Of a DNA stretch of 64,000 nucleotides, positions 1 through 64,000 are shown in pieces. Positions within the stretch are counted from its first letter, which is position 1, and every line of letters starts with the position of its first letter. The DNA lies in contig JAVKHQ010000006.1 in assembly GCA_031459875.1 (NCBI GenBank), positions 1 to 64,000 of the forward strand. Direction: 5' to 3'. The notes beneath the pieces were generated by a model. That model had not been told where the DNA came from. It did no database searches and worked only from the letters and a program-made list of their open reading frames with translations. Made by a program: the position numbers and the translations under genes. The DNA is from Candidatus Fervidifonticultor sextus. Its GTDB lineage: Bacteria > Sysuimicrobiota > Sysuimicrobiia > Sysuimicrobiales > Humicultoraceae.

Positions 1-613
1 CGACCGCGGCCGTCTGGGTCCGGAAGGCGAGCACCCCACGCGCTACCTGGTCGTGCTGGCCAACGGTGACGTCTTCCATCAGTTCGGCCCGAACGCGATG
101 GCGCGCTACAACGCCGCCGCGGGGCGAATCGAGCGGCTGCCGCTGGTGATGTCGGGGACGGGGACCTATGAGCCGCCGTACGCGCTGGCGGCAGCGCCGG
201 ACGGACGGCGGTTCTTCGGGGTGGGAAAGGAGAGCGGACAGGTCTACCTCTACGAACCACGCGAGCGGGAAGTGGGCTTGCGGATGTTGGGCGCGGCGAT
301 CCCGGAGGGGTACGCCACCCCCGGGGTGCACTACACGATAACGGCCGCCCCCGACGGGGCGGTGTACTACACGGGCTTGCTGCCGGGAGGGGGAGGGAGA
401 GACCTCTTCATCCTGCGCGTGTGGCCCGACCAGGGCCGGCCACAGGTGGTGGGACGGGTGGCGGCGCTTCCGCCCCCGCCGCCGGGATACACGCGCCCCG
501 CCTCCGCCGATGCATGGGTCCAGGGCTCGACCGCCACCCCGGACGGGACCCTGATCGTCATGCAGGCCTACCCCCTCAGGCTGTTATTGTTCAGAGGGCT
601 GGCCGCGCGCTAG
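1..613 (+). CDS. Beta-propeller-like repeat protein, 3' part (start lies left of the window); paralogue of 17901..19100
   Basis: ORF open from the window edge; repeats such as ALAAAPDGRRFFG and ITAAPDGAVYY; near-identical to the reverse complement of ~17912..18516. Confidence 0.8.
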   Translation, partial: DRGRLGPEGEHPTRYLVVLANGDVFHQFGPNAMARYNAAAGRIERLPLVMSGTGTYEPPYALAAAPDGRRFFGVGKESGQVYLYEPREREVGLRMLGAAIPEGYATPGVHYTITAAPDGAVYYTGLLPGGGGRDLFILRVWPDQGRPQVVGRVAALPPPPPGYTRPASADAWVQGSTATPDGTLIVMQAYPLRLLLFRGLAAR

Positions 614-640
614 GCGCCTTGTGTGTCAGGGAACCCCCGC

Positions 641-1672
641 ATGATTGAGAAAATCGTCCGGCTGGGTATTGTCGGGTGTGGTGCTGCTACCGAGCAGCGC
701 CACCTTCCCGCGTCTCGAGCCACGCGTGAGGTCACGGTCGTGGCCCTTGCCGACAAGGATCTCTCCCGGGCGCGAATGCTCGGGCGGCGCTTTGGGATCA
801 GCCGGTGCGTGGAAGATTACCACGAGTTTCTCGACGAGGTAGACGGCGTCATCGTCGCGGTCCCCAACCACCTGCACGGTCCCATCGCCGGGGAACTCCT
901 GGAGAGACGGATTCCCGTGCTTGTGGAAAAACCCCTGGCCCCGACGCTGGCAGAAGCGACGCAACTGGTTGCGGCCTCCAGGAGACTGGGTGTCCCGCTG
1001 CAGGTCGGGCACATGTACCGGTACAACAAGGCGACGCACTTGGTCAGCCGGCTGCTCGATGAGAGGCGACTCGGTCGGCTTCTGGGGTTCTCGCTCGTGT
1101 TCGCGACCACCTACGGATGGCCGGTGGCTTCGGGATTTGCCTGGACGAGGGCGCAGGCGGGCGGGGGCGTGCTTATTGACCTTGCCCCGCACACTCTCGA
1201 CCTGCTCCTGTTGTGGCTGGGGGACGTCGTTGACGTCGAGTACAGGGACGACAACCTCGGCGGCGTCGAGGCCGAATGTCACCTTTCGCTGGCCCTCACA
1301 GGGCGGGGCGAGGTGGTCCGCGGGGAGGTCATCTTGAGCAGGCTGCGGGCCCTGGGGACCACCGCCCGCATTGTCGGGGAGCACTTCACCCTCGAATACG
1401 GCTTCACGAGCTGGCTCGGCGTCCGTCTCTGGCCCAGCGCCTGGGACGGCGAGGCGTCCTTCGCCTCGGCGGCCGACACATTTCCACGCATCTATGCAGA
1501 GCAGCTCCGAGCGTTCGCGCAGGCGATTACCGATCGAACCGAACCATTCGTCTGCGGGGAGAGCGTGCTGAAGACCATTGCGCTGGTGGACCGGTGCTAC
1601 CGGGAGCGGAGGCCGCTCGGCCATCCCTGGGAAAAGCCTTTCGACGCGGAGATCCTCAAGGCAGCCCAATGA
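641..1672 (+). CDS. Gfo/Idh/MocA family oxidoreductase
   Basis: RLGIVGCG Rossmann start, VLVEKP motif, GGGVLID..HTLD; ATG at 641. Confidence 0.9.
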   Translation: MIEKIVRLGIVGCGAATEQRHLPASRATREVTVVALADKDLSRARMLGRRFGISRCVEDYHEFLDEVDGVIVAVPNHLHGPIAGELLERRIPVLVEKPLAPTLAEATQLVAASRRLGVPLQVGHMYRYNKATHLVSRLLDERRLGRLLGFSLVFATTYGWPVASGFAWTRAQAGGGVLIDLAPHTLDLLLLWLGDVVDVEYRDDNLGGVEAECHLSLALTGRGEVVRGEVILSRLRALGTTARIVGEHFTLEYGFTSWLGVRLWPSAWDGEASFASAADTFPRIYAEQLRAFAQAITDRTEPFVCGESVLKTIALVDRCYRERRPLGHPWEKPFDAEILKAAQ

Positions 1673-2844
1673 CGCGCATCCTGATTACAGGTGCCACCGG
1701 GTTCATTGGGGGTCGGCTCGCCGAGGTCGCCTGCCAGCTCGGCATTCCCACCGTCGCCCTTGTCCGGACCTGGGCGCGTGCCGCGTTGCTTTCCCGCCTG
1801 CCGCTCACGATGGTACCGGGAGATATCCTGGAGCTCGACACGCTGCGGCGCGCTGTGCGAGGATGCGATGTCGTGTTCCACTGCGCGGTGGACTTTCGAC
1901 GAATCGGCATGGCCCACCGACGCTCGAGCGTCCTGGGTACCCGCAATGTCCTGCAGGCAGCGGCGGAGGCGCGTGTCAAACGCGTTGTCTTTCTGAGTAG
2001 TATCGCCGTCTACGGCCGCACCCCGCCCCCGCGGATCGTCACGGAAGACGAGCCGGTACGGCACACAGGCGACAACTACGGCGACGGCAAGCTCGACGCG
2101 GAGCGCCTTGCGCTCCGCACCTTTCTCGACCGCGGCATCCCGGTCGCCGTCCTGCGCCCGACGATCGTCTACGGACCTTTCGGGGGATACTGGACTCCGG
2201 CCACGGTCGGCGCTATCAAGAACGGCAGCATGGTCCTCGTGAACGGCGGTAGCGGTGTCTGCAACTGCCTCTATGTGGACAACTTGGTGCAGGCCATGCT
2301 GCTGGCTGCGCAGCACCCCGGCGCTCCTGGCGAGGTCTTCCATGTCTCAGATGAGTCTCCAGTGCCCTGGAAGGAATTTGTAGAGGGACATGCGCGGGCG
2401 CTCGGGGACGGATTCCTGCCGCTGCCCGAGATGACCGTGGAGGAGATCGAGGCGGCCCGGGCCCGTCTGCGGCAACGCCGTCCGTCCTCCATCAAGCAGA
2501 CACTGACAGTGCTGAAGGACCCCCGGATCCGCATGGCGCTCCGGTCGATTCCGGCGGTGGCCCAGGTCGAGGCATTCGGGAAGGCGATCGTCCGGAACGT
2601 TCTGCCGGTTCGGGCCCAGCACTTCCTTCGCGAAACCGTCATCGGTTGGACCCGTTCTGTCCCGGGATCGGCTTCGGGAGTCACAGACCGCCCGCTCCTC
2701 CCCCGCGGGATGGTGCAGGTCCACGCGTCCCGAACGGTTTTCAGTGTCGAGAAGGCCCGACGCGTGCTGGGCTACGCTCCCCGGGTGGACTTCCATGAGG
2801 GAATGGAGCGAACGGCCGCGTGGATCCGCTGGGCGCGGCTCTGA
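1669..2844 (+). CDS. NAD-dependent epimerase/dehydratase (extended SDR)
   Basis: ITGATGFIG, FLSSIAVYG, YGDGK (YxxxK), LRPTIVYGP; ATGA overlap with the upstream stop. Confidence 0.9.
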   Translation: MTRILITGATGFIGGRLAEVACQLGIPTVALVRTWARAALLSRLPLTMVPGDILELDTLRRAVRGCDVVFHCAVDFRRIGMAHRRSSVLGTRNVLQAAAEARVKRVVFLSSIAVYGRTPPPRIVTEDEPVRHTGDNYGDGKLDAERLALRTFLDRGIPVAVLRPTIVYGPFGGYWTPATVGAIKNGSMVLVNGGSGVCNCLYVDNLVQAMLLAAQHPGAPGEVFHVSDESPVPWKEFVEGHARALGDGFLPLPEMTVEEIEAARARLRQRRPSSIKQTLTVLKDPRIRMALRSIPAVAQVEAFGKAIVRNVLPVRAQHFLRETVIGWTRSVPGSASGVTDRPLLPRGMVQVHASRTVFSVEKARRVLGYAPRVDFHEGMERTAAWIRWARL

Positions 2845-2882
2845 GAGCGTCAGCGAGCCTATCAGACCACGTTGGGACCACC

Positions 2883-3845
2883 ATGGGCGGCTCTTCTGAA
2901 CAGAAAGTTGTGGCCGTCATTCTGACGCACAACAGGCTCGAAGGGGCGATCATGCGGTGCGAGGAGGTCACCCGGCAGACGCGCCCGCCGGATGATATCG
3001 TGCTGGTGGACAACGGGAGCGCCCGGGGGATCGCAGAGCAGATCACCTCACGGTTCCCGCAGGTTAGCGTCGTCCGTCTGCCGGAGAACCTCGGCCCTGC
3101 CGGCGGCTTCGCCGTGGGGTTCTCAGAAGCGATGCGGCGCGGCTGTGATTTCGTCTGGGCCATTGACGACGATACTGTGGTGTCGGCCCGGTGCCTGGAG
3201 GCACTGCTTGCGGACGCAGAGACAGCGCCCCGCAGCGTCATCTTTCCTTCGCGCCTTCCTCACCACGAGAAGCACGGAGTGGCGTGGCGGGCCATGCTCG
3301 TCCCGGCGGATGTGGTGCGGTCGGTGGGCGTTCCCCGGGCGGACCTCTTCTGGCACCTGGAGGACACCGAGTACTTCATCCACCGGATCCGTGATGTGGC
3401 CGGATACCGCTTGATAATCTCGCCCAAGGCGGTAGTCTGGCACGGGACACACCGCCCCCGAAAGGGATTCCCGGGCTGGAAGCTCTACTACCAGACGCGC
3501 AACTCGATCTTCTATCGCTTCCGTCTTAAACGCAGTTGGTGGCGGCGGCTGCTGACGCTCCTCCGCGTTGCCGGTCGCCTCGTGGTCATCTTCGCGCGGG
3601 AGGAACGCGGGCCAGCCAAGGCATGGTTGATGGTGCGGGGGGTTGCAGACGGCCTCCGGGGGCGGATGGGCAAGACCGTCGACCCCCAGTCCGAACCCCC
3701 ATCAACGCTCGCCGGTAGCAGCCCCGACACCCGCGAACGCGAAGAGGCGGAAGAGGCGTTCAGGCGTTGGGACGCCGATTCAGAAACGCGGGAGACGATG
3801 CTGCGACTCTGGATGAATGATCTGGAGCGACAGACGGGGGCATAG
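2883..3845 (+). CDS. Glycosyltransferase family 2
   Basis: VVAVILTHN, VLVDNGS, NLGPAGGF, WAIDDD, EDTEY, YYQTRN motifs. Confidence 0.85.
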   Translation: MGGSSEQKVVAVILTHNRLEGAIMRCEEVTRQTRPPDDIVLVDNGSARGIAEQITSRFPQVSVVRLPENLGPAGGFAVGFSEAMRRGCDFVWAIDDDTVVSARCLEALLADAETAPRSVIFPSRLPHHEKHGVAWRAMLVPADVVRSVGVPRADLFWHLEDTEYFIHRIRDVAGYRLIISPKAVVWHGTHRPRKGFPGWKLYYQTRNSIFYRFRLKRSWWRRLLTLLRVAGRLVVIFAREERGPAKAWLMVRGVADGLRGRMGKTVDPQSEPPSTLAGSSPDTREREEAEEAFRRWDADSETRETMLRLWMNDLERQTGA

Positions 3846-3866
3846 GGCCAAAGCGAGGGGTTCGGT

Positions 3867-5105
3867 ATGGGCCACGTGCGCCCCAGGGTGAGCGTCATCA
3901 TTCCGGCGTACAATGCCGAGCCGTTCATCCGCGCGGCAATTGAGAGCGTTCTGGCACAGACGTATCGCGCAGGGGAGATATTGGTTGTTGACGACGGTTC
4001 CACCGATGGGACGGCGGCCGCCGTTCAACCCTTTCACCCGCACGTTCGCCTGATCAATCAGGTCAATCAGGGGCCGTCGGCGGCACGCAACACAGGGATT
4101 CTGAGCAGTTCTGGAGAGTTGCTGGCGTTCCTCGACGCCGATGACATCTGGTGTCCCGAGTTCCTGCAACAGGCGGTGAGCCTGCTGGAGGCGCGGCCGG
4201 GCGTGGACGTGGTCTACACATGGGCGCAGTTTGTGGACCAGGATGGAGGCCTGCTCCCCGATCGCCTCTGCTCAAGTCTCGAAAGCCTGACGCTCCGACG
4301 GCTTCTGCTCGGCGGCGATCCGGTGCTGTTCTCCTCGGTCGTCGCCCGGCGGTCCGCGTTTGCGAGAGTCGGCCTGTTCGACCCCTCCCTGCGTCAGGCG
4401 GAGGACTGGGACATGATCCTCAGAATGGTCGCGGCGGGCATCCGGTTCGCCTCCATCCCACGGGCCCTCGTCTACCGGCGCGTGCATCCAGACAGTGTAA
4501 CGGCCGATGCGGGCAGTGCGCTCCCCTGGGAGCGGTCGGCGCTGCGGAAAGCCCTTGACACGCTCCCGCTGCCATCTGATTGTCAAGGGCTTGCCCCGCA
4601 GGCTACATTCAGGATCCTCCAGAGGGCAGCGATGGCCTACTGGAGGCGCGGTGACCGCCGCACGGCCGTGGAGAGGCTTCTGGAAGGGTTTGCCGAGTGG
4701 CCGGCGGCCCTGGCGCGTCCCCAGACCTATCTGGGCCTGATCTCTAGGCTCCTGCCGTCAGGATTCAAGGACGATGGGACGGTGTTGCGCGACCTCGACA
4801 GGCTGAGGGACGAGGCCGTCCGGCTCTTGGGCGAAGTCTTCGGCAGCCCGGATCTCCCGCCTGTCGTCCGTAGCCGTGAGCGCGCCGCATGGAGTGCACT
4901 CCACGCGGCGCTGGCCCTGCTGTTCCTCAGGCGGAGGAGTTGGCGAAGCGCGCTGGCGCACGGCGCGCGGTCACTGTGGCTTCATCCGATCCCTCCGCTA
5001 CAGGGGGGTGTGCTGGCCGCCCGCCGGGCTGCTGCCAAAAGCGTGGGGCTGCTGAGGGTGCCTGCGGTTCTCGACGACCGTGGGCAAGGATCACCACTTG
5101 GATGA
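3867..5105 (+). CDS. Glycosyltransferase family 2
   Basis: VSVIIPAYN, VVDDGSTD, NQGPSAARN, FLDADD, AEDWD motifs. Confidence 0.9.
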   Translation: MGHVRPRVSVIIPAYNAEPFIRAAIESVLAQTYRAGEILVVDDGSTDGTAAAVQPFHPHVRLINQVNQGPSAARNTGILSSSGELLAFLDADDIWCPEFLQQAVSLLEARPGVDVVYTWAQFVDQDGGLLPDRLCSSLESLTLRRLLLGGDPVLFSSVVARRSAFARVGLFDPSLRQAEDWDMILRMVAAGIRFASIPRALVYRRVHPDSVTADAGSALPWERSALRKALDTLPLPSDCQGLAPQATFRILQRAAMAYWRRGDRRTAVERLLEGFAEWPAALARPQTYLGLISRLLPSGFKDDGTVLRDLDRLRDEAVRLLGEVFGSPDLPPVVRSRERAAWSALHAALALLFLRRRSWRSALAHGARSLWLHPIPPLQGGVLAARRAAAKSVGLLRVPAVLDDRGQGSPLG

Positions 5106-5165
5106 GGCTCGCGCGGTCGGCTGGGAGCGTCCTGAGATTTCCTCAAAGTTCCTGGCGCTTCAAGA

Positions 5166-6410
5166 TCAAGGCCGTGCCGGAGGCGCAGCGTAGGAGATTT
5201 CGAGCCCGGGCGAGATGGCAGCTCTCCCGGTCTGGCGTGATTCAAGGCCGAACAGCACGATGCCTGTGGTCAGCAGGGTGCGTTGGACTGGCACGGGCGC
5301 CCGGCCTGTGGTGAAGAACTCCACCAGGGCGTGGACGAGATAGCCGAAATGGTCGTAGGGCTCACCCGGGAGGACAATGCCACTGGTGCTGATCGACCCG
5401 TCACGGTACTGTGCGCCCAGCAGGAATTCGCTGTCATCGAAGACCCCCGGAATGAGTGCGAGCACTCCGCGAGTCCCGTCAATGTACTGGATCAGCACCA
5501 CGACCGTGTCGGATCCCAGGCCCGCCGGGACGGCGGGCGCCCGGCGGCTGAGAGTTCGGGGGGACGCCAGCAGGGCGTCCACGACGCGTCCACCCCATCG
5601 CTCTCTGTCCGGAAGGGACCAAAAGCCTATACCCACTTCCCGGATCTCGCGGACCCCGGTCTCCCGGTGCGCGCGTTTCTCCAGGAAGCTCTGGAGCAGT
5701 TCGGCGGCATGAAAGGCGAACGCCCAGTAGGGCGTGTGCGCGATGACAACGCCGACTGCCACCCCCTCCACACGCAAGGGACGCGAGAGCGGAGTATGCG
5801 GCAGCACCGACCCTGCCATCAGAGACACCCGGCGGCGTGCGGCTTCCGCAACGATCGTCTGGCTGTCGGCCCAACTCGATGCGAGCATTTTGTCGATGAA
5901 CACCGGCACGAAGGTACCGGTCTGGTCCATAAGACGGAATGTTTCCTGCGCGACCTGCAGCCGGCGATGAGGACTCTGACGTTGTCCGCTATCGGGGAGG
6001 TCTTCACGGGTGGCGATCAGCACTCCGTCGGCGGCGAAACGCGGGCGTGGACTGCGCGGGTCGTCAAGCAGGGCGTCGGGAATGGATGCGGCGACGCGGA
6101 ATCCATATCGGCTAGCGAGCAGTTGCGTCAGATCGCGCTCATACGGGGCATCGGGAAACACACTGCCCACGGTGAGAGGCGACGTGTAGGTTGTGTTGCC
6201 CACGCGGTACCCCTCCAGGAACCGCGTGCCGATGACATCGGCGTGGGACCAACGATACCAGCTGTCGACAATGAAAGCGATCCGCCTGGGGCCGGCCGGC
6301 CCTGACGCAGCCGGAGACCACGAGCCGACGAGGGTCATGAGGATGAGCGCGCTCCCCAGTCGAACCGCCAGGCATCTTGTAAGGTGGCCCATCGGGTCAG
6401 TGCAGGACAT
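5166..6410 (-). CDS. Secreted hypothetical protein, possibly a divergent Gfo/Idh/MocA-like fold
   Basis: Signal-peptide-like N-terminus (LGSALILMTLVGSWSPAA); VPVFIDK and PVPVQRTLLTTG motifs; start at 6410 or 6392. Confidence 0.6.
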   Translation of the reverse strand: MSCTDPMGHLTRCLAVRLGSALILMTLVGSWSPAASGPAGPRRIAFIVDSWYRWSHADVIGTRFLEGYRVGNTTYTSPLTVGSVFPDAPYERDLTQLLASRYGFRVAASIPDALLDDPRSPRPRFAADGVLIATREDLPDSGQRQSPHRRLQVAQETFRLMDQTGTFVPVFIDKMLASSWADSQTIVAEAARRRVSLMAGSVLPHTPLSRPLRVEGVAVGVVIAHTPYWAFAFHAAELLQSFLEKRAHRETGVREIREVGIGFWSLPDRERWGGRVVDALLASPRTLSRRAPAVPAGLGSDTVVVLIQYIDGTRGVLALIPGVFDDSEFLLGAQYRDGSISTSGIVLPGEPYDHFGYLVHALVEFFTTGRAPVPVQRTLLTTGIVLFGLESRQTGRAAISPGLEISYAAPPARP

Positions 6411-6522
6411 GGCGTTGGCCGGGTACTTAAACGTTCCGGCCTCCAGGACCTGCAGGCAGTCTACTGGCCAGCTTGGGACCCGGTGCGCCACTGCCGGTCC
6501 TATGGCCACGACCGCCGTTCGG

Positions 6523-7125
6523 TCAGGCCCGCGTCTCAATGACCACGAATGTCGGTGTGAGAAGGCCGAGGCCGCACGATATGGTTCGCGTCACGAGGAT
6601 ATAGGGAAAGTAGCCAAACAGACGGGCCTCGGGGAAGAGCCGGCGCATGTCTGCGATGGTGAAGAAGTGCTTGTGGTCGGGATTCTGGGCCTTCGCCGGC
6701 GGGATCCCAAACAACCCGAGAATGCGGTAGATCCAGCACCCGCTGTTGGGCGTGGTGAGCACGAGCAGGCCTCCCGGTTTGAGCACTCGGCGAAACTCGG
6801 CGACGGCCAGGGCAGGATCCCGCAGGTGTTCCAGCACTTCGCTGCACCAGATTAGATCAAAGGTGCGATCCGCATAGGGCAGCGGCTGGTTGGCGTCAAC
6901 GACTTCTGCCTGAGGATATTGCGGGTTGATGTCGATCGAACAGACCGTGTAGCCACGTTGTTTGAGGATTTCGGAGTAGTATCCGTCACGACATCCGATG
7001 TCCAGCGCGCGCATACCGGACGACGCGGCGGGCACGTGACGAAGGGCGATTCGCTTGCCGGCGGTCCGGTGCTTGAGATGAGCCTGTCCGAAGTCAATCG
7101 GGAGACGCTTGAGAAAATCCAACAT
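6523..7125 (-). CDS. Class I SAM-dependent methyltransferase
   Basis: ALDIGCRDG, FDLIWCSEVLEH, RVLKPGG motifs; ATG at 7125. Confidence 0.85.
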   Translation of the reverse strand: MLDFLKRLPIDFGQAHLKHRTAGKRIALRHVPAASSGMRALDIGCRDGYYSEILKQRGYTVCSIDINPQYPQAEVVDANQPLPYADRTFDLIWCSEVLEHLRDPALAVAEFRRVLKPGGLLVLTTPNSGCWIYRILGLFGIPPAKAQNPDHKHFFTIADMRRLFPEARLFGYFPYILVTRTISCGLGLLTPTFVVIETRA

Positions 7126-7139
7126 GCCTGTGAGGCTTG

Positions 7140-7167
7140 ATTCTCCGCCAGCTCCCCCCGGTCCTGT
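7140..7167 (-). promoter_or_regulatory. SigH-like promoter motif ACAGGAC-N12-GCGGAGAAT
   Basis: AGGA-N18-GAAT, 14 nt upstream of the methyltransferase ATG. Confidence 0.55.
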
Positions 7168-7305
7168 CCTGCAATCGTTGGCAGCGCTGGTGCTGGTCGC
7201 ACTCTTCCTCGTTGGCGGTTCGTCGACTTCCCCCGTCTGGTTTGTGTCCCGGCAGCAGAGGCGCGCTGGAGCTTCCTGTGCCCGCGCGCTGTCTGGAGGT
7301 GTCCG

Positions 7306-7692
7306 ATGATACGTCTCGTTGCGGTGGTCGTTCTCGTGATGATCTCCGGCTTGCTCCACGCGGCATCGGGGCAGCAGCAGGCGAAACCGACACCCGCCGA
7401 AACCGAGCCCAAAGCCAAGGCCACCCCCGCCGGCGACTTCGCCATCGGGCAGGTTGAGGCCGTTCGGCCCGGCACACCCACCACGCTCGTCTTGAGGGTC
7501 GTCGAGGCGTCAGACAGCGTCCGTCGGATCAAGGTCGAGGGCCGGCTGACGGTGGAGCTGCCGGCGTCGGTACTGCGCGGGATCCAGGGCGGTGCCGCCG
7601 CCATTCGGGTGGGTGACCATGTGCGGGTCGCCGGTATTGTCCGTGACGGCAGGCTCATCGTGACGAGCGCGATGGTCCTCAGAGGCAAGTAG
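7306..7692 (+). CDS. Small secreted OB-fold-like hypothetical protein
   Basis: GGAGG RBS, signal peptide, IRVGDHVRVAG motif. Confidence 0.6.
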   Translation: MIRLVAVVVLVMISGLLHAASGQQQAKPTPAETEPKAKATPAGDFAIGQVEAVRPGTPTTLVLRVVEASDSVRRIKVEGRLTVELPASVLRGIQGGAAAIRVGDHVRVAGIVRDGRLIVTSAMVLRGK

Positions 7693-7724
7693 GCGGCCGC
7701 TGAAGATCGCTGCAGGGAGATCCG

Positions 7725-8909
7725 ATGCCTGCGCGCATCGTGTCGGCATCCGCGCACCTGTTGAAAGCCCCGGTGCCCGCGACGTTCTCCGCGTCCGCCG
7801 TACGCGGCCGTCACACGCACCGGACGGCCGTCCTGGTTCGGCTCGAGACGGATGCGGGGCTCACCGGATGGGGCGAGACATTTCCCGCCCTGGGGAGCCC
7901 GCCGGAGGCGATCCTGGAGACGTTGCGCACCGTCCTGGCCCCGGTCGTGCTGGGCGCCGATCCCCTGCCCGTGAGAGACCTCACCGCCCGGCTGCGGTAC
8001 GCCGCCCGGGGTCTGGGTGCTGTCGCGGTGCGGGGGATCAGCGCGCTGGACATCGCCCTGTGGGACCTGCGCGGCAGGCTGCTCGGCGAGCCCGTCTGCC
8101 GCCTGCTGGGCGCGAGCCCCAACGGGCGGTTCCCCGCCGTGGCCACGGCGGTGTTCTACGCGGATGACCCCGCGGATGCGGGCCCGCGCGTCGAGGCCGC
8201 CGTCCGCTACCACGAGATGGGCTTTGGGGCGATCAAGGTCAAGGTCGGCGGGCTGTCTCCGGCGGCGGATCTGGACCATGTGGAACGCATCCGCCGCGCG
8301 CTGCCCGCCGACGTCGTGCTCTGTGCGGACGCCAACTCGGGCTACCTGCTGCGCACGGCCCTGGGGGTTGCGCGGGGTCTGGCGGCGCTGGGGACCTACT
8401 GGTTCGAGGAGCCGATTCCCATCGACGACATCGAGGGGTATCGGGCGCTGGCCGCGGCCACCGGGATGTGGACTGCCGGCGGCCAGGACCTGGCCTCGAG
8501 TCAGGCCTTCCTCCCGCTGCTGGAGGCCAGGGCGCTGCACATCGTCCAGCCCAGCGTCGCCGCCGTCGGCGGTATCAGCGAGGCGGTGGCCGCCGCCGAC
8601 CAGGCGGTCCGGTTCGGGTTCCGTGCCTGTCCGACGGGGTGGGGCACGGGGCTGCTGCTGGCGGCGTCCCTGCACGTCCGGGCGGCGACAGCCTCCGCCG
8701 TCGCGCTGCCGTCTCCCGATCTCGACTGGATCGAATTCGACATCACCGACAACCCGCTGCGCGACCGCGTTCTGCGGGCACCCCTGCGGCCGGCGGGCGG
8801 ACGACTTGCGGTCCCCGCGGGGCCGGGGCTTGGGGTCGAGGTGGACGAGGATGGGCTCCGCGCCGTGACGGAAGCCTCGGTGACGGTTCAAGAAGGCGCC
8901 GGCTCGTGA
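7725..8909 (+). CDS. Mandelate racemase/muconate lactonizing (enolase superfamily) protein
   Basis: GLTGWGE, SALDIALWDL, KVK, DAN, WFEEP, PAGPGLGVE motifs. Confidence 0.85.
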   Translation: MPARIVSASAHLLKAPVPATFSASAVRGRHTHRTAVLVRLETDAGLTGWGETFPALGSPPEAILETLRTVLAPVVLGADPLPVRDLTARLRYAARGLGAVAVRGISALDIALWDLRGRLLGEPVCRLLGASPNGRFPAVATAVFYADDPADAGPRVEAAVRYHEMGFGAIKVKVGGLSPAADLDHVERIRRALPADVVLCADANSGYLLRTALGVARGLAALGTYWFEEPIPIDDIEGYRALAAATGMWTAGGQDLASSQAFLPLLEARALHIVQPSVAAVGGISEAVAAADQAVRFGFRACPTGWGTGLLLAASLHVRAATASAVALPSPDLDWIEFDITDNPLRDRVLRAPLRPAGGRLAVPAGPGLGVEVDEDGLRAVTEASVTVQEGAGS

Positions 8910-11113
8910 CCTCTTCGTATCCGACCGGAGAACTCGCGCAGGCCGCTCTGCCGGGGGTCCTCGCTCCGTTCTTCAACCCGAAGACGATTGCCGTGATTGG
9001 TGCCTCCGAGACTCCCGGGCTGGCGCGGGACCTTCTGATGACCCTGGACAGCCGGGGGTTTCGAGGTGATGTGCTCCCCGTCAACCCCCGGCACCGGCAG
9101 GTGCTCGGGCGGCGCTGCTACCCCGATGTGCGGTCCCTACCAACGGTGGCGGACCTGGCCGTCGTCCTGGTGCCGGCCGAGGCGACCCCGGAGGTCGTTG
9201 CGGCCTGCGGGCAGGCGAAGGTCCCCGGTGCAGTCATCTGCTCGTCGGGGTTTGCGGAAGTCGGCGAGGACGGCCGGGGTCTCCAGGCCCGCCTTGGCCG
9301 GCAGGCGCGCGCGGCGGGGCTTGCGCTGCTCGGCCCCAACTCCATCGGGTTTCTCAATGTGCCCGCCACCATCCCTGCTATGGCGGTTCCCCCGGCCAGC
9401 ATCCCTGCAGGACTTCGACCCGGTCCCGTCAGCGTGGTCTCGCAGAGCGCGGGCATCCTGATCTCGATGCTGGAATACGGGACCCAGATTGGCCTGGGGT
9501 TTGACCTCCTGGTCTCGACGGGGAACGAAGAGCAGGTGGGTGCGGCGGACTGTCTGGAGTACCTGCTCCACACCCCGACGACGCGGGTCATCGCCCTGGT
9601 CCTGGAGACCGCTCGTGATGGGCGACGCCTGCTCGACCTGGCCGTGCGGGCGCGTGCTCTGGGAAAGGCGGTGGTGGCCCTCAAGCTCGGCCGGTCGGCG
9701 CGGGGTGCTGAGGCGGCACGCTCGCACACGGCGGCGCTGGCCGGGTCGGCCGCAGTGTTCGACGCGGCCTGCCGCGACGCCGGCATCGAGGTCTTCGAGA
9801 GCATCTCGGGGCTCGTGGATGCCGCGGCGTTCCACAGCAAACGGCGGCCGGGGGTGCGTGGCGGCCTGGCGGCCATTACGATCTCGGGTGGGACGGCGGC
9901 CCTGGTGGCCGACGTGGCGGACCGCTTCGGCGTGCGTCTGGCCGACCTCGCTCCGCAGACGCAGCAGCGCCTGATGGGCCTCGTCCCCGCTGGCAGCGCT
10001 GTGGTCAACCCGCTGGATGTGACGGCCGCGGCCATCGAGGACGCCGAACTCTTCGCCCGCGTGGTCGGCGCGCTCAACGACGACCCCGACGTGGGAGCCA
10101 TCGCGCTCGTCCTGCACCTGAGGAAAGGCGGGGGCAGCCCGGCCCACCAGCGCCTGATTCGGACCTTTGTCGCGCAGCACGACCGGGTTTCCAAGCAACT
10201 CGTGGTCGTCTCGACGATCCCGGAGGCGCTGTCCGGCTTCTGGCACGAAGAGGCCGCCGCCGGCCCGGTGCCCTTCCTGAACGACCTTTCCGCGCTGGCG
10301 GCGCTCCGTGGTCTGACGGCTTCCGTCGAGCCGACGGTTAAGACGCGCCGTGAGAATCCTCCGGACGTCCCCGAGGTGTCTCTGGATGCCCTCAAGACCC
10401 CCGTCACCGGCGACGGCCTGTTGGCGGAGGTCGACGCCTATCGATTGCTGGAGGCGGCGGGTATCGCCGTGGCTCCCTATCTGGTGGCGCGTTCGCGAGA
10501 GGAAGCGGTCGCCGGGGCCGACCGGCTGGGCTATCCAGTGGTGCTCAAGGTCATCGCCGGCGTCGCCCACAAGGCGGCGGCGGGGTTGGTTCGGCTGGGC
10601 CTCCGCTCGGCCGACGACGTCGCCCGCGCCTACGACGAGCTCGGCTTGGTTCCTCTGCCGTCCGCAGCAGCGCGCAGGGGCGTGCTGGTTCAGGCCATGG
10701 TCGCGCCTGGCATGGAATTCCTGGTCGGCTTCCGGGTGGACCCGCAGTTTGGTCCGGTCGTGGCGGTGGGTCTGGGGGGCGTCTGGGCCGAGGCGCTGCG
10801 CGATGTCCAGATCGCCCTGGCCCCTGTGGATCCGCGGCAGGCTCTGGCGTTGATCGGCAGGCTCCGATCGGGCCACGCCCTCCAGGAACGCGCAGTCCAG
10901 GCCAAGGTGGATCTGGACGACGTCGCAGAGGTCACCAGCCGTCTCTCGCACCTTGCCGTGCGATTGGCGTCGCGCGTTTCATCGCTGGAGATCAACCCGC
11001 TGATCGCTACCCCGCGAGGCTGCCTGGCCGTGGATGCCCTCGGGGTGGTGTCGGGGGTTCGAGATTGCCCGACCACGGTTGACGTGGCAGCCGCCAGGAC
11101 CGGCGGCAGATGA
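8906..11113 (+). CDS. Acyl-CoA ligase (ADP-forming, acetate--CoA ligase family) with C-terminal ATP-grasp
   Basis: IAVIGAS, LLGPNSIG, VSQSAG, ARSHTAALAG phospho-His, GYPVVLK, DPQFGPVV, LEINPL; GTG at 8906. Confidence 0.9.
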   Translation: MTSSYPTGELAQAALPGVLAPFFNPKTIAVIGASETPGLARDLLMTLDSRGFRGDVLPVNPRHRQVLGRRCYPDVRSLPTVADLAVVLVPAEATPEVVAACGQAKVPGAVICSSGFAEVGEDGRGLQARLGRQARAAGLALLGPNSIGFLNVPATIPAMAVPPASIPAGLRPGPVSVVSQSAGILISMLEYGTQIGLGFDLLVSTGNEEQVGAADCLEYLLHTPTTRVIALVLETARDGRRLLDLAVRARALGKAVVALKLGRSARGAEAARSHTAALAGSAAVFDAACRDAGIEVFESISGLVDAAAFHSKRRPGVRGGLAAITISGGTAALVADVADRFGVRLADLAPQTQQRLMGLVPAGSAVVNPLDVTAAAIEDAELFARVVGALNDDPDVGAIALVLHLRKGGGSPAHQRLIRTFVAQHDRVSKQLVVVSTIPEALSGFWHEEAAAGPVPFLNDLSALAALRGLTASVEPTVKTRRENPPDVPEVSLDALKTPVTGDGLLAEVDAYRLLEAAGIAVAPYLVARSREEAVAGADRLGYPVVLKVIAGVAHKAAAGLVRLGLRSADDVARAYDELGLVPLPSAAARRGVLVQAMVAPGMEFLVGFRVDPQFGPVVAVGLGGVWAEALRDVQIALAPVDPRQALALIGRLRSGHALQERAVQAKVDLDDVAEVTSRLSHLAVRLASRVSSLEINPLIATPRGCLAVDALGVVSGVRDCPTTVDVAAARTGGR

Positions 11114-11751
11114 CCAAAGAAGGGGGGCGCCTGATGGAGGGGGTGGAGCGGGGGTCGCGGTGGTCCGAAGGGCCTCGGGTGCGTGTCAAGCCCCGGGTGA
11201 TCCCACGCGCGGGGGCGGTCCGGCTGTCCACGGAGCCTCTCCGGCGCGACCTGCAGGAGCTCGAACGCCGTTTTCTTCTCCTTCAGGGTCTTTTGGCCGA
11301 GGGTCCTTTTCAGGACTTCACGGCGGAGTTCTGTGCCATCCTCGGAGAGTTGGGTGCCATCGGAAATCGACTGGCAGAGATGGCCGGCCGCAGGAACATC
11401 ACCTACCTGGTCGACCGCAGGTTGGCGATTCTGCTCCAGTACTGCCTCTGGCTGGCCCGGCGGGTGAGCGCCGAGTGCCTCCTCCACCATCAGATCCGGC
11501 TGGAACAGGAACTGAAACGGCTCATCGGGCCGGAGGCCTACCAGGTCTACCTCCGCCTTGAGGACGTGGAAGACGCGGCGCGGGAGGTTGACATGCTCGA
11601 CGACCGCGACATGATGCGTCGCCTGCGCGAGGGCACGCTGGCGCGGGAGATCCTCGAGCAGGTCCTCGGGAGCGAAGAACAGACCTGGCTCTTCCCCAAT
11701 GGTGAGGAGGAGGACCGCCCGGCCAGCGGAGAGGACTCCGAGGGCCGATAA
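11110..11751 (+). CDS. Hypothetical helical protein
   Basis: 213-aa ORF coupled by an ATGA overlap (alternative ATG at 11134); no recognised motif. Confidence 0.6.
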   Translation: MTKEGGRLMEGVERGSRWSEGPRVRVKPRVIPRAGAVRLSTEPLRRDLQELERRFLLLQGLLAEGPFQDFTAEFCAILGELGAIGNRLAEMAGRRNITYLVDRRLAILLQYCLWLARRVSAECLLHHQIRLEQELKRLIGPEAYQVYLRLEDVEDAAREVDMLDDRDMMRRLREGTLAREILEQVLGSEEQTWLFPNGEEEDRPASGEDSEGR

Positions 11752-11862
11752 GGCTGGACGGCCGCGCGAGAACGAGGTATGCGAGATGTTCAACTTCCCC
11801 AAATCTTCCATCAAATTCCCGCGACCGTTCAACGAAGCCGGGAACTTGGAATTTCAGCATCG

Positions 11863-11890
11863 GCAGGATTCTTCCCAGGGCATCTCGTAA
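11863..11890 (+). promoter_or_regulatory. SigH-like promoter motif upstream of the RiPP precursor
   Basis: GCAGGAT-N12-ATCTCGTAA, same spacing as five other sites; -10 element is a variant. Confidence 0.5.
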
Positions 11891-11924
11891 TAAGCCATAT
11901 CCCCTGGAGAGGAAGGGGTGCGCC

Positions 11925-12053
11925 ATGAAGTACGAAACGCCTACCATCAAGGACTACGGCTCCATTGCTGAGCACACGTTTGGGGAAGCCGATCGGCCGA
12001 TCGTCGGTGGGGCCGTTCCGAGGAAGTTCTCGCTGGACGTGGACCGGCGGTAG
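11925..12053 (+). CDS. Lasso-type RiPP precursor peptide, 42 aa: MKYETPTIKDYGSIAEHTF-GEADRPIVGGAVPRKFSLDVDRR
   Basis: Below the ORF-track length cutoff; purine-rich RBS; leader YxxPxIxxxGxxxxxT with Thr at -2 and Gly at +1; adjacent RRE and B2 genes. Confidence 0.85.
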   Translation: MKYETPTIKDYGSIAEHTFGEADRPIVGGAVPRKFSLDVDRR

Positions 12054-12058
12054 CGCAC

Positions 12059-12080
12059 AGGGTTCGTCCTTCGGGCCTTT
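12059..12080 (+). terminator. Stem-loop after the precursor gene (leaky terminator or mRNA stabiliser)
   Basis: AGGGTTCG-TCCTT-CGGGCCTT hairpin with G:U pairs and a short T run. Confidence 0.4.
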
Positions 12081-12110
12081 CCCCACAATGAATCTCTGAG
12101 GGCAGACGTC

Positions 12111-13073
12111 GTGCCCGCGCGAACCTCGACCGTGGCGGTCGAGGTTCTCAATATCTCTCGACGATTCGGCGATACGGTGGCCCTCCACGACGTGTCGCTT
12201 CGCCTGGGTCCAGGCGGGGTCCACGCGCTACTGGGGCCCAATGGATCTGGCAAGACCACGCTCCTGCGCATCCTCCTGGGGCTGACCGAGCCAACCTCCG
12301 GCACCGTGCGCATCATGGGTATGCCGCCCGGTCGCCGGGTTCGGAGGGCGCTCGTGGGCTTGGTGCCGGCCGGGTCGCGTACGTTCTACCACCGGCTCTC
12401 CGGCCTGGAGAACCTGGTGTTCTTCGCGCGTCTCCACGGGATGCCGTATGCGATGGCGCTGGCCCGCGCGCGCGAGGTACTGGTTCAGGTGGGCTTGCAG
12501 TCTGCCGCCCATCTCAGGGTGGGCAAGTACTCCCATGGAATGCAGTCGTGTCTTGGGCTTGCCAGGGCCTTCCTGGCCGATCCACCGGTGCTGCTGGCCG
12601 ACGAGGCCACGCACGATCTAGATCCCGAGGCCGCGCGGCGCGTGCAGGGACTCGTCCGGCTGGCCGCCGAGCGCGGGACGACCGTGGTCTGGGCAACGCA
12701 GCGGGTTGACGAAATCGAGGGATTCGCTCATACCGTGATTCTCCTCGCGCAGGGGCGGGTCAGGTTCGCGGGCCCGGTGGAGCACCTGCTGGCGCACTCC
12801 GCCAGGCGGTACGTCCTGAACGTGGAGGATGGACGTTCGGCCGCCGGGGCGCTGGGCGAGGTGCTGAGCCGCGCCCTCGGGCGTCTGGGGGACGTGACGG
12901 CGCCCCCCGGGACTGCCGACGGCCACGTCACCCTCGACCTTGCCGACGGCGTGGCGCTGGGCGACGCCATTGCCGCACTGGCGGCCGCCGGGGTGAAGGT
13001 CACCTCGTGCCGGCAGGAACGCTCCGGGATGGAGGAGGCGTTCCTTCGGCTGACGGGATCTTCGATGCCATGA
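12111..13073 (+). CDS. ABC exporter ATP-binding protein
   Basis: Walker A GPNGSGKT, YSHGM signature, LLADE Walker B. Confidence 0.9.
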   Translation: MPARTSTVAVEVLNISRRFGDTVALHDVSLRLGPGGVHALLGPNGSGKTTLLRILLGLTEPTSGTVRIMGMPPGRRVRRALVGLVPAGSRTFYHRLSGLENLVFFARLHGMPYAMALARAREVLVQVGLQSAAHLRVGKYSHGMQSCLGLARAFLADPPVLLADEATHDLDPEAARRVQGLVRLAAERGTTVVWATQRVDEIEGFAHTVILLAQGRVRFAGPVEHLLAHSARRYVLNVEDGRSAAGALGEVLSRALGRLGDVTAPPGTADGHVTLDLADGVALGDAIAALAAAGVKVTSCRQERSGMEEAFLRLTGSSMP

Positions 13074-13885
13074 TCGTCGAGATCGGCAAACTCGGGGCTT
13101 TCCTCCGACGGGATTTCCTCATCGCGCTGAGTTACCGGGTCGGGTTCGCCGCCGACCTGGTCAACCTGCTGGCCCAGGCGGTATTGTTCTACTACGTCAG
13201 CCTGATTGTGGACCCCGCGCGGATGCCGAGTTTCGGAGGGACACGGGCCGGCTACGTGGCGTTTGTCGCCGTAGGCATCGCGGTCAGCGCGCTCCTCCAC
13301 ACAGGAGTGGCTGGAATGGCGCACGCCATTCGCGGCGAGCAATTGACGGGCACGCTCGAGTCCCTGCTGGTCACGCCCACGTCCGCGTGGACGCTGCAGC
13401 TCGGTTCGGTGATTTATGATCTCTCGTATGTGCCGGTGCGGACCGCGGCGTTTCTGGCAATTGTGGCCGTAGTTTTCGGCGTAGACTTCCACCTCGATGG
13501 CATTCTCCCGGCCCTGGCCCTCCTGGTGGTCTTCCTGCCCTGCGTCTGGGGTTTGGGCGCCGCCAGCGCCGCGGCAGTGCTCACGTTTCGGCAGGTGTCG
13601 GGCATCATCGGGCTCGCCACCGCGGCGCTCAGTATAGCTTCGGGAGCCTACTTTCCACACGACCTCCTGCCCGGCTGGCTCGCCGGCACGGCCCGCGTGA
13701 ACCCCGTGGCCCTTGCGCTGGGGGGTGCACGGGAGGCACTGCTGGGCGGCGGCGGGTGGTCGGCCGTCGTCCCCTACGCTCTGATGCTTGCCCCCTTCTC
13801 GGCTGTTTCCTTGATCCTGGGCGGCCTGGCGTTCCAGCTTGCGCTCCAGCGGGAGCGCCGCCTTGGCACACTGGGCTTGTATTGA
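13070..13885 (+). CDS. ABC-2 type permease
   Basis: Multiple hydrophobic segments, EQLTGTLESLLVTP, SGAYFP..LPGWL motifs. Confidence 0.9.
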   Translation: MIVEIGKLGAFLRRDFLIALSYRVGFAADLVNLLAQAVLFYYVSLIVDPARMPSFGGTRAGYVAFVAVGIAVSALLHTGVAGMAHAIRGEQLTGTLESLLVTPTSAWTLQLGSVIYDLSYVPVRTAAFLAIVAVVFGVDFHLDGILPALALLVVFLPCVWGLGAASAAAVLTFRQVSGIIGLATAALSIASGAYFPHDLLPGWLAGTARVNPVALALGGAREALLGGGGWSAVVPYALMLAPFSAVSLILGGLAFQLALQRERRLGTLGLY

Positions 13886-13897
13886 GGTCGGAGGTCG

Positions 13898-14197
13898 GTG
13901 ACCTTCTCTCCCATCCGCCCCGGCGATCGCGTCTCCCGGAACGCCAAGGTGGTGTCCCGCTGGCTGGGGGAGGAAGAGGGCGCGGTCCTGCTCCACCTGG
14001 AATCCGGGCAGTACCATGGACTTAACAGGATGGGCTGGGTGATCTGGAATCTCCTGGAAGGTCCCCGGACGTTCGGCGACCTGGTGGACGATGTGCGGAA
14101 GCAGGTGGAGGATCCGCCCGCGGAACTCGAGGCCGAAGTCGGGAGATTTCTAGATTCCCTGCACGCCCGCCACCTGGTCGAGATCGAGCCGGCCTGA
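13898..14197 (+). CDS. PqqD-family RiPP recognition element (lasso B1-like)
   Basis: 99 aa; AVLLHLESGQYHGLNRMGWVIWNLL...FLDSLHARHLV; GGAGG RBS. Confidence 0.9.
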   Translation: MTFSPIRPGDRVSRNAKVVSRWLGEEEGAVLLHLESGQYHGLNRMGWVIWNLLEGPRTFGDLVDDVRKQVEDPPAELEAEVGRFLDSLHARHLVEIEPA

Positions 14198-14217
14198 TCC
14201 TGTCCATCTAGATACGA

Positions 14218-15157
14218 ATGGCCACGTCTCACGTGACGCCTCCTGTCCCTCCGAGCCAGGGCACCTGCTATGGGTTTGCTGTTCGGTCCGACCTTCGGCT
14301 CCACTACCTGCGCGGTGGAGGCGGCGACCCGCTGGAGGTCGTGGCCGGGTCAACCCCGGACGAGTCTGCAGGGGGGGCATCTGCTGTGCGAGTGGGGGAC
14401 TCCTCCGGGTCAACCCGACGTCCGACTCTACCAGCACGGCTCTCGGTACCGGCTCTGGATCGACGGTGGCGGGAGTTACGAAGTCGACCCAGAGGGCGGA
14501 CGGATCGTGGTCCCCGAGGATGAGGACGGGCGCCGGCGTGAACAACTGTTGTGGAGTCTCCCTTCCGCCGTCTACCTCCTCCACCGAGGCGATCTGCCGA
14601 TCCACTCGGCGGCCGTTGAGATCGATGGCATCGGAGTCCTGCTGGGCGCGCCCGGCGGTCACGGGAAGACGACGCTGGCGGCGGCCTGCTACCAGGCCGG
14701 CCACCGGGTTCTTTCGGAGGACCTGACTTGCGTCCGTCTGTCGCCGGATCCGGTGATCATCCCCGGTCCTGCGATGCTGCGGCTGCGGCGGGATGTCCTT
14801 GAGTCGCTCGGCCTGTCCGATTCCTCCTCCGTGTTCTGGCATGGCAACCGGGTCAGCCTGGCCCTCGACCGTCAGAGGGGCGACTGCCGCCCCGTGCCCC
14901 TCGGGGCGATGGTCTTGCTCCGGCGGGACGCTCATGCTGTGCGCAGCGAGCGGGTCTGCGCAGTCGACGCCGTCAGAGATCTCTGGGAACTGAGCTTCTA
15001 CCTGCCCTCTGATGACGGGATGGCTAGGTGTTTTGCGCAGGTCGTGGATCTCGCAAGGATCGTACCTGTCTGGAATCTCTACCGCCCCATGCGGGTTGAC
15101 ATCCTTCCATCCGTCGTTGCTCTGATCGAGGTGCTGGCGGCGGGGCATGGTCGCTGA
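14218..15157 (+). pseudogene. HPr-kinase-like RiPP kinase, frameshifted at a G7 tract (14371..14377)
   Basis: N-terminal CYGFAVRSDL in one frame; IHSAAV, P-loop GAPGGHGKTT and LSED in another; removing one G fuses them. Confidence 0.75.
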
Positions 15158-15560
15158 ACGGCGCACGCGGCTGTCGCTGATGGCGCGGGTGGGACTGGTG
15201 CTGCGCGTCTGGCGCTGGTTCGCTTTCGTGCGGCTGCGGGTGGGCACTGACCCTTTGCCCCAGCTCGTCATGCAGCTCCGGCAGACCGCCCATCCGTCGC
15301 CGCGCCGGTATCCGCCGGGCACGCTCAGCCGGGCGGTGGACCGGAGCCTGCGCTTCGGCAACGTGAGATCCAGTTGTCTTACGAAGGCACTGGTGCTGTT
15401 TCGGCTCCTCAGGGAGCAGGGTGACCCGGCTGAGCTTGTTATCGGGCTGCCTGAGGATGGAGGCGCGCCAGGGGCGCACGCCTGGGTGGAACTCCACGGA
15501 TGGGACGTCGGGCCGCCGCCCGGCCGGGGCGTGCATACCGCTCTGGCGCGATTTCAATGA
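15147..15560 (+). CDS. Lasso peptide B2-type leader peptidase (transglutaminase-like)
   Basis: SCLTKAL (catalytic Cys), LVIG, AHAWVE (His) motifs. Confidence 0.9.
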   Translation: MVAERRTRLSLMARVGLVLRVWRWFAFVRLRVGTDPLPQLVMQLRQTAHPSPRRYPPGTLSRAVDRSLRFGNVRSSCLTKALVLFRLLREQGDPAELVIGLPEDGGAPGAHAWVELHGWDVGPPPGRGVHTALARFQ

Positions 15561-17581
15561 ACGACGAGGTGAGCCCGGTCTCCCGGGGCGACATCCTGAT
15601 CGCCTGCCTGATCGAACCGGATGCGGAGCCTCCCCGGCCCGGGCCACCCCTCTCTGAGTTGGTTGCCGGGTGTGATCTCGCCTGGCTGCCGCACGCGGCG
15701 CACTACCACGGCATCGCCGGGTACGTGTACCGCGCTCTGAAGGAACTCCCTGGCATCGACCCCCGGACGCTGGCCTCGCTGGAGACGCTGTACCGGTTAG
15801 GACTTGGCAGGCATCTCAGGGCCATTGGTGACTTGAGCCATCTCCAGGCGGTCCTGGACCGCGCGAGCGTCCGCTGGCTCGTGGCGGATGGTCCCGTCCT
15901 GGCCGAGACGGGATATCCGCGGCCGGATCTGCGCGCGTATGACGGGGTACATCTTGTCATCCCCCGGGAAGCCCTCTCGGTGGCCCTGCTGACGCTTGAG
16001 GGCGCTGGATGCCTGATCCGTCGCCGGGGGGAGAGCCTGCGCGCTAGCAGGGTCGACCTCACTCTCCGCTACGGGACTGCTGCCTGCCTGCGCTGTCATA
16101 TTGGAGACAGCGCCGATGGGGCACCGGAGCCCGATTCTCCAGGGTCAGGCATCTTCGACAGGGCTCGCCGGGTGCGGCTGGCATCCACCGTCGTGGCGAC
16201 CCTGGATGCCGCCGATGCGCTCATCTTCCTTGCGGCGCGCGCCACCGAGGACAGCAGCCGCCTGGGCCTGTTGAAAGACGTCGAGCGAATCCTGGCCACC
16301 ACGCCCATCTCCTGGGAGGAAGTCGTTCTCCGGTCCCGTACGTGGGGTCTTGCCGGTTCGGCCGGCGCCGCGCTGCGTCGGGCCCGGCAGGTGCTGTCGG
16401 CGCCGGTACCTCCAGATGTCATCCGGGCGTTGGCCAATGGCACCGGCCATCTCCCGAGCAAGGCGCGCCGGCCGCTAGGCCAGACTGACGGGCAGCCGAT
16501 GGTCTCATCGGCGTCGATCCTGCTCCACCTCATCCACGTGGATCCGAATCCATTGCCCCAGGATCTCCAAATCGACTGGGATGGTGTGGTGAGGCTGGCG
16601 GTGCGCGAGCGCCTGGCGCCGCTGGCGTTTGTCGGTCTCGACCGGGCCCGCGCCCCGGACTTCGTCAGGTCCATGCTGGCCCAGCCTTACCGTGAGGCGG
16701 TCGCCTCGGCCGCCGACGCCTACTGGCAGGCTGTCGAAGCCCTCCGGGTGCTGAGGGCCGAGGGCATCACGCCGATCCCACTGAAGGGCGCGGCCATGGC
16801 GCAGTTCGTCTACCGGGATGTGGGGCTCCGTCCGTTCGTTGACCTGGACTTTCTGGTCCGTGCTGAGCAGATCGATGCGGTCCATCGGGCCCTGCAGGCG
16901 GCAGGATACGCCATGGTGGGGGAGCGTCCCACGGACGCGGATCTGACCTGGCGGCACGGACGGGCGTACTTCGATCCGTCCGGGCACAGGATCTCTGTGG
17001 ACGTCCACTGGCGGTATCTGGGCTATCCGTGGCTGATGCCCTTCGACTTCGAGGGCGTCTTCGCCCGGGCGGCGGAGGCGTCTCTGGGGGAGGAACCGGT
17101 CCTCCTGGCCGCCCCCTGCGATATGATCGTGGCCACCAGCGCCTACTTCCTCCGCGAGCTCTGGTACGGGAAACCGAAGCTTCGCTACCTCCGCGATCTG
17201 GCCGAACTCTCTGTCCGTTCCGCGGTGGACTGGGACTGCGTGATCAACGTGGCCGCGGCCACGCCGCGCATTCGCCCCCCGCTCTACCTGACGCTGGCGG
17301 CGGCCGCCGGACTACTCGGCGCGGCGGTTCCGGAGGAGGTATTGGAGCGGCTGCGGCCCCGACGGAAGCCACGGGTCACCAGTCGCCTCGAGGCCGCCGT
17401 CTCCCGCAACATCCTGCGCATCGATTCCCCCATCCAGGCGGTGGGACAGGTGGCCCTCATGCGTTGGATCGACGAGCCATCCCTGACGGTCATGCTGCGG
17501 TGGCTCCTGGCTCTTCTCTTCGTTCCCCGGCCACTGGCCTCCAGCCAGCGGCGGTGGCTGCAGCGGATCTGGCGGCGATGA
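15557..17581 (+). CDS. Nucleotidyltransferase family protein (NTP_transf_5-like), two tandem domains
   Basis: Second domain PLKGAAMAQFVY..LRPFVDLDFLV, VDVHW, YLRDL; first domain is a degenerate copy; ATGA overlap with B2. Confidence 0.85.
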   Translation: MNDEVSPVSRGDILIACLIEPDAEPPRPGPPLSELVAGCDLAWLPHAAHYHGIAGYVYRALKELPGIDPRTLASLETLYRLGLGRHLRAIGDLSHLQAVLDRASVRWLVADGPVLAETGYPRPDLRAYDGVHLVIPREALSVALLTLEGAGCLIRRRGESLRASRVDLTLRYGTAACLRCHIGDSADGAPEPDSPGSGIFDRARRVRLASTVVATLDAADALIFLAARATEDSSRLGLLKDVERILATTPISWEEVVLRSRTWGLAGSAGAALRRARQVLSAPVPPDVIRALANGTGHLPSKARRPLGQTDGQPMVSSASILLHLIHVDPNPLPQDLQIDWDGVVRLAVRERLAPLAFVGLDRARAPDFVRSMLAQPYREAVASAADAYWQAVEALRVLRAEGITPIPLKGAAMAQFVYRDVGLRPFVDLDFLVRAEQIDAVHRALQAAGYAMVGERPTDADLTWRHGRAYFDPSGHRISVDVHWRYLGYPWLMPFDFEGVFARAAEASLGEEPVLLAAPCDMIVATSAYFLRELWYGKPKLRYLRDLAELSVRSAVDWDCVINVAAATPRIRPPLYLTLAAAAGLLGAAVPEEVLERLRPRRKPRVTSRLEAAVSRNILRIDSPIQAVGQVALMRWIDEPSLTVMLRWLLALLFVPRPLASSQRRWLQRIWRR

Positions 17582-17592
17582 CCGGGATGCCC

Positions 17593-17904
17593 CTACAGTC
17601 TGGCCGGGCGGATCCAGGCGGCCGTCAGTTCCATGCCTTCACGGGAGCTGATCTTCGGTTCGAAGCCGAGCAGGCGTTGGGCCTTCTCGGTGCTGCAAAC
17701 GGTCGTGTCGGCGTACAGGTGTACCAGGCTTCGCGGGAGCAGGGGGCGCGGCGGCGGGCCGCCATCGTCAGGTGAATCCGAGCGGACCATGATGTCAGCC
17801 ACCCTCTGCCGGAGCCGTCGCTGCGTCCCCTCGGGTAGCATCCTCGCCACTCCACGTGCCACCAGCTCCATCCTCGTCACGATCGGGACCGCCCGGATGG
17901 TCAT
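17593..17904 (-). pseudogene. C-terminal remnant of an NAD-dependent epimerase paralogue
   Basis: RPLLPR..EKAQRLLGFEPK..EGMELTAAWIRPARL aligns with the C-terminus of 1669..2844; no Rossmann domain. Confidence 0.7.
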
Positions 17905-19100
17905 TGCCGCGCGCCCAGTCCCCTGAAGATCAGCAGCCGCAGCGGGTACGCCTGCATGACGATCAGGGTCCCGTCTGGAGTCGCGGTCGAGCCCTGGATG
18001 ATGAGCTCGCGCGTCGTCGCCCGCGAATATCCCGCTGGCGGGGGTGGCAGCGTCGCCACCCGTCCTACCACCTGCGGCAGGCCCTGGTCGGGCCACACGC
18101 GCAGGATGAAGAGGTCCCTCCCTCCCCCTCCCGGCAGCAAGCCCGTGTAATACACCGCCCCGTCTGGAGCGGCGGTCATCGTGTAGTGCACCCCGGGAGT
18201 CGTGTATCCCTCCGGTACCGCCGCGCCCAGCATCCGCAAGCCGACCTCCCGCTCGCGCGGATCGTAGAGGTAGACCTGCCCGGTCTCCTTTCCCACACCG
18301 AAGAACCGCCGTCCGTCGGCTGAGACGGCCAGCGCGTACGGCGGCTCATAGGTTCCCGTCCCCGACATCACCAGCGGCAGCCGCTCGATGCGCCCCGCGG
18401 CGGCGTTGTAGCGTGCCATCGCGTTTGGGCCGAACTGATGGAAGACGTCACCGTTGGCCAGCACGACCAGGTAGCGCGTGGGGTGCTCGCCTTCCGGACC
18501 CAGACGGCCGCGGTCGGCAAACGTCCGCGTGCGCGGATCGTAGACGATCAGGTGGCTCTCAGGGTCGCTGAGCACGTAGACGTTTCCCCGCACGCGGTCC
18601 AGCCCCACGGCGATGATGCTCATCCCCGGCGTCCCGGGCCTGGGGATGCCCAGGTCGGTCGTGGTCCGCGTGCGCGGATCGTAGACCAACAGGTGCCCGC
18701 CCGGGTACCGTTGCCAGGCGGGATCCTTGCTGCGGCCCCCCGACTTCGTCCCGAAGTAGACGCGCCCGTCCGGAGCGATGGCCGGCTTGGTGTGGACCTT
18801 CGCCTGACCGGCCGGCCCCGGCAGGCGCTCCCCGGTGGCCGCCGACATCTCGGCGAGGCTCTCGAACCGTCCCGTGCGCGGCGAGTAGGCGAGCAGGTGC
18901 CCGTAGCCGTTGTAGATTGTCGTGCCGATGTACACGGTCCCATCGGGGCCGGCCTGGATCGCCGTGTACGCGCCCCCGGTATGGTACTCTTCGGGGACGT
19001 AGACGATCGACGGGACGAGCACGCGGTCTGCCGACGCGAACGCCGTCGCCACGAACAGGATGGTAACAGCCAACCCCGCGACGCCGCGCCCTGCGACCAT
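17901..19100 (-). CDS. Secreted beta-propeller-like repeat protein
   Basis: Signal peptide, repeated YDPRT and PDG.VY.GT blades; GGAGG RBS. Confidence 0.8.
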   Translation of the reverse strand: MVAGRGVAGLAVTILFVATAFASADRVLVPSIVYVPEEYHTGGAYTAIQAGPDGTVYIGTTIYNGYGHLLAYSPRTGRFESLAEMSAATGERLPGPAGQAKVHTKPAIAPDGRVYFGTKSGGRSKDPAWQRYPGGHLLVYDPRTRTTTDLGIPRPGTPGMSIIAVGLDRVRGNVYVLSDPESHLIVYDPRTRTFADRGRLGPEGEHPTRYLVVLANGDVFHQFGPNAMARYNAAAGRIERLPLVMSGTGTYEPPYALAVSADGRRFFGVGKETGQVYLYDPREREVGLRMLGAAVPEGYTTPGVHYTMTAAPDGAVYYTGLLPGGGGRDLFILRVWPDQGLPQVVGRVATLPPPPAGYSRATTRELIIQGSTATPDGTLIVMQAYPLRLLIFRGLGARQ

Positions 19101-19136
19101 GATTCCCTCCTCCTTCCCCCCGACTGCCCTGCGGGA

Positions 19137-19164
19137 ATTCTCGCCCGGCGCATCCTTTACCTGC
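19137..19164 (-). promoter_or_regulatory. SigH-like promoter GCAGGTA-N12-GGCGAGAAT
   Basis: Both boxes identical to the 21287 site; 36 nt upstream of the ATG at 19100. Confidence 0.6.
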
Positions 19165-19185
19165 GCCGCTGTGGGTACAGTCTAA

Positions 19186-19213
19186 AAAGGAACGCAGTTG
19201 TCCAATAGAGAAA
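19186..19213 (+). promoter_or_regulatory. SigH-like promoter AAAGGAA-N12-ATAGAGAAA
   Basis: AGGA-N18-GAAA, divergent from the 19137 site, upstream of the histidine kinase. Confidence 0.5.
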
Positions 19214-19331
19214 TGCCGGATCCACACGCCTGTTCAGAGGAGCCGCTGCATCGGCGTGCCGATCGCGGAATCCGCGTGTGGGTGACCTTCCGGACGTTTG
19301 CCGGTACACGCGGGATGGCTGGAGGCCAGGC

Positions 19332-20432
19332 GTGCTGCTCGAAGACCTATTGGCGGCGCTCGCGCAGGCTGCCCGGGAGACGGTAGGGGACGATATCCGC
19401 GAATCGCTCAGCGCGGCCCTCGCGACGGGCCGCTCGCTGGTCGGCGCAGACGTCGTGGCCCTCCATGTCCCCTGCGGCGCCGACGGGCTCCTCGATGTGC
19501 GTGTTCCACCCGATGCCGCCTGGCCGCCGCTGGCGCTCCTGGAGCATTGGCGCGCCGAGGTCATCGACCGGGCCCGGCCCATCATGCTGGATACCCAGGG
19601 CGACCCGCCGTGGTCCGCCCCGCGAGCCGGCATCGTCCTGCCGCTGTTCGGTCACGGCGGCACCGTTGGCGTGCTGGGGGCGTTCCGGGGTGATCGGACG
19701 TTTGCCGCCGAGGAGGTTGCAGGGCTGCTGCTGCTGGCGCAGGTGGCGCTGTCGCGGGCGGAGGCCCGCCAGGTGCGCCGCCACGTGGAGGCCGTGACCA
19801 CGAGCGAGGTGCGCGACCGTCTAGCGCGGGAGATCCACGACGGCCCGCTACAGCGGCTGTCCGGGTTGATCCTTCATCTGCGGCACGCGCGGGCCGGCGA
19901 CGGGGAGGCGCTGCGCGAGGCGGTGCAGTGGCTGGAAGCCGAACTCGAGGCGACCGTCCGGCAGACGCGGCAGCTGATCCACACCCTGCGGCTGGCGGAC
20001 GCCGGGACCACGCTGGAGGAGCGCATCCGGGCCGCGCTCGCCCGTCTGGGGCAGACCCGGGGCCTGGCCGGGTCGCTGCAGTGGCAGATTCCGGAGGGCA
20101 CTCTGCCGTCGGCCGCCGCCGATCAACTGTTCCAGGTCATCAACGAGGCCCTGGCCAACATCTACCGCCACGCCGCCGCCAAGCGGGTGGACGTCGTCGG
20201 ACGGGTCTATGGCGGTGCCGTCGAGGTGACCGTGCGGGATGACGGCATCGGGTTCGATGTGGCCAAGGGCCTGCGGCATGACATCCGGCGGCTGTCCTTC
20301 GGCCTGCTCAGTATGCAGGAGCGCATCGCCGCGCTGGGGGGAACCCTGACCCTGCGGTCCCAGTCCGGGCGCGGCACCCGGGTGTTGATCCACCTTCCCC
20401 TCGGCCAGTTGCACACGGCCCAGAACGCCTGA
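19332..20432 (+). CDS. Cytoplasmic GAF-domain sensor histidine kinase (HisKA_3/NarX type)
   Basis: RLAREIHDGPLQ, EALANIYRHA, DDGIGFD, FGLLSMQER; GGAGG RBS before GTG. Confidence 0.9.
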   Translation: MLLEDLLAALAQAARETVGDDIRESLSAALATGRSLVGADVVALHVPCGADGLLDVRVPPDAAWPPLALLEHWRAEVIDRARPIMLDTQGDPPWSAPRAGIVLPLFGHGGTVGVLGAFRGDRTFAAEEVAGLLLLAQVALSRAEARQVRRHVEAVTTSEVRDRLAREIHDGPLQRLSGLILHLRHARAGDGEALREAVQWLEAELEATVRQTRQLIHTLRLADAGTTLEERIRAALARLGQTRGLAGSLQWQIPEGTLPSAAADQLFQVINEALANIYRHAAAKRVDVVGRVYGGAVEVTVRDDGIGFDVAKGLRHDIRRLSFGLLSMQERIAALGGTLTLRSQSGRGTRVLIHLPLGQLHTAQNA

Positions 20433-20446
20433 TCCCGCGATGTCGG

Positions 20447-20474
20447 GGAGGAATCGCGGGAAGGTGCGCCGAAA
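20447..20474 (+). promoter_or_regulatory. SigH-like promoter GGAGGAA-N12-GCGCCGAAA
   Basis: AGGA-N18-GAAA in the kinase/regulator intergenic region. Confidence 0.45.
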
Positions 20475-20627
20475 TCCGTGTGCAGAGCGCAACAGTTCCT
20501 TCGGTCGCACCCTGCATCGCATCGGTGTACCTGTCGGGCTCCGTCGCGGCGTGTTGATTTTTTGTCTTGAAGCGCGGCGCCCGGCCCATGGCCCGACGGG
20601 GGCTGCCGCCTCGCATGGAGGGACGGC

Positions 20628-21281
20628 GTGATCAACGTCCTGCTGGTTGAGGACCAATACCTCGTCCGGTCCGGCGTTCGAGTGCTCCTCGACCGGGAGT
20701 CGGACATTTGCGTCGTGGGGGAGGCCGCCGACGGCGAGGAAGCCGTTCGGATGGCCAGCGAGTTGAAGCCGGATCTGGTGCTGATGGACATCCGCCTGCC
20801 CAAGATGGACGGGATCGAGGCCACCCGGCACATCAAGACCGCCCACAACGATGTCGAAGTGCTGGTGCTGTCGGCCTACGAAGACGACGAGAGTGTCTTC
20901 CAGGCCATCCAGGCCGGCGCCAGCGGCTACGTGTTGAAGGACATCACCCCTACCAACCTCATCCGCGCCATCCGGGCGGTGCGGTCGGGCATGTCCACGG
21001 TGCACCCCGGCATCACGCGCCGGCTGCTGGACCGCATCTCGCTCATGTCCCGGAGCCGCGCGCCAGGGGGCGCGCCGCTCCACAGCGACGGCCTGACCGA
21101 CCGGGAACTCGAGATCCTGGTCGAGCTGGCCAAGGGCGCCAGCAGCCGCGAGATGGCGGCCCGGCTGTACGTCTCCGAGAGCACCGTCAAGAGTCACCTC
21201 CGGGCGATTTACCGCAAGATCGGCGCGCGGGGCCGGTCCCAGGCCGTCGCGTACGCCATCCGCAAGGGACTCGTCCGCTAA
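20628..21281 (+). CDS. NarL/LuxR family response regulator
   Basis: Receiver (VLMDIRLP, GYVLKD) plus LTDRELEIL..STVKSH HTH. Confidence 0.95.
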   Translation: MINVLLVEDQYLVRSGVRVLLDRESDICVVGEAADGEEAVRMASELKPDLVLMDIRLPKMDGIEATRHIKTAHNDVEVLVLSAYEDDESVFQAIQAGASGYVLKDITPTNLIRAIRAVRSGMSTVHPGITRRLLDRISLMSRSRAPGGAPLHSDGLTDRELEILVELAKGASSREMAARLYVSESTVKSHLRAIYRKIGARGRSQAVAYAIRKGLVR

Positions 21282-21286
21282 CCCGC

Positions 21287-21314
21287 GCAGGTACTCCGTT
21301 CCACAGGCGAGAAT
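21287..21314 (+). promoter_or_regulatory. SigH-like promoter GCAGGTA-N12-GGCGAGAAT
   Basis: Both boxes identical to the 19137 site; 34 nt upstream of the ATG at 21349. Confidence 0.6.
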
Positions 21315-21348
21315 CTCTCCTCGTTCTCGTCCCGCAAGGAGAGGCGCT

Positions 21349-21561
21349 ATGGCGCAGGACGTGAGCCTCGTCCCGATTCCCACCGCGCTCTACCGGCGCG
21401 TGGAAGCGGCCCTCGACCGCCTCGGGCAGCCCTCCGTTGAGGCCTTCGTCGCCTTCGCCGTCAGGGCGGCGCTGGGCGCCCACGAGCCGTCCGAGCCGCT
21501 CTCGGGCGACGAAGAGGCGAGAATCGTGGAGCGGCTCAGGCGGCTGGGCTACCTTGAGTAG
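21349..21561 (+). CDS. Small CopG/RHH-like protein with a C-terminal ERLRRLGYLE tail
   Basis: 70 aa, AGGAG RBS; VPIPTALYRRV..SVEAFV RHH-like N-terminus; LxxLGY tail. Confidence 0.7.
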   Translation: MAQDVSLVPIPTALYRRVEAALDRLGQPSVEAFVAFAVRAALGAHEPSEPLSGDEEARIVERLRRLGYLE

Positions 21562-21590
21562 CAGGGGCACATGGAACAGCAGGTGAGGCA

Positions 21591-22763
21591 ATGATCGCGC
21601 CCCACGGCGGCCGGCTGGTCAACCGCGTGCTCGAGGGGGAGGCGCGCGATGAGTGGCGCGCCCGCGCCGCCGACTTGCCGGCCGTCCCGGTCGGCCTGGA
21701 AGTCGCCTTCGACCTGGAGAACCTGGCCACCGGCGTCTTCTCCCCGCTGGAAGGATTCATGACGCGTGTGGAACTGGAGCACGTCTTGGAGCGCCGGCGC
21801 CTCCCCAGCGACCTGCCCTGGACGCTGCCGGTGGTCCTGGACGCCCCGCAGGACGCGATCGGTCGGGCCGAGCCCGGCGAGGCGGTGGCGCTGACGCACC
21901 GCGGCCGGCCCATGGCGATTCTTCACGTCTCCGACGTCTATCCCCTGGACCGCCGCGCGTTGGCCTTTGGGACCTACGGCACCCTCGACGAGCGGCATCC
22001 CGGGGTCCGGCGGGTTGCCCGCATGCACGACGTGCTGATCGGCGGCGCCGTAGACCTGATTGAGCGTGCTGACGACCCGTTCGCGTCCTACCGCCTGACG
22101 CCGGCGGAGACCCGCGTGTTGTTCCGGCTGCGCGGCTGGCGCACGGTCGTGGGCTTCCAGACGCGCAACGTCCCGCACATCGGGCACGAGTATGTCCAGA
22201 AGACGGCGCTGACGTTCGCCGACGGTCTGTTCATCAATCCGGTCATCGGACCGAAGAAGGCCGGCGACTTCAAGGACGAAGTCATCCTGGCGGCGTACGG
22301 CGCGCTGGTGGCGCACTACTTCCTGCGCGACCGGGCGGTGCTGGGGGTCTTCCGTACCGAGATGCGCTACGCGGGGCCACGCGAGGCCGTCTTCCACGCC
22401 ATCGTGCGGAAGAACTTCGGCTGCACCCACTTCATCGTGGGCCGCGACCACGCGGGGGTCGGCGACTTCTACGGGCCCTACGACGCCCACGCCATTTTCG
22501 ATGAGTTTCCTGATCTGGGCGTCGTGCCCCTGTTCTTCACCGCGTTCTTCTACTGTCGGCGCTGCGACGGGGTGGCCAACGAGAAGACCTGTCCCCACGG
22601 CTCAGACGACCGCATCCAGTTCAGCGGGACACGGCTGCGCCAGGCCCTGGAGGGTGGGGAGCCGGCTTCGGCCAGGCTGATCCGGCCGGAAGTGGCCGAG
22701 GTGATCGCGCGCTACCCCGAACCGCTGGTGGGCGCCGAGGACGCCGCGGGCCTCCCTTGCTGA
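21591..22763 (+). CDS. sat: Sulfate adenylyltransferase (ATP sulfurylase)
   Basis: PHGGRLV, FSPLEGFM, FQTRNVPHIGHE, MRYAGPREA, HFIVGRDHAG. Confidence 0.95.
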   Translation: MIAPHGGRLVNRVLEGEARDEWRARAADLPAVPVGLEVAFDLENLATGVFSPLEGFMTRVELEHVLERRRLPSDLPWTLPVVLDAPQDAIGRAEPGEAVALTHRGRPMAILHVSDVYPLDRRALAFGTYGTLDERHPGVRRVARMHDVLIGGAVDLIERADDPFASYRLTPAETRVLFRLRGWRTVVGFQTRNVPHIGHEYVQKTALTFADGLFINPVIGPKKAGDFKDEVILAAYGALVAHYFLRDRAVLGVFRTEMRYAGPREAVFHAIVRKNFGCTHFIVGRDHAGVGDFYGPYDAHAIFDEFPDLGVVPLFFTAFFYCRRCDGVANEKTCPHGSDDRIQFSGTRLRQALEGGEPASARLIRPEVAEVIARYPEPLVGAEDAAGLPC

Positions 22764-22770
22764 ACCACCC

Positions 22771-24153
22771 ATGCCGACGCGGAGATTGCTGATCGCCGGG
22801 CTGGACTGCGCGGCTCCGCGACTCGTCTTCGAGGCGTTCGCCGCCGACCTGCCGACGTTCCGCACCCTGATGAGTTCGGGCACCTATGGGATCCTGCACA
22901 GTTGCGACCCGCCCATTACCGTCCCGGCCTGGACGGTCATGGCGACCGGCAAGACGCCGGGCGAACTGGGGATGTATGGCTTTCGCCACCGCCGGGGTGC
23001 CTCGTACACCGAGGGGTGGATCGTGAGTTCGCAGACCGTGCAGACGCCCACCTACGCCGACCTGCTGGGCCGCGCCGGCAGGCATGTCTGCCTGGTCGGG
23101 GTCCCGCCGGGCTACCCGCCGCGGCCGGTGAACGGCTGCGCGGTGGCCTGCTTCCTCACCCCCGGGCCGGACAGCCCGGGAACCTATCCGGCCGCGCTCC
23201 GCGACGAGCTGCGTCGGGTCGCCCCGCGCTACCGGTACGACGTGGAGTTCCGCACCGAGGACCGGGACGCGCTGCGGTCCGACCTCTTCGACATGACCGA
23301 CCAGCACTTCCGGGCCGTCGAACACCTCCTGGTGACCCGGCCCTGGGACCTCTTCCAGTTCGTGGAGATCGGCGTGGACCGGCTCCACCACGCCTTCTGG
23401 AAGTTCTGGGACCGGACCCACCACAAGTACGTCCCCGGCAACCGGTACGAAGGGGTGATGCGGGAGTACTACCGGATGCTCGACCAGTGGCTGGGCCGGC
23501 TGCTCGAGCGGCTGCCGGACCGGACCGATGTCCTGGTCGTCTCCGACCACGGCGCCAAGGGCATGCGCGGGGCCTTCTGCATCAACCAGTGGTTGGTCGA
23601 GCAGGGCTACCTGACCCTGGCGCGGTGGCCTGAGGGCGTCACCTCGATCGAGAAGGCCGACGTCGACTGGTCCCGGACGGTGGCCTGGGGATGGGGGGGA
23701 TATTACGCCCGGATCTTCCTCAATGTGCGGGGCCGCGAGGCCCAGGGCGTCGTGGCGCCGGCCGACTACCCGTCCGTGCGGGCCGAACTGGCCGAGCGCC
23801 TGCGGACGATCCGCGACCCGAATGGCCGGGTGATGCAGACCCGCGTCCATGCCCCTGAGGACCTGTATCCCGCCTGCGCGGGGGACGCGCCCGACCTGCT
23901 GGTCTACCTGGACGACCTCTCCTGGCGGTCGGCCGGCACCATCGGCCACCCCTCCCTCTACCTGGACGAGAACGACACGGGCCCCGACGACGCCGTGCAC
24001 GCCCATGAGGGCCTCTACATCTGGCACCGGCCCGGCGCCTCCGGCGCCCGGCGTGTGGATGCGTCCATCTACGACGTGGCGCCGACGGTCCTGAGGGTGC
24101 TTGGGCTTGACGGAGAGGCTGGAGGCAGAGGACGGGGGATGGAGATCGAGTGA
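22771..24153 (+). CDS. Alkaline phosphatase superfamily (type I phosphodiesterase/nucleotide pyrophosphatase) protein
   Basis: IAGLDCA, PPITVPAW, DRLHH, VVSDHG, DDAVH motifs. Confidence 0.9.
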   Translation: MPTRRLLIAGLDCAAPRLVFEAFAADLPTFRTLMSSGTYGILHSCDPPITVPAWTVMATGKTPGELGMYGFRHRRGASYTEGWIVSSQTVQTPTYADLLGRAGRHVCLVGVPPGYPPRPVNGCAVACFLTPGPDSPGTYPAALRDELRRVAPRYRYDVEFRTEDRDALRSDLFDMTDQHFRAVEHLLVTRPWDLFQFVEIGVDRLHHAFWKFWDRTHHKYVPGNRYEGVMREYYRMLDQWLGRLLERLPDRTDVLVVSDHGAKGMRGAFCINQWLVEQGYLTLARWPEGVTSIEKADVDWSRTVAWGWGGYYARIFLNVRGREAQGVVAPADYPSVRAELAERLRTIRDPNGRVMQTRVHAPEDLYPACAGDAPDLLVYLDDLSWRSAGTIGHPSLYLDENDTGPDDAVHAHEGLYIWHRPGASGARRVDASIYDVAPTVLRVLGLDGEAGGRGRGMEIE

Positions 24154-24815
24154 GGCACCAACCCTCCGCTGCGGAGCAGGGCCCCGCCGCGGAGCAGGGC
24201 CCTGCCGCAATGCAGGGCCCCGGCGCAGGGCAGGGCCTCGATGCAGGGCAGGGTGGCGGACCACGGCAGGGCCTCGGGCGTCGCCAGGGCTGTGTCGTGT
24301 GGCTGACCGGGCTGCCCGGCTCGGGCAAGACCACGATCGCCACAGCCCTGGCCGAAGACCTCCGGCGCGAGGGCGTTCCGGTCGAGGTCCTCGACGGCGA
24401 CGAGATCCGCGCGCACCTCTCCCCCGAACTGGGTTTCAGCCCACCCGAACGCGAACTCCACAACCGCCGCGTGATCTTCCTGGCGAAGTTGCTCAGCCGC
24501 AACGGGATCGTGGCCATCGTGGCCCTCATCTCCCCCTACCGCGCGATCCGCGACGCCGCCCGGGCGGAACTGGGTCGCTTTGTTGAGGTCTGGGTGAAGT
24601 GCTCGGTTGAGGAATGCATGCGGCGCGACCCCAAGGGCCACTATCGGCGGGCCCTCGACGGCCAGAACCCGCAGATGACCGGTGTGCAGGCACCCTACGA
24701 GCCGCCGCCTGACCCGGAACTGATCGCCGATACCGAACAGTGGCCTGTTGAGCGCTGCGTGGCAGAGATCCGCCGCGTCCTGGTCGAGCAGGGGTATCTG
24801 AACGCCGCGACCTGA
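24150..24815 (+). CDS. cysC: Adenylyl-sulfate kinase with N-terminal repeat extension
   Basis: WLTGLPGSGKTT, LDGDEIR, LISPY, RDPKG, PYEPP. Confidence 0.92.
   Translation: MRHQPSAAEQGPAAEQGPAAMQGPGAGQGLDAGQGGGPRQGLGRRQGCVVWLTGLPGSGKTTIATALAEDLRREGVPVEVLDGDEIRAHLSPELGFSPPERELHNRRVIFLAKLLSRNGIVAIVALISPYRAIRDAARAELGRFVEVWVKCSVEECMRRDPKGHYRRALDGQNPQMTGVQAPYEPPPDPELIADTEQWPVERCVAEIRRVLVEQGYLNAAT
24166..24291 (+). repeat. 7 x 18-bp degenerate tandem repeat in the 5' end of cysC
   Basis: ccgctgcggagcagggcc, ccgccgcggagcagggcc, ctgccgcaatgcagggcc, ccggcgcagggcagggcc and three more degenerate units; encodes xxxQG hexapeptides. Confidence 0.85.
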
Positions 24816-24850
24816 GGGGGTGCTTCCCGCCCGGTTCGCTGCCCACCCGG

Positions 24851-24898
24851 GTATTGACAACAGGAGAATTATTGACAATACTGTTGTTAGATCTCCTG
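24851..24898 (+). promoter_or_regulatory. Heat-shock operon promoter/operator region
   Basis: TTGACA at 24854 and 24872; palindrome TATTGACAATA; inverted repeats ACAACAG/CTGTTGT and CAGGAGA/TCTCCTG. Confidence 0.6.
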
Positions 24899-24951
24899 AC
24901 AGAGATAGTGGTATGAGAAGTCAGCGGGAGGCTGTCCAGGAGCAGAGTCGG

Positions 24952-25281
24952 ATGCAGGAGCACAGGAAGGGCCGCCCGGTTTACGTGATCAGCGTGGCGG
25001 CCGAGATTACCGGGCTCCACCCCAGGACCCTGCGGATCTACGAGGAGCGGGGCCTGCTGAACCCGGTGCGCCGCAACCGGATCCGGCTCTACTCGGACGA
25101 GGACATCGAGCGGGTGCGCCTGATCCGCCAGTTGATCGAGGCGTACCGGCTCAACCTGGCCGGCGTCCGGCTGATCCTGGAGATGTACGAGCGGTTTCAG
25201 GTGTCGCGCGACGGCAACACGGCCGTGGAGTGGCTGATCGAACGCATCCTGGAGCACGGAAGGAGGGAACAGGTACGATGA
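24952..25281 (+). CDS. hspR: MerR-family heat-shock repressor
   Basis: PVYVISVAAE..HPRTLRIYE..RLYSDEDI..NLAGV; heads the chaperone operon. Confidence 0.85.
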   Translation: MQEHRKGRPVYVISVAAEITGLHPRTLRIYEERGLLNPVRRNRIRLYSDEDIERVRLIRQLIEAYRLNLAGVRLILEMYERFQVSRDGNTAVEWLIERILEHGRREQVR

Positions 25282-25721
25282 GCCTGATGCGGTGGGATCC
25301 GTTCGACGAGATCATGTCGCTTCGGGAGTCCATGGACCGGCTGTTCGAGGACTTCTTCACCCGCCGGCCCAGGACCGCGGGGCCCCTGGTCTGGCAGCCC
25401 GCGGTGGAGGTCGCCGAGACCGACACGGACGTGATCGTCAAGGCGGAACTGCCGGGGATTGACCCCAAGAACGTCGAGGTCTCCGTGACCGACGACGGGC
25501 TGACCATTAAGGGGGAGGCCCGTGCCGAGCAGGAGGAGAAGAAGCGGAACTTCTACCGGCGCGAACTGCGCTACGGGATGTTCCAGCGCACGATCCCCCT
25601 GCCGACCGAGGTGAAGGGGGATGAGGCCAAGGCCACGTTCCGGCACGGCATCCTTGAGGTGAAGGTGCCCAAGGCGGAGCGGGTCCGGCCCAAGGCCATC
25701 AAGGTCGAGGTGGAGTCCTGA
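25278..25721 (+). CDS. Hsp20/alpha-crystallin small heat-shock protein
   Basis: RWDPF, AELPG, YGMFQRTIPLP, ATFRHGILEV. Confidence 0.95.
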   Translation: MSLMRWDPFDEIMSLRESMDRLFEDFFTRRPRTAGPLVWQPAVEVAETDTDVIVKAELPGIDPKNVEVSVTDDGLTIKGEARAEQEEKKRNFYRRELRYGMFQRTIPLPTEVKGDEAKATFRHGILEVKVPKAERVRPKAIKVEVES

Positions 25722-25740
25722 GCGCGGGGCAGGGAACGTC

Positions 25741-25778
25741 CGGCCCGCCGGCCGCCGGGACAGCCGGCCGGCGGGCCG
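25741..25778 (+). terminator. Perfect 14-bp GC stem-loop between hsp20 and dnaK
   Basis: CGGCCCGCCGGCCG-10nt-CGGCCGGCGGGCCG; no U tract, so probably an mRNA stabiliser or attenuator. Confidence 0.5.
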
Positions 25779-25808
25779 ACCATCAGGGCCTGAGAAGGGA
25801 GTATCGCC

Positions 25809-27719
25809 ATGGGAAAGGTCGTAGGCATTGACCTGGGGACGACAAACTCGGTGATCGCCGTCGTCATCGGCGGCGAGACGCAGGTCATCCCCAACAGCGA
25901 GGGGAGTCGGCTGACCCCGTCGGTGGTGGGCTTCAGCAAGACAGGGGAGCGGCTGGTGGGCCAGATGGCCAAGCGCCAGGCCATCCTCAACCCGGAGAAC
26001 ACCGTCTACTCCATCAAGCGCTTCATGGGCCGCCGCTACGCCGAGGTGGAGTCTGAGCGCAAGATCGTCCCCTACAAGGTTGAGGAAGGCCAGAACGGCA
26101 TGGCCATCGTCCGGATCCCCGCAGCGGGGAAGACCTTCACGCCCGAGGAGATCTCCGCGATGATCCTCCAGAAACTCAAGACCGACGCGGAGGCCTACCT
26201 GGGCGAGGCGATCACCGAGGCGGTGATCACGGTCCCGGCGTACTTCAACGACGCCCAGCGGACCGCCACCAAGAACGCCGGCGAGATCGCCGGCCTGAAG
26301 GTGTTGCGGATCATCAACGAGCCCACCGCGTCGTGCCTGGCCTACGGCCTGGACAAGAAGGGCGCCGAGACGGTGCTGGTCTTCGACCTGGGCGGCGGGA
26401 CCTTCGACGTCTCGATCCTGGAGATCGGCGAAGGCGTCTTCGAGGTCAAGGCCACCTCCGGCGACACCCACCTGGGCGGCGACGACTGGGACGAGCGCAT
26501 CGTCAACTGGCTGGCCGACGAGTTCCGCAAGCAGCACGGCATTGACCTGCGGCAGGACCGTCAGGCCCTGCAGCGGCTGCGCGAGGCCGCGGAGCGCGCG
26601 AAGGTCGAGCTGTCCACGGTGGTCCAGACGACCATCAACCTGCCCTTCATCACCGCAGACGCCACCGGGCCCAAACACCTGGACTACGTGCTCACACGGG
26701 CCAAGTTCGAGGAGTTGACCGCCGACCTGGTCGAGCGCTGCATCGGGCCGTTCCGCCAGGCGCTGAACGATGCCAAGATGACCGAGAAGGACCTGGACGA
26801 GGTCATCCTGGTGGGCGGGGCGACCCGCATGCCCATGATCCAGGAACTGGTGCGCCGGCTGACCGGCAAGGAGCCCAACCGCGAGGTGCACCCCGATGAG
26901 GTGGTGGCGGTGGGTGCGGCGGTCCAGGCGGGCGTGCTGGCGGGCACGGTCCGCGAGGTCGTGCTGCTGGATGTCACCCCGCTGTCCCTGGGGGTGGAGA
27001 CCCTGGGCGGCGTGATGACGGTGCTGGTGCCGCGCAACACGACGATCCCCACCCGCAAGACCGAGACCTTCACGACTGCGGCCGACGGCCAGACCCAGGT
27101 GGAAGTGCACGTCCTGCAGGGCGAGCGGCCCATGGCACGCGACAACCGCACCCTGGGGCGGTTCATCCTGGACGGGATCCCGCCGGCCCCGCGCGGGGTA
27201 CCGCAGATCGAGGTGACGTTCGACATTGACGCCAACGGCATCCTCAACGTGACCGCCAAGGACAAGGCCACCGGCCGCGAGCAGTCCATCAAGATCACCG
27301 GGACCTCCACCCTCTCCAAGACCGAGGTCGAGCGGATGGTCAAGGAAGCCGAGCAGTATGCGGCCGAGGACCGCAAAAAGCGCGAGGCCGCCGAGACGCG
27401 CAACCGGGGGGACTCGGTCGCCTATCAGGTCGAGAAGCTCCTCAAGGACCACGGCGACAAGATCTCGGCGGAGGAGCGCAGCAAGGTCGAGCAGGCCCTC
27501 AAGGAACTCCGGGAGGCGCTCAAGGGGGACGATCTCGACCGCATCTCTCGGGCAGCCGATGCGGTCCAGCAGGCGTCGTATCGGCTGAGCGGGGCAATGT
27601 ACAAGGCCACCGCCGGCGCGCCGGCCGGGGCGGGCGCGGCCGGACCGGGGGCGGCCCCCGGGGCAGCGGCCAAGCCCGGCGACGACGTGATCGACGCCGA
27701 ATACAAGCCGAGCCAGTAA
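25809..27719 (+). CDS. dnaK: Chaperone DnaK
   Basis: [25 protein letters not shown]. Confidence 0.99.
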
Positions 27720-27725
27720 GCGACG

Positions 27726-28298
27726 ATGGACCGCGAACGCAGCACCAACGGCGACATCCAGGACGTCCCCGAGCCGCAGGCCGGCGAGGCGGCGACTGGC
27801 GAGGAGGAGACCATCGAGACGCTGCGGGCCGAGGTGGCCCGGCTGTCCGAAGAGGCGGAGCGGAACTGGCAGCAGTTCCTGCGGACCGCTGCGGACCTGG
27901 AGAACTACCGCAAGCAGGCGGCGCGGCAGCGCGACGAGGCGGTGGCCGCGACCCGCCGTGCCATGCTCGGGGTGATCCTCGCCGTGGTGGACACCCTCGA
28001 ACGGGCGCTGGAGCACGCGGGGAATCTGGCCGGCGACGCAGGCGGCGGCGCGCCGGCGGCCGCCATTGTGGACGGCATCCGGCTGGCCCACCGGCAGGTG
28101 CTGGAGACGTTGAGGAGCCTGGGCGTGGAGCCCATGGAGACCGTCGGACAGGCGTTCGACCCGCGGGTACACGAGGCCGTGGAGGCGGTGCCCGCAGGGG
28201 ATGGGACCGAGCCCGGCACGGTCGTCGGGGAGGTCCAGCGGGGGTACATGCTGGGCGGGGACGTGCTGCGGCCGGCGCGCGTGCGGGTGGCGCAGTAG
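27726..28298 (+). CDS. grpE: Nucleotide exchange factor GrpE
   Basis: ADLENYRK, FDPRVHEA, QRGY..VLRPARV. Confidence 0.97.
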   Translation: MDRERSTNGDIQDVPEPQAGEAATGEEETIETLRAEVARLSEEAERNWQQFLRTAADLENYRKQAARQRDEAVAATRRAMLGVILAVVDTLERALEHAGNLAGDAGGGAPAAAIVDGIRLAHRQVLETLRSLGVEPMETVGQAFDPRVHEAVEAVPAGDGTEPGTVVGEVQRGYMLGGDVLRPARVRVAQ

Positions 28299-28301
28299 TC
28301 C

Positions 28302-29240
28302 ATGGAGTTCAAGGACTACTACCGGGTGCTCGGCGTGGATCGGACCGCCGACCAGAAGACGATCAGCCAGGCCTTCCGCCGGCTGGCGCGCGAGTACCAC
28401 CCCGACGTCAACAAGCGCAAGGGGGCGGAGGATCGCTTCAAGGAGATCAACGAGGCCTACCAGGTACTCGGCGACCCCGCCAAACGCGCCCGGTACGACC
28501 AGATCTACGACGCGTACAAGAACGGCGGCGTCCCCTGGCAGGACCTGTTTGGCCGGGTCGCCGGCGCCCCCGGCTGGGGCAGCCCGGGCGGCGTGACCTT
28601 CCGCGTCGGGAGCGCGGACGACCTGGAGGACCTGTTCGGCCCCGGCGGGGGCGGTGGGTTCTCGGACTTCTTCCAGCAGCTCTTCGGGGGATGGGGCGAG
28701 TTCGGCCGCGCGGCGACCGCGACCCGGGCGCGGCCGCGCGTCGACGCCACGGTGGAGATCACGCTGGAGGAGGCGTTCCGCGGGACGCGGCGGTCGGTCC
28801 AGTTGCCCTCAGGGCAGCGGCTTGACGTCGAGATCCCCCGCGGGATCCGCGCCGGGCAGACCCTGCGCCTGGCCGGCGCCGCCGGCGGAGGGGACGTCTA
28901 CCTGACGGTGAACGTGGCGCCCCACCGGCTCTTCGAGCGGACCGACGACGACCTGACCGTCGAGGTGCCGGTCACGGTGAGCGAGGCGGCGCTGGGCGCC
29001 GAGGTCGAGGTGCCGACCCTGGAGGACAGGGTCAGGGTGGTGATCCCGGCGGGGACGCAGTCCGGCCAGCGCCTGCGTCTTAGGGGACTGGGCATGCCGC
29101 ACGCGAGGGGTGACGGCCGGGGCGATCTGTACGTCCGCGTGAGGGTCACGACACCCACGCGGCTGACCAGGCGCGAACGCGAACTGCTGGAAGAACTGCA
29201 GCGGCTGCGCCGCGAGAATCCGCGGGCCCACCTGGGGTAG
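28302..29240 (+). CDS. dnaJ: Class II J-domain chaperone (DnaJ/CbpA-like, no zinc finger)
   Basis: HPD J-domain, G/F region, C-terminal domain, no CxxCxGxG repeats. Confidence 0.9.
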   Translation: MEFKDYYRVLGVDRTADQKTISQAFRRLAREYHPDVNKRKGAEDRFKEINEAYQVLGDPAKRARYDQIYDAYKNGGVPWQDLFGRVAGAPGWGSPGGVTFRVGSADDLEDLFGPGGGGGFSDFFQQLFGGWGEFGRAATATRARPRVDATVEITLEEAFRGTRRSVQLPSGQRLDVEIPRGIRAGQTLRLAGAAGGGDVYLTVNVAPHRLFERTDDDLTVEVPVTVSEAALGAEVEVPTLEDRVRVVIPAGTQSGQRLRLRGLGMPHARGDGRGDLYVRVRVTTPTRLTRRERELLEELQRLRRENPRAHLG

Positions 29241-29269
29241 GACACTGACGTCGGGGGAGCACAGCGATC

Positions 29270-31897
<2,628 letters not shown>

Positions 31898-32049
31898 CCG
31901 ATCGCGGCGCACCGGGCGGTTGGGAACGCGTACGCTCGGGCGATCCGGCTTCTGCTCTTTCCCAACGTGGATTCCTCGTCAGCGACCCAGTGGTGGTGCG
32001 CGTTGCCGAGGCGCGGCACGGTGAGCGCCCGCTGCGGTCTCACGCTATA

Positions 32050-33588
32050 ATGAGGCCGCACGGGCGGCTGGACGGGAGGTGGGTTGAGATCCTCGAGGTC
32101 ATCGTGTTCACGAGCGGCGGGGTGCTGCTGGCGCTGGAGATCATCGCTAGCCGCGTGCTGGCCCCCTACTTCGGCAACTCTATCTACGTCTGGGGCAGCC
32201 TGATCGGCGTCTTCCTGACAGCGCTGTCCATCGGGTACGCGGTGGGCGGGCGGCTGGCCGACCGGTTCCCCTCCCCGGGGCTGTTCGCCGGGATCGTCTT
32301 TGCGGGCGGACTGCTCACCGTGCCGATCCCGCTGCTGGCCACGCCGGTGCTGGATGCCATCGCGCGGGCCGATTTCGGCCCGCAGCTCAACCCGCTGCTG
32401 GGGGCCGTGGCGCTGTTCGTCGTCCCCAGCATCGTCATGGGGATGGTCTCCCCGTTTGCCGTCCGCCTTCGGGCCCGCGCGGTGGGGACCATGGGGCAGA
32501 CCGCCGGCAACCTGTACGCCATCAGCACGGTGGGGTCCATCGTCGGGACGCTGGCGGCCTCGTTTGTCCTCATCAACCTCATGGGCGTGCGGGCCATCAT
32601 CACGCTGGCGGGGTTCGTGCTCATGGTCATGGCGGTGCTGGGGTGGGTGGCCTCCCGCCGCCTCGCCGCCGCCGCGGTCGGGGCGTGCCTGGCGGTGCTG
32701 CTCGCTGCGGGCGTGACGAGGGCCCAGCCGGCGGAGTCCCCGACGCTCGTCTACGCCCGCGACACGGTCTACCACCGCATCACCGTGTCCGATGAGGGCG
32801 CGGTCCGCTACCTCAAACTGGACAACTACTGGCAGAGCGCGCTGGACCTCCAGCAGCCGCGGCGCACGGTCTTCGCGTACGCCGACTACATGCACCTGCC
32901 CCTGCTCTTTGTCCCCCGGCCAATGCACGCGCTGTTGGTGGGGTTGGGCGGCGGCACGGTCCCGGCCCGCTACGTGGCGGACTACCCCACCGTGACCATG
33001 GACGTGGCGGAGATCGACCCCGAGGTCGTCGTCGTCGCCGGGCAGTTCTTCGGGATCAGGCAGGACGACCGGTTGCGGATTGCGGCCCGCGACGGCCGCC
33101 TGCATCTGCGGATGGCCGAGCGCGCCTTCGACATCATCCTGACCGACGCGTACCTGATCGACACGATCCCCTTTCACCTGGCCACCCGGGAGTTCTTCGC
33201 GCTGGTCCGGGCGAAACTCGCGCCGGGAGGGGTGCTGGCGTCCAACATCATCGGCGCGCTCGACGGACCGGACAGCCGGCTGTTCCGGGCGATCTACAGG
33301 ACCATCCGCGAGGTCTTCCCCACCGTCTACGTCTTCCCCGTGGACTTCGGCCAGTACGGCTCGCCGACGTCTTTGCGCAACATCATCGTGGTCGCCACCG
33401 ACGCTCCGGCGCTGTCTGCCCAGGAGATCACGGCCCGGGCGCAGGCGCTGCTGCGCGCGCGGGTGGTGACGGTGGATCGCTTCGCGTCCGCCGCCGCCGA
33501 CCTGTACCGGCGGCCGATCAGAACCGACGACGTGCCCATCCTCACCGACGACTTTGCCCCGGTGGATGCCCTGATCCCGACTCGGTGA
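32050..33588 (+). CDS. Fused membrane/spermidine synthase-like protein (start uncertain)
   Basis: LEIIASRVLAPYFG membrane domain; VGLGGG, EIDP, DGR, LTDDFAP methyltransferase-fold motifs. Confidence 0.85.
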   Translation: MRPHGRLDGRWVEILEVIVFTSGGVLLALEIIASRVLAPYFGNSIYVWGSLIGVFLTALSIGYAVGGRLADRFPSPGLFAGIVFAGGLLTVPIPLLATPVLDAIARADFGPQLNPLLGAVALFVVPSIVMGMVSPFAVRLRARAVGTMGQTAGNLYAISTVGSIVGTLAASFVLINLMGVRAIITLAGFVLMVMAVLGWVASRRLAAAAVGACLAVLLAAGVTRAQPAESPTLVYARDTVYHRITVSDEGAVRYLKLDNYWQSALDLQQPRRTVFAYADYMHLPLLFVPRPMHALLVGLGGGTVPARYVADYPTVTMDVAEIDPEVVVVAGQFFGIRQDDRLRIAARDGRLHLRMAERAFDIILTDAYLIDTIPFHLATREFFALVRAKLAPGGVLASNIIGALDGPDSRLFRAIYRTIREVFPTVYVFPVDFGQYGSPTSLRNIIVVATDAPALSAQEITARAQALLRARVVTVDRFASAAADLYRRPIRTDDVPILTDDFAPVDALIPTR

Positions 33589-33655
33589 CCTGTCAGTTGG
33601 GCACAACCATCAGTGAGCGACAGACCCTGGTGGCCGGACAGGAGGCTTTGGCACC

Positions 33656-33898
33656 ATGCCGGTGCTGAAGATCGTCCTGGGGGATGTCGTCCGCATGCGC
33701 AAGACCCATCCCTGCGGGAACGACCAGTGGGAGGTCGTGCGCCTGGGCGCCGACATCGGGATCCGGTGCCTGAAGTGCGGTCGTCGCGTGCTGATGCCCC
33801 GCGCGAAGTTCGAACGGAGGATCCGGAGGTTCATCCGCCGCGGTCCCGACGCCGGGGATGCCGTGCCGGAAGCTCCCGCGCCTGACTCCACCGCGTGA
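33656..33898 (+). CDS. DUF951 family protein
   Basis: [29 protein letters not shown]; usual ychF neighbour. Confidence 0.88.
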
Positions 33899-36800
33899 GG
33901 GCCCCGGGCAGCGAGCAGGGGGAGCGTGTGAGGCGTCGGTTCTGGGAGCGGTTGGCGCGGGATCCAGCCGTCTCCCAGTGGGCAACCATCGCCATCTCCT
34001 CGGGCCTGCTGGTGACCGCGCTGACGGTCTCGGCCTGGCCGCCCTTCCTCCTCGCCGGTCTCCTCTGTCTGGCCGCGACCGTCGCCGCCGCGGTGTCCCT
34101 GCCGCAGGCCCCGGCGGGGGATCACACCGTCCTTTCGGCCGTGGTCGGCGCCGGCCTCAGTGTCGCCGGGGCGCCGGCGACAGCCCTCGCTGCGGCCACC
34201 GGCGCACTGGTGGGCGGATTCCTGCACCGCCGGCCGGCTGCGCGGGTGGGACAGCGGGCCGGGCACTACGTGCTCGCGGCGCTGGCGGCGGGGATCGCCG
34301 GGCAGGCCGCGACACCCGGCCCGGCACCCTGGTACGCCCCGCTCCTCGGCGGTGCGTTTGACGCGCCTCACGGTCTGGCGCTGCTTGCCGCCGCCGTGGT
34401 CTACGTGGCGGCCATGGAACTGCTGTCGGGCTGGCGAGCGATTTTGGGCCTGCGCGCTCCGTTTCTGGGCGGGGTCGGCGCGGCGATTGCGTTCGACACG
34501 ACGACCACGGTCGTCCTGTTCGGCATCGGGGCGCTGGTCGGGCTGGTCGCCACGTCCGGGCTCCCCTCCGTCGCGCTGTTCGCTCTGGTTCCCATGGGAG
34601 CGATCGAGTGGGCTGCCCTGGTCTACGTGCGGCACCGGGCCGTGGCCGCCGAGGCGGAAACCCTGCAGGCGGCCGCGGCCGAACTGAGCCGGAGCGCGTC
34701 AGAGGTCGAGGTCCTCCAGGTCGTGGCTGCGGCCATAGACCGGCATGTGCCGGCGGACCTCTTCGTCGTCTGCCTCAGGCTGCCCGGCGACAGGGAGCCG
34801 CGGGTGGTTCACTACCGCGGCCCTGGTGGGGAGGAGGTCATCCGGCAGGTCGGGCTCGAACACCTTGTGGCCCAGGCGGTGCGCGCCGGACGACCCATCC
34901 GGATCGATGACTACGACCGCCACCCTCAGCGCACCCCGCGCCTGGACGTCCTCTTCGGCCGGGGGGCGATCCGGTCGGTGCTGATCGTCCCCCTCCTCGC
35001 CGGCACGGAGGTCTCGGGCGCGGTGCTGCTGGCGCGTGGCTCCCCGGCACCCTTCTCCGCCCGAAGCGAGCGGTTTGCAACCACGATCGCCGACCAGGCC
35101 GGTATGGCGCTGCGCACGGTGTACCTGGCGGAGCACGCCCGGCGCCAGACGGACCGTCTGACCGCCCTCCAGCACGCCGGTCTGCTGGCCGGCGTCGGTC
35201 TGGATCCCGCCGAGGTGTGCCAGACCCTCGTCGAGCGGGTGGTTGAGGTCACGGCCGCCCGGTATGGGTACCTGGCGCTGCTCGATTCCCACAGCCGCGA
35301 CCTGAGCGTGGAGGCCGCCTCTGGAGTCGATCGCGAGGCTTTCGCACACCTGCGGGCCCGCCTCGACGGCGAGGTCACCGCGCTGCACGAGGCCGTCCGG
35401 GCGCTGCGGCAGCGGCGCACGATCGTCTGTGACGAGGCCCAGATCGGGGCCAGTCCCTGCCCCGTGATCCGCGCGCTGCGGGACGCCCGAGGTGCACTGG
35501 CGACGCCGCTGGTCCGCCAGGGCCGACCGGTGGGCGCCGTGGTCGTGGTCCGGACCGACCCGCGGCCGTTTGGTGACGCCGATGCGACGGTCCTGGAGGC
35601 CATGGCCGCGCAGGGGATCATGCTGCTCGAGCGCGCGCGGACGCAGGTGGCCCTCGAGGCCCGGCTGCGCCACCTCGAGGCGGCGGTGGCCCTCTCCCGA
35701 CGGCTGGGGACCGCCACCGACCTGCGCACCGCCTTCACCCTGATCGCCGACGGTGTCCGCACCATCCTGGGCATTGACCGCTGCCTGCTGCTGGTCTGGG
35801 AGGGTCGGGACGGCGCACCGGAGATCCTGACGGCGGGGCTCTCCGACGAGTTCGCGGCGGCGGTCCGGGTGCAGTTTCCGACTGTCGGCCGCTACCTGGT
35901 GCAGGCCGCTCACCCCATCGTCGTCCACAGTTTCGCGACCGATCTCAGGATGGCACCGCTGCGCGAGGCGGTGGTGAGGGAGCGGCTGCGGTCGGGGATC
36001 CTCTTCCCGATGCGGTCTCAGGGCGAGTCCGTGGGAGCCCTCCTCCTGCTGGATCCTGATGTCGGGGAGCGAACCGACGAGGATCTGCGCCTGGCCGGGG
36101 CCTTCGTCGACCAGGCCGCGCTGACGGTGAGGACTGTGGTCCTGCAGGCGCGCGCCGACCGCCGCCGACAGGAACTGGCCCTGCTCCAGCACATCGTCGG
36201 TGTGGCGGGCGGTTCCCTGGAACTCGCGGCGGTCTACCGGACCACGGCGGCGGAACTGGCCGAAGCGTTTGGAATCCCCCGGGTCTGCATCTACCGCCTG
36301 GAGGGAACCTGGCTGCGTCTGGCCGCACAGGTGGGGGCCCCGGACGCGCCCAGGGAACTCCCCGAGACCGCGGGGATCATGGGCCGCGCGGCCCGCGCGG
36401 CCCGGCCCGAGTTCGTGCCCAACGTCCGCGACGACCCCGACTACATCGCCAGCAGCTTCGACGTGACCTCGGCGGCCGCCGTGCCCATCCTGTATGAGGG
36501 CACGGCTACTGCCGTGCTCAAGGTCGAAGGGACCGCCTCCCGTCCCATCACCCCGCAGATCGTGGAATTCCTGGGTGAACTCGCCCCGCAGTTGGGGGGC
36601 ATTGTGCGCAACGCGATGTTCTACGAAGAACAGCGTCGGGGCCACGACGAGTTGCAGGTCCTCTACGAGGCGGCCAGGGCCACCAGCGGGACCCTGGACC
36701 TCCACACCGTGCTGGACAGCCTCATCGCGGTCACCTGCCGCGCGTTCGGATACGAGACCGGGACCGTGTGCTTGATCGACCCCGACAGCGGCGACCTCGT

Positions 36801-37632
36801 GGTGGAGGCGGTCTACGGCTATCCGGAGCCCGTCACGGGCAGGCGCCTGCCGGCCGGCGTCGGGATCGTCGGCTGGGTGGCGCGGATGGGGACGCCCCTG
36901 GTCGTGGACGACGTTCTCAGCGACGCCCGCTACGTCAGGCGGGACGAGCGGACCCGTTCGGAACTTGCCGTGCCGCTCATCGCCGAGGGCAAAGTGCTCG
37001 GGGTCATCAACGTGGAGAGCACCCGCCTGGCCGCCTTCGGCCAGCGCGACCTGCGGCTGCTGACCACGCTGGCCTCGTATGCGGTCATGGCCATCCAGAA
37101 CGCGCGGCTGTACGAACAGGCCAGCCGTCTGGCGATTACCGACGGGCTGACCGAACTGTACAACCACCGGTACCTCCACGATACGCTGGAGCGCATCGTG
37201 GAGCGCGCGCGCCGCGAGGGCCAGCCCATCGGGCTGATCATGCTGGAGATCGACCACTTCAAGCGGTACAACGACACCTACGGCCACCGCAGCGGAGACG
37301 AGGCGCTGCGCACCGTGGCGGCCCTGCTGCGGCGCGGCAGCCGCCCGTCGGACATCGTGGCGCGGTACGGCGGCGACGAGTTCATGGTGATCCTCCCCGG
37401 AGCCGGGAAAGCCGCGGTGCAGGAAACCGCGGAACGCCTGCGCCGCGCCGTGGAGGCCTACCCGTTGGTCCTCGCCAACGGGACGATCACCACCGTGACC
37501 CTCAGCGTGGGGGTGGCGGCCTATCCCCAGGACGGCCAGACCGTCGACGCCCTGGTGGAGGCGGTCGACCGCGCCCAGTACCTCGCCAAGCGCTCGGGAG
37601 GGAACAAGGTCCACGTCGCCCACGCGCCGTAG
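33895..37632 (+). CDS. Membrane-anchored multi-GAF diguanylate cyclase
   Basis: N-terminal TM helices, several GAF repeats, [15 protein letters not shown]. Confidence 0.9.
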
Positions 37633-37644
37633 GGAGGCGGTGGG

Positions 37645-38739
37645 ATGAGTCTCGCCCTGGGCCTGGTCGGCCTGCCCAACGCCGGGAAGTCCACGCTCTT
37701 CAACGCGCTGACCCGCGCCGGAGCCGCCGTGGCGTCGTATCCGTTCACGACCATCGACCCCAACCTCGGGCAGGTGGCCGTGCCCGACGGGCGCCTCGAC
37801 GCCCTGGCCCGGACGCTTGAGCCCTCCCGCGTCGTCCCCGCCACGATCACGTTCATCGACATCGCCGGGCTGGTCCGCGGCGCGTCGAAGGGCGAGGGGT
37901 TGGGCAACCGGTTCCTGGCCCACATCCGCGAGGTGGACGCCGTCGTGCACGTCGTCCGCTGCTTTGCCAGCGCCGAGGTGGCGCTGGTTGAGGGCGACCT
38001 CAATCCCGTGCGCGATGCCGAGATCGTGGAGACCGAACTGGCGCTGGCCGACCTGGAGACCGTCGAGCGCGCCCGCGCCGCGGCGGCGGGTCGGGCCAAG
38101 GGCGGTGATCCGCACGCCCGCGAGCAGGCCGCCGCACTCCAGCGCGTGGCGGACGGCCTAGCCCAGGGCATTCCACTCCGCCGGCAGACGGTGCCCGAGG
38201 CCGCCCGCGATCTCGTCCGCAGCCTGCGGCTGTTGACCGCGAAGCCGGTGGTCTACGTGGCCAACATCGACGAGCGCGATCTGCCCGATGGCGGTCCGCT
38301 GGCTGCGGGCCTGCGGGCCCTGGCCGACCGGCAGGGCGCCGGGTTCGTGGCGCTGGACGCACGCCTGGAGGTCGAACTCGGCGACCTGCCGCCCGAGGAG
38401 GCGCGGGAGTATCTGGCCGCGGTCGGCCTGCGGGAGCCGGTCCTGCCGCGTCTGATCCGCATGAGCTTCCAGGTCCTCGGCCTGGTGAGTTTCTTCACCG
38501 TGCTCTCGGACGAGGTGCGCGCCTGGCCGGTCCGTCGCGGTACCCCGGCGTTCGAGGCGGCCGGAAAGATCCACACCGACATGCAGCGGGGGTTCATCCG
38601 CGCCGAGGTGATCCCGTGGGATGTCCTGGTGTCCTACGGGAGCCTGCAGGTGGCCCGGGATCACGGCGCGGTCCGCACGGAGGGCCGGGACTATCCGGTG
38701 GCCGACGGGGACGTGATTACCTTCCGGTTTGCGGCGTAG
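37645..38739 (+). CDS. ychF: Obg-family ATPase YchF
   Basis: GLPNAGKST, YPFTTIDPN, DIAGLV, AAGKIHTD, TGS domain. Confidence 0.97.
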   Translation: MSLALGLVGLPNAGKSTLFNALTRAGAAVASYPFTTIDPNLGQVAVPDGRLDALARTLEPSRVVPATITFIDIAGLVRGASKGEGLGNRFLAHIREVDAVVHVVRCFASAEVALVEGDLNPVRDAEIVETELALADLETVERARAAAAGRAKGGDPHAREQAAALQRVADGLAQGIPLRRQTVPEAARDLVRSLRLLTAKPVVYVANIDERDLPDGGPLAAGLRALADRQGAGFVALDARLEVELGDLPPEEAREYLAAVGLREPVLPRLIRMSFQVLGLVSFFTVLSDEVRAWPVRRGTPAFEAAGKIHTDMQRGFIRAEVIPWDVLVSYGSLQVARDHGAVRTEGRDYPVADGDVITFRFAA

Positions 38740-38792
38740 CGCCCTCCTACCCGGCTTCTGCGCGTCGCGTCCTGTGGGCGTCACCCCCGCAC

Positions 38793-38821
38793 TTGTGCCA
38801 CCCCCCGACCGATGATACAAT
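38793..38821 (+). promoter_or_regulatory. Sigma-70 promoter of the rpsF operon
   Basis: TTGTGC-17-TACAAT with extended TG. Confidence 0.65.
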
Positions 38822-38860
38822 TGGCGTCGCTTGCAGAGCGCGCGGATGTGGCCGCGCGTT

Positions 38861-38952
38861 CCTCCTGCCCTCCACCGGTGCCTGCCGGGCTGGAGGGCCG
38901 CGGGCGGTACGCCCCCCAGGTTGCGGGGTCTGGCCTGGGAGTCCACAGGAGG
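38861..38952 (+). ncRNA. S6:S18 ribosomal leader (cis-regulatory RNA)
   Basis: CCTCCTG pairs with the RBS CAGGAGG; inner GCCCTCCA/TGGAGGGC stem followed by CCG; directly upstream of rpsF. Confidence 0.6.
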
Positions 38953-38962
38953 AGGGACCGCA

Positions 38963-39370
38963 TTGCGGAGCTACGATCTGGTCTATATTGTCCGGCCCGA
39001 CCTCGATGCCGAGGCGACCGGCGCGGTCGTCGAGCGGGTCACCCAGCGCCTGGTCGACCTGGGAGCCGTCATCGAGCACACGGAGGCCAGGGGCAAGCAG
39101 CGGATGGCCTATCAGATTCAGCGGTACCGGGAGGGGTATTACGTGTTCACCCGGTTTTCGGTATCGGGTGACCGCATCCCGGCGATCCGTCACGCCTTGA
39201 AGGTCATCGAAGATGTGCTGCGTGCCTCGATCACCGTCGCCGTCGGGCCCATCGCGCCCCCGAAGCCGGCCCATCCCGCTCCGGCTGCCGCCGCGGCCGA
39301 ACCCAGCACCCCGCCGGCCATCCATCCGTCCCGGCCCGCTCCAGCACAGGCCGAGACGTCACAGGCGTAG
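38963..39370 (+). CDS. rpsF: 30S ribosomal protein S6 with Pro/Ala-rich tail
   Basis: TTG start, YDLVYIVRPDL, GKQRMAYQI, EGYY. Confidence 0.93.
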   Translation: MRSYDLVYIVRPDLDAEATGAVVERVTQRLVDLGAVIEHTEARGKQRMAYQIQRYREGYYVFTRFSVSGDRIPAIRHALKVIEDVLRASITVAVGPIAPPKPAHPAPAAAAAEPSTPPAIHPSRPAPAQAETSQA

Positions 39371-39393
39371 CACCGCCCAGGGGAGGGAGTCTT

Positions 39394-39786
39394 GTGTACA
39401 ACCGGATCATCCTGATCGGCCGGCTCACCCGCGACCCGGAGCTGCGGTACGTGCCCAGCGGACAGCCCGTGGCCTCGTTCACCCTCGCGGTGGACCGTCC
39501 GTTCACCAACCAGCAGGGCGAGCGGGACACCGATTTCATCGATGTAGTGGCCTGGCGGAAACTGGCCGAGCAGGTCAGCCAGCACCTGGTCAAAGGCCGG
39601 CTGGTGGCCGTTGAGGGCCGCCTGCAGATCCGCTCGTACGAGACCCAGGACGGCCAGAAGCGCAAGGTGGCCGAGGTGGTGGCCGACGGCGTCCGGTTCC
39701 TCGACCGGAAGGCCGCCGGAGTCCCCGCCGCAGCCGCCCAGAACGAGGAGTTTGCAGAAGAGGCCGAGCAGGACGTCCCATTCTAG
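39394..39786 (+). CDS. ssb: Single-stranded DNA-binding protein
   Basis: NRIILIGRLTRDPELR, C-terminal DVPF. Confidence 0.97.
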   Translation: MYNRIILIGRLTRDPELRYVPSGQPVASFTLAVDRPFTNQQGERDTDFIDVVAWRKLAEQVSQHLVKGRLVAVEGRLQIRSYETQDGQKRKVAEVVADGVRFLDRKAAGVPAAAAQNEEFAEEAEQDVPF

Positions 39787-39795
39787 GAGGACCGC

Positions 39796-40041
39796 ATGGT
39801 CGAGACCACCAAGAAGCAGTGGCGCGGGCGCCGGCCCAAGCGGAAGAACTGCATCTTCTGTGTCGAGAAGGCCGAAGCGATCGATTTCAAGGACGCACTG
39901 CGCATCCGGCGCTTCGTGACGGACCGCGGGAAGATCCTCCCGCGGCGTGTGTCGGGCACCTGTGCCAGGCACCAGCGCATGCTGGCGGTGGCCATCAAGC
40001 GCGCCCGGGAACTGGCCCTGCTCCCGTACACCGGGGAATAG
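39796..40041 (+). CDS. rpsR: 30S ribosomal protein S18 (Zn-binding C+ type)
   Basis: CIFC, IDFKD, GKILPRR, CARHQR, AIKRAR. Confidence 0.97.
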
Positions 40042-41067
40042 GTGGCCCCTCCGGCCGTCGCCCCGCCCCCGCGCCAGACGCGGACGCACGGCCTCACCGA
40101 GGGCGCCGTCCTGGCGGCCCTCGTGGCGTTGCTGGCCATCGCGACACGCTACATCCCGGTCGTGGGGATGGCCACCGTCTGGCTCTGCCCGCTGCCGCTG
40201 GCGGTGCTGGTCATCCGGCACGGCCTGCGGATTGCGGCCCTCGCCGGCATCGTCGCCACGCTGGTCGGGGTCCTCCTGGCCGGGCCCGTGGTGGGCTTTG
40301 CCATCCTGATCTCCTTTGCGCCCATGGGCCTGGTGATCGGCGTCGGCGCGCAGCGGCACTGGCCGGCAGCGCGGGTGGTCCTGCTCGGCACGGTGGCGTC
40401 GGCGCTGTCCACGGCCGCCAGTTTCCTGGGGCTGATGGGCGGCGGAGCCACGTCCCTGGCGGCCATGGCGGCGGAGATGACCGAGACCATGGAGCGCAGC
40501 ACGGCGATGATGACCGATCTGTACGTCCGGTGGGGATTGCCGAAGGCGCAGGCCGACGCCATCGCGGCGCAGTTCCGGGAGTTCGGTCGGCTGCTCCCCT
40601 CCCTCCTGCCCGCGATCCTGACGACGAGCGCGGCGACGGCCGCCTGGCTCAACTACGAGGTCGCCCGTCGCGTGCTTCACCGGTTCGGCTACCATCTGGC
40701 CGCCCTGCCGCCCATGGGAGCCTGGCGGCTGCCCTCCTGGGCCGTCTGGGCGCTGCCGCTGGGCTATCTCCTCTCCGCCGCCGGCGCGCAGGCGCGGCTG
40801 CCTGAGCTGGAGCGTGCCGGGGCCGGTGTGGTCCTGACCCTGATGCTGGCGTTCATGCTCCAGGGCATGCTGGCCGCCTGGGTGATCCTGGGCAACCTCG
40901 ACCTCACGAAAGTCGAGCGGACGATTGCCCTGGTCGTGGCCGTTTCCCTGTCCACGGCGATCCCGCTGATCAACATCGCTGCGTTCCTCCTGGGCGTGGT
41001 GGACTCCGCCCTGAAGATCCGTGAGCGCTGGGGGCTGCCGCGCGGGCCGAGGCAGATGAGGCCGTGA
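40042..41067 (+). CDS. YybS/DUF2232 family membrane protein
   Basis: LTEGA..PLPL..RHG pattern; position between rpsR and rplI. Confidence 0.85.
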   Translation: MAPPAVAPPPRQTRTHGLTEGAVLAALVALLAIATRYIPVVGMATVWLCPLPLAVLVIRHGLRIAALAGIVATLVGVLLAGPVVGFAILISFAPMGLVIGVGAQRHWPAARVVLLGTVASALSTAASFLGLMGGGATSLAAMAAEMTETMERSTAMMTDLYVRWGLPKAQADAIAAQFREFGRLLPSLLPAILTTSAATAAWLNYEVARRVLHRFGYHLAALPPMGAWRLPSWAVWALPLGYLLSAAGAQARLPELERAGAGVVLTLMLAFMLQGMLAAWVILGNLDLTKVERTIALVVAVSLSTAIPLINIAAFLLGVVDSALKIRERWGLPRGPRQMRP

Positions 41068-41510
41068 AGGTCATTCTCCTTAAGGACGTTCCCGGGACCG
41101 GTCGGGCCGGCGCCATCTGCGAGGTCAAGGAAGGACACGCGCGCAACTACCTGATCCCCCGTGGGCTGGCGGTCCCCGCGAGTGACGGTGCCGTCCGCGC
41201 CCTGCAGGCGCAGCAGGACGCCGTGCAGCGACGGGCCGAGCGACAGCGCGCCCGGACCCAGGAACTGCAGCAGCGCCTGCAGGGCCTGGTCCTGGAGATC
41301 CGCAGCCGCGCCGGCCAGGGCGGCAGGCTGTTCGGCGCCGTCACGGCCCAGCAGATCGCCGATGCACTGGTCAGCAAGGGATTCGCCATTTCCCGCAAGC
41401 AGGTGGAGCTGGAGAACCCGATCCGCGTCGAGGGCTTCTACCGGGTACCCGTCCGCATCGCCCCGGGGGTCGTGGTTGAGGTGGATCTGAACGTGACAGG
41501 CATTCGCTAG
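41064..41510 (+). CDS. rplI: 50S ribosomal protein L9
   Basis: MKVILLKDV, GHARNYLIP, GRLFGAVT. Confidence 0.97.
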   Translation: MKVILLKDVPGTGRAGAICEVKEGHARNYLIPRGLAVPASDGAVRALQAQQDAVQRRAERQRARTQELQQRLQGLVLEIRSRAGQGGRLFGAVTAQQIADALVSKGFAISRKQVELENPIRVEGFYRVPVRIAPGVVVEVDLNVTGIR

Positions 41511-41514
41511 CAGG

Positions 41515-41615
41515 CCCTCCACAGGTTCTGCCGGGGATTGTCCACAGATCCAGACCCCACGGGCGCACAGAGAGCGTTCTCCTTACCCACAGTTCATCCC
41601 AAAGGAATCGCACAG
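41515..41615 (+). promoter_or_regulatory. Array of DnaA-box-like motifs
   Basis: TTGTCCACA (41538) and TTACCCACA (41583); CACAG cores at 41520, 41543, 41566, 41588, 41611. Confidence 0.55.
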
Positions 41616-41684
41616 GGGGCCGCCCAAGAGAGGAGAGGCTCCGCGGGAGCCGCGCTATCGTCTGCAGGGGTACTTTTTGCGGGC

Positions 41685-41714
41685 TTGACATACCGTACAT
41701 TTGTTCGATAGCAT
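41685..41714 (+). promoter_or_regulatory. dnaB promoter containing a LexA (Cheo-type) box
   Basis: TTGACA-18-TAGCAT; CGTAC-ATTT-GTTCG at 41694..41707. Confidence 0.6.
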
Positions 41715-41744
41715 GGGGTGCGAGAGGTCGAACAGGAGTTCGCC

Positions 41745-44090
41745 ATGAGTCTGGGTCTCCCGGTGGAGCGCGTCCCGCCTCAGAACCTCGAGGCCGAGCA
41801 GAGTGTGCTCGGGTCCATGCTCTTGGAGCGGGATGCTATCGCCCGGGTCGTGGAGATGGTGCGGCCCGAGGACTTCTACCGGGAGGCCCACCGGAAGATC
41901 TACGAGGCCATCATCGAGCTGTTCGAGCGCGGCGAGCCCGCGGACCTGATCAGCGTCACCGACCGCCTCCGCGCCAGGGGCGTGCTCGACGACGTCGGCG
42001 GCGCGGCCTACGTCACCTCGTTGCTCCATGCCGTCCCGACCGCGGCGAACGTGGAGTACCACGCCCGCCTGGTCGTGCAGAAAGCCATGCTGCGGCAGAT
42101 GATCGCCGCCGGCACGCAGATCGTGGCCATGGGCTTCCGGGAGGACCACGATGTCGAGGTCCTGGTTGACGAGGCCGAGAAGCTGGTCTTCTCCATCGCC
42201 AGCCGACGAATGGGCCAGGAGTTCGTCCCGCTGCCCGAGATCTTGCGCGAGAGTTTCGAGCGGATCGACCGGCGCTACCGCGACAAGGGGACCATCACTG
42301 GCGTCCCCACGGGCTTCGCTGAGCTGGACAAGCTTACCTCGGGACTCCAGCCGGCCGACCTGATCATCGTGGCCGCGCGGCCGTCCATGGGCAAGTGCCT
42401 CAAATTCGACGCTGAGGTCGCCGATGCCGCGACCGGCGAGATCCGCACGATCCAGGAGATGGTCGCCGCCGGACGCGCCACACTGCTCTCGCTCGGCGCC
42501 GACCACCGGTTCCGGCCGACCTCCCCTGCCCGGTTCATCGACGACGGCATCAAGCCGGTCTTCCGGGTGCGGACCGGCGGCGGTCGCGAGGTCGAGACCA
42601 CGCTCACCCATCCGTTCCTGACCCCGTCGGGATGGCAGCCGCTGGCGGCCCTGGAGCCGGGGACCCTCATCGCCGTGCCCCGCCGGCTGCCGGTGTTCGG
42701 TCGCACCGATCTGCCCGACCACGAGGTCAAGCTCCTGGCCTACCTGTGCAGCGGCCGGCTCCCGGCGTCCCCGCAGATCGCCGAGGACTTCGCCGATGCC
42801 GCCTCCGCCGCCGAGGCCATCCTGGCCGCCTCACGCGGCCGCCCGGCGGCGCGGTCGGGGATCGGGGGCGGCGCGGAAGGAGGCGCCGCGGTGGCCGACC
42901 TGCTCTGGCGCTATCCCGTGCTCGCCGACCCTCCCTCGGCCCGCGCGATTCCCCCGGTGGTCTTCACGCTGCGCCGCGAGAAACTGGCGCTGTTCCTCAA
43001 CCGGTTGCTGGGCAGCCTGGCCGAGGTGGGCGAGTACGCCGAGGGCTACCGGGCGCAGGTGACGCTGCCCTCGCGGCGGATGGCGCGTGGGCTCCAGCAC
43101 CTGCTGCTGCGCTTCGGCGTCCCTGCGTCCGTCGAAGGCACGACCCTGACGCTGGGCGTCTCCGCCACCCTGGCGCTGGTCCGGGAGGTCGGCATCTTCG
43201 GCAGGGAGCGGCTGCGGCGGTGGGCCCGCAACGCGCAGCGGTCGCTGCTTGACGACATCGACGTGATGTGGGAAGAGGTAGTCGCGATTGAGCCCATCGG
43301 CGCGTTCCAGGTCTACGACCTGACCGTGCCCGAAACCCACAACTTCGTCGCCAACGACATCTGCGTCCACAACACCACCTTCGCCCTCAACATCGCCCAG
43401 CACGCCGCCGTCGAGCACAAGATCCCCGTGGCCATCTTCAGCCTGGAGACCAACAAGGAGCAACTGGTCCAGCGGATGCTGTGCAGCGAGGCGCAGGTGG
43501 ATTCCTCGCGCCTGCGCAGCGGCTACCTCACCGACGCCGACTGGCCGCGGCTGGCCGCGGCGATGGGGCGGCTCTCCGAGGCGCCGATCTTCATCGACGA
43601 CTCGGCCAACATCACGGCCATCGAGATGCGCGCCAAGTCCCGCAAGCTCAAGGCCGAGCACGGCCTGGGGCTGATCATCATCGACTACCTGCAGATGATC
43701 CAGTCCTACAAGCGGGCCGAGAACCGCACCCAGGAGGTCTCGGAGATTGCCCGGGCGATCAAGTCACTGGCCAAGGAGCTGGACATCCCGGTGCTGGCCG
43801 TCTCGCAGCTGTCCAGGGTGGTCGAGGTCACCGGCAGCCGCCGGCCGCAGCTATCACATTTGAGGGAGAGCGGCGAGCTCGAGCAAGTCGCCGACCTGGT
43901 CCTCTTCATCTACCGCGAGGAGTACTACGACCCCGGGAAGGCCAGATCCGAAGGGAAGGAACACATCGCCGAGATCCGGGTCGCCAAGCACCGCAACGGC
44001 CCGGTGGCCGATCTCGAAATGTTCTTCCACAAAGAGCACGGTCGCTTCCGCGACCTGGACCGGCGTCACGCGGGCGCAGCGGGCTCGTAG
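41745..44090 (+). CDS. dnaB: Replicative DNA helicase DnaB, intein-containing
   Basis: PPQNLEAEQSVLG, AARPSMGK/TT Walker A, IDYLQM, SQLSR, LRESG, KHRNGP. Confidence 0.97.
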   Translation: MSLGLPVERVPPQNLEAEQSVLGSMLLERDAIARVVEMVRPEDFYREAHRKIYEAIIELFERGEPADLISVTDRLRARGVLDDVGGAAYVTSLLHAVPTAANVEYHARLVVQKAMLRQMIAAGTQIVAMGFREDHDVEVLVDEAEKLVFSIASRRMGQEFVPLPEILRESFERIDRRYRDKGTITGVPTGFAELDKLTSGLQPADLIIVAARPSMGKCLKFDAEVADAATGEIRTIQEMVAAGRATLLSLGADHRFRPTSPARFIDDGIKPVFRVRTGGGREVETTLTHPFLTPSGWQPLAALEPGTLIAVPRRLPVFGRTDLPDHEVKLLAYLCSGRLPASPQIAEDFADAASAAEAILAASRGRPAARSGIGGGAEGGAAVADLLWRYPVLADPPSARAIPPVVFTLRREKLALFLNRLLGSLAEVGEYAEGYRAQVTLPSRRMARGLQHLLLRFGVPASVEGTTLTLGVSATLALVREVGIFGRERLRRWARNAQRSLLDDIDVMWEEVVAIEPIGAFQVYDLTVPETHNFVANDICVHNTTFALNIAQHAAVEHKIPVAIFSLETNKEQLVQRMLCSEAQVDSSRLRSGYLTDADWPRLAAAMGRLSEAPIFIDDSANITAIEMRAKSRKLKAEHGLGLIIIDYLQMIQSYKRAENRTQEVSEIARAIKSLAKELDIPVLAVSQLSRVVEVTGSRRPQLSHLRESGELEQVADLVLFIYREEYYDPGKARSEGKEHIAEIRVAKHRNGPVADLEMFFHKEHGRFRDLDRRHAGAAGS
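42396..43373 (+). mobile_element. 326-aa intein in the DnaB P-loop with a degenerate LAGLIDADG domain
   Basis: Begins CLKFDAEV after GK; block B TLTHPF; ends VYDLTVPETHNFVANDICVHN followed by Thr. Confidence 0.93.
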
Positions 44091-44337
44091 ATCGCTCCGC
44101 CAGGTCGTCGGATCGCCTCCGTTTGGTTGCGTGCTGGGCGTGGGGGCTACCCGAGCCTGGACGAAGCCGGCTGCTTGACGTTGCGCCGCGCCCGGCGGCC
44201 CATGGTGCCGACGACCTCCTCGGGTGCCCGACCGGCAGGGGTGAACTCGTAGCGGGTACGAGGACCCGCCGTCTTGCCTTGCCACCCCGCCCTCGGGCGC
44301 GTACACTACTAGTGCACAGGTCCTCGACGGGGGCGGG

Positions 44338-45480
44338 ATGGTGGGACAGAGCAGCAACGTGCAGGTCCAGGAAGGCCTTGAAGGTGTCATCGCCGGGCAG
44401 TCGTCCATCTGCTATATCGACGGGGTCAAGGGCCGGCTGCTCTACCGCGGGTACGACGTCGCCGATCTGGCCGGGCAGGCCACTTTTGAAGAGGTCGCCT
44501 ACCTCCTCTGGCACGGCGACCTGCCCACGCGCAGCGCGCTCGGCGAGCTGAAGAGCCAGCTCCTGGCCGCGGCCGACCTGCCCGGCCCGGCGGCAGACGT
44601 TCTCAAGAGGATTCCGGTCGGCGCGCACCCGATGGCCGTGCTGCGCACGATGATTTCGGTGCTGGCCCACTTCGACCCCGATGCGGAGGACCACTCGCAG
44701 GCCGCCAACGCGCGCAAGGCCGTGCGGCTGACCGCCCAGGTCCCGGCCGTCGTGGCCGGCTTCGAGCGCACCCGGCGGGGCCAGGCGGTGGTCAGCCCGC
44801 GCCCCGACCTCAGCCACGCCGGCAACTACCTCTACATGATGCACGGCAGCCCACCCGATCCCGAGGCCGCGCGTGCCCTGGACGTGGCGCTGATCCTGCA
44901 TGCCGACCATGAGTTCAACGCCAGCACTTTTGCCGCCCGCGTGACCGCGGCCACGTTGTCCGACCTCCACTCGGCGATCGTCTCGGCCGTGGGCACCCTC
45001 AAGGGGCCGCTCCACGGCGGGGCCAACGAGGAGGTCATGCGGCTGCTGGAGCGGATCGGGACCGTCGAGCGCGTCGAGCCGGTCATCGCCGAGATGCTGG
45101 CCTCCGGGAAGAAGATCCCCGGTTTCGGCCACCGGGTCTACAAGACCGAGGATCCCCGGGCGCGCTTTTTGCGCGCGCTGTCCCAGCGGATGGGCGAGCG
45201 CGCCGGCGACCTGCGCTGGTACCAGCTCACCCGGCAGGTCGAGGAGGTCACGACCGCCCGGCGGAAGATCCACCCCAATGTGGACCTCTACTCGGCGTCG
45301 TTCTACCGGGCCCTGGCCATCCCCGGGGACCTCTACACGGCGACCTTCGCCGTCAGCCGGATCGCCGGCTGGACGGCCCACGTGCTGGAGCAGTACGCGG
45401 ACAACCGTCTGATCCGGCCGCTGTCGGAGTACGTCGGGCCACAGGACCGCCGGTACGTGCCCCTCGAGGCGCGCGGGTAG
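44338..45480 (+). CDS. Citrate synthase (short dimeric type; 2-methylcitrate synthase not excluded)
   Basis: GLEGV, LLYRGY, DHEFNASTF, GPLHGGAN, GFGHRVYK..DPR, PNVD. Confidence 0.93.
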   Translation: MVGQSSNVQVQEGLEGVIAGQSSICYIDGVKGRLLYRGYDVADLAGQATFEEVAYLLWHGDLPTRSALGELKSQLLAAADLPGPAADVLKRIPVGAHPMAVLRTMISVLAHFDPDAEDHSQAANARKAVRLTAQVPAVVAGFERTRRGQAVVSPRPDLSHAGNYLYMMHGSPPDPEAARALDVALILHADHEFNASTFAARVTAATLSDLHSAIVSAVGTLKGPLHGGANEEVMRLLERIGTVERVEPVIAEMLASGKKIPGFGHRVYKTEDPRARFLRALSQRMGERAGDLRWYQLTRQVEEVTTARRKIHPNVDLYSASFYRALAIPGDLYTATFAVSRIAGWTAHVLEQYADNRLIRPLSEYVGPQDRRYVPLEARG

Positions 45481-45517
45481 CGGCGAGGGGCCTCCCGCAG
45501 TCTGACGCCGGGTCGGG

Positions 45518-46306
45518 CTACGACCCCAGCAGGAACTCCCGCACTGCCCGGTTGAACGCCTCGGGCACTTCGAGGTTGCTCAGGTGCCCGGCGTCGGGAA
45601 TCCGGACTAGCCGTGCGTTCGGCATCGCGGCGACCATGGCCTCGGAGGCCTCCGGGGGTGTCAGCACATCCTCTTCGCCCACCACGACGAGCGCCGGGAT
45701 CGCCACCGCGCTCAGCAGAGGCCGGCTGTCGGGCCGCGTGGCCAGCGCCGACAGCGCGGCGGTCAGGCTGCGGGGATCGGGCGACCCGATGATCTGCCGG
45801 ACGGTCGAGACGACCCCCGGCCGCTGCGTCTTCGTCGTCGGCCCCACCAGTTGCTGCAGCAGGTCGTGCAGGAATCCCTCCGGGCCTTCCTTCTCGATGC
45901 GCGCTATCGCCGCCTGGCGCCGCTGCCGGGCTTCCTCGGAATCCGGCTCGGCCCGTGTGTCGGCGAGGATCAACGCGCTGACCCGGTCGGCCGCCCTGGC
46001 CAGGATCCGGAAGGCGATGTAGCCGCCGATGGAGCAGCCTCCGAGGACGACGCGCCTGTGTCCCAGCACGTCGAGGAGGCCCAGGAGGTCCTGTGCGCAG
46101 TCATCCAATGTGAACGGACCCCCGGGGACGTCGGACTCACCGAAGCCCCGCAGGTCCGGGGTGATGACCGTGAACCGGTCGCGCAACACCCCTACCTGCG
46201 GCCGCCACATCTGGCGGTTCAGCGGGAAGGCGTGCAGCAAGACCAGCGGCGGACCGTCCCCGTCGAGGCCGTAGCCGAGCCTGGTCCCTGAGATCTCGAC
46301 ATGCAT
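45518..46306 (-). CDS. Alpha/beta hydrolase (PcaD-like)
   Basis: LLHAFP, PDLRGFG, GCSIGG nucleophile elbow, GEED, AGHLS. Confidence 0.9.
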   Translation of the reverse strand: MHVEISGTRLGYGLDGDGPPLVLLHAFPLNRQMWRPQVGVLRDRFTVITPDLRGFGESDVPGGPFTLDDCAQDLLGLLDVLGHRRVVLGGCSIGGYIAFRILARAADRVSALILADTRAEPDSEEARQRRQAAIARIEKEGPEGFLHDLLQQLVGPTTKTQRPGVVSTVRQIIGSPDPRSLTAALSALATRPDSRPLLSAVAIPALVVVGEEDVLTPPEASEAMVAAMPNARLVRIPDAGHLSNLEVPEAFNRAVREFLLGS

Positions 46307-46465
46307 GCTAAATCCTCCCCGTGCCCTTTCTGATAGCGTATTTCCCCCCGCTCATATTCCCGGAGGCGCCGCAAGGATTGCGTCTCGCCCCAGTTAGTGT
46401 GCCCTCGATACGCGCCGGCCCGCCCCCGCGGCATCCTGTGGGCACTCGATGCCTGGGGGTGCGTC

Positions 46466-47188
46466 GTGGAGCAGGAGGCGAAGGTCGAGGCGTATCTTCC
46501 GCTGGTGGGCGCCATTGCGCGCGCCCTCAGCCGCGGGCTGCCGTCCGTCGTGGAGATGGACGACCTGATCCACGACGGGGTCATCGGGCTCATCCGTGCC
46601 CTGCGCCGCTACGACCCGGACCGGGGCGTGGGGTTCCCCACGTATGCCGGCCACCGGATCCGGGGGGCCATGCTCGATGGACTCCGGGAGCGCGACCCGC
46701 TCCCCAGATCGGTCCGCCGGAGGCAGAAGCAATCGGACGAGAGCGATCCAGGTCTCAGGACCCGCGGGATCCACTTCCTGGACCTCGCCGAGGCGCTGAC
46801 CGTGCCTGCCGATGAGACGAGCAGCCCGGAGGCGGTGGTGCTGGAGGATGACTTGCGGCGCCAGGTCCGCGCCGGTCTGGCCGCCCTCCCGCCCAGAGAC
46901 CGGCAGGTGCTCGTGCTGCGGATGGTGCAAGGGTTGCCGCTGCGGGTTGTGGCCGGGCACCTCTCTCTTTCGATCACCCGCACGGCTGAGATCCAGGCTC
47001 GGGGCTTGACGCGGCTCCGACGCTTCCTGGAAGGCCAACCGATGATCCGGCCTCGCCGGCCGGCACCGGCGACTGTCCCGCTCCACCCTCCGCTCCGGCA
47101 GGAGGAACGCCGGCGCGCCGCGAATCGAATGCCCACCTCCGCCGGCCCACCCATTCCTGACCGGCCCCGGCCAGACGCAACTGGGTGA
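46466..47188 (+). CDS. Sigma-70 family factor, FliA/WhiG-like but shortened
   Basis: DDLIHDGVIGL..RYDPDRG..YAGHRIRGAMLDGLR..D region 2; LPPRDRQVL region 4; start uncertain. Confidence 0.8.
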   Translation: MEQEAKVEAYLPLVGAIARALSRGLPSVVEMDDLIHDGVIGLIRALRRYDPDRGVGFPTYAGHRIRGAMLDGLRERDPLPRSVRRRQKQSDESDPGLRTRGIHFLDLAEALTVPADETSSPEAVVLEDDLRRQVRAGLAALPPRDRQVLVLRMVQGLPLRVVAGHLSLSITRTAEIQARGLTRLRRFLEGQPMIRPRRPAPATVPLHPPLRQEERRRAANRMPTSAGPPIPDRPRPDATG

Positions 47189-47292
47189 CCGGGCAGGCGG
47201 CAGGTCCCCGCCCGGATCGCCAAGATTGCGACGAGGTGCCATCTGGCGCACGCGCCCCGATGGGGGCGGCGCGCTGTGAGGCAGGAGGTGGC

Positions 47293-47988
47293 ATGGACAT
47301 CCACCAGCCGCGCGCCGTCGGGAGGAGCCGGCAGAGGACCCTCCGGCTCCTCCCGTTCCTTCACACGCGCGCGCAGGTCCACCTGGTCGCCAACGTCTTG
47401 AGTCTGGTAGCCTCCCTCCTGCGGCGTCACCCGAGGGCGGCCGAAGACCTGCTGGCCCACATGGGGGACTACCTGCGCAGCCGGCTCGTTCCGCCTCAGG
47501 CGTTGGTGCCGCTGGCCGACGAACTGGACCTCGTGCTGGTGTTTGTAGGTGTGGAGCGGGCGCGGCTTGGCGGCAGGCTGCGCCTCGAGGTGGCGTGCCA
47601 CCCCGAGGCCCGCCCGGCGCTCCTCCCGCCGCTGGTGCTGCAGGCGCTAGTCGAGAACGCCGTCAGGCACGGCATCGCGCGCCGGGTGACCGGAGGACGG
47701 TTGAGGATCTGCGCACGGATGAAGGGCCGCTACCTCCATGTCTGCGTCAGTGACGACGGTGTCGGGTTGCGGCGTCCCCCTCCGGCCGGTGCCGCGGGAT
47801 GGGGGCTGGCCACGACCCGGCTGCGCCTGGCCGCGTTGTGGGGTTCGGAGGCCCATCTGCGCGTGCTCAGCCGCGCCGGGCGGGGGACGATTGCGGCGAT
47901 CAGCGTGCCGGCGACCTTTGCATCCCCCCCAGGCGGGCGCCTATCTCCGGCGCCTGGCCGGCCGGGTTCGCCTCTGGCGGGGCGGTGA
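47293..47988 (+). CDS. LytS/YehU-type histidine kinase lacking a sensor domain
   Basis: QVHLVAN H-box variant, VPLADEL, LQALVENAVRHG, DDGVG, GWGL; GGAGG RBS before the ATG at 47293. Confidence 0.8.
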   Translation: MDIHQPRAVGRSRQRTLRLLPFLHTRAQVHLVANVLSLVASLLRRHPRAAEDLLAHMGDYLRSRLVPPQALVPLADELDLVLVFVGVERARLGGRLRLEVACHPEARPALLPPLVLQALVENAVRHGIARRVTGGRLRICARMKGRYLHVCVSDDGVGLRRPPPAGAAGWGLATTRLRLAALWGSEAHLRVLSRAGRGTIAAISVPATFASPPGGRLSPAPGRPGSPLAGR

Positions 47989-48890
47989 GCCGGATGAGGG
48001 GCCGGCCCGGCGTCCTGCGCGCGGTCATCGCCGATGACGAAGCCGGCGCCCTGCGGCACCTGCGCACCTTGCTCGATGCCTGTCAGGTGCAGACGCTGGC
48101 CGAGTGCGCGACGGGCGGTGAGGTCCTGGAGGCGGTGGGCCGGCTCCGGCCGGATTTCGTCTGCCTCGACATCCTCATGCCGGAGATCGACGGCCTCCAG
48201 GTCGCCCGGGATCTGCGGCCCGGCGTGACCGTGGTCTTCACGACAGGCTACGCCGACTACGCGGTGCCGGCGTTCGACCTCGACGCCGCCGACTACCTGC
48301 TCAAGCCGCTTTCGGCGGCCCGTGTGGGCGAGGCGGTGCGGCGCGTGCGCGCGAGGCTTTGGCGCCTGCGTAGTGAGGAAAACCCGCGAAGCGAGAACGC
48401 CCTACGCGGTGAGGGTGCCGCCACCCCGGCCGGCGCTGGCGTCGCGGTCCCCAGGGTCGTTATCCCGGCCACCGACCACTGTCCGGCCCTGGCCCCGGAA
48501 GCCATCCGCTTCATCGAGGCCCGCGCGGGTGCGAGCGTGATCCACGCGGACGGCGGGACCTACCGGGTCCGGGCGCCGCTCGACCGCCTCGATCACCTTC
48601 TGGCCCCCTGCGGCTTCCTGCGCACCCACCGGGCGTACCTCGTCAACCTTCGGAGGATCCGCGCGCTCGTCCCATGGTCCCGGCATGTGCACAGCCTCCT
48701 GCTGGACGGTGGGGAGGAGACCCACGTCCCGGTCGCCAAGTCACGTCTGGCCGCATTCCGCCGCAGCGTGATCTGGATTCCGCAGACAGGAGGACGGCGC
48801 AGTGGATCTGGGACTGCAGGGGAAGGTAGCCATCGTTTCGGGCGCGAGCCGGGGCCTGGGCCGCGCGATCGCCGAGGGGCTGGCGGGTGA
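47985..48890 (+). CDS. LytTR family response regulator
   Basis: IADDE, LDILMP, DYLLKP, FLRTHRAYLVN, VPVAKS. Confidence 0.88.
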   Translation: MSRMRGRPGVLRAVIADDEAGALRHLRTLLDACQVQTLAECATGGEVLEAVGRLRPDFVCLDILMPEIDGLQVARDLRPGVTVVFTTGYADYAVPAFDLDAADYLLKPLSAARVGEAVRRVRARLWRLRSEENPRSENALRGEGAATPAGAGVAVPRVVIPATDHCPALAPEAIRFIEARAGASVIHADGGTYRVRAPLDRLDHLLAPCGFLRTHRAYLVNLRRIRALVPWSRHVHSLLLDGGEETHVPVAKSRLAAFRRSVIWIPQTGGRRSGSGTAGEGSHRFGREPGPGPRDRRGAGG

Positions 48891-49611
48891 GGGCGCGCGG
48901 GTCGTCATCTGCGCGCGCACCGAGGAGGCCGTCCGCGCCACCGCCGACGAGATCGCCCGCCAGGCCCGCGTCGTCGCTGCCGGCGGGGAGGTGCTGCCCG
49001 CGTGCGCCGACGTCGGCCGGGCAGCCGACATCGATCGTCTGGTCGGCCAGACCATGGAGCGGTGGGGGCGCGTGGATATTCTGGTCACCAATGCCGGCGG
49101 ACCACCGTCCGGTCCCGCAGTCGGGCTGACCGACGGCCAGTGGGAGGCTGCGGTCGAGGGGTTGCTGATGTCGGCGGTGCGGCTGTCCCGCGCGGTGATC
49201 CCCTATATGCAGCAGCAGCGCTGGGGGCGGATCCTCCACGTCACCTCGTTCACCGTTAAGCAGCCGCTGGCCAGCCTGGCGCTGTCCAATGCCGTCCGCC
49301 TGGCGGTGGTCGGGCTGGCCAAGACCCAGGCCCTGGAACTGGCGCCCTACAATATTCTGGTCAACACGCTCTGCCCCGGGCCGATCGCCACCGACCGCCT
49401 GGCCGACCTTACCCGACAGTATGCCGAGCGCGACGGGATCACCTTCGAGGAGGCGGAGCGCCGTCTGTGGCTCTCCCAGATTCCGCTGGGGCGGCTGGGC
49501 CACCCGGCCGAGTTTGCCAACTTGGCCGTGTTTCTGGCCTCCGAGCGCGCCAGTTTCATCACCGGAGGGACGTTTCAGGTGGACGGCGGCGCGGTCCGCG
49601 GGCCATTGTAG
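48802..49611 (+). CDS. SDR family oxidoreductase
   Basis: MDLGLQGK, GASRGLG, LVTNAGGP, VDGG; AGGAGG RBS. Confidence 0.92.
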   Translation: MDLGLQGKVAIVSGASRGLGRAIAEGLAGEGARVVICARTEEAVRATADEIARQARVVAAGGEVLPACADVGRAADIDRLVGQTMERWGRVDILVTNAGGPPSGPAVGLTDGQWEAAVEGLLMSAVRLSRAVIPYMQQQRWGRILHVTSFTVKQPLASLALSNAVRLAVVGLAKTQALELAPYNILVNTLCPGPIATDRLADLTRQYAERDGITFEEAERRLWLSQIPLGRLGHPAEFANLAVFLASERASFITGGTFQVDGGAVRGPL

Positions 49612-49699
49612 GCCGCCGGCCCCCGCGGTGACCTGAGGCTCGGGCGGCATCGGCCGCAATCGGCGGCGGTGAGAACAGGAAAGGACGGCTTGCGCGCAC

Positions 49700-49822
49700 A
49701 TGGGGCGACTTCGCGACGTCTATTACAGGCTCCGGGCAGATGAGCGGCTCGAGTGGCTGGTCGTCGGCAGCGTAGTGGGCATGATCCTCCTGGTCCTCAT
49801 CCTGCGCTGGCTCCCCCGCTGA
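49700..49822 (+). CDS. Putative 40-aa single-pass membrane protein
   Basis: MGRLRDVYYRLRADERLEWLVVGSVVGMILLVLILRWLPR; AGGAAAGGA upstream. Confidence 0.45.
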   Translation: MGRLRDVYYRLRADERLEWLVVGSVVGMILLVLILRWLPR

Positions 49823-49890
49823 TGGCCAGGATGGGGCGGGTTCGCCGATCCGGCTGCTCGGACAGGCGTGGTATACTACGGGAGGCCGTC

Positions 49891-49968
49891 GCCCCCATCG
49901 TCTAGGCAGGCCCAGGACACCGGTCTTTCAAGCCGGCAACGCGGGTTCGAATCCCGCTGGGGGCACCA
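49891..49968 (+). tRNA. tRNA-Glu (TTC)
   Basis: GCCCCCA/TGGGGGC acceptor stem, CTTTCAA anticodon loop, GGTTCGAATCC T-arm, encoded CCA; TGnTATACT promoter upstream. Confidence 0.97.
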
Positions 49969-50073
49969 CCCGTCCGCCCATCTAGATGTCTGCGTAGCCC
50001 TGCTTTAGCCTGCGGCCCATCCGACCCTGACTCGCTGGTCTACAGGAAACGGGTGGGCCCGCAAAATTGAGTA

Positions 50074-50118
50074 TTGCATTCTGCATTAGAATTTTGTATT
50101 CTCCATAACACAATGCAG
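50074..50118 (+). promoter_or_regulatory. GntR operon promoter with candidate operator
   Basis: TTGCAT-17-TATTCT; repeats TGCATTC, TGCATTA, TGTATTC and inverted AATGCA. Confidence 0.55.
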
Positions 50119-50895
50119 CCAGACTACACGGTACGCCTCCAGGCGGTAACTCGCCGGAATCTCTACGAAGAAGTCCACCGGCGGCTTCGCGAGGCTATCC
50201 TGGCAGGCGAGTTGCCGGCCGGCGAGCGAGTGCACGAGAGCCAGCTGGCTCAGCGTCTCGGTGTGAGCCGGACGCCGGTCAGGGAGTCGGTGCTCAAGCT
50301 CGAGCGCGAGGGGCTCGTCTACCGCGACTCACGCTCGGGATTCGTGATCTACCCGATTACCAAACGCGATATCGCCGATGCCTACGCCTGCCGCAGCGCA
50401 GTTGATGCCCTGGTGGTGTCCAGGGTGGTGGAGGTCGCCACGCCTGCACAGCTGGACAGCCTCGAGGCGGCCCTGACCGCCACCCGAGGTTTCCTGAAAC
50501 AGGAAGACGTCCGCGCCGTCATGCGCTGCAACTCGGAGTTTCACGACCTGCTGGTCCAGATAGCCGGGAGTCATATCTTTCGGACTCTGCATCGCCAAGT
50601 CTGGACCTTCATTGAGCGGTATCGGTTTGCAGCGTTGGCGCTGTTCTCCGAGAGCCCGGGGTCTCTGGAGCGATATCTGCAGTTGCTGCACAGCGTCCTG
50701 CAGGACCACGAGGCGCTGCTGGCGGCCCTGCGCACTCGGGACGCCCAGAGAGCGCGTACCATCGCCGAGCGCCACGGGGAGGCGACGGCGGCCGGGGTAA
50801 TGCAGTGCATTGCGACGCTCGACGACTACCTGCAGCCTGTCCCTTCAGCCGGTCGGCCCGGGGAGAGCCATTACAGAGGAGGCATCAGGACCTGA
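50113..50895 (+). CDS. GntR (FadR/FCD) family regulator
   Basis: ESQLAQRLGVSRTPVRE HTH; NSEFH, DHEAL FCD motifs. Confidence 0.92.
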   Translation: MQPDYTVRLQAVTRRNLYEEVHRRLREAILAGELPAGERVHESQLAQRLGVSRTPVRESVLKLEREGLVYRDSRSGFVIYPITKRDIADAYACRSAVDALVVSRVVEVATPAQLDSLEAALTATRGFLKQEDVRAVMRCNSEFHDLLVQIAGSHIFRTLHRQVWTFIERYRFAALALFSESPGSLERYLQLLHSVLQDHEALLAALRTRDAQRARTIAERHGEATAAGVMQCIATLDDYLQPVPSAGRPGESHYRGGIRT

Positions 50896-50911
50896 TTGGG
50901 GGGAGAGTGCG

Positions 50912-51955
50912 ATGAAGCGGCGCGCAGCTACTGTAGTGGTCATAATCGTGTTAGCCGGTGGTCTGCTGCCTCTGGCCAGAGCGGGTGCTGTCCGGGAGCT
51001 CGTGGTCAATGCCTACGGGGGTGAGTACGAGGAGATCATCAAGGCAACGATCCTCCGGCCCTTTGAACAGACACGCAATGTCCGGATCGTCTACGATCCC
51101 ACCGGTTCCGCCTCCGCGGACTTCGCCAAGATCCGCGCCACCCGAGGTGATCCGGGCTGGGACGTGGTGGTGATGACGGCGCCCGAGAGCCTCATCGGGT
51201 GCCAGCTCGCGCTGCTGGAGAGGCTCTCTGAGGATCGGGTCCCCAATCAGAAGTTCATCTACCACGAGGTGCGGAATGGTGCCGGTCCCTGCGGGGCGGT
51301 CCAGGAGCTGCAGTACATGTCCCTCATGTACAATACCAGGAACGTCACCCCTCCCCCGACGTCGTGGCGGATCTTGTGGGATGCGAAGTACAAGGGGCGC
51401 ATCATCGTGCCTGACATCGGGAACATCCTGGCCGTCTACCTCCTCTTCATGGCCGCATATATGAACGGGGGAGATCAGCACAATCTCGAACCCGGCTGGG
51501 CTCAGATCGCTGCGCTCCGGGATAACGCCCTGGCAGTAATCGAATCCTCGGCGGACATGGTGCCGTACTTCGAGCGTGGCCAAGCTTGGTTGCTGCCCTA
51601 CTGGGATGGACGAGCACACTACTACAAGAACCGGGGCCTGCCCGTTGACTTCCTCATCCCCAAAGAAGGGACCGTGGGGCTTGTCAATACCCTCAATGTG
51701 CCGGTGGGGGCCAAGAACAAAGAGCTCGCATATGAGTTCATCAATTTCTGGCTCAGCAAAGAGATGCAAGAGAAGTGGGCTCAGGCCTACACGGTGGGGA
51801 CCGCGCGTGTTGACACCGTGCTCCCACCCGAGCACAGTCAGCGTCATGTGACGTCGATCCGGCAGCTGAAGACCCTCAAGATTCCCGACTTCCTCTACAT
51901 CGGGCAAAAGCGTTCCGAGTGGGCTGAGCGCTGGAAGAAGATTATGGTTCGGTAG
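50912..51955 (+). CDS. ABC substrate-binding protein (PotD/opine-like)
   Basis: Signal peptide, AYGG, PTSW..LWD..YKG, PKEG, LAYEFINF. Confidence 0.9.
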   Translation: MKRRAATVVVIIVLAGGLLPLARAGAVRELVVNAYGGEYEEIIKATILRPFEQTRNVRIVYDPTGSASADFAKIRATRGDPGWDVVVMTAPESLIGCQLALLERLSEDRVPNQKFIYHEVRNGAGPCGAVQELQYMSLMYNTRNVTPPPTSWRILWDAKYKGRIIVPDIGNILAVYLLFMAAYMNGGDQHNLEPGWAQIAALRDNALAVIESSADMVPYFERGQAWLLPYWDGRAHYYKNRGLPVDFLIPKEGTVGLVNTLNVPVGAKNKELAYEFINFWLSKEMQEKWAQAYTVGTARVDTVLPPEHSQRHVTSIRQLKTLKIPDFLYIGQKRSEWAERWKKIMVR

Positions 51956-52007
51956 GGCACGAGCCCTGTAGCAACGCCCTCTTCGGGGTGTCGGGAGGAT
52001 CACACCC

Positions 52008-52901
52008 GTGACGGGAACTCATGATGCGCTGGCTATGCCCGCGGCGGTGGTTCCCCGCAGGAGTGTTCCTGGATACCTGCCTCTGGTCCTACCGCCTGTT
52101 GCCTACCTGGTGATCATCTTCGTCATTCCCCTGGCGTTGCTCGCTGTCTTGAGCCTCCTGCGCCATGAGGCCGGGCTGATCGTCAACCAGCTTACCCTGG
52201 AGAACTACGCGAAGTTGCTGGGGGACACTTATTACGTGCGTGTGATCTACCGTACGCTGGGGACGTCGCTGGCCGTGGCTTTTTTCGTGACGTTCCTCAG
52301 CTATCCGGTGGCCTACTTCCTGACCAGGACGCGCACCACGTGGAAACCGGTGCTGGTGGCCCTGGTGCTGGCTCCGGAGTTGTCGGGGGTCGTGCTGCGC
52401 ACCTACGGATGGCTCGTGATCCTAGAGCCCGAGGGTCTGCTCAATACGGTCTTGCAGCGCCTGGGCCTGCTGGATGCTCCCCTGAAGCTGGTCCACAATT
52501 ACGCGGCGGTCACCATCGGGCTGACCCATGTTCTGCTCACCTTTGGTGTGTTCACCGTCATGGCGTCGCTGCAGGCCATGGATCCAACACTGGAACTGGC
52601 CGCGCAGAATTTGGGGGCGAACCGCGTACAGACCTTTCTGCGGATCACACTGCCGTTGACCCTGCCCGGGATTTTGGGCTCCTTCTTCTTGGCGTTCGCC
52701 CTGGCGGCTGGCGCCTACGCGACCCCTGCGATCCTGGGTGGCAAGACCGTTGAGGTCATGTCCACCCTAATCTACACCCAACTGCTCTACATCTTGAACT
52801 GGCCGCTGGCGTCGGCGGCAGCGGTCATCCTGCTGGTGATCGTTCTGACGACGCTCATGCTGTTGGGCCGGTTTGGCGCCCGGCGTGGGGCGGTTCTGTG
52901 A
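52008..52901 (+). CDS. ABC permease (PotB-like)
   Basis: YPVAY, RTYGW, AAQNLGA EAA loop. Confidence 0.92.
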   Translation: MTGTHDALAMPAAVVPRRSVPGYLPLVLPPVAYLVIIFVIPLALLAVLSLLRHEAGLIVNQLTLENYAKLLGDTYYVRVIYRTLGTSLAVAFFVTFLSYPVAYFLTRTRTTWKPVLVALVLAPELSGVVLRTYGWLVILEPEGLLNTVLQRLGLLDAPLKLVHNYAAVTIGLTHVLLTFGVFTVMASLQAMDPTLELAAQNLGANRVQTFLRITLPLTLPGILGSFFLAFALAAGAYATPAILGGKTVEVMSTLIYTQLLYILNWPLASAAAVILLVIVLTTLMLLGRFGARRGAVL

Positions 52902-53722
52902 GGATGCCCGTGCAGCGGATGATCAAGCGGGCGCTGCCACGGGCGGCCTTCACGCTGGTTGTGATGGCGATTTACGCCTTCATGTTCCTCCCCATCGCCG
53001 TGGTCCTGGTGACCTCCGTGGGTGCATCGCGGTATTTGGAGTTCCCGCCGCGCGCCCTCAGCCTGCGGTGGTATCAGGCGGTATTGGTGAAGGATTGGAT
53101 CGAGCCCGCCAGGGTGAGCTTCAATCTGGCGCTGGTGTCAGCCGCCATCGCCACCCTCTTGGGGTCGGCAGGTGCTTTCGCCATCGTGCGGCACCGGTTC
53201 CTGGGACGGGATGCGATCGCGGCGTTGCTTCACTCTCCGCTGGCAATCCCGTCCATTGTCGCGGGGGTTGCTATTCTGCAGTTCTTTACCGTCGTGGGCG
53301 CCAAGTGGCTGCTGGGGTTTCCGGCCTTGCTGTTGGCCCATGCAATGGAGACCATCCCCTTCGTCACTCGCACCGTCTCCGTAAGCCTGCTGGGGGTAGA
53401 TCGTACCTTGGAGCAGGCGGCCATGAACCTAGGGGCGCGGCGCTGGCAGACGCTGCGACATGTGACCCTGCCGCTCATCAAGCCGGGATTGTTCGCGGGG
53501 GCGGCTTTCGCCTTCGTCATCTCCTTCAACAACGTGAACCTTTCCCTCTTTCTCGTCCGTCCGGGTGTCATCACCCTGCCCATCCGGATCATGAACTTCC
53601 TGGAGTTTGGCGTGGCGCCGGTTCTGGCCGCGGTGAACATTCTCTCCCTGGCCGCCGTGCTGGTGGTGGTCGCAGTGGCCGAGCGCGTGGGCGGCTTCAC
53701 GAAGTTCCTGTACGGGCAGTAG
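52898..53722 (+). CDS. ABC permease (PotC-like)
   Basis: FPP..SLRWY, LEQAAMNLGA, TLPI. Confidence 0.92.
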   Translation: MRMPVQRMIKRALPRAAFTLVVMAIYAFMFLPIAVVLVTSVGASRYLEFPPRALSLRWYQAVLVKDWIEPARVSFNLALVSAAIATLLGSAGAFAIVRHRFLGRDAIAALLHSPLAIPSIVAGVAILQFFTVVGAKWLLGFPALLLAHAMETIPFVTRTVSVSLLGVDRTLEQAAMNLGARRWQTLRHVTLPLIKPGLFAGAAFAFVISFNNVNLSLFLVRPGVITLPIRIMNFLEFGVAPVLAAVNILSLAAVLVVVAVAERVGGFTKFLYGQ

Positions 53723-53724
53723 AG

Positions 53725-54810
53725 ATGGCAACGATCCCGGACGTCGAGCTGCGCGGGGTCACGAAACGTTTTGGGTCTGTCGAGGCCGTTCGGGATGTGT
53801 CGCTTCAGATTAGCCGCGGGGAGTTCTTCACCCTGCTCGGGCCCAGCGGGTGTGGGAAGAGCACGACGCTCAACATGATCGCGGGATTCGTGGACCCCAC
53901 CGACGGGCTGGTATTCTTGCGCGGCGAGTGCGTGAACTACCGTCCTCCCTTTGAGCGGAACACCGCCATGGTCTTTCAAAACTACGCCCTGTTTCCTCAC
54001 ATGACCGTCTGGGACAACGTGGCCTTCGGCCTGCGCATGCGGCGCGTCTCCGCGGGGGAACTCCGGCGGCGAGTGGACGAGGCTCTGGAGAAGGTTCGCC
54101 TGGCAGGGTTCGAGAGCCGTTTCCCCCGCCAGCTCAGCGGCGGCCAACAGCAGCGCGTGGCCCTGGCGCGGGCCATCGTCACCCGCCCTGCGGTTCTGTT
54201 GCTGGACGAGCCCTTGAGCAACCTCGACCTCAAGTTGCGGGAGGCGATGCGGTTGGAGCTCAAGGCGCTGCAACGTGAACTGGGCGTGACGACCCTCTAC
54301 GTGACCCACGACCAATCCGAGGCGCTGGTGATGTCGGACCGCATTGCGGTGATGAACCACGGCCGCATCGAACAGCTGGGTACGGCTGTCGACATCTACG
54401 AAAGACCCGCTACGCCTTTCGTGGCCAGTTTTATCGGCACGACCAACTTCTTGAGGGTGCGCGCTGTCGAGATGTGGACGGACGGGCGTGCTTCGGTGGT
54501 CACCGCAGGTGGACTGGCGCTGGAGGCTACTGTGGGGTCCTCCGCGGAGGGCGACCGGCTCATGGTGGCGATCCGACCGGAGAAGATCCAATTGCTATCC
54601 CCGGCGCTAACCGATGAGGGTTTCCATCGCGGCGTGGTCGTTCACGCGATCTACCTGGGCTCGATGGTCCGCTACATCGTTGCCCTGGACGGTGGCGAGG
54701 AGATAGCGGTGGACCAAGTCAGCGGTGACAACGCGGTGACCTGGACAAAAGGGAACCAGGTTGCTGTCCGACTGTCGCCGCAACACTGCTTGCTCATGAG
54801 CGATCGGTAG
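53725..54810 (+). CDS. ABC ATP-binding protein (PotA-like)
   Basis: [26 protein letters not shown]-like tail. Confidence 0.95.
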
Positions 54811-54823
54811 GAGGTGCCCACGG

Positions 54824-56176
54824 GTGCTCATCATCAAGAACGGCGCTGTTATCCCTGGAGACGGGCGCACGGTGCTGGAGCCAGGCGTGGTGTACATTGA
54901 AGGCGACCGGATCGCGGAGGTCTCGACGTCCCCAGGCCGCAGCGGCGGCCCCCAGGATCGCATCATTGACGCACGGGGAGCCGTGGTGTTCCCCGGTCTC
55001 ATCAATACCCACGCGCACGCCTGCACGGTAGGTCCGCTCTTCGCATCGGGCTCTCCGGCCATCCCGCTACAGCAGGCCGTACGGAACCTGGACAGGCACC
55101 TTCGGTTTGGCACCACTACCGTCATCAACGTCGATGGGTTCGCGTTGCCCGAGGAGGTCGAGGTCGTGCGGGCCGTGCATCCGCTCCGCGTCCTCAACGG
55201 GACGTGTCACTTGCCGGTGAGCCTGGAAGCCGCGTCCAAGGCCGATGGCCGTGGACTTACCCATCGGCATCGGACGGCAACCGCCGATGAGCTGGCCGTA
55301 GCGGGTGCGGTGCTGATCGGTGAGGTGGGGGCCGGGCACACCCTGGGCGGCGGGGGCCAGGACTACATGTTCATCCCAATGCGTGTGCGCGAGCGCACCG
55401 GGGTGGAACTTGAACCCCGCCAGGCCCAGGCCCTCAAGTGGGCTGTCCTGGGTCGCCACATCGATCCGGCGCACTACGACAGGGCCAGGGTCGCGGCCGT
55501 CCTGACCGAGGTCGGCCTAGCCGGAAGACTCACCGAGGACGAGGCGCGGGAGCTCGTGTGCGAGTCCGTGCTGCCGTCGTTCCAGCTGGGGCTGAAGGGA
55601 TTCGCCGAGGCGGGGGACGCAGGCCGGCGATTGGGACTTCCGGTGCTGGTCCACAACTCCGCTCCGTCATGGGGGGCGACCCGCGATCTGGCCACAACCC
55701 TCGGTCCGCTGTTGATCGCCGGCCATACGAACCATACGACCTTTACCGTTGAAGAATCGCTGGCATCGGCTCGTGAGTTACGGCGCTGGGGGTCCTTCAT
55801 CGAAGTCTGCACGCTGGACGCCTTTGGCGCCAAGCGGCTTGTCGAGACCCTTGATCACATTAATGCCCTCTTGGCTTCCGGCCTCGTGGACATCTGGGCG
55901 ACCGACTACGCTGGAGGATACTGGGACTGCCAGCTGGTGGGCCTGGAGGCCGTCGTTAGAGCGGGTACGGTGTCGCTCCCCGCAGGCATCGCGCTCGCCA
56001 GTCGCAACCCAGCGCGGGCCGTCGGTACGCTGGCCGACCGGGGTGAACTCGCCCCTGGCAGGCTGGCGGATGTGGTCATCGCCAGCGCCGACCGGCTTTC
56101 CGAGGTTCATACGGTCATTATCGGCGGTGCCATCGTCTACGAGCACGGCGAGGTTCGCCGCCAGGTTTTGCACTAG
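54824..56176 (+). CDS. Amidohydrolase family protein
   Basis: PGLINTHAH metal site, GTTTV, ATDY, RGELAPGRLADVVI. Confidence 0.85.
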   Translation: MLIIKNGAVIPGDGRTVLEPGVVYIEGDRIAEVSTSPGRSGGPQDRIIDARGAVVFPGLINTHAHACTVGPLFASGSPAIPLQQAVRNLDRHLRFGTTTVINVDGFALPEEVEVVRAVHPLRVLNGTCHLPVSLEAASKADGRGLTHRHRTATADELAVAGAVLIGEVGAGHTLGGGGQDYMFIPMRVRERTGVELEPRQAQALKWAVLGRHIDPAHYDRARVAAVLTEVGLAGRLTEDEARELVCESVLPSFQLGLKGFAEAGDAGRRLGLPVLVHNSAPSWGATRDLATTLGPLLIAGHTNHTTFTVEESLASARELRRWGSFIEVCTLDAFGAKRLVETLDHINALLASGLVDIWATDYAGGYWDCQLVGLEAVVRAGTVSLPAGIALASRNPARAVGTLADRGELAPGRLADVVIASADRLSEVHTVIIGGAIVYEHGEVRRQVLH

Positions 56177-56191
56177 CAGGAGGGGGCAGCG

Positions 56192-57610
56192 GTGCCGGGG
56201 TCCTCGATCGAACGGCTGGCCCATTTCGCTGCCGGGGTGGCATTTGGCGCGCTGCCGCCCGAGGTGGTTGAACGGGCGCGGGCTTCCCTCCTCGATGGCA
56301 TCGGGTGCATTCTCGGGGCTTGGAGTCTCCCCGAAGGCCGATGGATCGCCGAACGCACCGAGGCAGTCGGCGGAACGCCCGAGGCCATCATCCCGGGCGG
56401 CTCGATCGCCGTCCCTGTGGGACCGGCAGCCTATGCCGCGGGGACCATGATCAACCTCCTGGACTTTGACGACACGGCGCCGATGGCCGGCCATCCCGGT
56501 GCTGCTGTTCTTCCCGCAGTGCTGGCTGTGGTAGGGCTTCGGTCGCATGGAAAGGAGTGTGGTCGAACCCCTGTGGGCGTTCCTGCGGACGTATCCGGGT
56601 CGGATCTGCTGGTAGCGCTGGTGGCGGGCTATGAGGTGGCACTGCGCATTGCCGCAGCCGGTAGGCCCACCGCGGATCGAGAGGCCCGAATCCGCGGGCA
56701 CGGCACCTGGCAGGCGTTCGGTGCGGCCGCCGCTGCAGGGCGACTGCTCGGTCTGGATGCCACACAGATGGCGAACGCCCTGGCGCTAGCCGCGCTCCAC
56801 GCCCCGATACCGTTCGTCGGTCGCTGGTACCAGCGCCCCGTGGGCACCCTCAAGAATAACTACGGGTGGGTGGCCCTGGGCGGCGTGCAATCGGCCATGT
56901 TGGCTGCTGCAGGCTGGCGGGGGAACCTCAACGTGCTTGATGGGCCTGGTGGGTTCTGGGAGATGGCGGGCTCCGATCGCTGGGCCGAAGAGGCCATCGG
57001 TGACGGCCTGGGGACCACATTCCAGATGCTTCAGGTCGGACACAAGACCTACCCGGCCTGCTGGCATCTCGGAGCGGCGCTGGGAGCGTTGGAGCGGATC
57101 TTGCGTCAGGGATCTCTTGCCTCCCACCAGGTGTGCAGGGTCCGCATCGCGTCGGTCGATCGCATCACGAACTTCACCGACTGGACGCCAACGACTCCCT
57201 ACGATGCGCAGTTCAGCCTGCCGTACACCGCAGCCATGATCCTCCTGGGCGTACCTCCCGGCCCGGAGTGGTTCGCCGCAGATCGTCTCACCGCTGGCGA
57301 CGTGCGGAGCCAGATGGCCAAGATCGCCGTCGTCGTGGACAAGGACATGCGGTCCGATCTCCCGGGTCGTACCCCCGCCAGGGTCACCGTGGAGACCGTC
57401 ACGGGGAAGAGCTGGACGGAGGAGGCTTCCCATCCGCCGGGCGATCCCAGCGCGCCGCTATCGTGGGACCAGGTGGCAAGCAAGTTCGTCCGTCTCGCCG
57501 CCCTCCGGCTGGGGCCCGAGGAAGCCGCGGGAGTCGTGCAGTGGTGTGGCCGGCTCGGAGCGCCTGATTCCGAGCACCTGGTGGGTCCAGCGCTTTCAAT
57601 GGAGCGGTAG
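56192..57610 (+). CDS. MmgE/PrpD family protein
   Basis: LDFDD..GHPG, GYEV, KTYPAC, AQFSLPY. Confidence 0.9.
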   Translation: MPGSSIERLAHFAAGVAFGALPPEVVERARASLLDGIGCILGAWSLPEGRWIAERTEAVGGTPEAIIPGGSIAVPVGPAAYAAGTMINLLDFDDTAPMAGHPGAAVLPAVLAVVGLRSHGKECGRTPVGVPADVSGSDLLVALVAGYEVALRIAAAGRPTADREARIRGHGTWQAFGAAAAAGRLLGLDATQMANALALAALHAPIPFVGRWYQRPVGTLKNNYGWVALGGVQSAMLAAAGWRGNLNVLDGPGGFWEMAGSDRWAEEAIGDGLGTTFQMLQVGHKTYPACWHLGAALGALERILRQGSLASHQVCRVRIASVDRITNFTDWTPTTPYDAQFSLPYTAAMILLGVPPGPEWFAADRLTAGDVRSQMAKIAVVVDKDMRSDLPGRTPARVTVETVTGKSWTEEASHPPGDPSAPLSWDQVASKFVRLAALRLGPEEAAGVVQWCGRLGAPDSEHLVGPALSMER

Positions 57611-57614
57611 GATC

Positions 57615-58766
57615 GTGAACACCATTCTGGAAGCGGATGTCGTGGTCATTGGGGCAGGTGCCGTCGGTAACTCCATCGCCTATCATCTCGCCAAGCGCGG
57701 GAAGGCGGTCGTGATCGTCGACCGACGGGCGCCGGCGGCCGAGGCCAGCGGGGCCAATTTCGGCCTGGTCTGGGTGCACTCCAAAGAGCCCTGGTACTAC
57801 ATGGAGCTCTCCCTGATCAGCGCGCGCCTTTATCCGCCGCTCGTTGCGGAGTTGGACATCGATGTGGAGCTCCGCCAGGAGGGCGGCCTGGTCCTGTGCA
57901 TGAGCGAGGAGGAGTACCAGAAGGGAGAAGCGATGATCGCCCGCCAGAGGCAGAGCCCGCTCTTCCGCGGGCGCATGCTCTCGGCCCGGGAGGTGCATGA
58001 GCTGCAACCCGGGATCACGCCCGAGATCGTCGGCGCGAGCTGGAGCCCGGACGACGGTGATCTGAATCCCATCGCATACACGTTGGCGCTGGCCAGGGCC
58101 TGTGAGCGGTGGGGCGTGAAGATCCTTCCCGGCACCACCGTGACCGACATCGAGCGGACGGACGGTCGGATCACGGGTGTGATGACCGACCGGGGAAGAA
58201 TCGCCACGCCCATTGTGGTCAACTCTGCGGGCGTGCACGCCCCGAAGATCGGTGAGATGGTGGGGCACCCCCTGCCCATCGAACCCAGCCGAGGTCAGGA
58301 GTTGATCACCGAGAGTGCCTCGCCGTTGCTGCGCTACCCGATGTCCGGCATCAGGCAGATGAAAGCGACCGGACAGTTCATCCTGGGATTCACCGATGAA
58401 TGGGTGGGGTTCGACAAGCGCACCACGATGGCGGGCATGACGAAGATCGCCGCCAACGCCGTGCGCAAGGTGCCTGCCGTCCGCCATCTCCGCGTCATTC
58501 GCTCCTGGGCCGGGCTGAGGCCGATGCCCAGGGATGGCCTGCCGCTCATCGGCCAACTCCGCGAGGTGCCCGGCTTCTACGTTGCGGTCGGACACAGCGG
58601 GATCACGCTATCCCCCATGTACGGTCGGGCACTCTCCGAGCTGATCTGCGATGGGACGACGACCCTTCCTATCGAACCCTACCATCCGTGTCGGTTTGAT
58701 CCAGAAGGAGGGGCACCGGAGCGCCTGACTACCGAAGCGGCGGCTGCGAGAGAGGAGAAACGATGA
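57615..58766 (+). CDS. FAD-dependent oxidoreductase (opine oxidase B/DadA-like)
   Basis: VIGAGAVG, ASGANFG, RSWAGLRP..DGLP, GHSGITL. Confidence 0.9.
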   Translation: MNTILEADVVVIGAGAVGNSIAYHLAKRGKAVVIVDRRAPAAEASGANFGLVWVHSKEPWYYMELSLISARLYPPLVAELDIDVELRQEGGLVLCMSEEEYQKGEAMIARQRQSPLFRGRMLSAREVHELQPGITPEIVGASWSPDDGDLNPIAYTLALARACERWGVKILPGTTVTDIERTDGRITGVMTDRGRIATPIVVNSAGVHAPKIGEMVGHPLPIEPSRGQELITESASPLLRYPMSGIRQMKATGQFILGFTDEWVGFDKRTTMAGMTKIAANAVRKVPAVRHLRVIRSWAGLRPMPRDGLPLIGQLREVPGFYVAVGHSGITLSPMYGRALSELICDGTTTLPIEPYHPCRFDPEGGAPERLTTEAAAAREEKR

Positions 58767-59074
58767 GTGCGGGACCGGCGCGCATCGAACGCATCAGGCG
58801 TGGTGCACCGTTGCGGTTTGAGGTAGACAGTGTCCAGGTCACGGCCTTTGAAGGCGAGCGCATCGCCGCTGCGCTGCTGGTCAGCGGTCGGATGGCACTG
58901 AGACGAAGCCAGAAGCTCGGGGAGCCGCGGGGGCTGTTCTGTGGAATTGGGCTCTGCTTCGAGTGTCTGGTTCAGGTGGAAGGGTTGGGTACCGTTCTTG
59001 CGTGTCAGACACCGGTTCGCGAGGGAATGCGTGTGGCCACTACAAAGGCCAGGCCCGCAGGGGCATCATCATGA
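58763..59074 (+). CDS. 2Fe-2S subunit of an opine-oxidase-like complex
   Basis: GLFCGIGLCFECLV..ACQT..GM. Confidence 0.9.
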   Translation: MSAGPARIERIRRGAPLRFEVDSVQVTAFEGERIAAALLVSGRMALRRSQKLGEPRGLFCGIGLCFECLVQVEGLGTVLACQTPVREGMRVATTKARPAGASS

Positions 59075-60510
59075 GGGACCGGCGGATTGTGGTCGTCGGT
59101 GGTGGACCTGCAGGGATCGCCGCAGGTTTGGAAGCCGCGCTGGCGGGCGCCCAGGTGACCATTGTTGAGGAGCGGGAGGACCTGGGCGGGCAGTACTACA
59201 AGCAGTTGCCCTCGGGATGGATTGCTGAAACAAGGAGTTGGCTTGATCGGCAGTACGATGAGGGCCGCGAGCTGATCGAGCAGCTCCGACGATTAGGTGT
59301 GGAGATCCTGACCGGTACCCTGGTCTGGAGCCTCTTCGAGGATCATACTCTTGGCCTCACGGATGGGACAGCCGTCTGGCAATTCCCCTATGCGAAGCTC
59401 ATTCTCGCGACAGGGGCAGGAGAACTGCCGGTGGCCCTCCCTGGGTGGACCCTGCCGGGTGTCCTGACTGGGGGCGGTGCCCAGAGCCTGGCTACGGGTC
59501 AGGGAGTGCTTGTGGGCCGACGGATTCTCCTCGCCGGTGTCGGTCCGTTTCAGCTTCGCGTTGCCGCCCAATTGATAGAGGCCGGTGCCGGCATCGTCGC
59601 TATCTTGGACGCCGCGAACACGTGGACTACTGCGCGCTCTGCTGCGCGCGTGCTCGTTTATTGGAAACAGTTCCGCCAGGCCCTGAACTACTTCGCGGTC
59701 GTTCGAAGGGCAGGTGTGAAGATCTTCCGTGCACACCTGCCGACGCGGATCCTTGGGGATGACCGCGTCGAACGTGTCGTGGCCTCACGCGTTGACGATC
59801 AGTGGCGACCACTTCCTGGCACGGAGGTGGAATTTGATGTCGATGCCGTCTGTCTGACATTTGGGTTCGTTCCGTCGGTAGAGCTCGCCCGCCTCGCCGG
59901 CTGTCGGCTGGACTATCGGCCCGATGCGGGAGGGTGGTTCGTCTGGCACGGCGCAACTCAAGCAACTTCGGTTCCGGATGTCTTTGTTGCCGGGGAAGCC
60001 GGCGGTGTGGAGGGTGCCGCCGTGGCGCTGGAAGAGGGCCGACTGGCTGGTCTCGAGGCGGCGTGGCAGCTGGGTGTCGTGGAGGAACGACGGTACCGGA
60101 TGCGACGAGGGGAGATTGAACAGGCCCTCACGCGGGCGCGCCGACCCGCGCGCATCCTGCGCAGCCTGACCGCGATTCGGCCGGGGCTGTTCGAGTTGAT
60201 CACTGATGACACCATCGTGTGCCGATGCGAGGACGTGCGGGCCGGGGAGGTTCTCGCGGCTGCGAACCGCTGGGAGCCGGGACTTCGTGGCGTCAAGTTG
60301 TGGACGCGGGCTGGCATGGGAATGTGTCAGTCACGGATGTGTGGGCATATCATCAGCGGGTTGATTGCCAGGACCAAGGGCATCCCGATCGACTCCATCT
60401 CGCTGGATACCCCGCGCCCTCCGGTGAAGCCGGTACCTCTTGCGGCCATGGCAGCTCCTCGGGATGGCGGCGGGGCGGCTCTTGGGGCCTGGCACGAACG
60501 CAAGGCCTGA
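59071..60510 (+). CDS. Opine oxidase A-like flavoprotein with BFD-like 2Fe-2S C-terminus
   Basis: GGGPAG, ILATGA..PGWTLPGV, VCRCE, TRAGMGMCQSRMC, RPPVKP. Confidence 0.9.
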   Translation: MRDRRIVVVGGGPAGIAAGLEAALAGAQVTIVEEREDLGGQYYKQLPSGWIAETRSWLDRQYDEGRELIEQLRRLGVEILTGTLVWSLFEDHTLGLTDGTAVWQFPYAKLILATGAGELPVALPGWTLPGVLTGGGAQSLATGQGVLVGRRILLAGVGPFQLRVAAQLIEAGAGIVAILDAANTWTTARSAARVLVYWKQFRQALNYFAVVRRAGVKIFRAHLPTRILGDDRVERVVASRVDDQWRPLPGTEVEFDVDAVCLTFGFVPSVELARLAGCRLDYRPDAGGWFVWHGATQATSVPDVFVAGEAGGVEGAAVALEEGRLAGLEAAWQLGVVEERRYRMRRGEIEQALTRARRPARILRSLTAIRPGLFELITDDTIVCRCEDVRAGEVLAAANRWEPGLRGVKLWTRAGMGMCQSRMCGHIISGLIARTKGIPIDSISLDTPRPPVKPVPLAAMAAPRDGGGAALGAWHERKA

Positions 60511-60582
60511 TGTCCATGCATCCGCGGGGCATGGCTGGAAAGGGCAGTGGCGTGTTGCCGATGCCGTGAGGAGGCGCATCAG

Positions 60583-61677
60583 GTGGGCCGCTCCGCCATA
60601 GCGATTCTCGGCGCGGGCAATACCGGGCAGGGCTTGGCCGGCATCCTGGCAAGCCGGGGGGAGGAAGTGCGGCTCTACAACCGATCGGAGCGTGCGCTCG
60701 CACCCATTCGGGAGGCGGGTGGCATCCTCCTCCGACATGCTGTTGAAGGGTTCGGCAGGCCGCAGGTCGTGACCACAGAGATGGAGATGGCCGTGGTCGG
60801 TGCCGACCTCGTCATGGTCACGGTACCCGCGTATGGCCACCGGGTGATCTCCCAGATGCTGGCTCGGCACATCCGGCCTGGGCAGATCGTGGTGTTCCAC
60901 CCAGGCAGCCTGGGAAGCGCTCTGGAGTTGGCCAACATGGTCGCTGAGCGCGGATCTGATGGCATCGTCGTCGCAGAGACCGAGACCTGCCTGTACACTT
61001 CTCGCATCGCAGGTCCCGCCCGCGTGGACATTCGAACGAGAAAGAAGAGCGTTGCTCTGGCTGCGTTGCCGGCCACCGAGACAGGCCACGTCGTGGCGGC
61101 ATTGAGGGAGCCCTTCGGCGATGGCTATGTGCCGGCGGAGAGTCTCTTGCAGATCGGCTTGGGGAACGTGAACCCTGTTTATCATTGCGCCCCGGTTCTC
61201 TGCAACGTCGGGCCGATCGAACGCGGCGAGGACCGGCCGTTCTTCCAGTTCGTGACCGAGAGCATTGCCCGGCTGGTGGACCTGGTCGACCGTGAGAGGT
61301 TGGCGCTGGCAGGCGCCCTCGGGGTGAGGGCGACGAGCTTCTGGACATTCCTGGAGACAGCCTACGGCGTATCAGGCGGCACACTCTCTCAACGGATTCA
61401 CGCCGCTTACGGGCGCGGACAACCCACGGCAGCCCCGAAAACCCTGGAGGCCCGATACCTGACCGAGGATGTCCCCTTCGGCTTGGTGCCGTGGTCCTCC
61501 CTGGCCAGGCAACTGTCGGTCCCGACTCCGACCATCGACGCCATGATTCAGATGGCTTCGGCCCTATGCGGCCGGGAGTTCCGGCAGGAGGGGCGCACGG
61601 CAGAGACGCTCGGCCTGGGTGGCCTTGATGCGGGACAGATCAGGGCGCGGTTCACAGATAGGGCCCGTAGTGAGTGA
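60583..61677 (+). CDS. NAD/NADP octopine/nopaline (opine) dehydrogenase family protein
   Basis: ILGAGNTG, NVNPVYH, DRER, RYLTEDVPFGLVP. Confidence 0.9.
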   Translation: MGRSAIAILGAGNTGQGLAGILASRGEEVRLYNRSERALAPIREAGGILLRHAVEGFGRPQVVTTEMEMAVVGADLVMVTVPAYGHRVISQMLARHIRPGQIVVFHPGSLGSALELANMVAERGSDGIVVAETETCLYTSRIAGPARVDIRTRKKSVALAALPATETGHVVAALREPFGDGYVPAESLLQIGLGNVNPVYHCAPVLCNVGPIERGEDRPFFQFVTESIARLVDLVDRERLALAGALGVRATSFWTFLETAYGVSGGTLSQRIHAAYGRGQPTAAPKTLEARYLTEDVPFGLVPWSSLARQLSVPTPTIDAMIQMASALCGREFRQEGRTAETLGLGGLDAGQIRARFTDRARSE

Positions 61678-61694
61678 AGGAGGGTGTGGCGGAG

Positions 61695-63101
61695 ATGTCG
61701 GCTCGTGATCTGACGAAGAGGGTTTCCGAGTTTGTTGTCAACCTGAGCAGCGATGCCCTGCCTGAGCGGATCATACACAAGTCCCGGGCATGCCTGCTGG
61801 ATTACCTCGGCTATGCCTGGTACGGATCCGTGGCGCGCCCGATCCACATCCTGTTTGAGACGTTGGCCGACTCGGGTGACTGCACGGTTATCGGTCGAGA
61901 CCGGACGACAAGTCCCCTGATCGCCGCCTTCGTCAATGGCGCCATGGGTCATGTGGCCGAACTGGACGACACTCACCGGGGAAGCATGGCACACATCGGT
62001 GACAGCGTCATTCCGGCGGCAATGGCGGCGGCGGAAGCGACCGGGGGCGATGGAAAGACCTTGCTGCGGGCCGTGGTCGCCGGCTACGACGTGGCCGCGC
62101 GGGCCGGAGAGTCACTCATGCCCTCCCACTATTACCGCGGGTGGCACCCCAGTGCGACCGTGAACACCCTGGGGGCTGCTGTAGCAGCCGGGGTCGTCCT
62201 CGGGCTGTCTGTGCAGCGGATGCAGCATGCTCTGGGCATCGCAGGCACGCAGATCTGCGGGAACTTCGCGCATATTCCCGAGCGCGGCATGGTGAAGGAC
62301 TTCAATCCGGGACGGGCGGCCTTTTCCGGCTTGCTGGCTGCGCTGCTGGCCAACTCGGGGTTCACTGGGGCGACGGACTTCCTGGAGAACCGCCATGGGC
62401 TGGCCATGTACGGCGAGAGTGTGAAGCCCGAGGCCTTCCTGGACGGGCTGGGCGAGAGATTCAAGATTGAAGAGGTCTCCCACAAGATGTATACGGCGTG
62501 CCGCCACATTCACTCGGCCATCGACGCCGCCATCGAGATCGAGGCCACCCTGAGACCACGAGCCGAAGACGTCGACATGGTCGAGATCGAGAGCTGGAGC
62601 CACATCACGTTCTGCGACGATCCAACGCCGTGGCAGGACGCCTGGTACGGCCCCCGCTTCAGCGCGCAGTTCAACGTGGCCGTCGCGCTCCTCCATGGGA
62701 AGGCGGGTATCGACGCGCTTTTTGAACCGCACGCCTCCCTCCGTCTGCTGGAGGATCCCGACGTGAAATCCCTCATCCACAAGACCCGGGTCGTGGTGGA
62801 TCCTACCATGGATGAGAGTTTCCCGGCATTGTGGCCCGGACGGGTGAAGGTCAGGCTCAAGGACGGACGGAGCGCCGTCGTCCGTAAGGACGTGGCCGTA
62901 GGAGAGCCGGAGGTCCCAGTGACGTACATCGACATCGTGGGGAAGTTCCGGCGGTTGTGCGCACTCATCGGTGTACCCGAACAGGCGCAGGCCCAGGTGA
63001 TCGACGCCGTGGCCCGATGGCCGGATATCAGGGTGAGGGAACTCTGCGGGCTGCTGCGGCGGACGCCTGGTCGGGCATCGATGGAGCAGCTTGTCCTTTG
63101 A
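61695..63101 (+). CDS. MmgE/PrpD family protein
   Basis: ELDDTH..AHIG, GYDV, RGWHP, KMYTACRH. Confidence 0.9.
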   Translation: MSARDLTKRVSEFVVNLSSDALPERIIHKSRACLLDYLGYAWYGSVARPIHILFETLADSGDCTVIGRDRTTSPLIAAFVNGAMGHVAELDDTHRGSMAHIGDSVIPAAMAAAEATGGDGKTLLRAVVAGYDVAARAGESLMPSHYYRGWHPSATVNTLGAAVAAGVVLGLSVQRMQHALGIAGTQICGNFAHIPERGMVKDFNPGRAAFSGLLAALLANSGFTGATDFLENRHGLAMYGESVKPEAFLDGLGERFKIEEVSHKMYTACRHIHSAIDAAIEIEATLRPRAEDVDMVEIESWSHITFCDDPTPWQDAWYGPRFSAQFNVAVALLHGKAGIDALFEPHASLRLLEDPDVKSLIHKTRVVVDPTMDESFPALWPGRVKVRLKDGRSAVVRKDVAVGEPEVPVTYIDIVGKFRRLCALIGVPEQAQAQVIDAVARWPDIRVRELCGLLRRTPGRASMEQLVL

Positions 63102-63161
63102 TTTCTGCGGCCGAGGAGCGCGCCGCACCGTCTGGGACAAGAGAAAAGGGAGGTGACAACG

Positions 63162-64000
63162 GTGAGCGGAAGACTCAGGTCTCGGGGTCGGCCGGGCGCG
63201 GTGATCCTCGTCCTCGTGCTCGGCAGTTGGCTGGTGGGGTCTGGGCCGGCTATCGAGGTTGCTCGGGCTCAACCCAGGGTTGGTGGGTCTCTCGTGTGGG
63301 GGTTCGAGGTCGAGCCGCCGCCACTAGATCCCCATCGGTGGGGGGGCACGGACTCTGCGAGCGTGATTGCCAACGTATACAGCACGCTGTTCAAGTGGAC
63401 GTACGGCGAGAAGATCGTCAACGACCTGGTGGATCAGTGGACGATGGTCAGCCCGACCGAGTACCGGGTGCGACTGCGGCGCGGCGTAAGGTTCCACGAC
63501 GGCACCCCGTTGACCAGTGCCGATGTGGAGTATAGCCTGGGCAGGATTCTGGCCCCCGCAACCGGCGCAACCTGGAGGGGTCAGCTCGCGATTATCAGGC
63601 GGGTGGAGGTGGTCGACGATCTCACCTTCAGGCTCCACTTGAGCGCGCCCATCGCGCCCGACTTGCTGCGGGAGCTCCTCTCGATGCCGCACACCGCGAT
63701 CTTGTCGAAGCGCTGGATGGCCCAGCCCAGGAACTTTGCCGTAGAGCACATGGGAAGTGGGCCCTTCAAGTTTGCGGAACGGCGGCACGGCATTTCCATC
63801 TTGCTCGAACGGAATCCTTACTACTACGAAGAGGGCCGACCCTATCTGAATCGAGTGCTTTTCACCATTTACCCCGACGAGGAGCTGCGCACCGCAGCAC
63901 TGAAGACGGGCGTCATCCACGTGAATCACTACCTGCCGTGGAAGGATATCGAAGCGATATCGAAGGATCCGAACATCGCCATCGGCATGACCGATTGGGC
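63162..64000 (+). CDS. ABC substrate-binding protein family 5 (peptide/opine), runs off the window end
   Basis: GTG after GGAGGT; signal peptide; EPPPLDP, LRRGVRFHDG, GSGPFK, RNPYY. Confidence 0.88.
   Translation, partial: MSGRLRSRGRPGAVILVLVLGSWLVGSGPAIEVARAQPRVGGSLVWGFEVEPPPLDPHRWGGTDSASVIANVYSTLFKWTYGEKIVNDLVDQWTMVSPTEYRVRLRRGVRFHDGTPLTSADVEYSLGRILAPATGATWRGQLAIIRRVEVVDDLTFRLHLSAPIAPDLLRELLSMPHTAILSKRWMAQPRNFAVEHMGSGPFKFAERRHGISILLERNPYYYEEGRPYLNRVLFTIYPDEELRTAALKTGVIHVNHYLPWKDIEAISKDPNIAIGMTDW

Follow-up and report, generated by a model that had tools for sequence, protein, structure and literature searches.

The B1 and B2 proteins of lasso pathways are taken as markers of this peptide class, and a cyclase is required by genome-mining tools. 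A PqqD-like chaperone (TIGR04353) and an HprK-related kinase (TIGR04352) also make up the HPr-rel-A system of NCBIfam. Clusters of the kinase-bearing, split-B kind have the gene set A, D, B1, C, K, B2 and N. Their reported gene orders are C A K B1 B2 D for paeninodin, a version with N for pseudomycoidin, and A K B1 B2 N C D for the Bsf cluster of Bradymonas sediminis (PMC8498205, PMC10368454, PMC5067487). PadeB1 and PadeB2 need neither PadeC nor ATP to cleave the precursor (PMC5067487), the lasso kinases use the linear precursor as substrate (PMC8498205), and BsfK is stimulated by its RiPP recognition element (RRE) (PMC10368454). In the accessible text of these reports, the sites modified by the characterised kinases are a terminal Ser, or a Ser/Thr at position 3 (PMC8498205, PMC13381572, PMC10368454). 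The linear polyphosphorylated peptides (LPP) of Bacillota, encoded by lppA-K-B-S-D-N, were described by Popov et al. (Nat Commun 2026, PMC13381572). In that report, the peptides made by a cyclase-less relative are linear, polyphosphorylated and freed of their leader, and deletion of the nucleotidyltransferase in the one cyclase-less relative tested produced no change in a heterologous host (PMC13381572).

The locus described here lies in a window of 64,000 nucleotides, the whole stretch of DNA that was analysed. The host is an uncultured hot-spring bacterium. All seven genes listed in the first-pass annotation were recovered by ORF calls and by Pfam and NCBIfam profiles, all on the + strand. 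They begin with a 42-aa precursor peptide (11925..12053; ORF), followed by a DrrA-like ABC transporter ATPase (12111..13073; PF00005, 93 bits; TIGR01188, 174.7 bits, under its cut-off) and a DrrB-like ABC-2 type permease (about 13070..13885; PF01061, 64 bits), the start of which overlaps the ATPase stop. Next are a PqqD-family RRE corresponding to lasso B1 (13898..14197; PF05402, 64.8 bits), an HprK-like peptide kinase (14218..15157; weak PF07475 and TIGR04352 matches, and a family alignment), a lasso B2 leader peptidase of the transglutaminase-like Cys peptidase type (15147..15560; NF033537, 50.7 bits against a cut-off of 33; PF13471) and a nucleotidyltransferase with two PF14907 domains (15554..17581; Pfam; the ORF is open from 15500, with a likely start at 15554). 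Intergenic spacings from the precursor through the nucleotidyltransferase are 57, -4, 12, 20, -11 and about -7 bases. With all genes present on one strand and spaced by -11 to 57 bases, the precursor, ABC-2 exporter, PqqD, kinase, B2 and double PF14907 nucleotidyltransferase make up a single packed operon, as tightly coupled as first described. A promoter and terminator scan returned nothing above chance, and neither did the predicted fold of the stretch 3' of the precursor (z -0.03). Just upstream of the precursor is a gene for a 213-aa helical protein (11110..11751, + strand), which has no Pfam or NCBIfam family and no usable atlas match. It is a tandem duplicate in the sister species, is missing from the G002, G016 and G081 clusters and has one weak match (4e-4) in L032; it is probably outside the conserved cluster.

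The PqqD protein matches NF033536 and NF033530 under their cut-offs, and its closest solved chain is TbiB1 (5v1u; E 6e-14). A complex model of PqqD with the precursor scored 0.74 (median of three runs) against 0.01 for the best control, a pass that may merely reproduce known structures, because similar complexes (TbiB1) have been solved. Of 157 solved complexes, 116 attain the mark it passed, as do 2 of 215 mismatched pairs; own alignments were supplied. Contacts agreed among the runs to at least 89%, the partner pLDDT was at least 56, and leader residues 1-15 were placed against PqqD residues 36-49. Among 16 sequences of the B2 peptidase, Cys77 and His111 never vary and Asp120 hardly does. 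The two domains first assigned to the nucleotidyltransferase are there, both of PF14907, but the KG...DLD motif, which the relatives also conserve, is kept only in the C-terminal domain and is degenerate in the N-terminal one.

The precursor consists of the leader MKYETPTIKDYGSIAEHTF and the 23-aa core GEADRPIVGGAVPRKFSLDVDRR, and the stretch GGAGAGGAAGGGG lies directly upstream of its ATG. The leader is of the lasso type, carrying YxxPx[L/I/V] as Tyr-17, Pro-14 and Ile-12 together with Thr-2, at the positions of the lasso leader motif. This motif is common to 36 distinct precursors of the family, and its positions are quoted in PMC13381572. The genome search found a single such precursor, and a homologue search with the 42-aa sequence matched itself alone. 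In the sister species the leader is identical and the core has three changes. The core contains Lys15, a single Ser (Ser17, its sole hydroxyl residue) and no Cys; its acidic residues are at positions 2, 4, 19 and 21, so that the Asp/Glu of a lasso ring acceptor is absent from positions 7, 8 and 9. The first-pass annotation took this absence to fit the loss of the cyclase, an argument that is weak because Asp/Glu stands at positions 7-9 in just 9 of the family's 30 cyclase-linked cores and is missing there in the other 21. Cys residues number two to four in 29 of the 30 cyclase-linked cores and zero in the cores of the window, L008, L061 and L069. Also absent from the window core is the conserved GD...C...DKFGE.SC module of cyclase-linked cores. 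The Cys-free cores of L061 and L069 are Arg/Lys-rich, and that of the window is of mixed charge.

Homologous loci show how the cluster is distributed. The family-specific cyclase is inside the cluster in 45 of 81 related metagenome loci, and most of the other 36 end at a contig edge. Within the phylum, a cognate cyclase lies beside the kinase in 8 of the 10 kinase-family genomes (one of the eight, G017, is unpublished), the exceptions being this genome and its sister (G000 and G005). The cluster occurs in 2 of 6 genomes of the genus and the kinase family in 10 of 94 of the phylum; a search of genome contigs with the kinase protein matched the sister species alone, and in genus members without the cluster the window's flanking genes sit on separate contigs. 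A homologue search gave 485 kinase homologues, labelled PF27840 in the protein database. In a concatenated tree of PqqD, kinase and B2, the window and L008 adjoin cyclase-bearing clusters, two of them of the same taxonomic family, with weak support (81), and L061 and L069 are on long, unplaced branches. In the kinase tree, an AU test did not reject the window, L008, L061 and L069 as one clade (p 0.34). A survey of synteny for cyclase-less clusters, suggested at first pass, did find others, although members of the family normally carry the cyclase. L061, an unrelated metagenome contig, has a complete cluster in the same gene order without a cyclase, between ruvCAB and yajC-secDF. In L069/L071, no cyclase gene lies among those for the nucleotidyltransferase, precursor, PqqD, kinase and B2. 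A 12-row kinase clade (L022, L033, L038, L079 and others) was left out of the cyclase-less count, because L022, L033, L038 and L079, its four contigs reaching the ATPase, break at the ATPase 5' end; L035, where B2 is followed by a divergent gene resembling AsnB (35.8 bits), was counted in neither class. On this comparison of loci, the cluster is to be read as a secondary cyclase loss within a large lasso-type family and not as a stand-alone class: the cyclase in 45 of 81 homologous loci and 8 of 10 phylum genomes turns the candidate new class of the first-pass annotation into a secondary derivative.

That no cyclase is encoded in the 64 kb, as first noted, was borne out by PF00733, by an HMM built from this cluster family and by tblastn for cyclase remnants, none of which gave a match in the window. 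The family HMM scores 780-920 bits on true members and 96 bits on the AsnB of the genome; it replaced phmmer with AsnB, which had found only five cyclases among the loci. A search of the whole genome for Asn_synthase/lasso cyclase, especially left of the window, had been proposed; since the window starts at base 1 of its contig, its left can mean other contigs only. When this search was run with PF00733, it returned no lasso cyclase and a single AsnB, encoded in a glycosyltransferase locus of another contig. A macrolactam cyclase (C) is likewise absent from the sister genome, and of the lasso hallmarks the RRE (B1) and the transglutaminase-like Cys peptidase (B2) are present. It is quite improbable that this is an ordinary lasso cluster with its cyclase in an unassembled part of the genome. 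Both genomes are metagenome assemblies (the window genome 96% complete, the sister 84%) and biosynthetic loci are often poorly assembled, but the cyclase is missing from two separate assemblies of two species and, wherever one exists (45 loci and 8 phylum genomes), it is always inside or directly beside the cluster. Moreover, the operon is contiguous, with 20 bases from PqqD to kinase (20-25 in both cyclase-less species) and no remnant, and the core is without the module of cyclase-linked cores. Cyclisation or cross-linking by some other enzyme, with B2 acting as a transamidase or with an enzyme encoded outside the cluster, is still more improbable. The transglutaminase-like fold of B2 (PF13471), the presence in the core of Lys15 and four acidic residues, and the many cyclase-linked family cores without the canonical acceptor, by which the family chemistry is not understood, would allow for it. 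Against it, transamidase activity of B2 is unreported in the accessible literature on these B2 systems, the window B2 aligns without gaps or conserved-position changes to the B2 of cyclase-bearing clusters, and Pfam and NCBIfam profiles showed no further cyclase candidate in the neighbourhood.

The kinase, given as a single gene at first pass, is in two frames in this assembly (14218-14370 and 14381-15157), split by a +1 frameshift from one extra G in a G7 homopolymer (14371..14377, + strand; DNA alignment with the sister species). If intact it would have 312 aa, the length of the intact sister gene, and it retains the Walker-A GKT and all 39 invariant columns of the family alignment. A contig of the same strain from a different sample (run X2) is identical over 13900-14408 except for one G fewer at 14371; its homopolymer is thus G6 and its frame stays open. 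In run X1, from which the window probably comes, the contig again shows G7. The frameshift allele may hence be genuine in that population, where phosphorylation would then be lost. Such an allele could be the next step in the decay of a remnant that lost its cyclase, makes no useful product and is heading for deletion; the patchy presence of the cluster in genus and phylum, the degenerate N-terminal nucleotidyltransferase domain and a precursor core changing at silent-site pace (precursor dN/dS 1.0 against the sister species; 3 non-synonymous to 1 synonymous; not significant) point the same way. Decay is nevertheless unlikely in view of the selection acting on the other genes. Between the two species, dN/dS is 0.21 for the ATPase, 0.17 for the permease, 0.26 for PqqD, 0.27 for B2, 0.26 and 0.16 for the N- and C-terminal parts of the kinase, and 0.43 for the nucleotidyltransferase (435 codons present in the sister locus). 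Neutrality is rejected for every enzyme and transporter gene (dN/dS 0.16-0.43; p 0.011 down to 1.5e-10), and for the four maturation genes pooled (0.30; binomial p 5e-18), these values being averages since the split and compatible with very recent decay in one lineage. All cluster ORFs of the sister species are intact; B2, the kinase and the C-terminal nucleotidyltransferase domain retain their catalytic residues; and the cyclase-bearing L010 and G016 likewise have a double nucleotidyltransferase whose first domain is weak. Thus, while the first-pass annotation, which had named decay as a possible refutation, overlooked the frameshift, the purifying selection, the intact sister ORFs and the open X2 frame speak against decay. 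The data support a cluster apparently kept by purifying selection without its cyclase in two species, with the leader-removal and tailoring modules retained without ring formation, as had been claimed.

On balance, we favour loss of the cyclase in the common ancestor of the two Candidatus Fervidifonticultor-like species, with an operon that would still work and make a linear peptide. In this pathway, PqqD would bind the leader through the Tyr-17/Pro-14/Ile-12 motif, and the HprK-like kinase would phosphorylate the precursor, most likely on Ser17. That target is a guess, because the core has no terminal Ser and no Ser/Thr at position 3. The C-terminal domain of the nucleotidyltransferase may append a further group to the Ser17 phosphate. 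B2, helped by PqqD, would then cleave after Thr-2/Phe-1 to release the 23-residue linear core, and the ABC-2 pump would export it. The product is most likely a linear, phosphate-decorated, exported peptide, and the first suggestion of an exported, modified, non-lasso peptide seems the best reading.

Compared with the described systems, the locus shares with the phosphorylated lasso clusters a split B1/B2, an HprK-like kinase, a nucleotidyltransferase and an exporter, and its leader shares their YxxPx[L/I], with a Thr at -2 unlike Bsf. Those clusters, as described in the available text, have a cyclase gene, and their products are threaded or branched-cyclic lassos in which Asp/Glu is found at 7-9, whereas the window has neither cyclase nor acceptor. 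Its kinase also differs, matching the HPr-kinase models weakly (PF07475, 19 bits) and belonging to the PF27840-labelled family. Like the window, HPr-rel-A has a PqqD-like and HprK-related pair outside a classical lasso cluster, but the scores fall short of membership (kinase 38.7 bits against a cut-off of 200, PqqD 28 against 35). The nearest relatives are the cyclase-bearing clusters of uncultured Gaiellales, Gemmatimonadales and Sysuimicrobiota (L010, L019, L070, L088, G002, G016, G081), for which no published description was found. They have A, ATPase, permease, PqqD, kinase, B2 and often the nucleotidyltransferase at 45-60% identity and the same leader, in the order pre-atp-perm-pqqD-C-kin-B2(-NT) or ...kin-B2-NT-pre-C; they differ from the window in the cyclase and in their Cys-bearing cores with the conserved module. 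They represent a large, apparently unstudied lasso-like family of soil and hot-spring bacteria, the cores of which mostly break the acceptor-at-7-9 rule.

The cyclase-less, lasso-related, linear phosphorylated peptide, first put forward as a candidate new class, is already published as LPP (PMC13381572). As far as the accessible text of that report goes, both LPP and window clusters lack a macrolactam cyclase and combine a discrete RRE of the PqqD type with an HprK-like kinase, an NTP transferase of the PF14907 type, an ABC exporter and a leader bearing YxxP. The LPP product has been shown to be a leader-cleaved, linear, phosphate-bearing peptide. LPP clusters use a signal-peptidase-like enzyme (SpI-like, SipW-type) and the window a lasso B2; a search for the SipW type (TIGR02228) found none in the window and one sub-cut-off match (37.9 bits) on another contig. 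The LPP exporter is MsbA-like and that of the window a separate ATPase and ABC-2 permease; of the LPP leader consensus YxxPxVLxHQxIxFETxxS the window shares only YxxPx[I]; and the LPP phosphosite is Ser3, where the window core has Ala3. No published description of a B2-type cyclase-less cluster was found, although the supplements of PMC13381572 may contain some. LPP are called Bacillota-restricted there; the window cluster belongs to Sysuimicrobiota and descends from another lasso lineage, one that has B2. Tentatively, a lasso pathway may have turned into a linear-peptide pathway at least once outside Bacillota, with B2 kept and separately from the LPP route, accompanied by exchange of a Cys-knotted for a Cys-free core; B1, B2, K and N would then be a self-sufficient platform to recognise, phosphorylate or decorate, and release non-lasso peptides in a persistent lineage. 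The cluster is a natural experiment on the role of the kinase and nucleotidyltransferase without a ring. If it is maintained without a cyclase, the module that recognises and cuts the leader can be used for linear products, and the linear phosphorylated peptides of 2026 have a counterpart from another lasso lineage in an uncultured thermophilic phylum.

The window that holds the cluster makes up the opening 64 kb of contig C56, part of a 3.05-Mb assembly (67 contigs, 96% complete); Candidatus Fervidifonticultor octavus (phylum Sysuimicrobiota) is a close relative, and the runs containing the window DNA come from hot-spring metagenomes. Seven genes are read from the forward strand. A 42-codon precursor ORF (11925-12053, by ORF call) is followed by genes for an ABC ATPase (12111-13073), an ABC-2 permease (about 13070-13885), a PqqD protein (13898-14197), an HprK-like kinase (14218-15157), a lasso B2 peptidase (15147-15560; 50.7 bits on NF033537 vs a cut-off of 33), and a protein with two PF14907 nucleotidyltransferase domains (15500/15554-17581); the others downstream of the precursor were assigned by ORF and Pfam/NCBIfam. 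Because the spacings run from 57 bases at most down to small overlaps, the description of one tightly coupled operon in the first-pass annotation stands. The precursor leader, MKYETPTIKDYGSIAEHTF, is of the textbook lasso type (Tyr-17, Pro-14, Ile-12, Thr-2), and a 23-residue core, GEADRPIVGGAVPRKFSLDVDRR, follows it directly.

The flanks have features of their own. An NDP-forming acyl-CoA synthetase with CoA-binding, succinyl-CoA-ligase-like and ATP-grasp domains (8468-11113) adjoins the cluster in the window and also, at 91% DNA identity, in the sister species, a second Fervidifonticultor-like genome (G001 = G005) whose cluster locus is L008. The synthetase ORF as listed begins with some 160 extra Arg/Gly-rich residues, an N-terminal extension that probably stems from an artefactual GTG start farther upstream. 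A 213-aa helical protein of no known family is encoded directly upstream of the precursor (window 11110-11751; L008:6138-7470); it is tandemly duplicated in the sister species (dN/dS 0.40) and absent from the clusters of genomes G002, G016 and G081. Directly after the nucleotidyltransferase stop, a 167-codon ORF on the opposite strand (17593-18096) resembles, by eye, the end of an NAD-dependent epimerase in its C-terminal half and may be a gene fragment marking a rearrangement at the 3' border of the cluster. Farther right, the G+C content falls to 0.62-0.63 at 50001-54000, vs about 0.70 to the left and 0.64-0.67 from there to the window end; this segment may be foreign DNA.

The absence of a lasso macrolactam cyclase from the 64 kb was confirmed by PF00733, by a family HMM made from cyclases adjoining homologues of the window cluster, and by tblastn with family cyclases, which also found no cyclase remnants in the window. 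The search, extended to the whole genome with PF00733, returned a single true asparagine synthase; its gene is on contig C47, beside glycosyltransferases and a Wzy-like gene. It is above the cut-off of the AsnB model (TIGR01536, 406.6 bits vs 267.1) and far under that of the lasso-cyclase model (189.7 bits vs 525). The family HMM gives 780-920 bits on full-length members and 96 bits on the C47 protein, and matches nothing else in genome or window. A cyclase was likewise not found in the 84% complete sister genome. The PqqD and kinase genes adjoin in the same way in both species, with 20 bases between them in the window and 25 in the sister.

The kinase has 485 homologues, roughly 50% identical to it; most come from soil bacteria that are uncultured, Gaiellales and Gemmatimonadales among them. 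Eighty loci from a metagenome scan with a kinase-homologue alignment, plus that of the sister species, gave a set of 81. The family cyclase lies inside the cluster in 45 of these, L035 has an AsnB-like gene that is divergent, and the other 35 have no visible cyclase. Of the last, L061 alone is flanked on both sides by more than 6 kb of free sequence, and L008 on one side; the remainder stop at or near a contig edge. Three gene orders occur with the cyclase (C): precursor-ATPase-permease-pqqD-C-kinase-B2, with or without a final nucleotidyltransferase gene; ATPase-permease-pqqD-kinase-B2 with C and precursor convergent; and kinase-B2-nucleotidyltransferase-precursor-C at the end of the cluster. 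Within the phylum, the kinase family is present in 10 of 94 genomes and adjoins a cognate cyclase in eight (one, G017, unpublished); the two exceptions are the window genome and its sister. With so many cyclase-bearing homologous clusters, the idea of an isolated new class does not hold. In a concatenated PqqD, kinase and B2 tree, the window and L008 group with clusters that have a cyclase, among them the clusters of G016 and G002, which belong to the taxonomic family of the window genome; support for the grouping is only 81. By these relatives, in loci, phylum genomes and tree alike, the window cluster is secondarily cyclase-less and derives from a lasso-type family, the cyclase having been lost before the window and sister species diverged.

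Cyclase-less lineages are on long branches in the kinase and concatenated trees (window plus L008 stem 0.63-0.66, L061 0.93-1.11, L069 0.63-1.2; median end branch 0.16-0.22); the remaining enzymes may have evolved faster after the loss. On the minus strand of L009 (873-4351), genes for permease, kinase, B2 and nucleotidyltransferase follow one another, the first two lacking a PqqD gene between them; the set is convergent with a further kinase copy on this contig, which is 4.3 kb long. In L032, a second mini-cluster beside the normal one (12531-14198, minus strand) has the lasso-type leader MYVPPRIADFGRIDVHTY, fused to a Cys-free tail of 63 residues that includes a hydrophobic, Gly-rich stretch, then kinase and B2 genes, and no PqqD or cyclase gene of its own.

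Clusters without a cyclase recur in L061 and L069/L071. L061 lies within a 28.6-kb metagenome contig, keeps the window order from precursor to nucleotidyltransferase, and is flanked by housekeeping genes (ruvC, ruvA and ruvB upstream; a CBS protein gene, yajC and secDF downstream); its core is HGRRRKRRKKHHPGTSTF. L069/L071 encode an ankyrin protein, nucleotidyltransferase, precursor with an Arg-rich core, PqqD, kinase and B2, followed by a convergent ABC ATPase. In the kinase tree a single clade of window, L008, L061 and L069 was not rejected (AU test, p 0.34). Thirty-six distinct precursors with a window-type leader were collected, 30 of them from cyclase-bearing loci. Two or four Cys are found in 29 of these 30 cores, to which a GD...C...DKFGE.SC module is common; the cores of window, L008, L061 and L069 have neither Cys nor module.

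The lack of an acceptor residue in the core had been thought to fit the loss of ring formation. This argument is weak: Asp/Glu at positions 7-9, counted from the cut after HTF, is present in only 9 of the 30 cyclase-linked cores, and therefore acceptor absence alone is no sign in this family that the product is linear. The other 21 (L013, L015, L019, L023, L047, L068, L070, L088, L148, L150 and others) share a later GD[WKF]...C...D[KP]xFGE[PY]SC module, and Ser or Ser-Pro is the C-terminus of most of them. Their cyclases close much larger or different rings, or else the N-terminus undergoes further trimming; the family, large and found in soil and hot springs, looks uncharacterised.

Might the cluster be a remnant, now decaying? 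A stretch of seven Gs at 14371-14377, one too many, breaks the kinase gene in the window, and the same G7 is in a contig of X1, the public metagenome run that is its probable source. However, the sister gene is intact (312 codons), and a contig of a second run, X2, is identical over 13900-14408 except for one G fewer, which restores the reading frame. Both forms are thus present in public-run contigs, and G7 is either an assembly error or a real allele. Selection also argues against decay. Between window and sister, both cyclase-less (dS about 0.14-0.29), dN/dS is 0.21 for the ATPase, 0.17 for the permease, 0.26 for PqqD, 0.26 and 0.16 for the N- and C-terminal parts of the kinase, 0.27 for B2 and 0.43 for the nucleotidyltransferase. 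Neutrality is rejected gene by gene, and the four maturation genes pooled give 0.30 (p 5e-18). In B2, Cys77 and His111 (both invariant) and Asp120 (nearly invariant) are retained; in the kinase, so are the Walker-A GKT and each of the 39 columns that are invariant in the family alignment. Decay is the main rival reading, and an unlikely one. A KG...DLD motif, presumably the catalytic motif of the nucleotidyltransferase fold, is present in the C-terminal nucleotidyltransferase domain and in all five single-domain relatives aligned, and absent from the N-terminal domain.

In the predicted complex of PqqD and precursor, leader residues 1-15 would lie against PqqD residues 36-49. The model passed with a score of 0.74 vs 0.01 for the best control, a mark that 116 of 157 solved complexes attained, against 2 of 215 mismatches; contact agreement between runs was at least 89% and partner pLDDT at least 56, with custom alignments. 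Since the RiPP recognition element (RRE) profile matches the solved TbiB1 (E 6e-14), resemblance to known complexes may account for the pass.

We lean, by a modest degree, to a maintained pathway that would yield a linear, leader-cleaved, exported 23-mer, probably phosphorylated at Ser17. The gene content first described is confirmed, and the interpretation first proposed is upheld in part: retention of the cyclase-less cluster under purifying selection is borne out, its standing as an isolated new class is not, and the acceptor argument is weak. The proposed steps have precedents in lasso systems: B1 and B2 cut the precursor without C or ATP (PMC5067487), lasso kinases use the linear precursor as substrate, the pseudomycoidin nucleotidyltransferase puts hexoses onto the phosphate (both PMC8498205), and BsfK targets Ser3 with stimulation by the RRE (PMC10368454). 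No B2-type cyclase-less cluster was found described in the literature searched, which took in main-text sections of PMC13381572. That paper (Popov et al. 2026) describes LPP clusters of Bacillota (lppA-K-B-S-D-N) that encode an RRE, HprK-like kinase, NTP transferase and exporter without a cyclase. Their products, which it regards as the linear analogues of lasso peptides that are phosphorylated and as restricted to Bacillota, are linear and leader-cleaved, with as many as four phosphates on Ser3. The LPP clusters differ from the window cluster in exporter type, leader consensus and phosphosite, and in leader removal, by a signal-peptidase-I-like enzyme vs the B2 peptidase of the window, where no SipW-like gene was found; the overall logic of RRE, kinase, NTP transferase and exporter without a cyclase is alike.

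Follow-up and report, generated by a model that had tools for sequence, protein, structure and literature searches.

A lasso-type leader peptide in a cyclase-free operon from a hot-spring member of the Sysuimicrobiota, and a cyclase-bearing parent family with a Lys-Asp-Glu-Ser core motif

Linear polyphosphorylated peptides (LPPs), encoded by lppA-K-B-S-D-N in Paenibacillus alginolyticus (Popov et al. 2026; PMC13381572), offer a precedent for a functional pathway that combines an RRE, a kinase and a nucleotidyltransferase (NTase) without a cyclase; in the accessible portion of that report, LppN gave no visible product. According to the accessible portions of two further reports, PsmK phosphorylates a core Ser and PsmN places a hexose on the phosphate in pseudomycoidin (PMC6993621), and BsfK carries out RRE-aided phosphorylation of an internal Ser (PMC10368454). 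The operon described here resembles LPPs in its lasso-like YxxP leader, discrete RRE, HprK-like kinase, NTP transferase, exporter, polysaccharide-gene surroundings and lack of a macrolactam cyclase. Within what the accessible text on LPPs covers, the two differ in that LPPs have a SipW-like signal peptidase (no such domain was found among the genes of the present operon, which encodes a canonical B2 peptidase instead), a leader of the form YxxPxVLxHQxIxFETxxS (the present leader ends in GSIxxHTF), a Ser at core position 3 rather than 17, an MsbA-like rather than an ABC-2 type exporter, and hosts in the Bacillota rather than the Sysuimicrobiota and Thermoleophilia. LPPs are linear and bear one or more phosphates on a single Ser, as is predicted for the product of the present operon. 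The operon works like those for LPPs but is not a member of that class, as its peptidase, leader, Ser position and transporter all differ.

With the paeninodin, pseudomycoidin and bsf systems, as far as the accessible accounts describe them, the operon shares split B1 and B2 proteins, an HprK-like kinase, a nucleotidyltransferase, an ABC exporter and a leader with Thr-2 (paeninodin type); unlike them, it has no cyclase, no acid at core positions 7 to 9, a Ser that is neither C-terminal nor at position 3, and an NTase of two domains. A canonical lasso operon (A, B1, B2, C, D) has in common with it the Tyr-17/Pro-14/Gly-8/Thr-2 leader, a TbiB1-like RRE and a B2 that retains its Cys and His and scores over the NF033537 cut-off, whereas the C protein and the Asp or Glu acceptor at positions 7 to 9 are absent here.

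The window (the whole stretch of DNA that was analyzed, 64,000 nucleotides) corresponds to contig C56 of genome G000 (3.05 Mb, 96% complete). The B2 of this genome shares 93% identity with its counterpart in Candidatus Fervidifonticultor octavus, of the phylum Sysuimicrobiota, and the window DNA turns up in metagenomes of hot springs from a single study. The operon encodes, in order and all on the same strand, the precursor, an ABC ATPase, an ABC-2 permease, the RRE, the HprK-like kinase, the B2 peptidase and the nucleotidyltransferase. The exporter consists of a DrrA-like ATPase (12111-13073 (+); PF00005 E 3e-26; best NCBIfam match TIGR01188, below its cut-off) and the permease (13070-13885 (+); PF01061 E 1e-17). 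The RRE, a leader-binding protein of the B1/PqqD type (13898-14197 (+); PF05402 E 9e-18), is the sole one found in the genome, and its nearest PDB chains are TbiB1 5v1u, 9x90 and 9x8z. Likewise, the B2 lasso-type leader peptidase (15147-15560 (+); PF13471; NF033537 at 50.7 bits against a cut-off of 33) is the only B2 over the cut-off in the genome; its Cys77 and His111 are invariant in 11 homologues. The NTase, a PsmN/LppN-like protein with two NTP_transf_5 domains (15557-17581 (+); PF14907 E 9e-62, in two stretches), keeps the KG and DxD motifs in its second domain, and the first domain is eroded; a reading of this erosion as decay was rejected because the same erosion is common to the cyclase-bearing relatives introduced below.

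The HprK-like peptide kinase (14218-15157 (+); TIGR04352 E 6e-10, below cut-off) has an intact His, Walker A and acidic motif. Its His-to-Lys and acidic-pair spacing is that of BsfK as given in the accessible part of PMC10368454, with the first Asp replaced family-wide by Glu. The gene carries a frameshift at a run of seven G (14371-14377) in the present assembly and in run X1, the probable source of that assembly; it is in frame in one contig of run X2 (depth 5.3; one base fewer in the G run) and in the sister species (G002). The G run may be a slippage switch, a strain variant or an assembly error.

The precursor ORF (11925-12053 (+)) encodes 42 amino acids, and its translation is the peptide from which the analysis set out. 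A 19-residue leader (11925-11981 (+)), identical in three alleles, carries Tyr-17, Pro-14, Ile-12, Gly-8, Thr-2 and Phe-1 and is followed by Gly+1, in line with the lasso-type leader pattern with Thr-2 and Gly+1 that a reading from the sequence alone had claimed. The predicted core of 23 residues plus stop (11982-12053 (+)), whose cleavage site and modification are assigned by analogy, has its acids at positions 2, 4, 19 and 21, and positions 7 to 9 are indeed I-V-G. Its single Ser, at position 17 (codon 12030-12032 (+), the predicted phosphorylation site), is also the sole Ser, Thr or Tyr of the core and stands 6 residues from the C-terminus. All three alleles retain Lys15, Asp19 and Asp21; Glu2 varies, both other alleles having Gly in its place; and the third allele has the same precursor length and stop. 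The ribosome-binding site that the same reading had assigned to the gene was found as a Shine-Dalgarno-like AGGAAGGGG (11910-11918 (+)) 6 nt before the ATG, with a purine-rich equivalent in the sister species; its promoter motif was not confirmed, a sigma-70 scan of 11600-12300 having returned 0 sites. The ORF had also been presented as unannotated, which needs qualifying: the sister allele is already in NCBI as a hypothetical protein, so the ORF is not novel to databases.

Used as a single query in a homology search, the precursor retrieved no sequence but itself, no Pfam or NCBIfam model matched it at E 0.01, and the lasso-leader model NF033521 matched the sister allele weakly (E 0.025, below cut-off). 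The leader pattern matched 13 times genome-wide; when combined with a Met within 10 residues and a stop 10 to 45 residues past the Thr, it matched once in the 3.05-Mb genome, at the precursor, the other 12 failing the Met and stop conditions. Against the profile of the parent family described below, which includes the precursor itself, it scored E 2.6e-9 over the leader half only.

Comparison with the sister species (92% nucleotide identity, same gene order, same operon-end junction) by the Nei-Gojobori method (G000 versus G002; dS ~0.14-0.21) gave dN/dS values of 0.21 for the ATPase, 0.18 for the permease, 0.26 for the RRE, 0.17 for the kinase, 0.27 for B2, and 0.25-0.46 for three pieces of the NTase, which is higher than for most neighbors. 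For comparison, metabolic and sensor neighbors gave 0.13-0.32, chaperones and a response regulator 0.02-0.27, and a broken epimerase 0.56. The operon enzymes are thus under purifying selection (dN/dS 0.17-0.46). The precursor is identical between the two species at 125 of 129 nt, against 129 of 174 alignment columns upstream of it, and shows 3 changes at 93 nonsynonymous sites where ~13 would be expected if it were neutral (P 6e-4, at a neutral rate of 0.14 taken as a round figure from the dN/dS analysis); its own dN/dS is formally 1.06 on four substitutions, and all 3 amino-acid changes fall in the core. The 42-aa ORF is a real, conserved precursor peptide of a cyclase-free operon.

The decisive feature, which the sequence-only reading had overlooked, is the missing cyclase gene. 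No family cyclase was found in the locus or anywhere in the 96%-complete G000, nor was there a match in its congener G002 (84% complete), where the operon genes are all open except for a 137-nt unassembled gap inside the NTase. One X1 contig spans 9000-17960 without a difference, and both X1 and X2 bridge the junction at the operon end, where a convergent epimerase-like remnant (17596-17901 (-)) follows directly with no cyclase between; this remnant of an oxidoreductase/epimerase pair is already broken in G002 and is 727 nt shorter here. The sole full-length Asn_synthase protein of G000 is a canonical AsnB of the MCGIAG type in a polysaccharide locus on contig C47, scoring 102 bits against the family cyclase profile (true orthologues: at least 477 bits against a single query); it was rejected as a cyclase acting in trans, having the N-terminal Cys of a glutaminase, glycosyltransferase surroundings and no match in G002. 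In a survey of 94 genomes of the phylum, 9 had a B2 orthologue, and 7 of these also encoded a cyclase orthologue of at least 477 bits, the exceptions being G000 (AsnB only) and G002 (no match). Within the genus, the cluster is present in one of the five other genomes and missing from four.

The operon is related to a larger parent family with the leader YxxPxxxDxGSIxxHTF, with which it shares the leader, the ABC-2 pair, RRE, kinase, B2 (~45-60% identity), a Pro-x-Lys core segment and often the NTase; it differs in having no cyclase gene and a core without the family Asp, Glu, E-x-S serine and usual cysteines. Metagenomes were scanned with a B2 profile, and the best 80 of the 463 loci confirmed were kept; taken together with loci from genomes, these included 25 whose precursor is of the family type, each of them with a cyclase in the locus. 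This count omits L008 (the congener), L010 (another leader type) and the second-type precursors of L108 and L138. Among the 22 distinct cores of these loci, in whose finding the core sequence was not used, 21 have a Lys 8-10 residues before a D-x(3-4)-E-x-S motif and 6 have an acid at positions 7 to 9. A profile of 24 precursors then recovered sequences that form at least 262 clusters at 50% identity, of which 150 were listed, 149 with a parsable leader and 148 of these without the query; all core statistics that follow refer to these listed matches. The D-x(3-4)-E-x-S/T motif occurs in 134 of 148 cores, with a Lys 8-10 residues before the Asp in 122 of the 134 (30 in shuffled cores, maximum 44 in 1000 shuffles). 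A looser form of the motif is found in 132 of 149 cores against 7.5 in shuffles, a partly circular comparison because the profile carries the motif. Family examples include L069, L076, L086, L102, L009, L024, L028, L187-L190 and P0003-P0151.

The family cyclases retain the SGG(I/V)DS motif yet fall far below the cut-off of the lasso cyclase model NF033535 (125-136 bits; cut-off 525), and the loci that encode them lack lasso cores. Among the matches listed, the predicted N-terminus and the family Asp are 11-44 residues apart; the fixed Lys-Asp distance combined with this variable one points to a macrolactam between the Lys side chain and the Asp. The residue following the Lys is D, G, S or N in 114 of 130 listed cores, so that a second cut after the Lys, leaving a lasso ring of 8-10 residues, would fit too; the family ring would accordingly be one or the other. 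The precursor core retains Lys15 within the Pro-x-Lys segment, lacks the family Asp/Glu/Ser motif and ends at Lys+8, just before the Asp position, which makes it non-cyclizable by the Lys-Asp ring and the second-cut lasso alike.

The contention that a lasso-type leader here precedes a core unable to form a lasso thus stands, and it came through two attempts at refutation: among the matches listed, homologous cores do not as a rule carry Asp or Glu at positions 7 to 9 (37 of 149, against 53 in shuffled cores, range 39-66), and shifting the cut by anything between -9 and +6 brings an acid to 7 to 9 in at most 50 of 148 relatives. The want of an acid at these positions is normal for the whole family, cyclase-bearing members included, and what distinguishes the precursor core is its missing D-x(3-4)-E-x-S.

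The cyclase-bearing parent family is the bigger lead and holds most of the surprise. We tentatively propose, as a possibility that we rate somewhat below even odds, that it constitutes a large undescribed class of RiPPs in which a lasso-cyclase homologue joins the Lys side chain, not the N-terminus, to an Asp 8-10 residues downstream, giving a side-chain macrolactam that may be threaded and would carry a phosphorylated E-x-S tail; the studied operon would be its ring-less branch, one or two cyclase losses having led to a B2-dependent pathway to linear phospho(glyco)peptides. If so, the loss of the cyclase amounts to a natural experiment, one that identifies the Lys/Asp/Glu motif as the substrate of that enzyme. 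This large family of lasso-cyclase homologues has substrates that break the rule of N-terminus and position 7 to 9; use of the Lys side chain would be a new macrocyclization chemistry, likely to be discarded by pipelines that require an acid at 7 to 9. We found no description of the Lys-Asp-Glu-Ser (K-D-E-S) family or of a B2-dependent cyclase-free system in the open-licence full-text literature, and the accessible portions of PMC13352647, PMC12670498 and PMC12710340 contain nothing on the K-D-E-S family; supplementary lasso precursor data sets may list such sequences. The searches also turned up precursors of other kinds. Those of a second type (L108:1009-1251 (+) and L138:2161-2403 (+)) have the same leader class, a Gly-rich, hydrophobic, membrane-like stretch and an acidic tail, adjoin their own B2 (in L138 a kinase too) and are possibly membrane-anchored substrates. 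A Gaiellaceae precursor (L010:2755-2907 (-)), encoded near two B2 genes, has another leader type; its core has Gly1 and, at position 10, an Asp, and a 10-residue ring is possible for it.

Cyclase-free operons recur in a second phylum, outside the Sysuimicrobiota. Of 401 genomes scanned in the Thermoleophilia, the class to which a Gaiellaceae genome belongs, 8 contained a match to the precursor: 5 (G094, G188, G299, G344 and G402) with a motif-bearing core beside a cyclase, and 3 (G317, G352 and G150) with motif-free cores and no family cyclase (best scores of 24-92 bits, compared with 644 for G344). The gene order of the studied operon, with the NTase last, is found again in G317 and G352, and G150 has the same genes spread over two loci; G344 additionally carries an orphan family precursor far from its own enzymes. 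The three cyclase-free genomes belong to one family (the G352 peptide is named Miltoncostaeaceae by one source), where they make up 3 of 111 genomes, and searching at the family level from G317 and from G352 added no cases (3 of 111 both times). The cyclase-free cores have little in common beyond a late Ser, which lies 0-6 residues from the C-terminus in all 11 motif-free cores examined, 5 of them (P0149 and P0162-P0165) being counted as motif-free, not as cyclase-free. Motif-free cores of Thermoleophilia are often rich in runs of Arg and Lys, with a net charge of +4 to +9 and a Ser-containing tail (L194:8807-8908 (-), L195:9641-9754 (+), L196:9518-9649 (-) and P0162-P0165). Free trees of kinase plus B2 set two cyclase-free groups apart among cyclase-bearing loci, as expected for two losses, but their deep nodes are weak; an AU test did not reject a single cyclase-free clade (p 0.825), and the one-clade tree was 17.8 lnL units higher. 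The cyclase was therefore lost once or twice, the cyclase-free cases coming from two lineages, possibly one. Because a single clade is not rejected, the joint loss of motif and cyclase does not count as statistically independent evidence.

Genes for lasso-type leader binding and cutting, a kinase and an NTase, without an enzyme to close a ring, make a linear phosphorylated peptide the likely product. Our preferred reading, to which we assign a probability of roughly 60%, is a functional cyclase-free pathway in which B2 and the RRE release a linear 23-mer that is phosphorylated at Ser17, perhaps capped with a sugar, and exported. By analogy with known pathways, the RRE would bind the YxxPxI leader, and the kinase, as in BsfK and PsmK, would add one or more phosphates to Ser17 before leader cleavage; the NTase may then place a sugar on the phosphate, as in pseudomycoidin, B2 would cut after Thr-Phe, and the ABC-2 transporter would export the product. 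Ser17 as the kinase target, also proposed from the sequence alone, is plausible in that a K-hydrophobic-S-hydrophobic-D/N arrangement, present in the three alleles of the studied type, recurs in three other motif-free cores. The pathway would have originated in the large family with an asparagine-synthetase-like cyclase acting on K-x(7-9)-D-x(3-4)-E-x-S, cyclase and motif having been lost together. On this reading, lasso leader machinery (RRE, canonical B2, kinase and NTase) is kept under selection without a cyclase, as a route to linear phosphopeptides distinct from that of the signal-peptidase-dependent LPPs, and the single hydroxyl residue makes the 23-mer a clean substrate for the function of NTP_transf_5 enzymes such as PsmN, LppN and BsfN.

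We consider it unlikely that the operon is instead a decaying remnant whose cyclase was deleted and whose core was truncated, leaving no useful product. The kinase frameshift in G000 and run X1, the adjacent epimerase/oxidoreductase pair broken in both species with a further 727 nt gone from G000, the core ending at Lys+8 where the family has its Asp, the NTase dN/dS of up to 0.46 and the patchy occurrence in the genus are all in keeping with decay. It is harder to square with the open genes of G002 (apart from the NTase assembly gap), dN/dS values of 0.17-0.27 for five genes, a precursor that is far better conserved than the sequence around it and ends at one and the same stop in all three alleles, and the same cyclase-free design in three Thermoleophilia genomes. 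We give a rather low probability to an active operon whose product is something other than a Ser17 phospho-glycopeptide, the kinase and NTase acting elsewhere (by nucleotidylation, for example, or at the new N-terminus) or the neighboring glycosyl- and sulfo-enzymes finishing the product. In its favor, Ser17 is not clearly homologous to the family E-x-S serine, LppN was inactive heterologously (PMC13381572), and two GT2 genes, a methyltransferase, an ATP sulfurylase and an APS kinase lie within 10 kb. Against it, Ser17 is the only hydroxyl residue, a late Ser occurs in 11 of 11 motif-free cores, and PsmK, BsfK, LppK and the C-terminal-Ser kinases cited in the accessible text all phosphorylate a core Ser (PMC6993621, PMC13381572, PMC10368454).

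Two further alternatives would restore a ring. A cyclase acting in trans, encoded in an unassembled part of the genome or represented by the C47 AsnB, might join Lys15 to Asp19 or Asp21, and we regard this as very unlikely: the three alleles agree at all three residues, the two genomes are only 96% and 84% complete and the orphan precursor of G344 lies far from its enzymes, but neither genome has an orthologue, the AsnB has the features on which it was rejected above, the Lys-to-Asp spacing is 4 or 6 here, where 122 of the 134 family cores among the matches listed have 8-10, and all 25 counted loci have their cyclase at the operon. A true lasso formed through a different cleavage site is arithmetically possible from the sequence, since a cut after Gly-Gly would put Asp19 at position 9; only four residues would then remain to thread, Thr-2 is invariant, offsets of -9 to +6 give no family-wide acid at 7 to 9 and a cyclase is again wanting, so that we find this hardly credible.

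The ABC ATPase gene contains, in the 5' part of its coding sequence, a perfect 12-bp hairpin (12121-12147 (+); z -4.3 for 12100-12160). It had been described as a hairpin downstream of the precursor gene; the stem is there, but it sits within the first codons of the ATPase, lacks a U tract and received no terminator call, and no terminator was called in the scan of the precursor region. The hairpin is perfect over 12-14 bp in four of five cyclase-free loci: changes in G002 are confined to the loop, and in L193 and L194 the inner stem is the same with the outer pairs changed. Among 26 other loci with an ATPase match it was seen only in L102 (11 bp), the rest having at most 6 bp. It likely stabilizes the precursor part of the mRNA.

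Around the operon, two GT2 glycosyltransferases, a methyltransferase, an ATP sulfurylase, a protein of phosphodiesterase/sulfatase fold and an APS kinase are encoded at 2820-5105, 6523-7359 and 21591-24815, a neighborhood of sulfated-glycan type that resembles those around LPP and paeninodin clusters. Its richness in glycosyltransferase and sulfate-activation genes suggests that the preferred product, the linear phosphorylated 23-mer, is a surface- or matrix-associated peptide, and this role is the least certain part of our proposal. Upstream of the precursor, a gene for 213 amino acids (11110-11751 (+)) has no Pfam or NCBIfam match and no usable protein atlas match; it is tandemly duplicated in G002, and in L138 and L139 a homologue adjoins what is probably a response regulator. 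It was rejected as a biosynthetic part because it occurs without the peptide operon in G001 and G003. Two copies, 89% identical and in opposite orientation (17901-19100 (-) and 2-610 (+)), are present of a 399-aa protein that is probably secreted and shows weak matches of the Kelch type; contig C19 has a third, partial match. Farther along the window, an ORF of 790 amino acids (41718-44090 (+)) begins like what we take to be a DnaB helicase, is presumably much longer than DnaB usually is, and may hold an intein.
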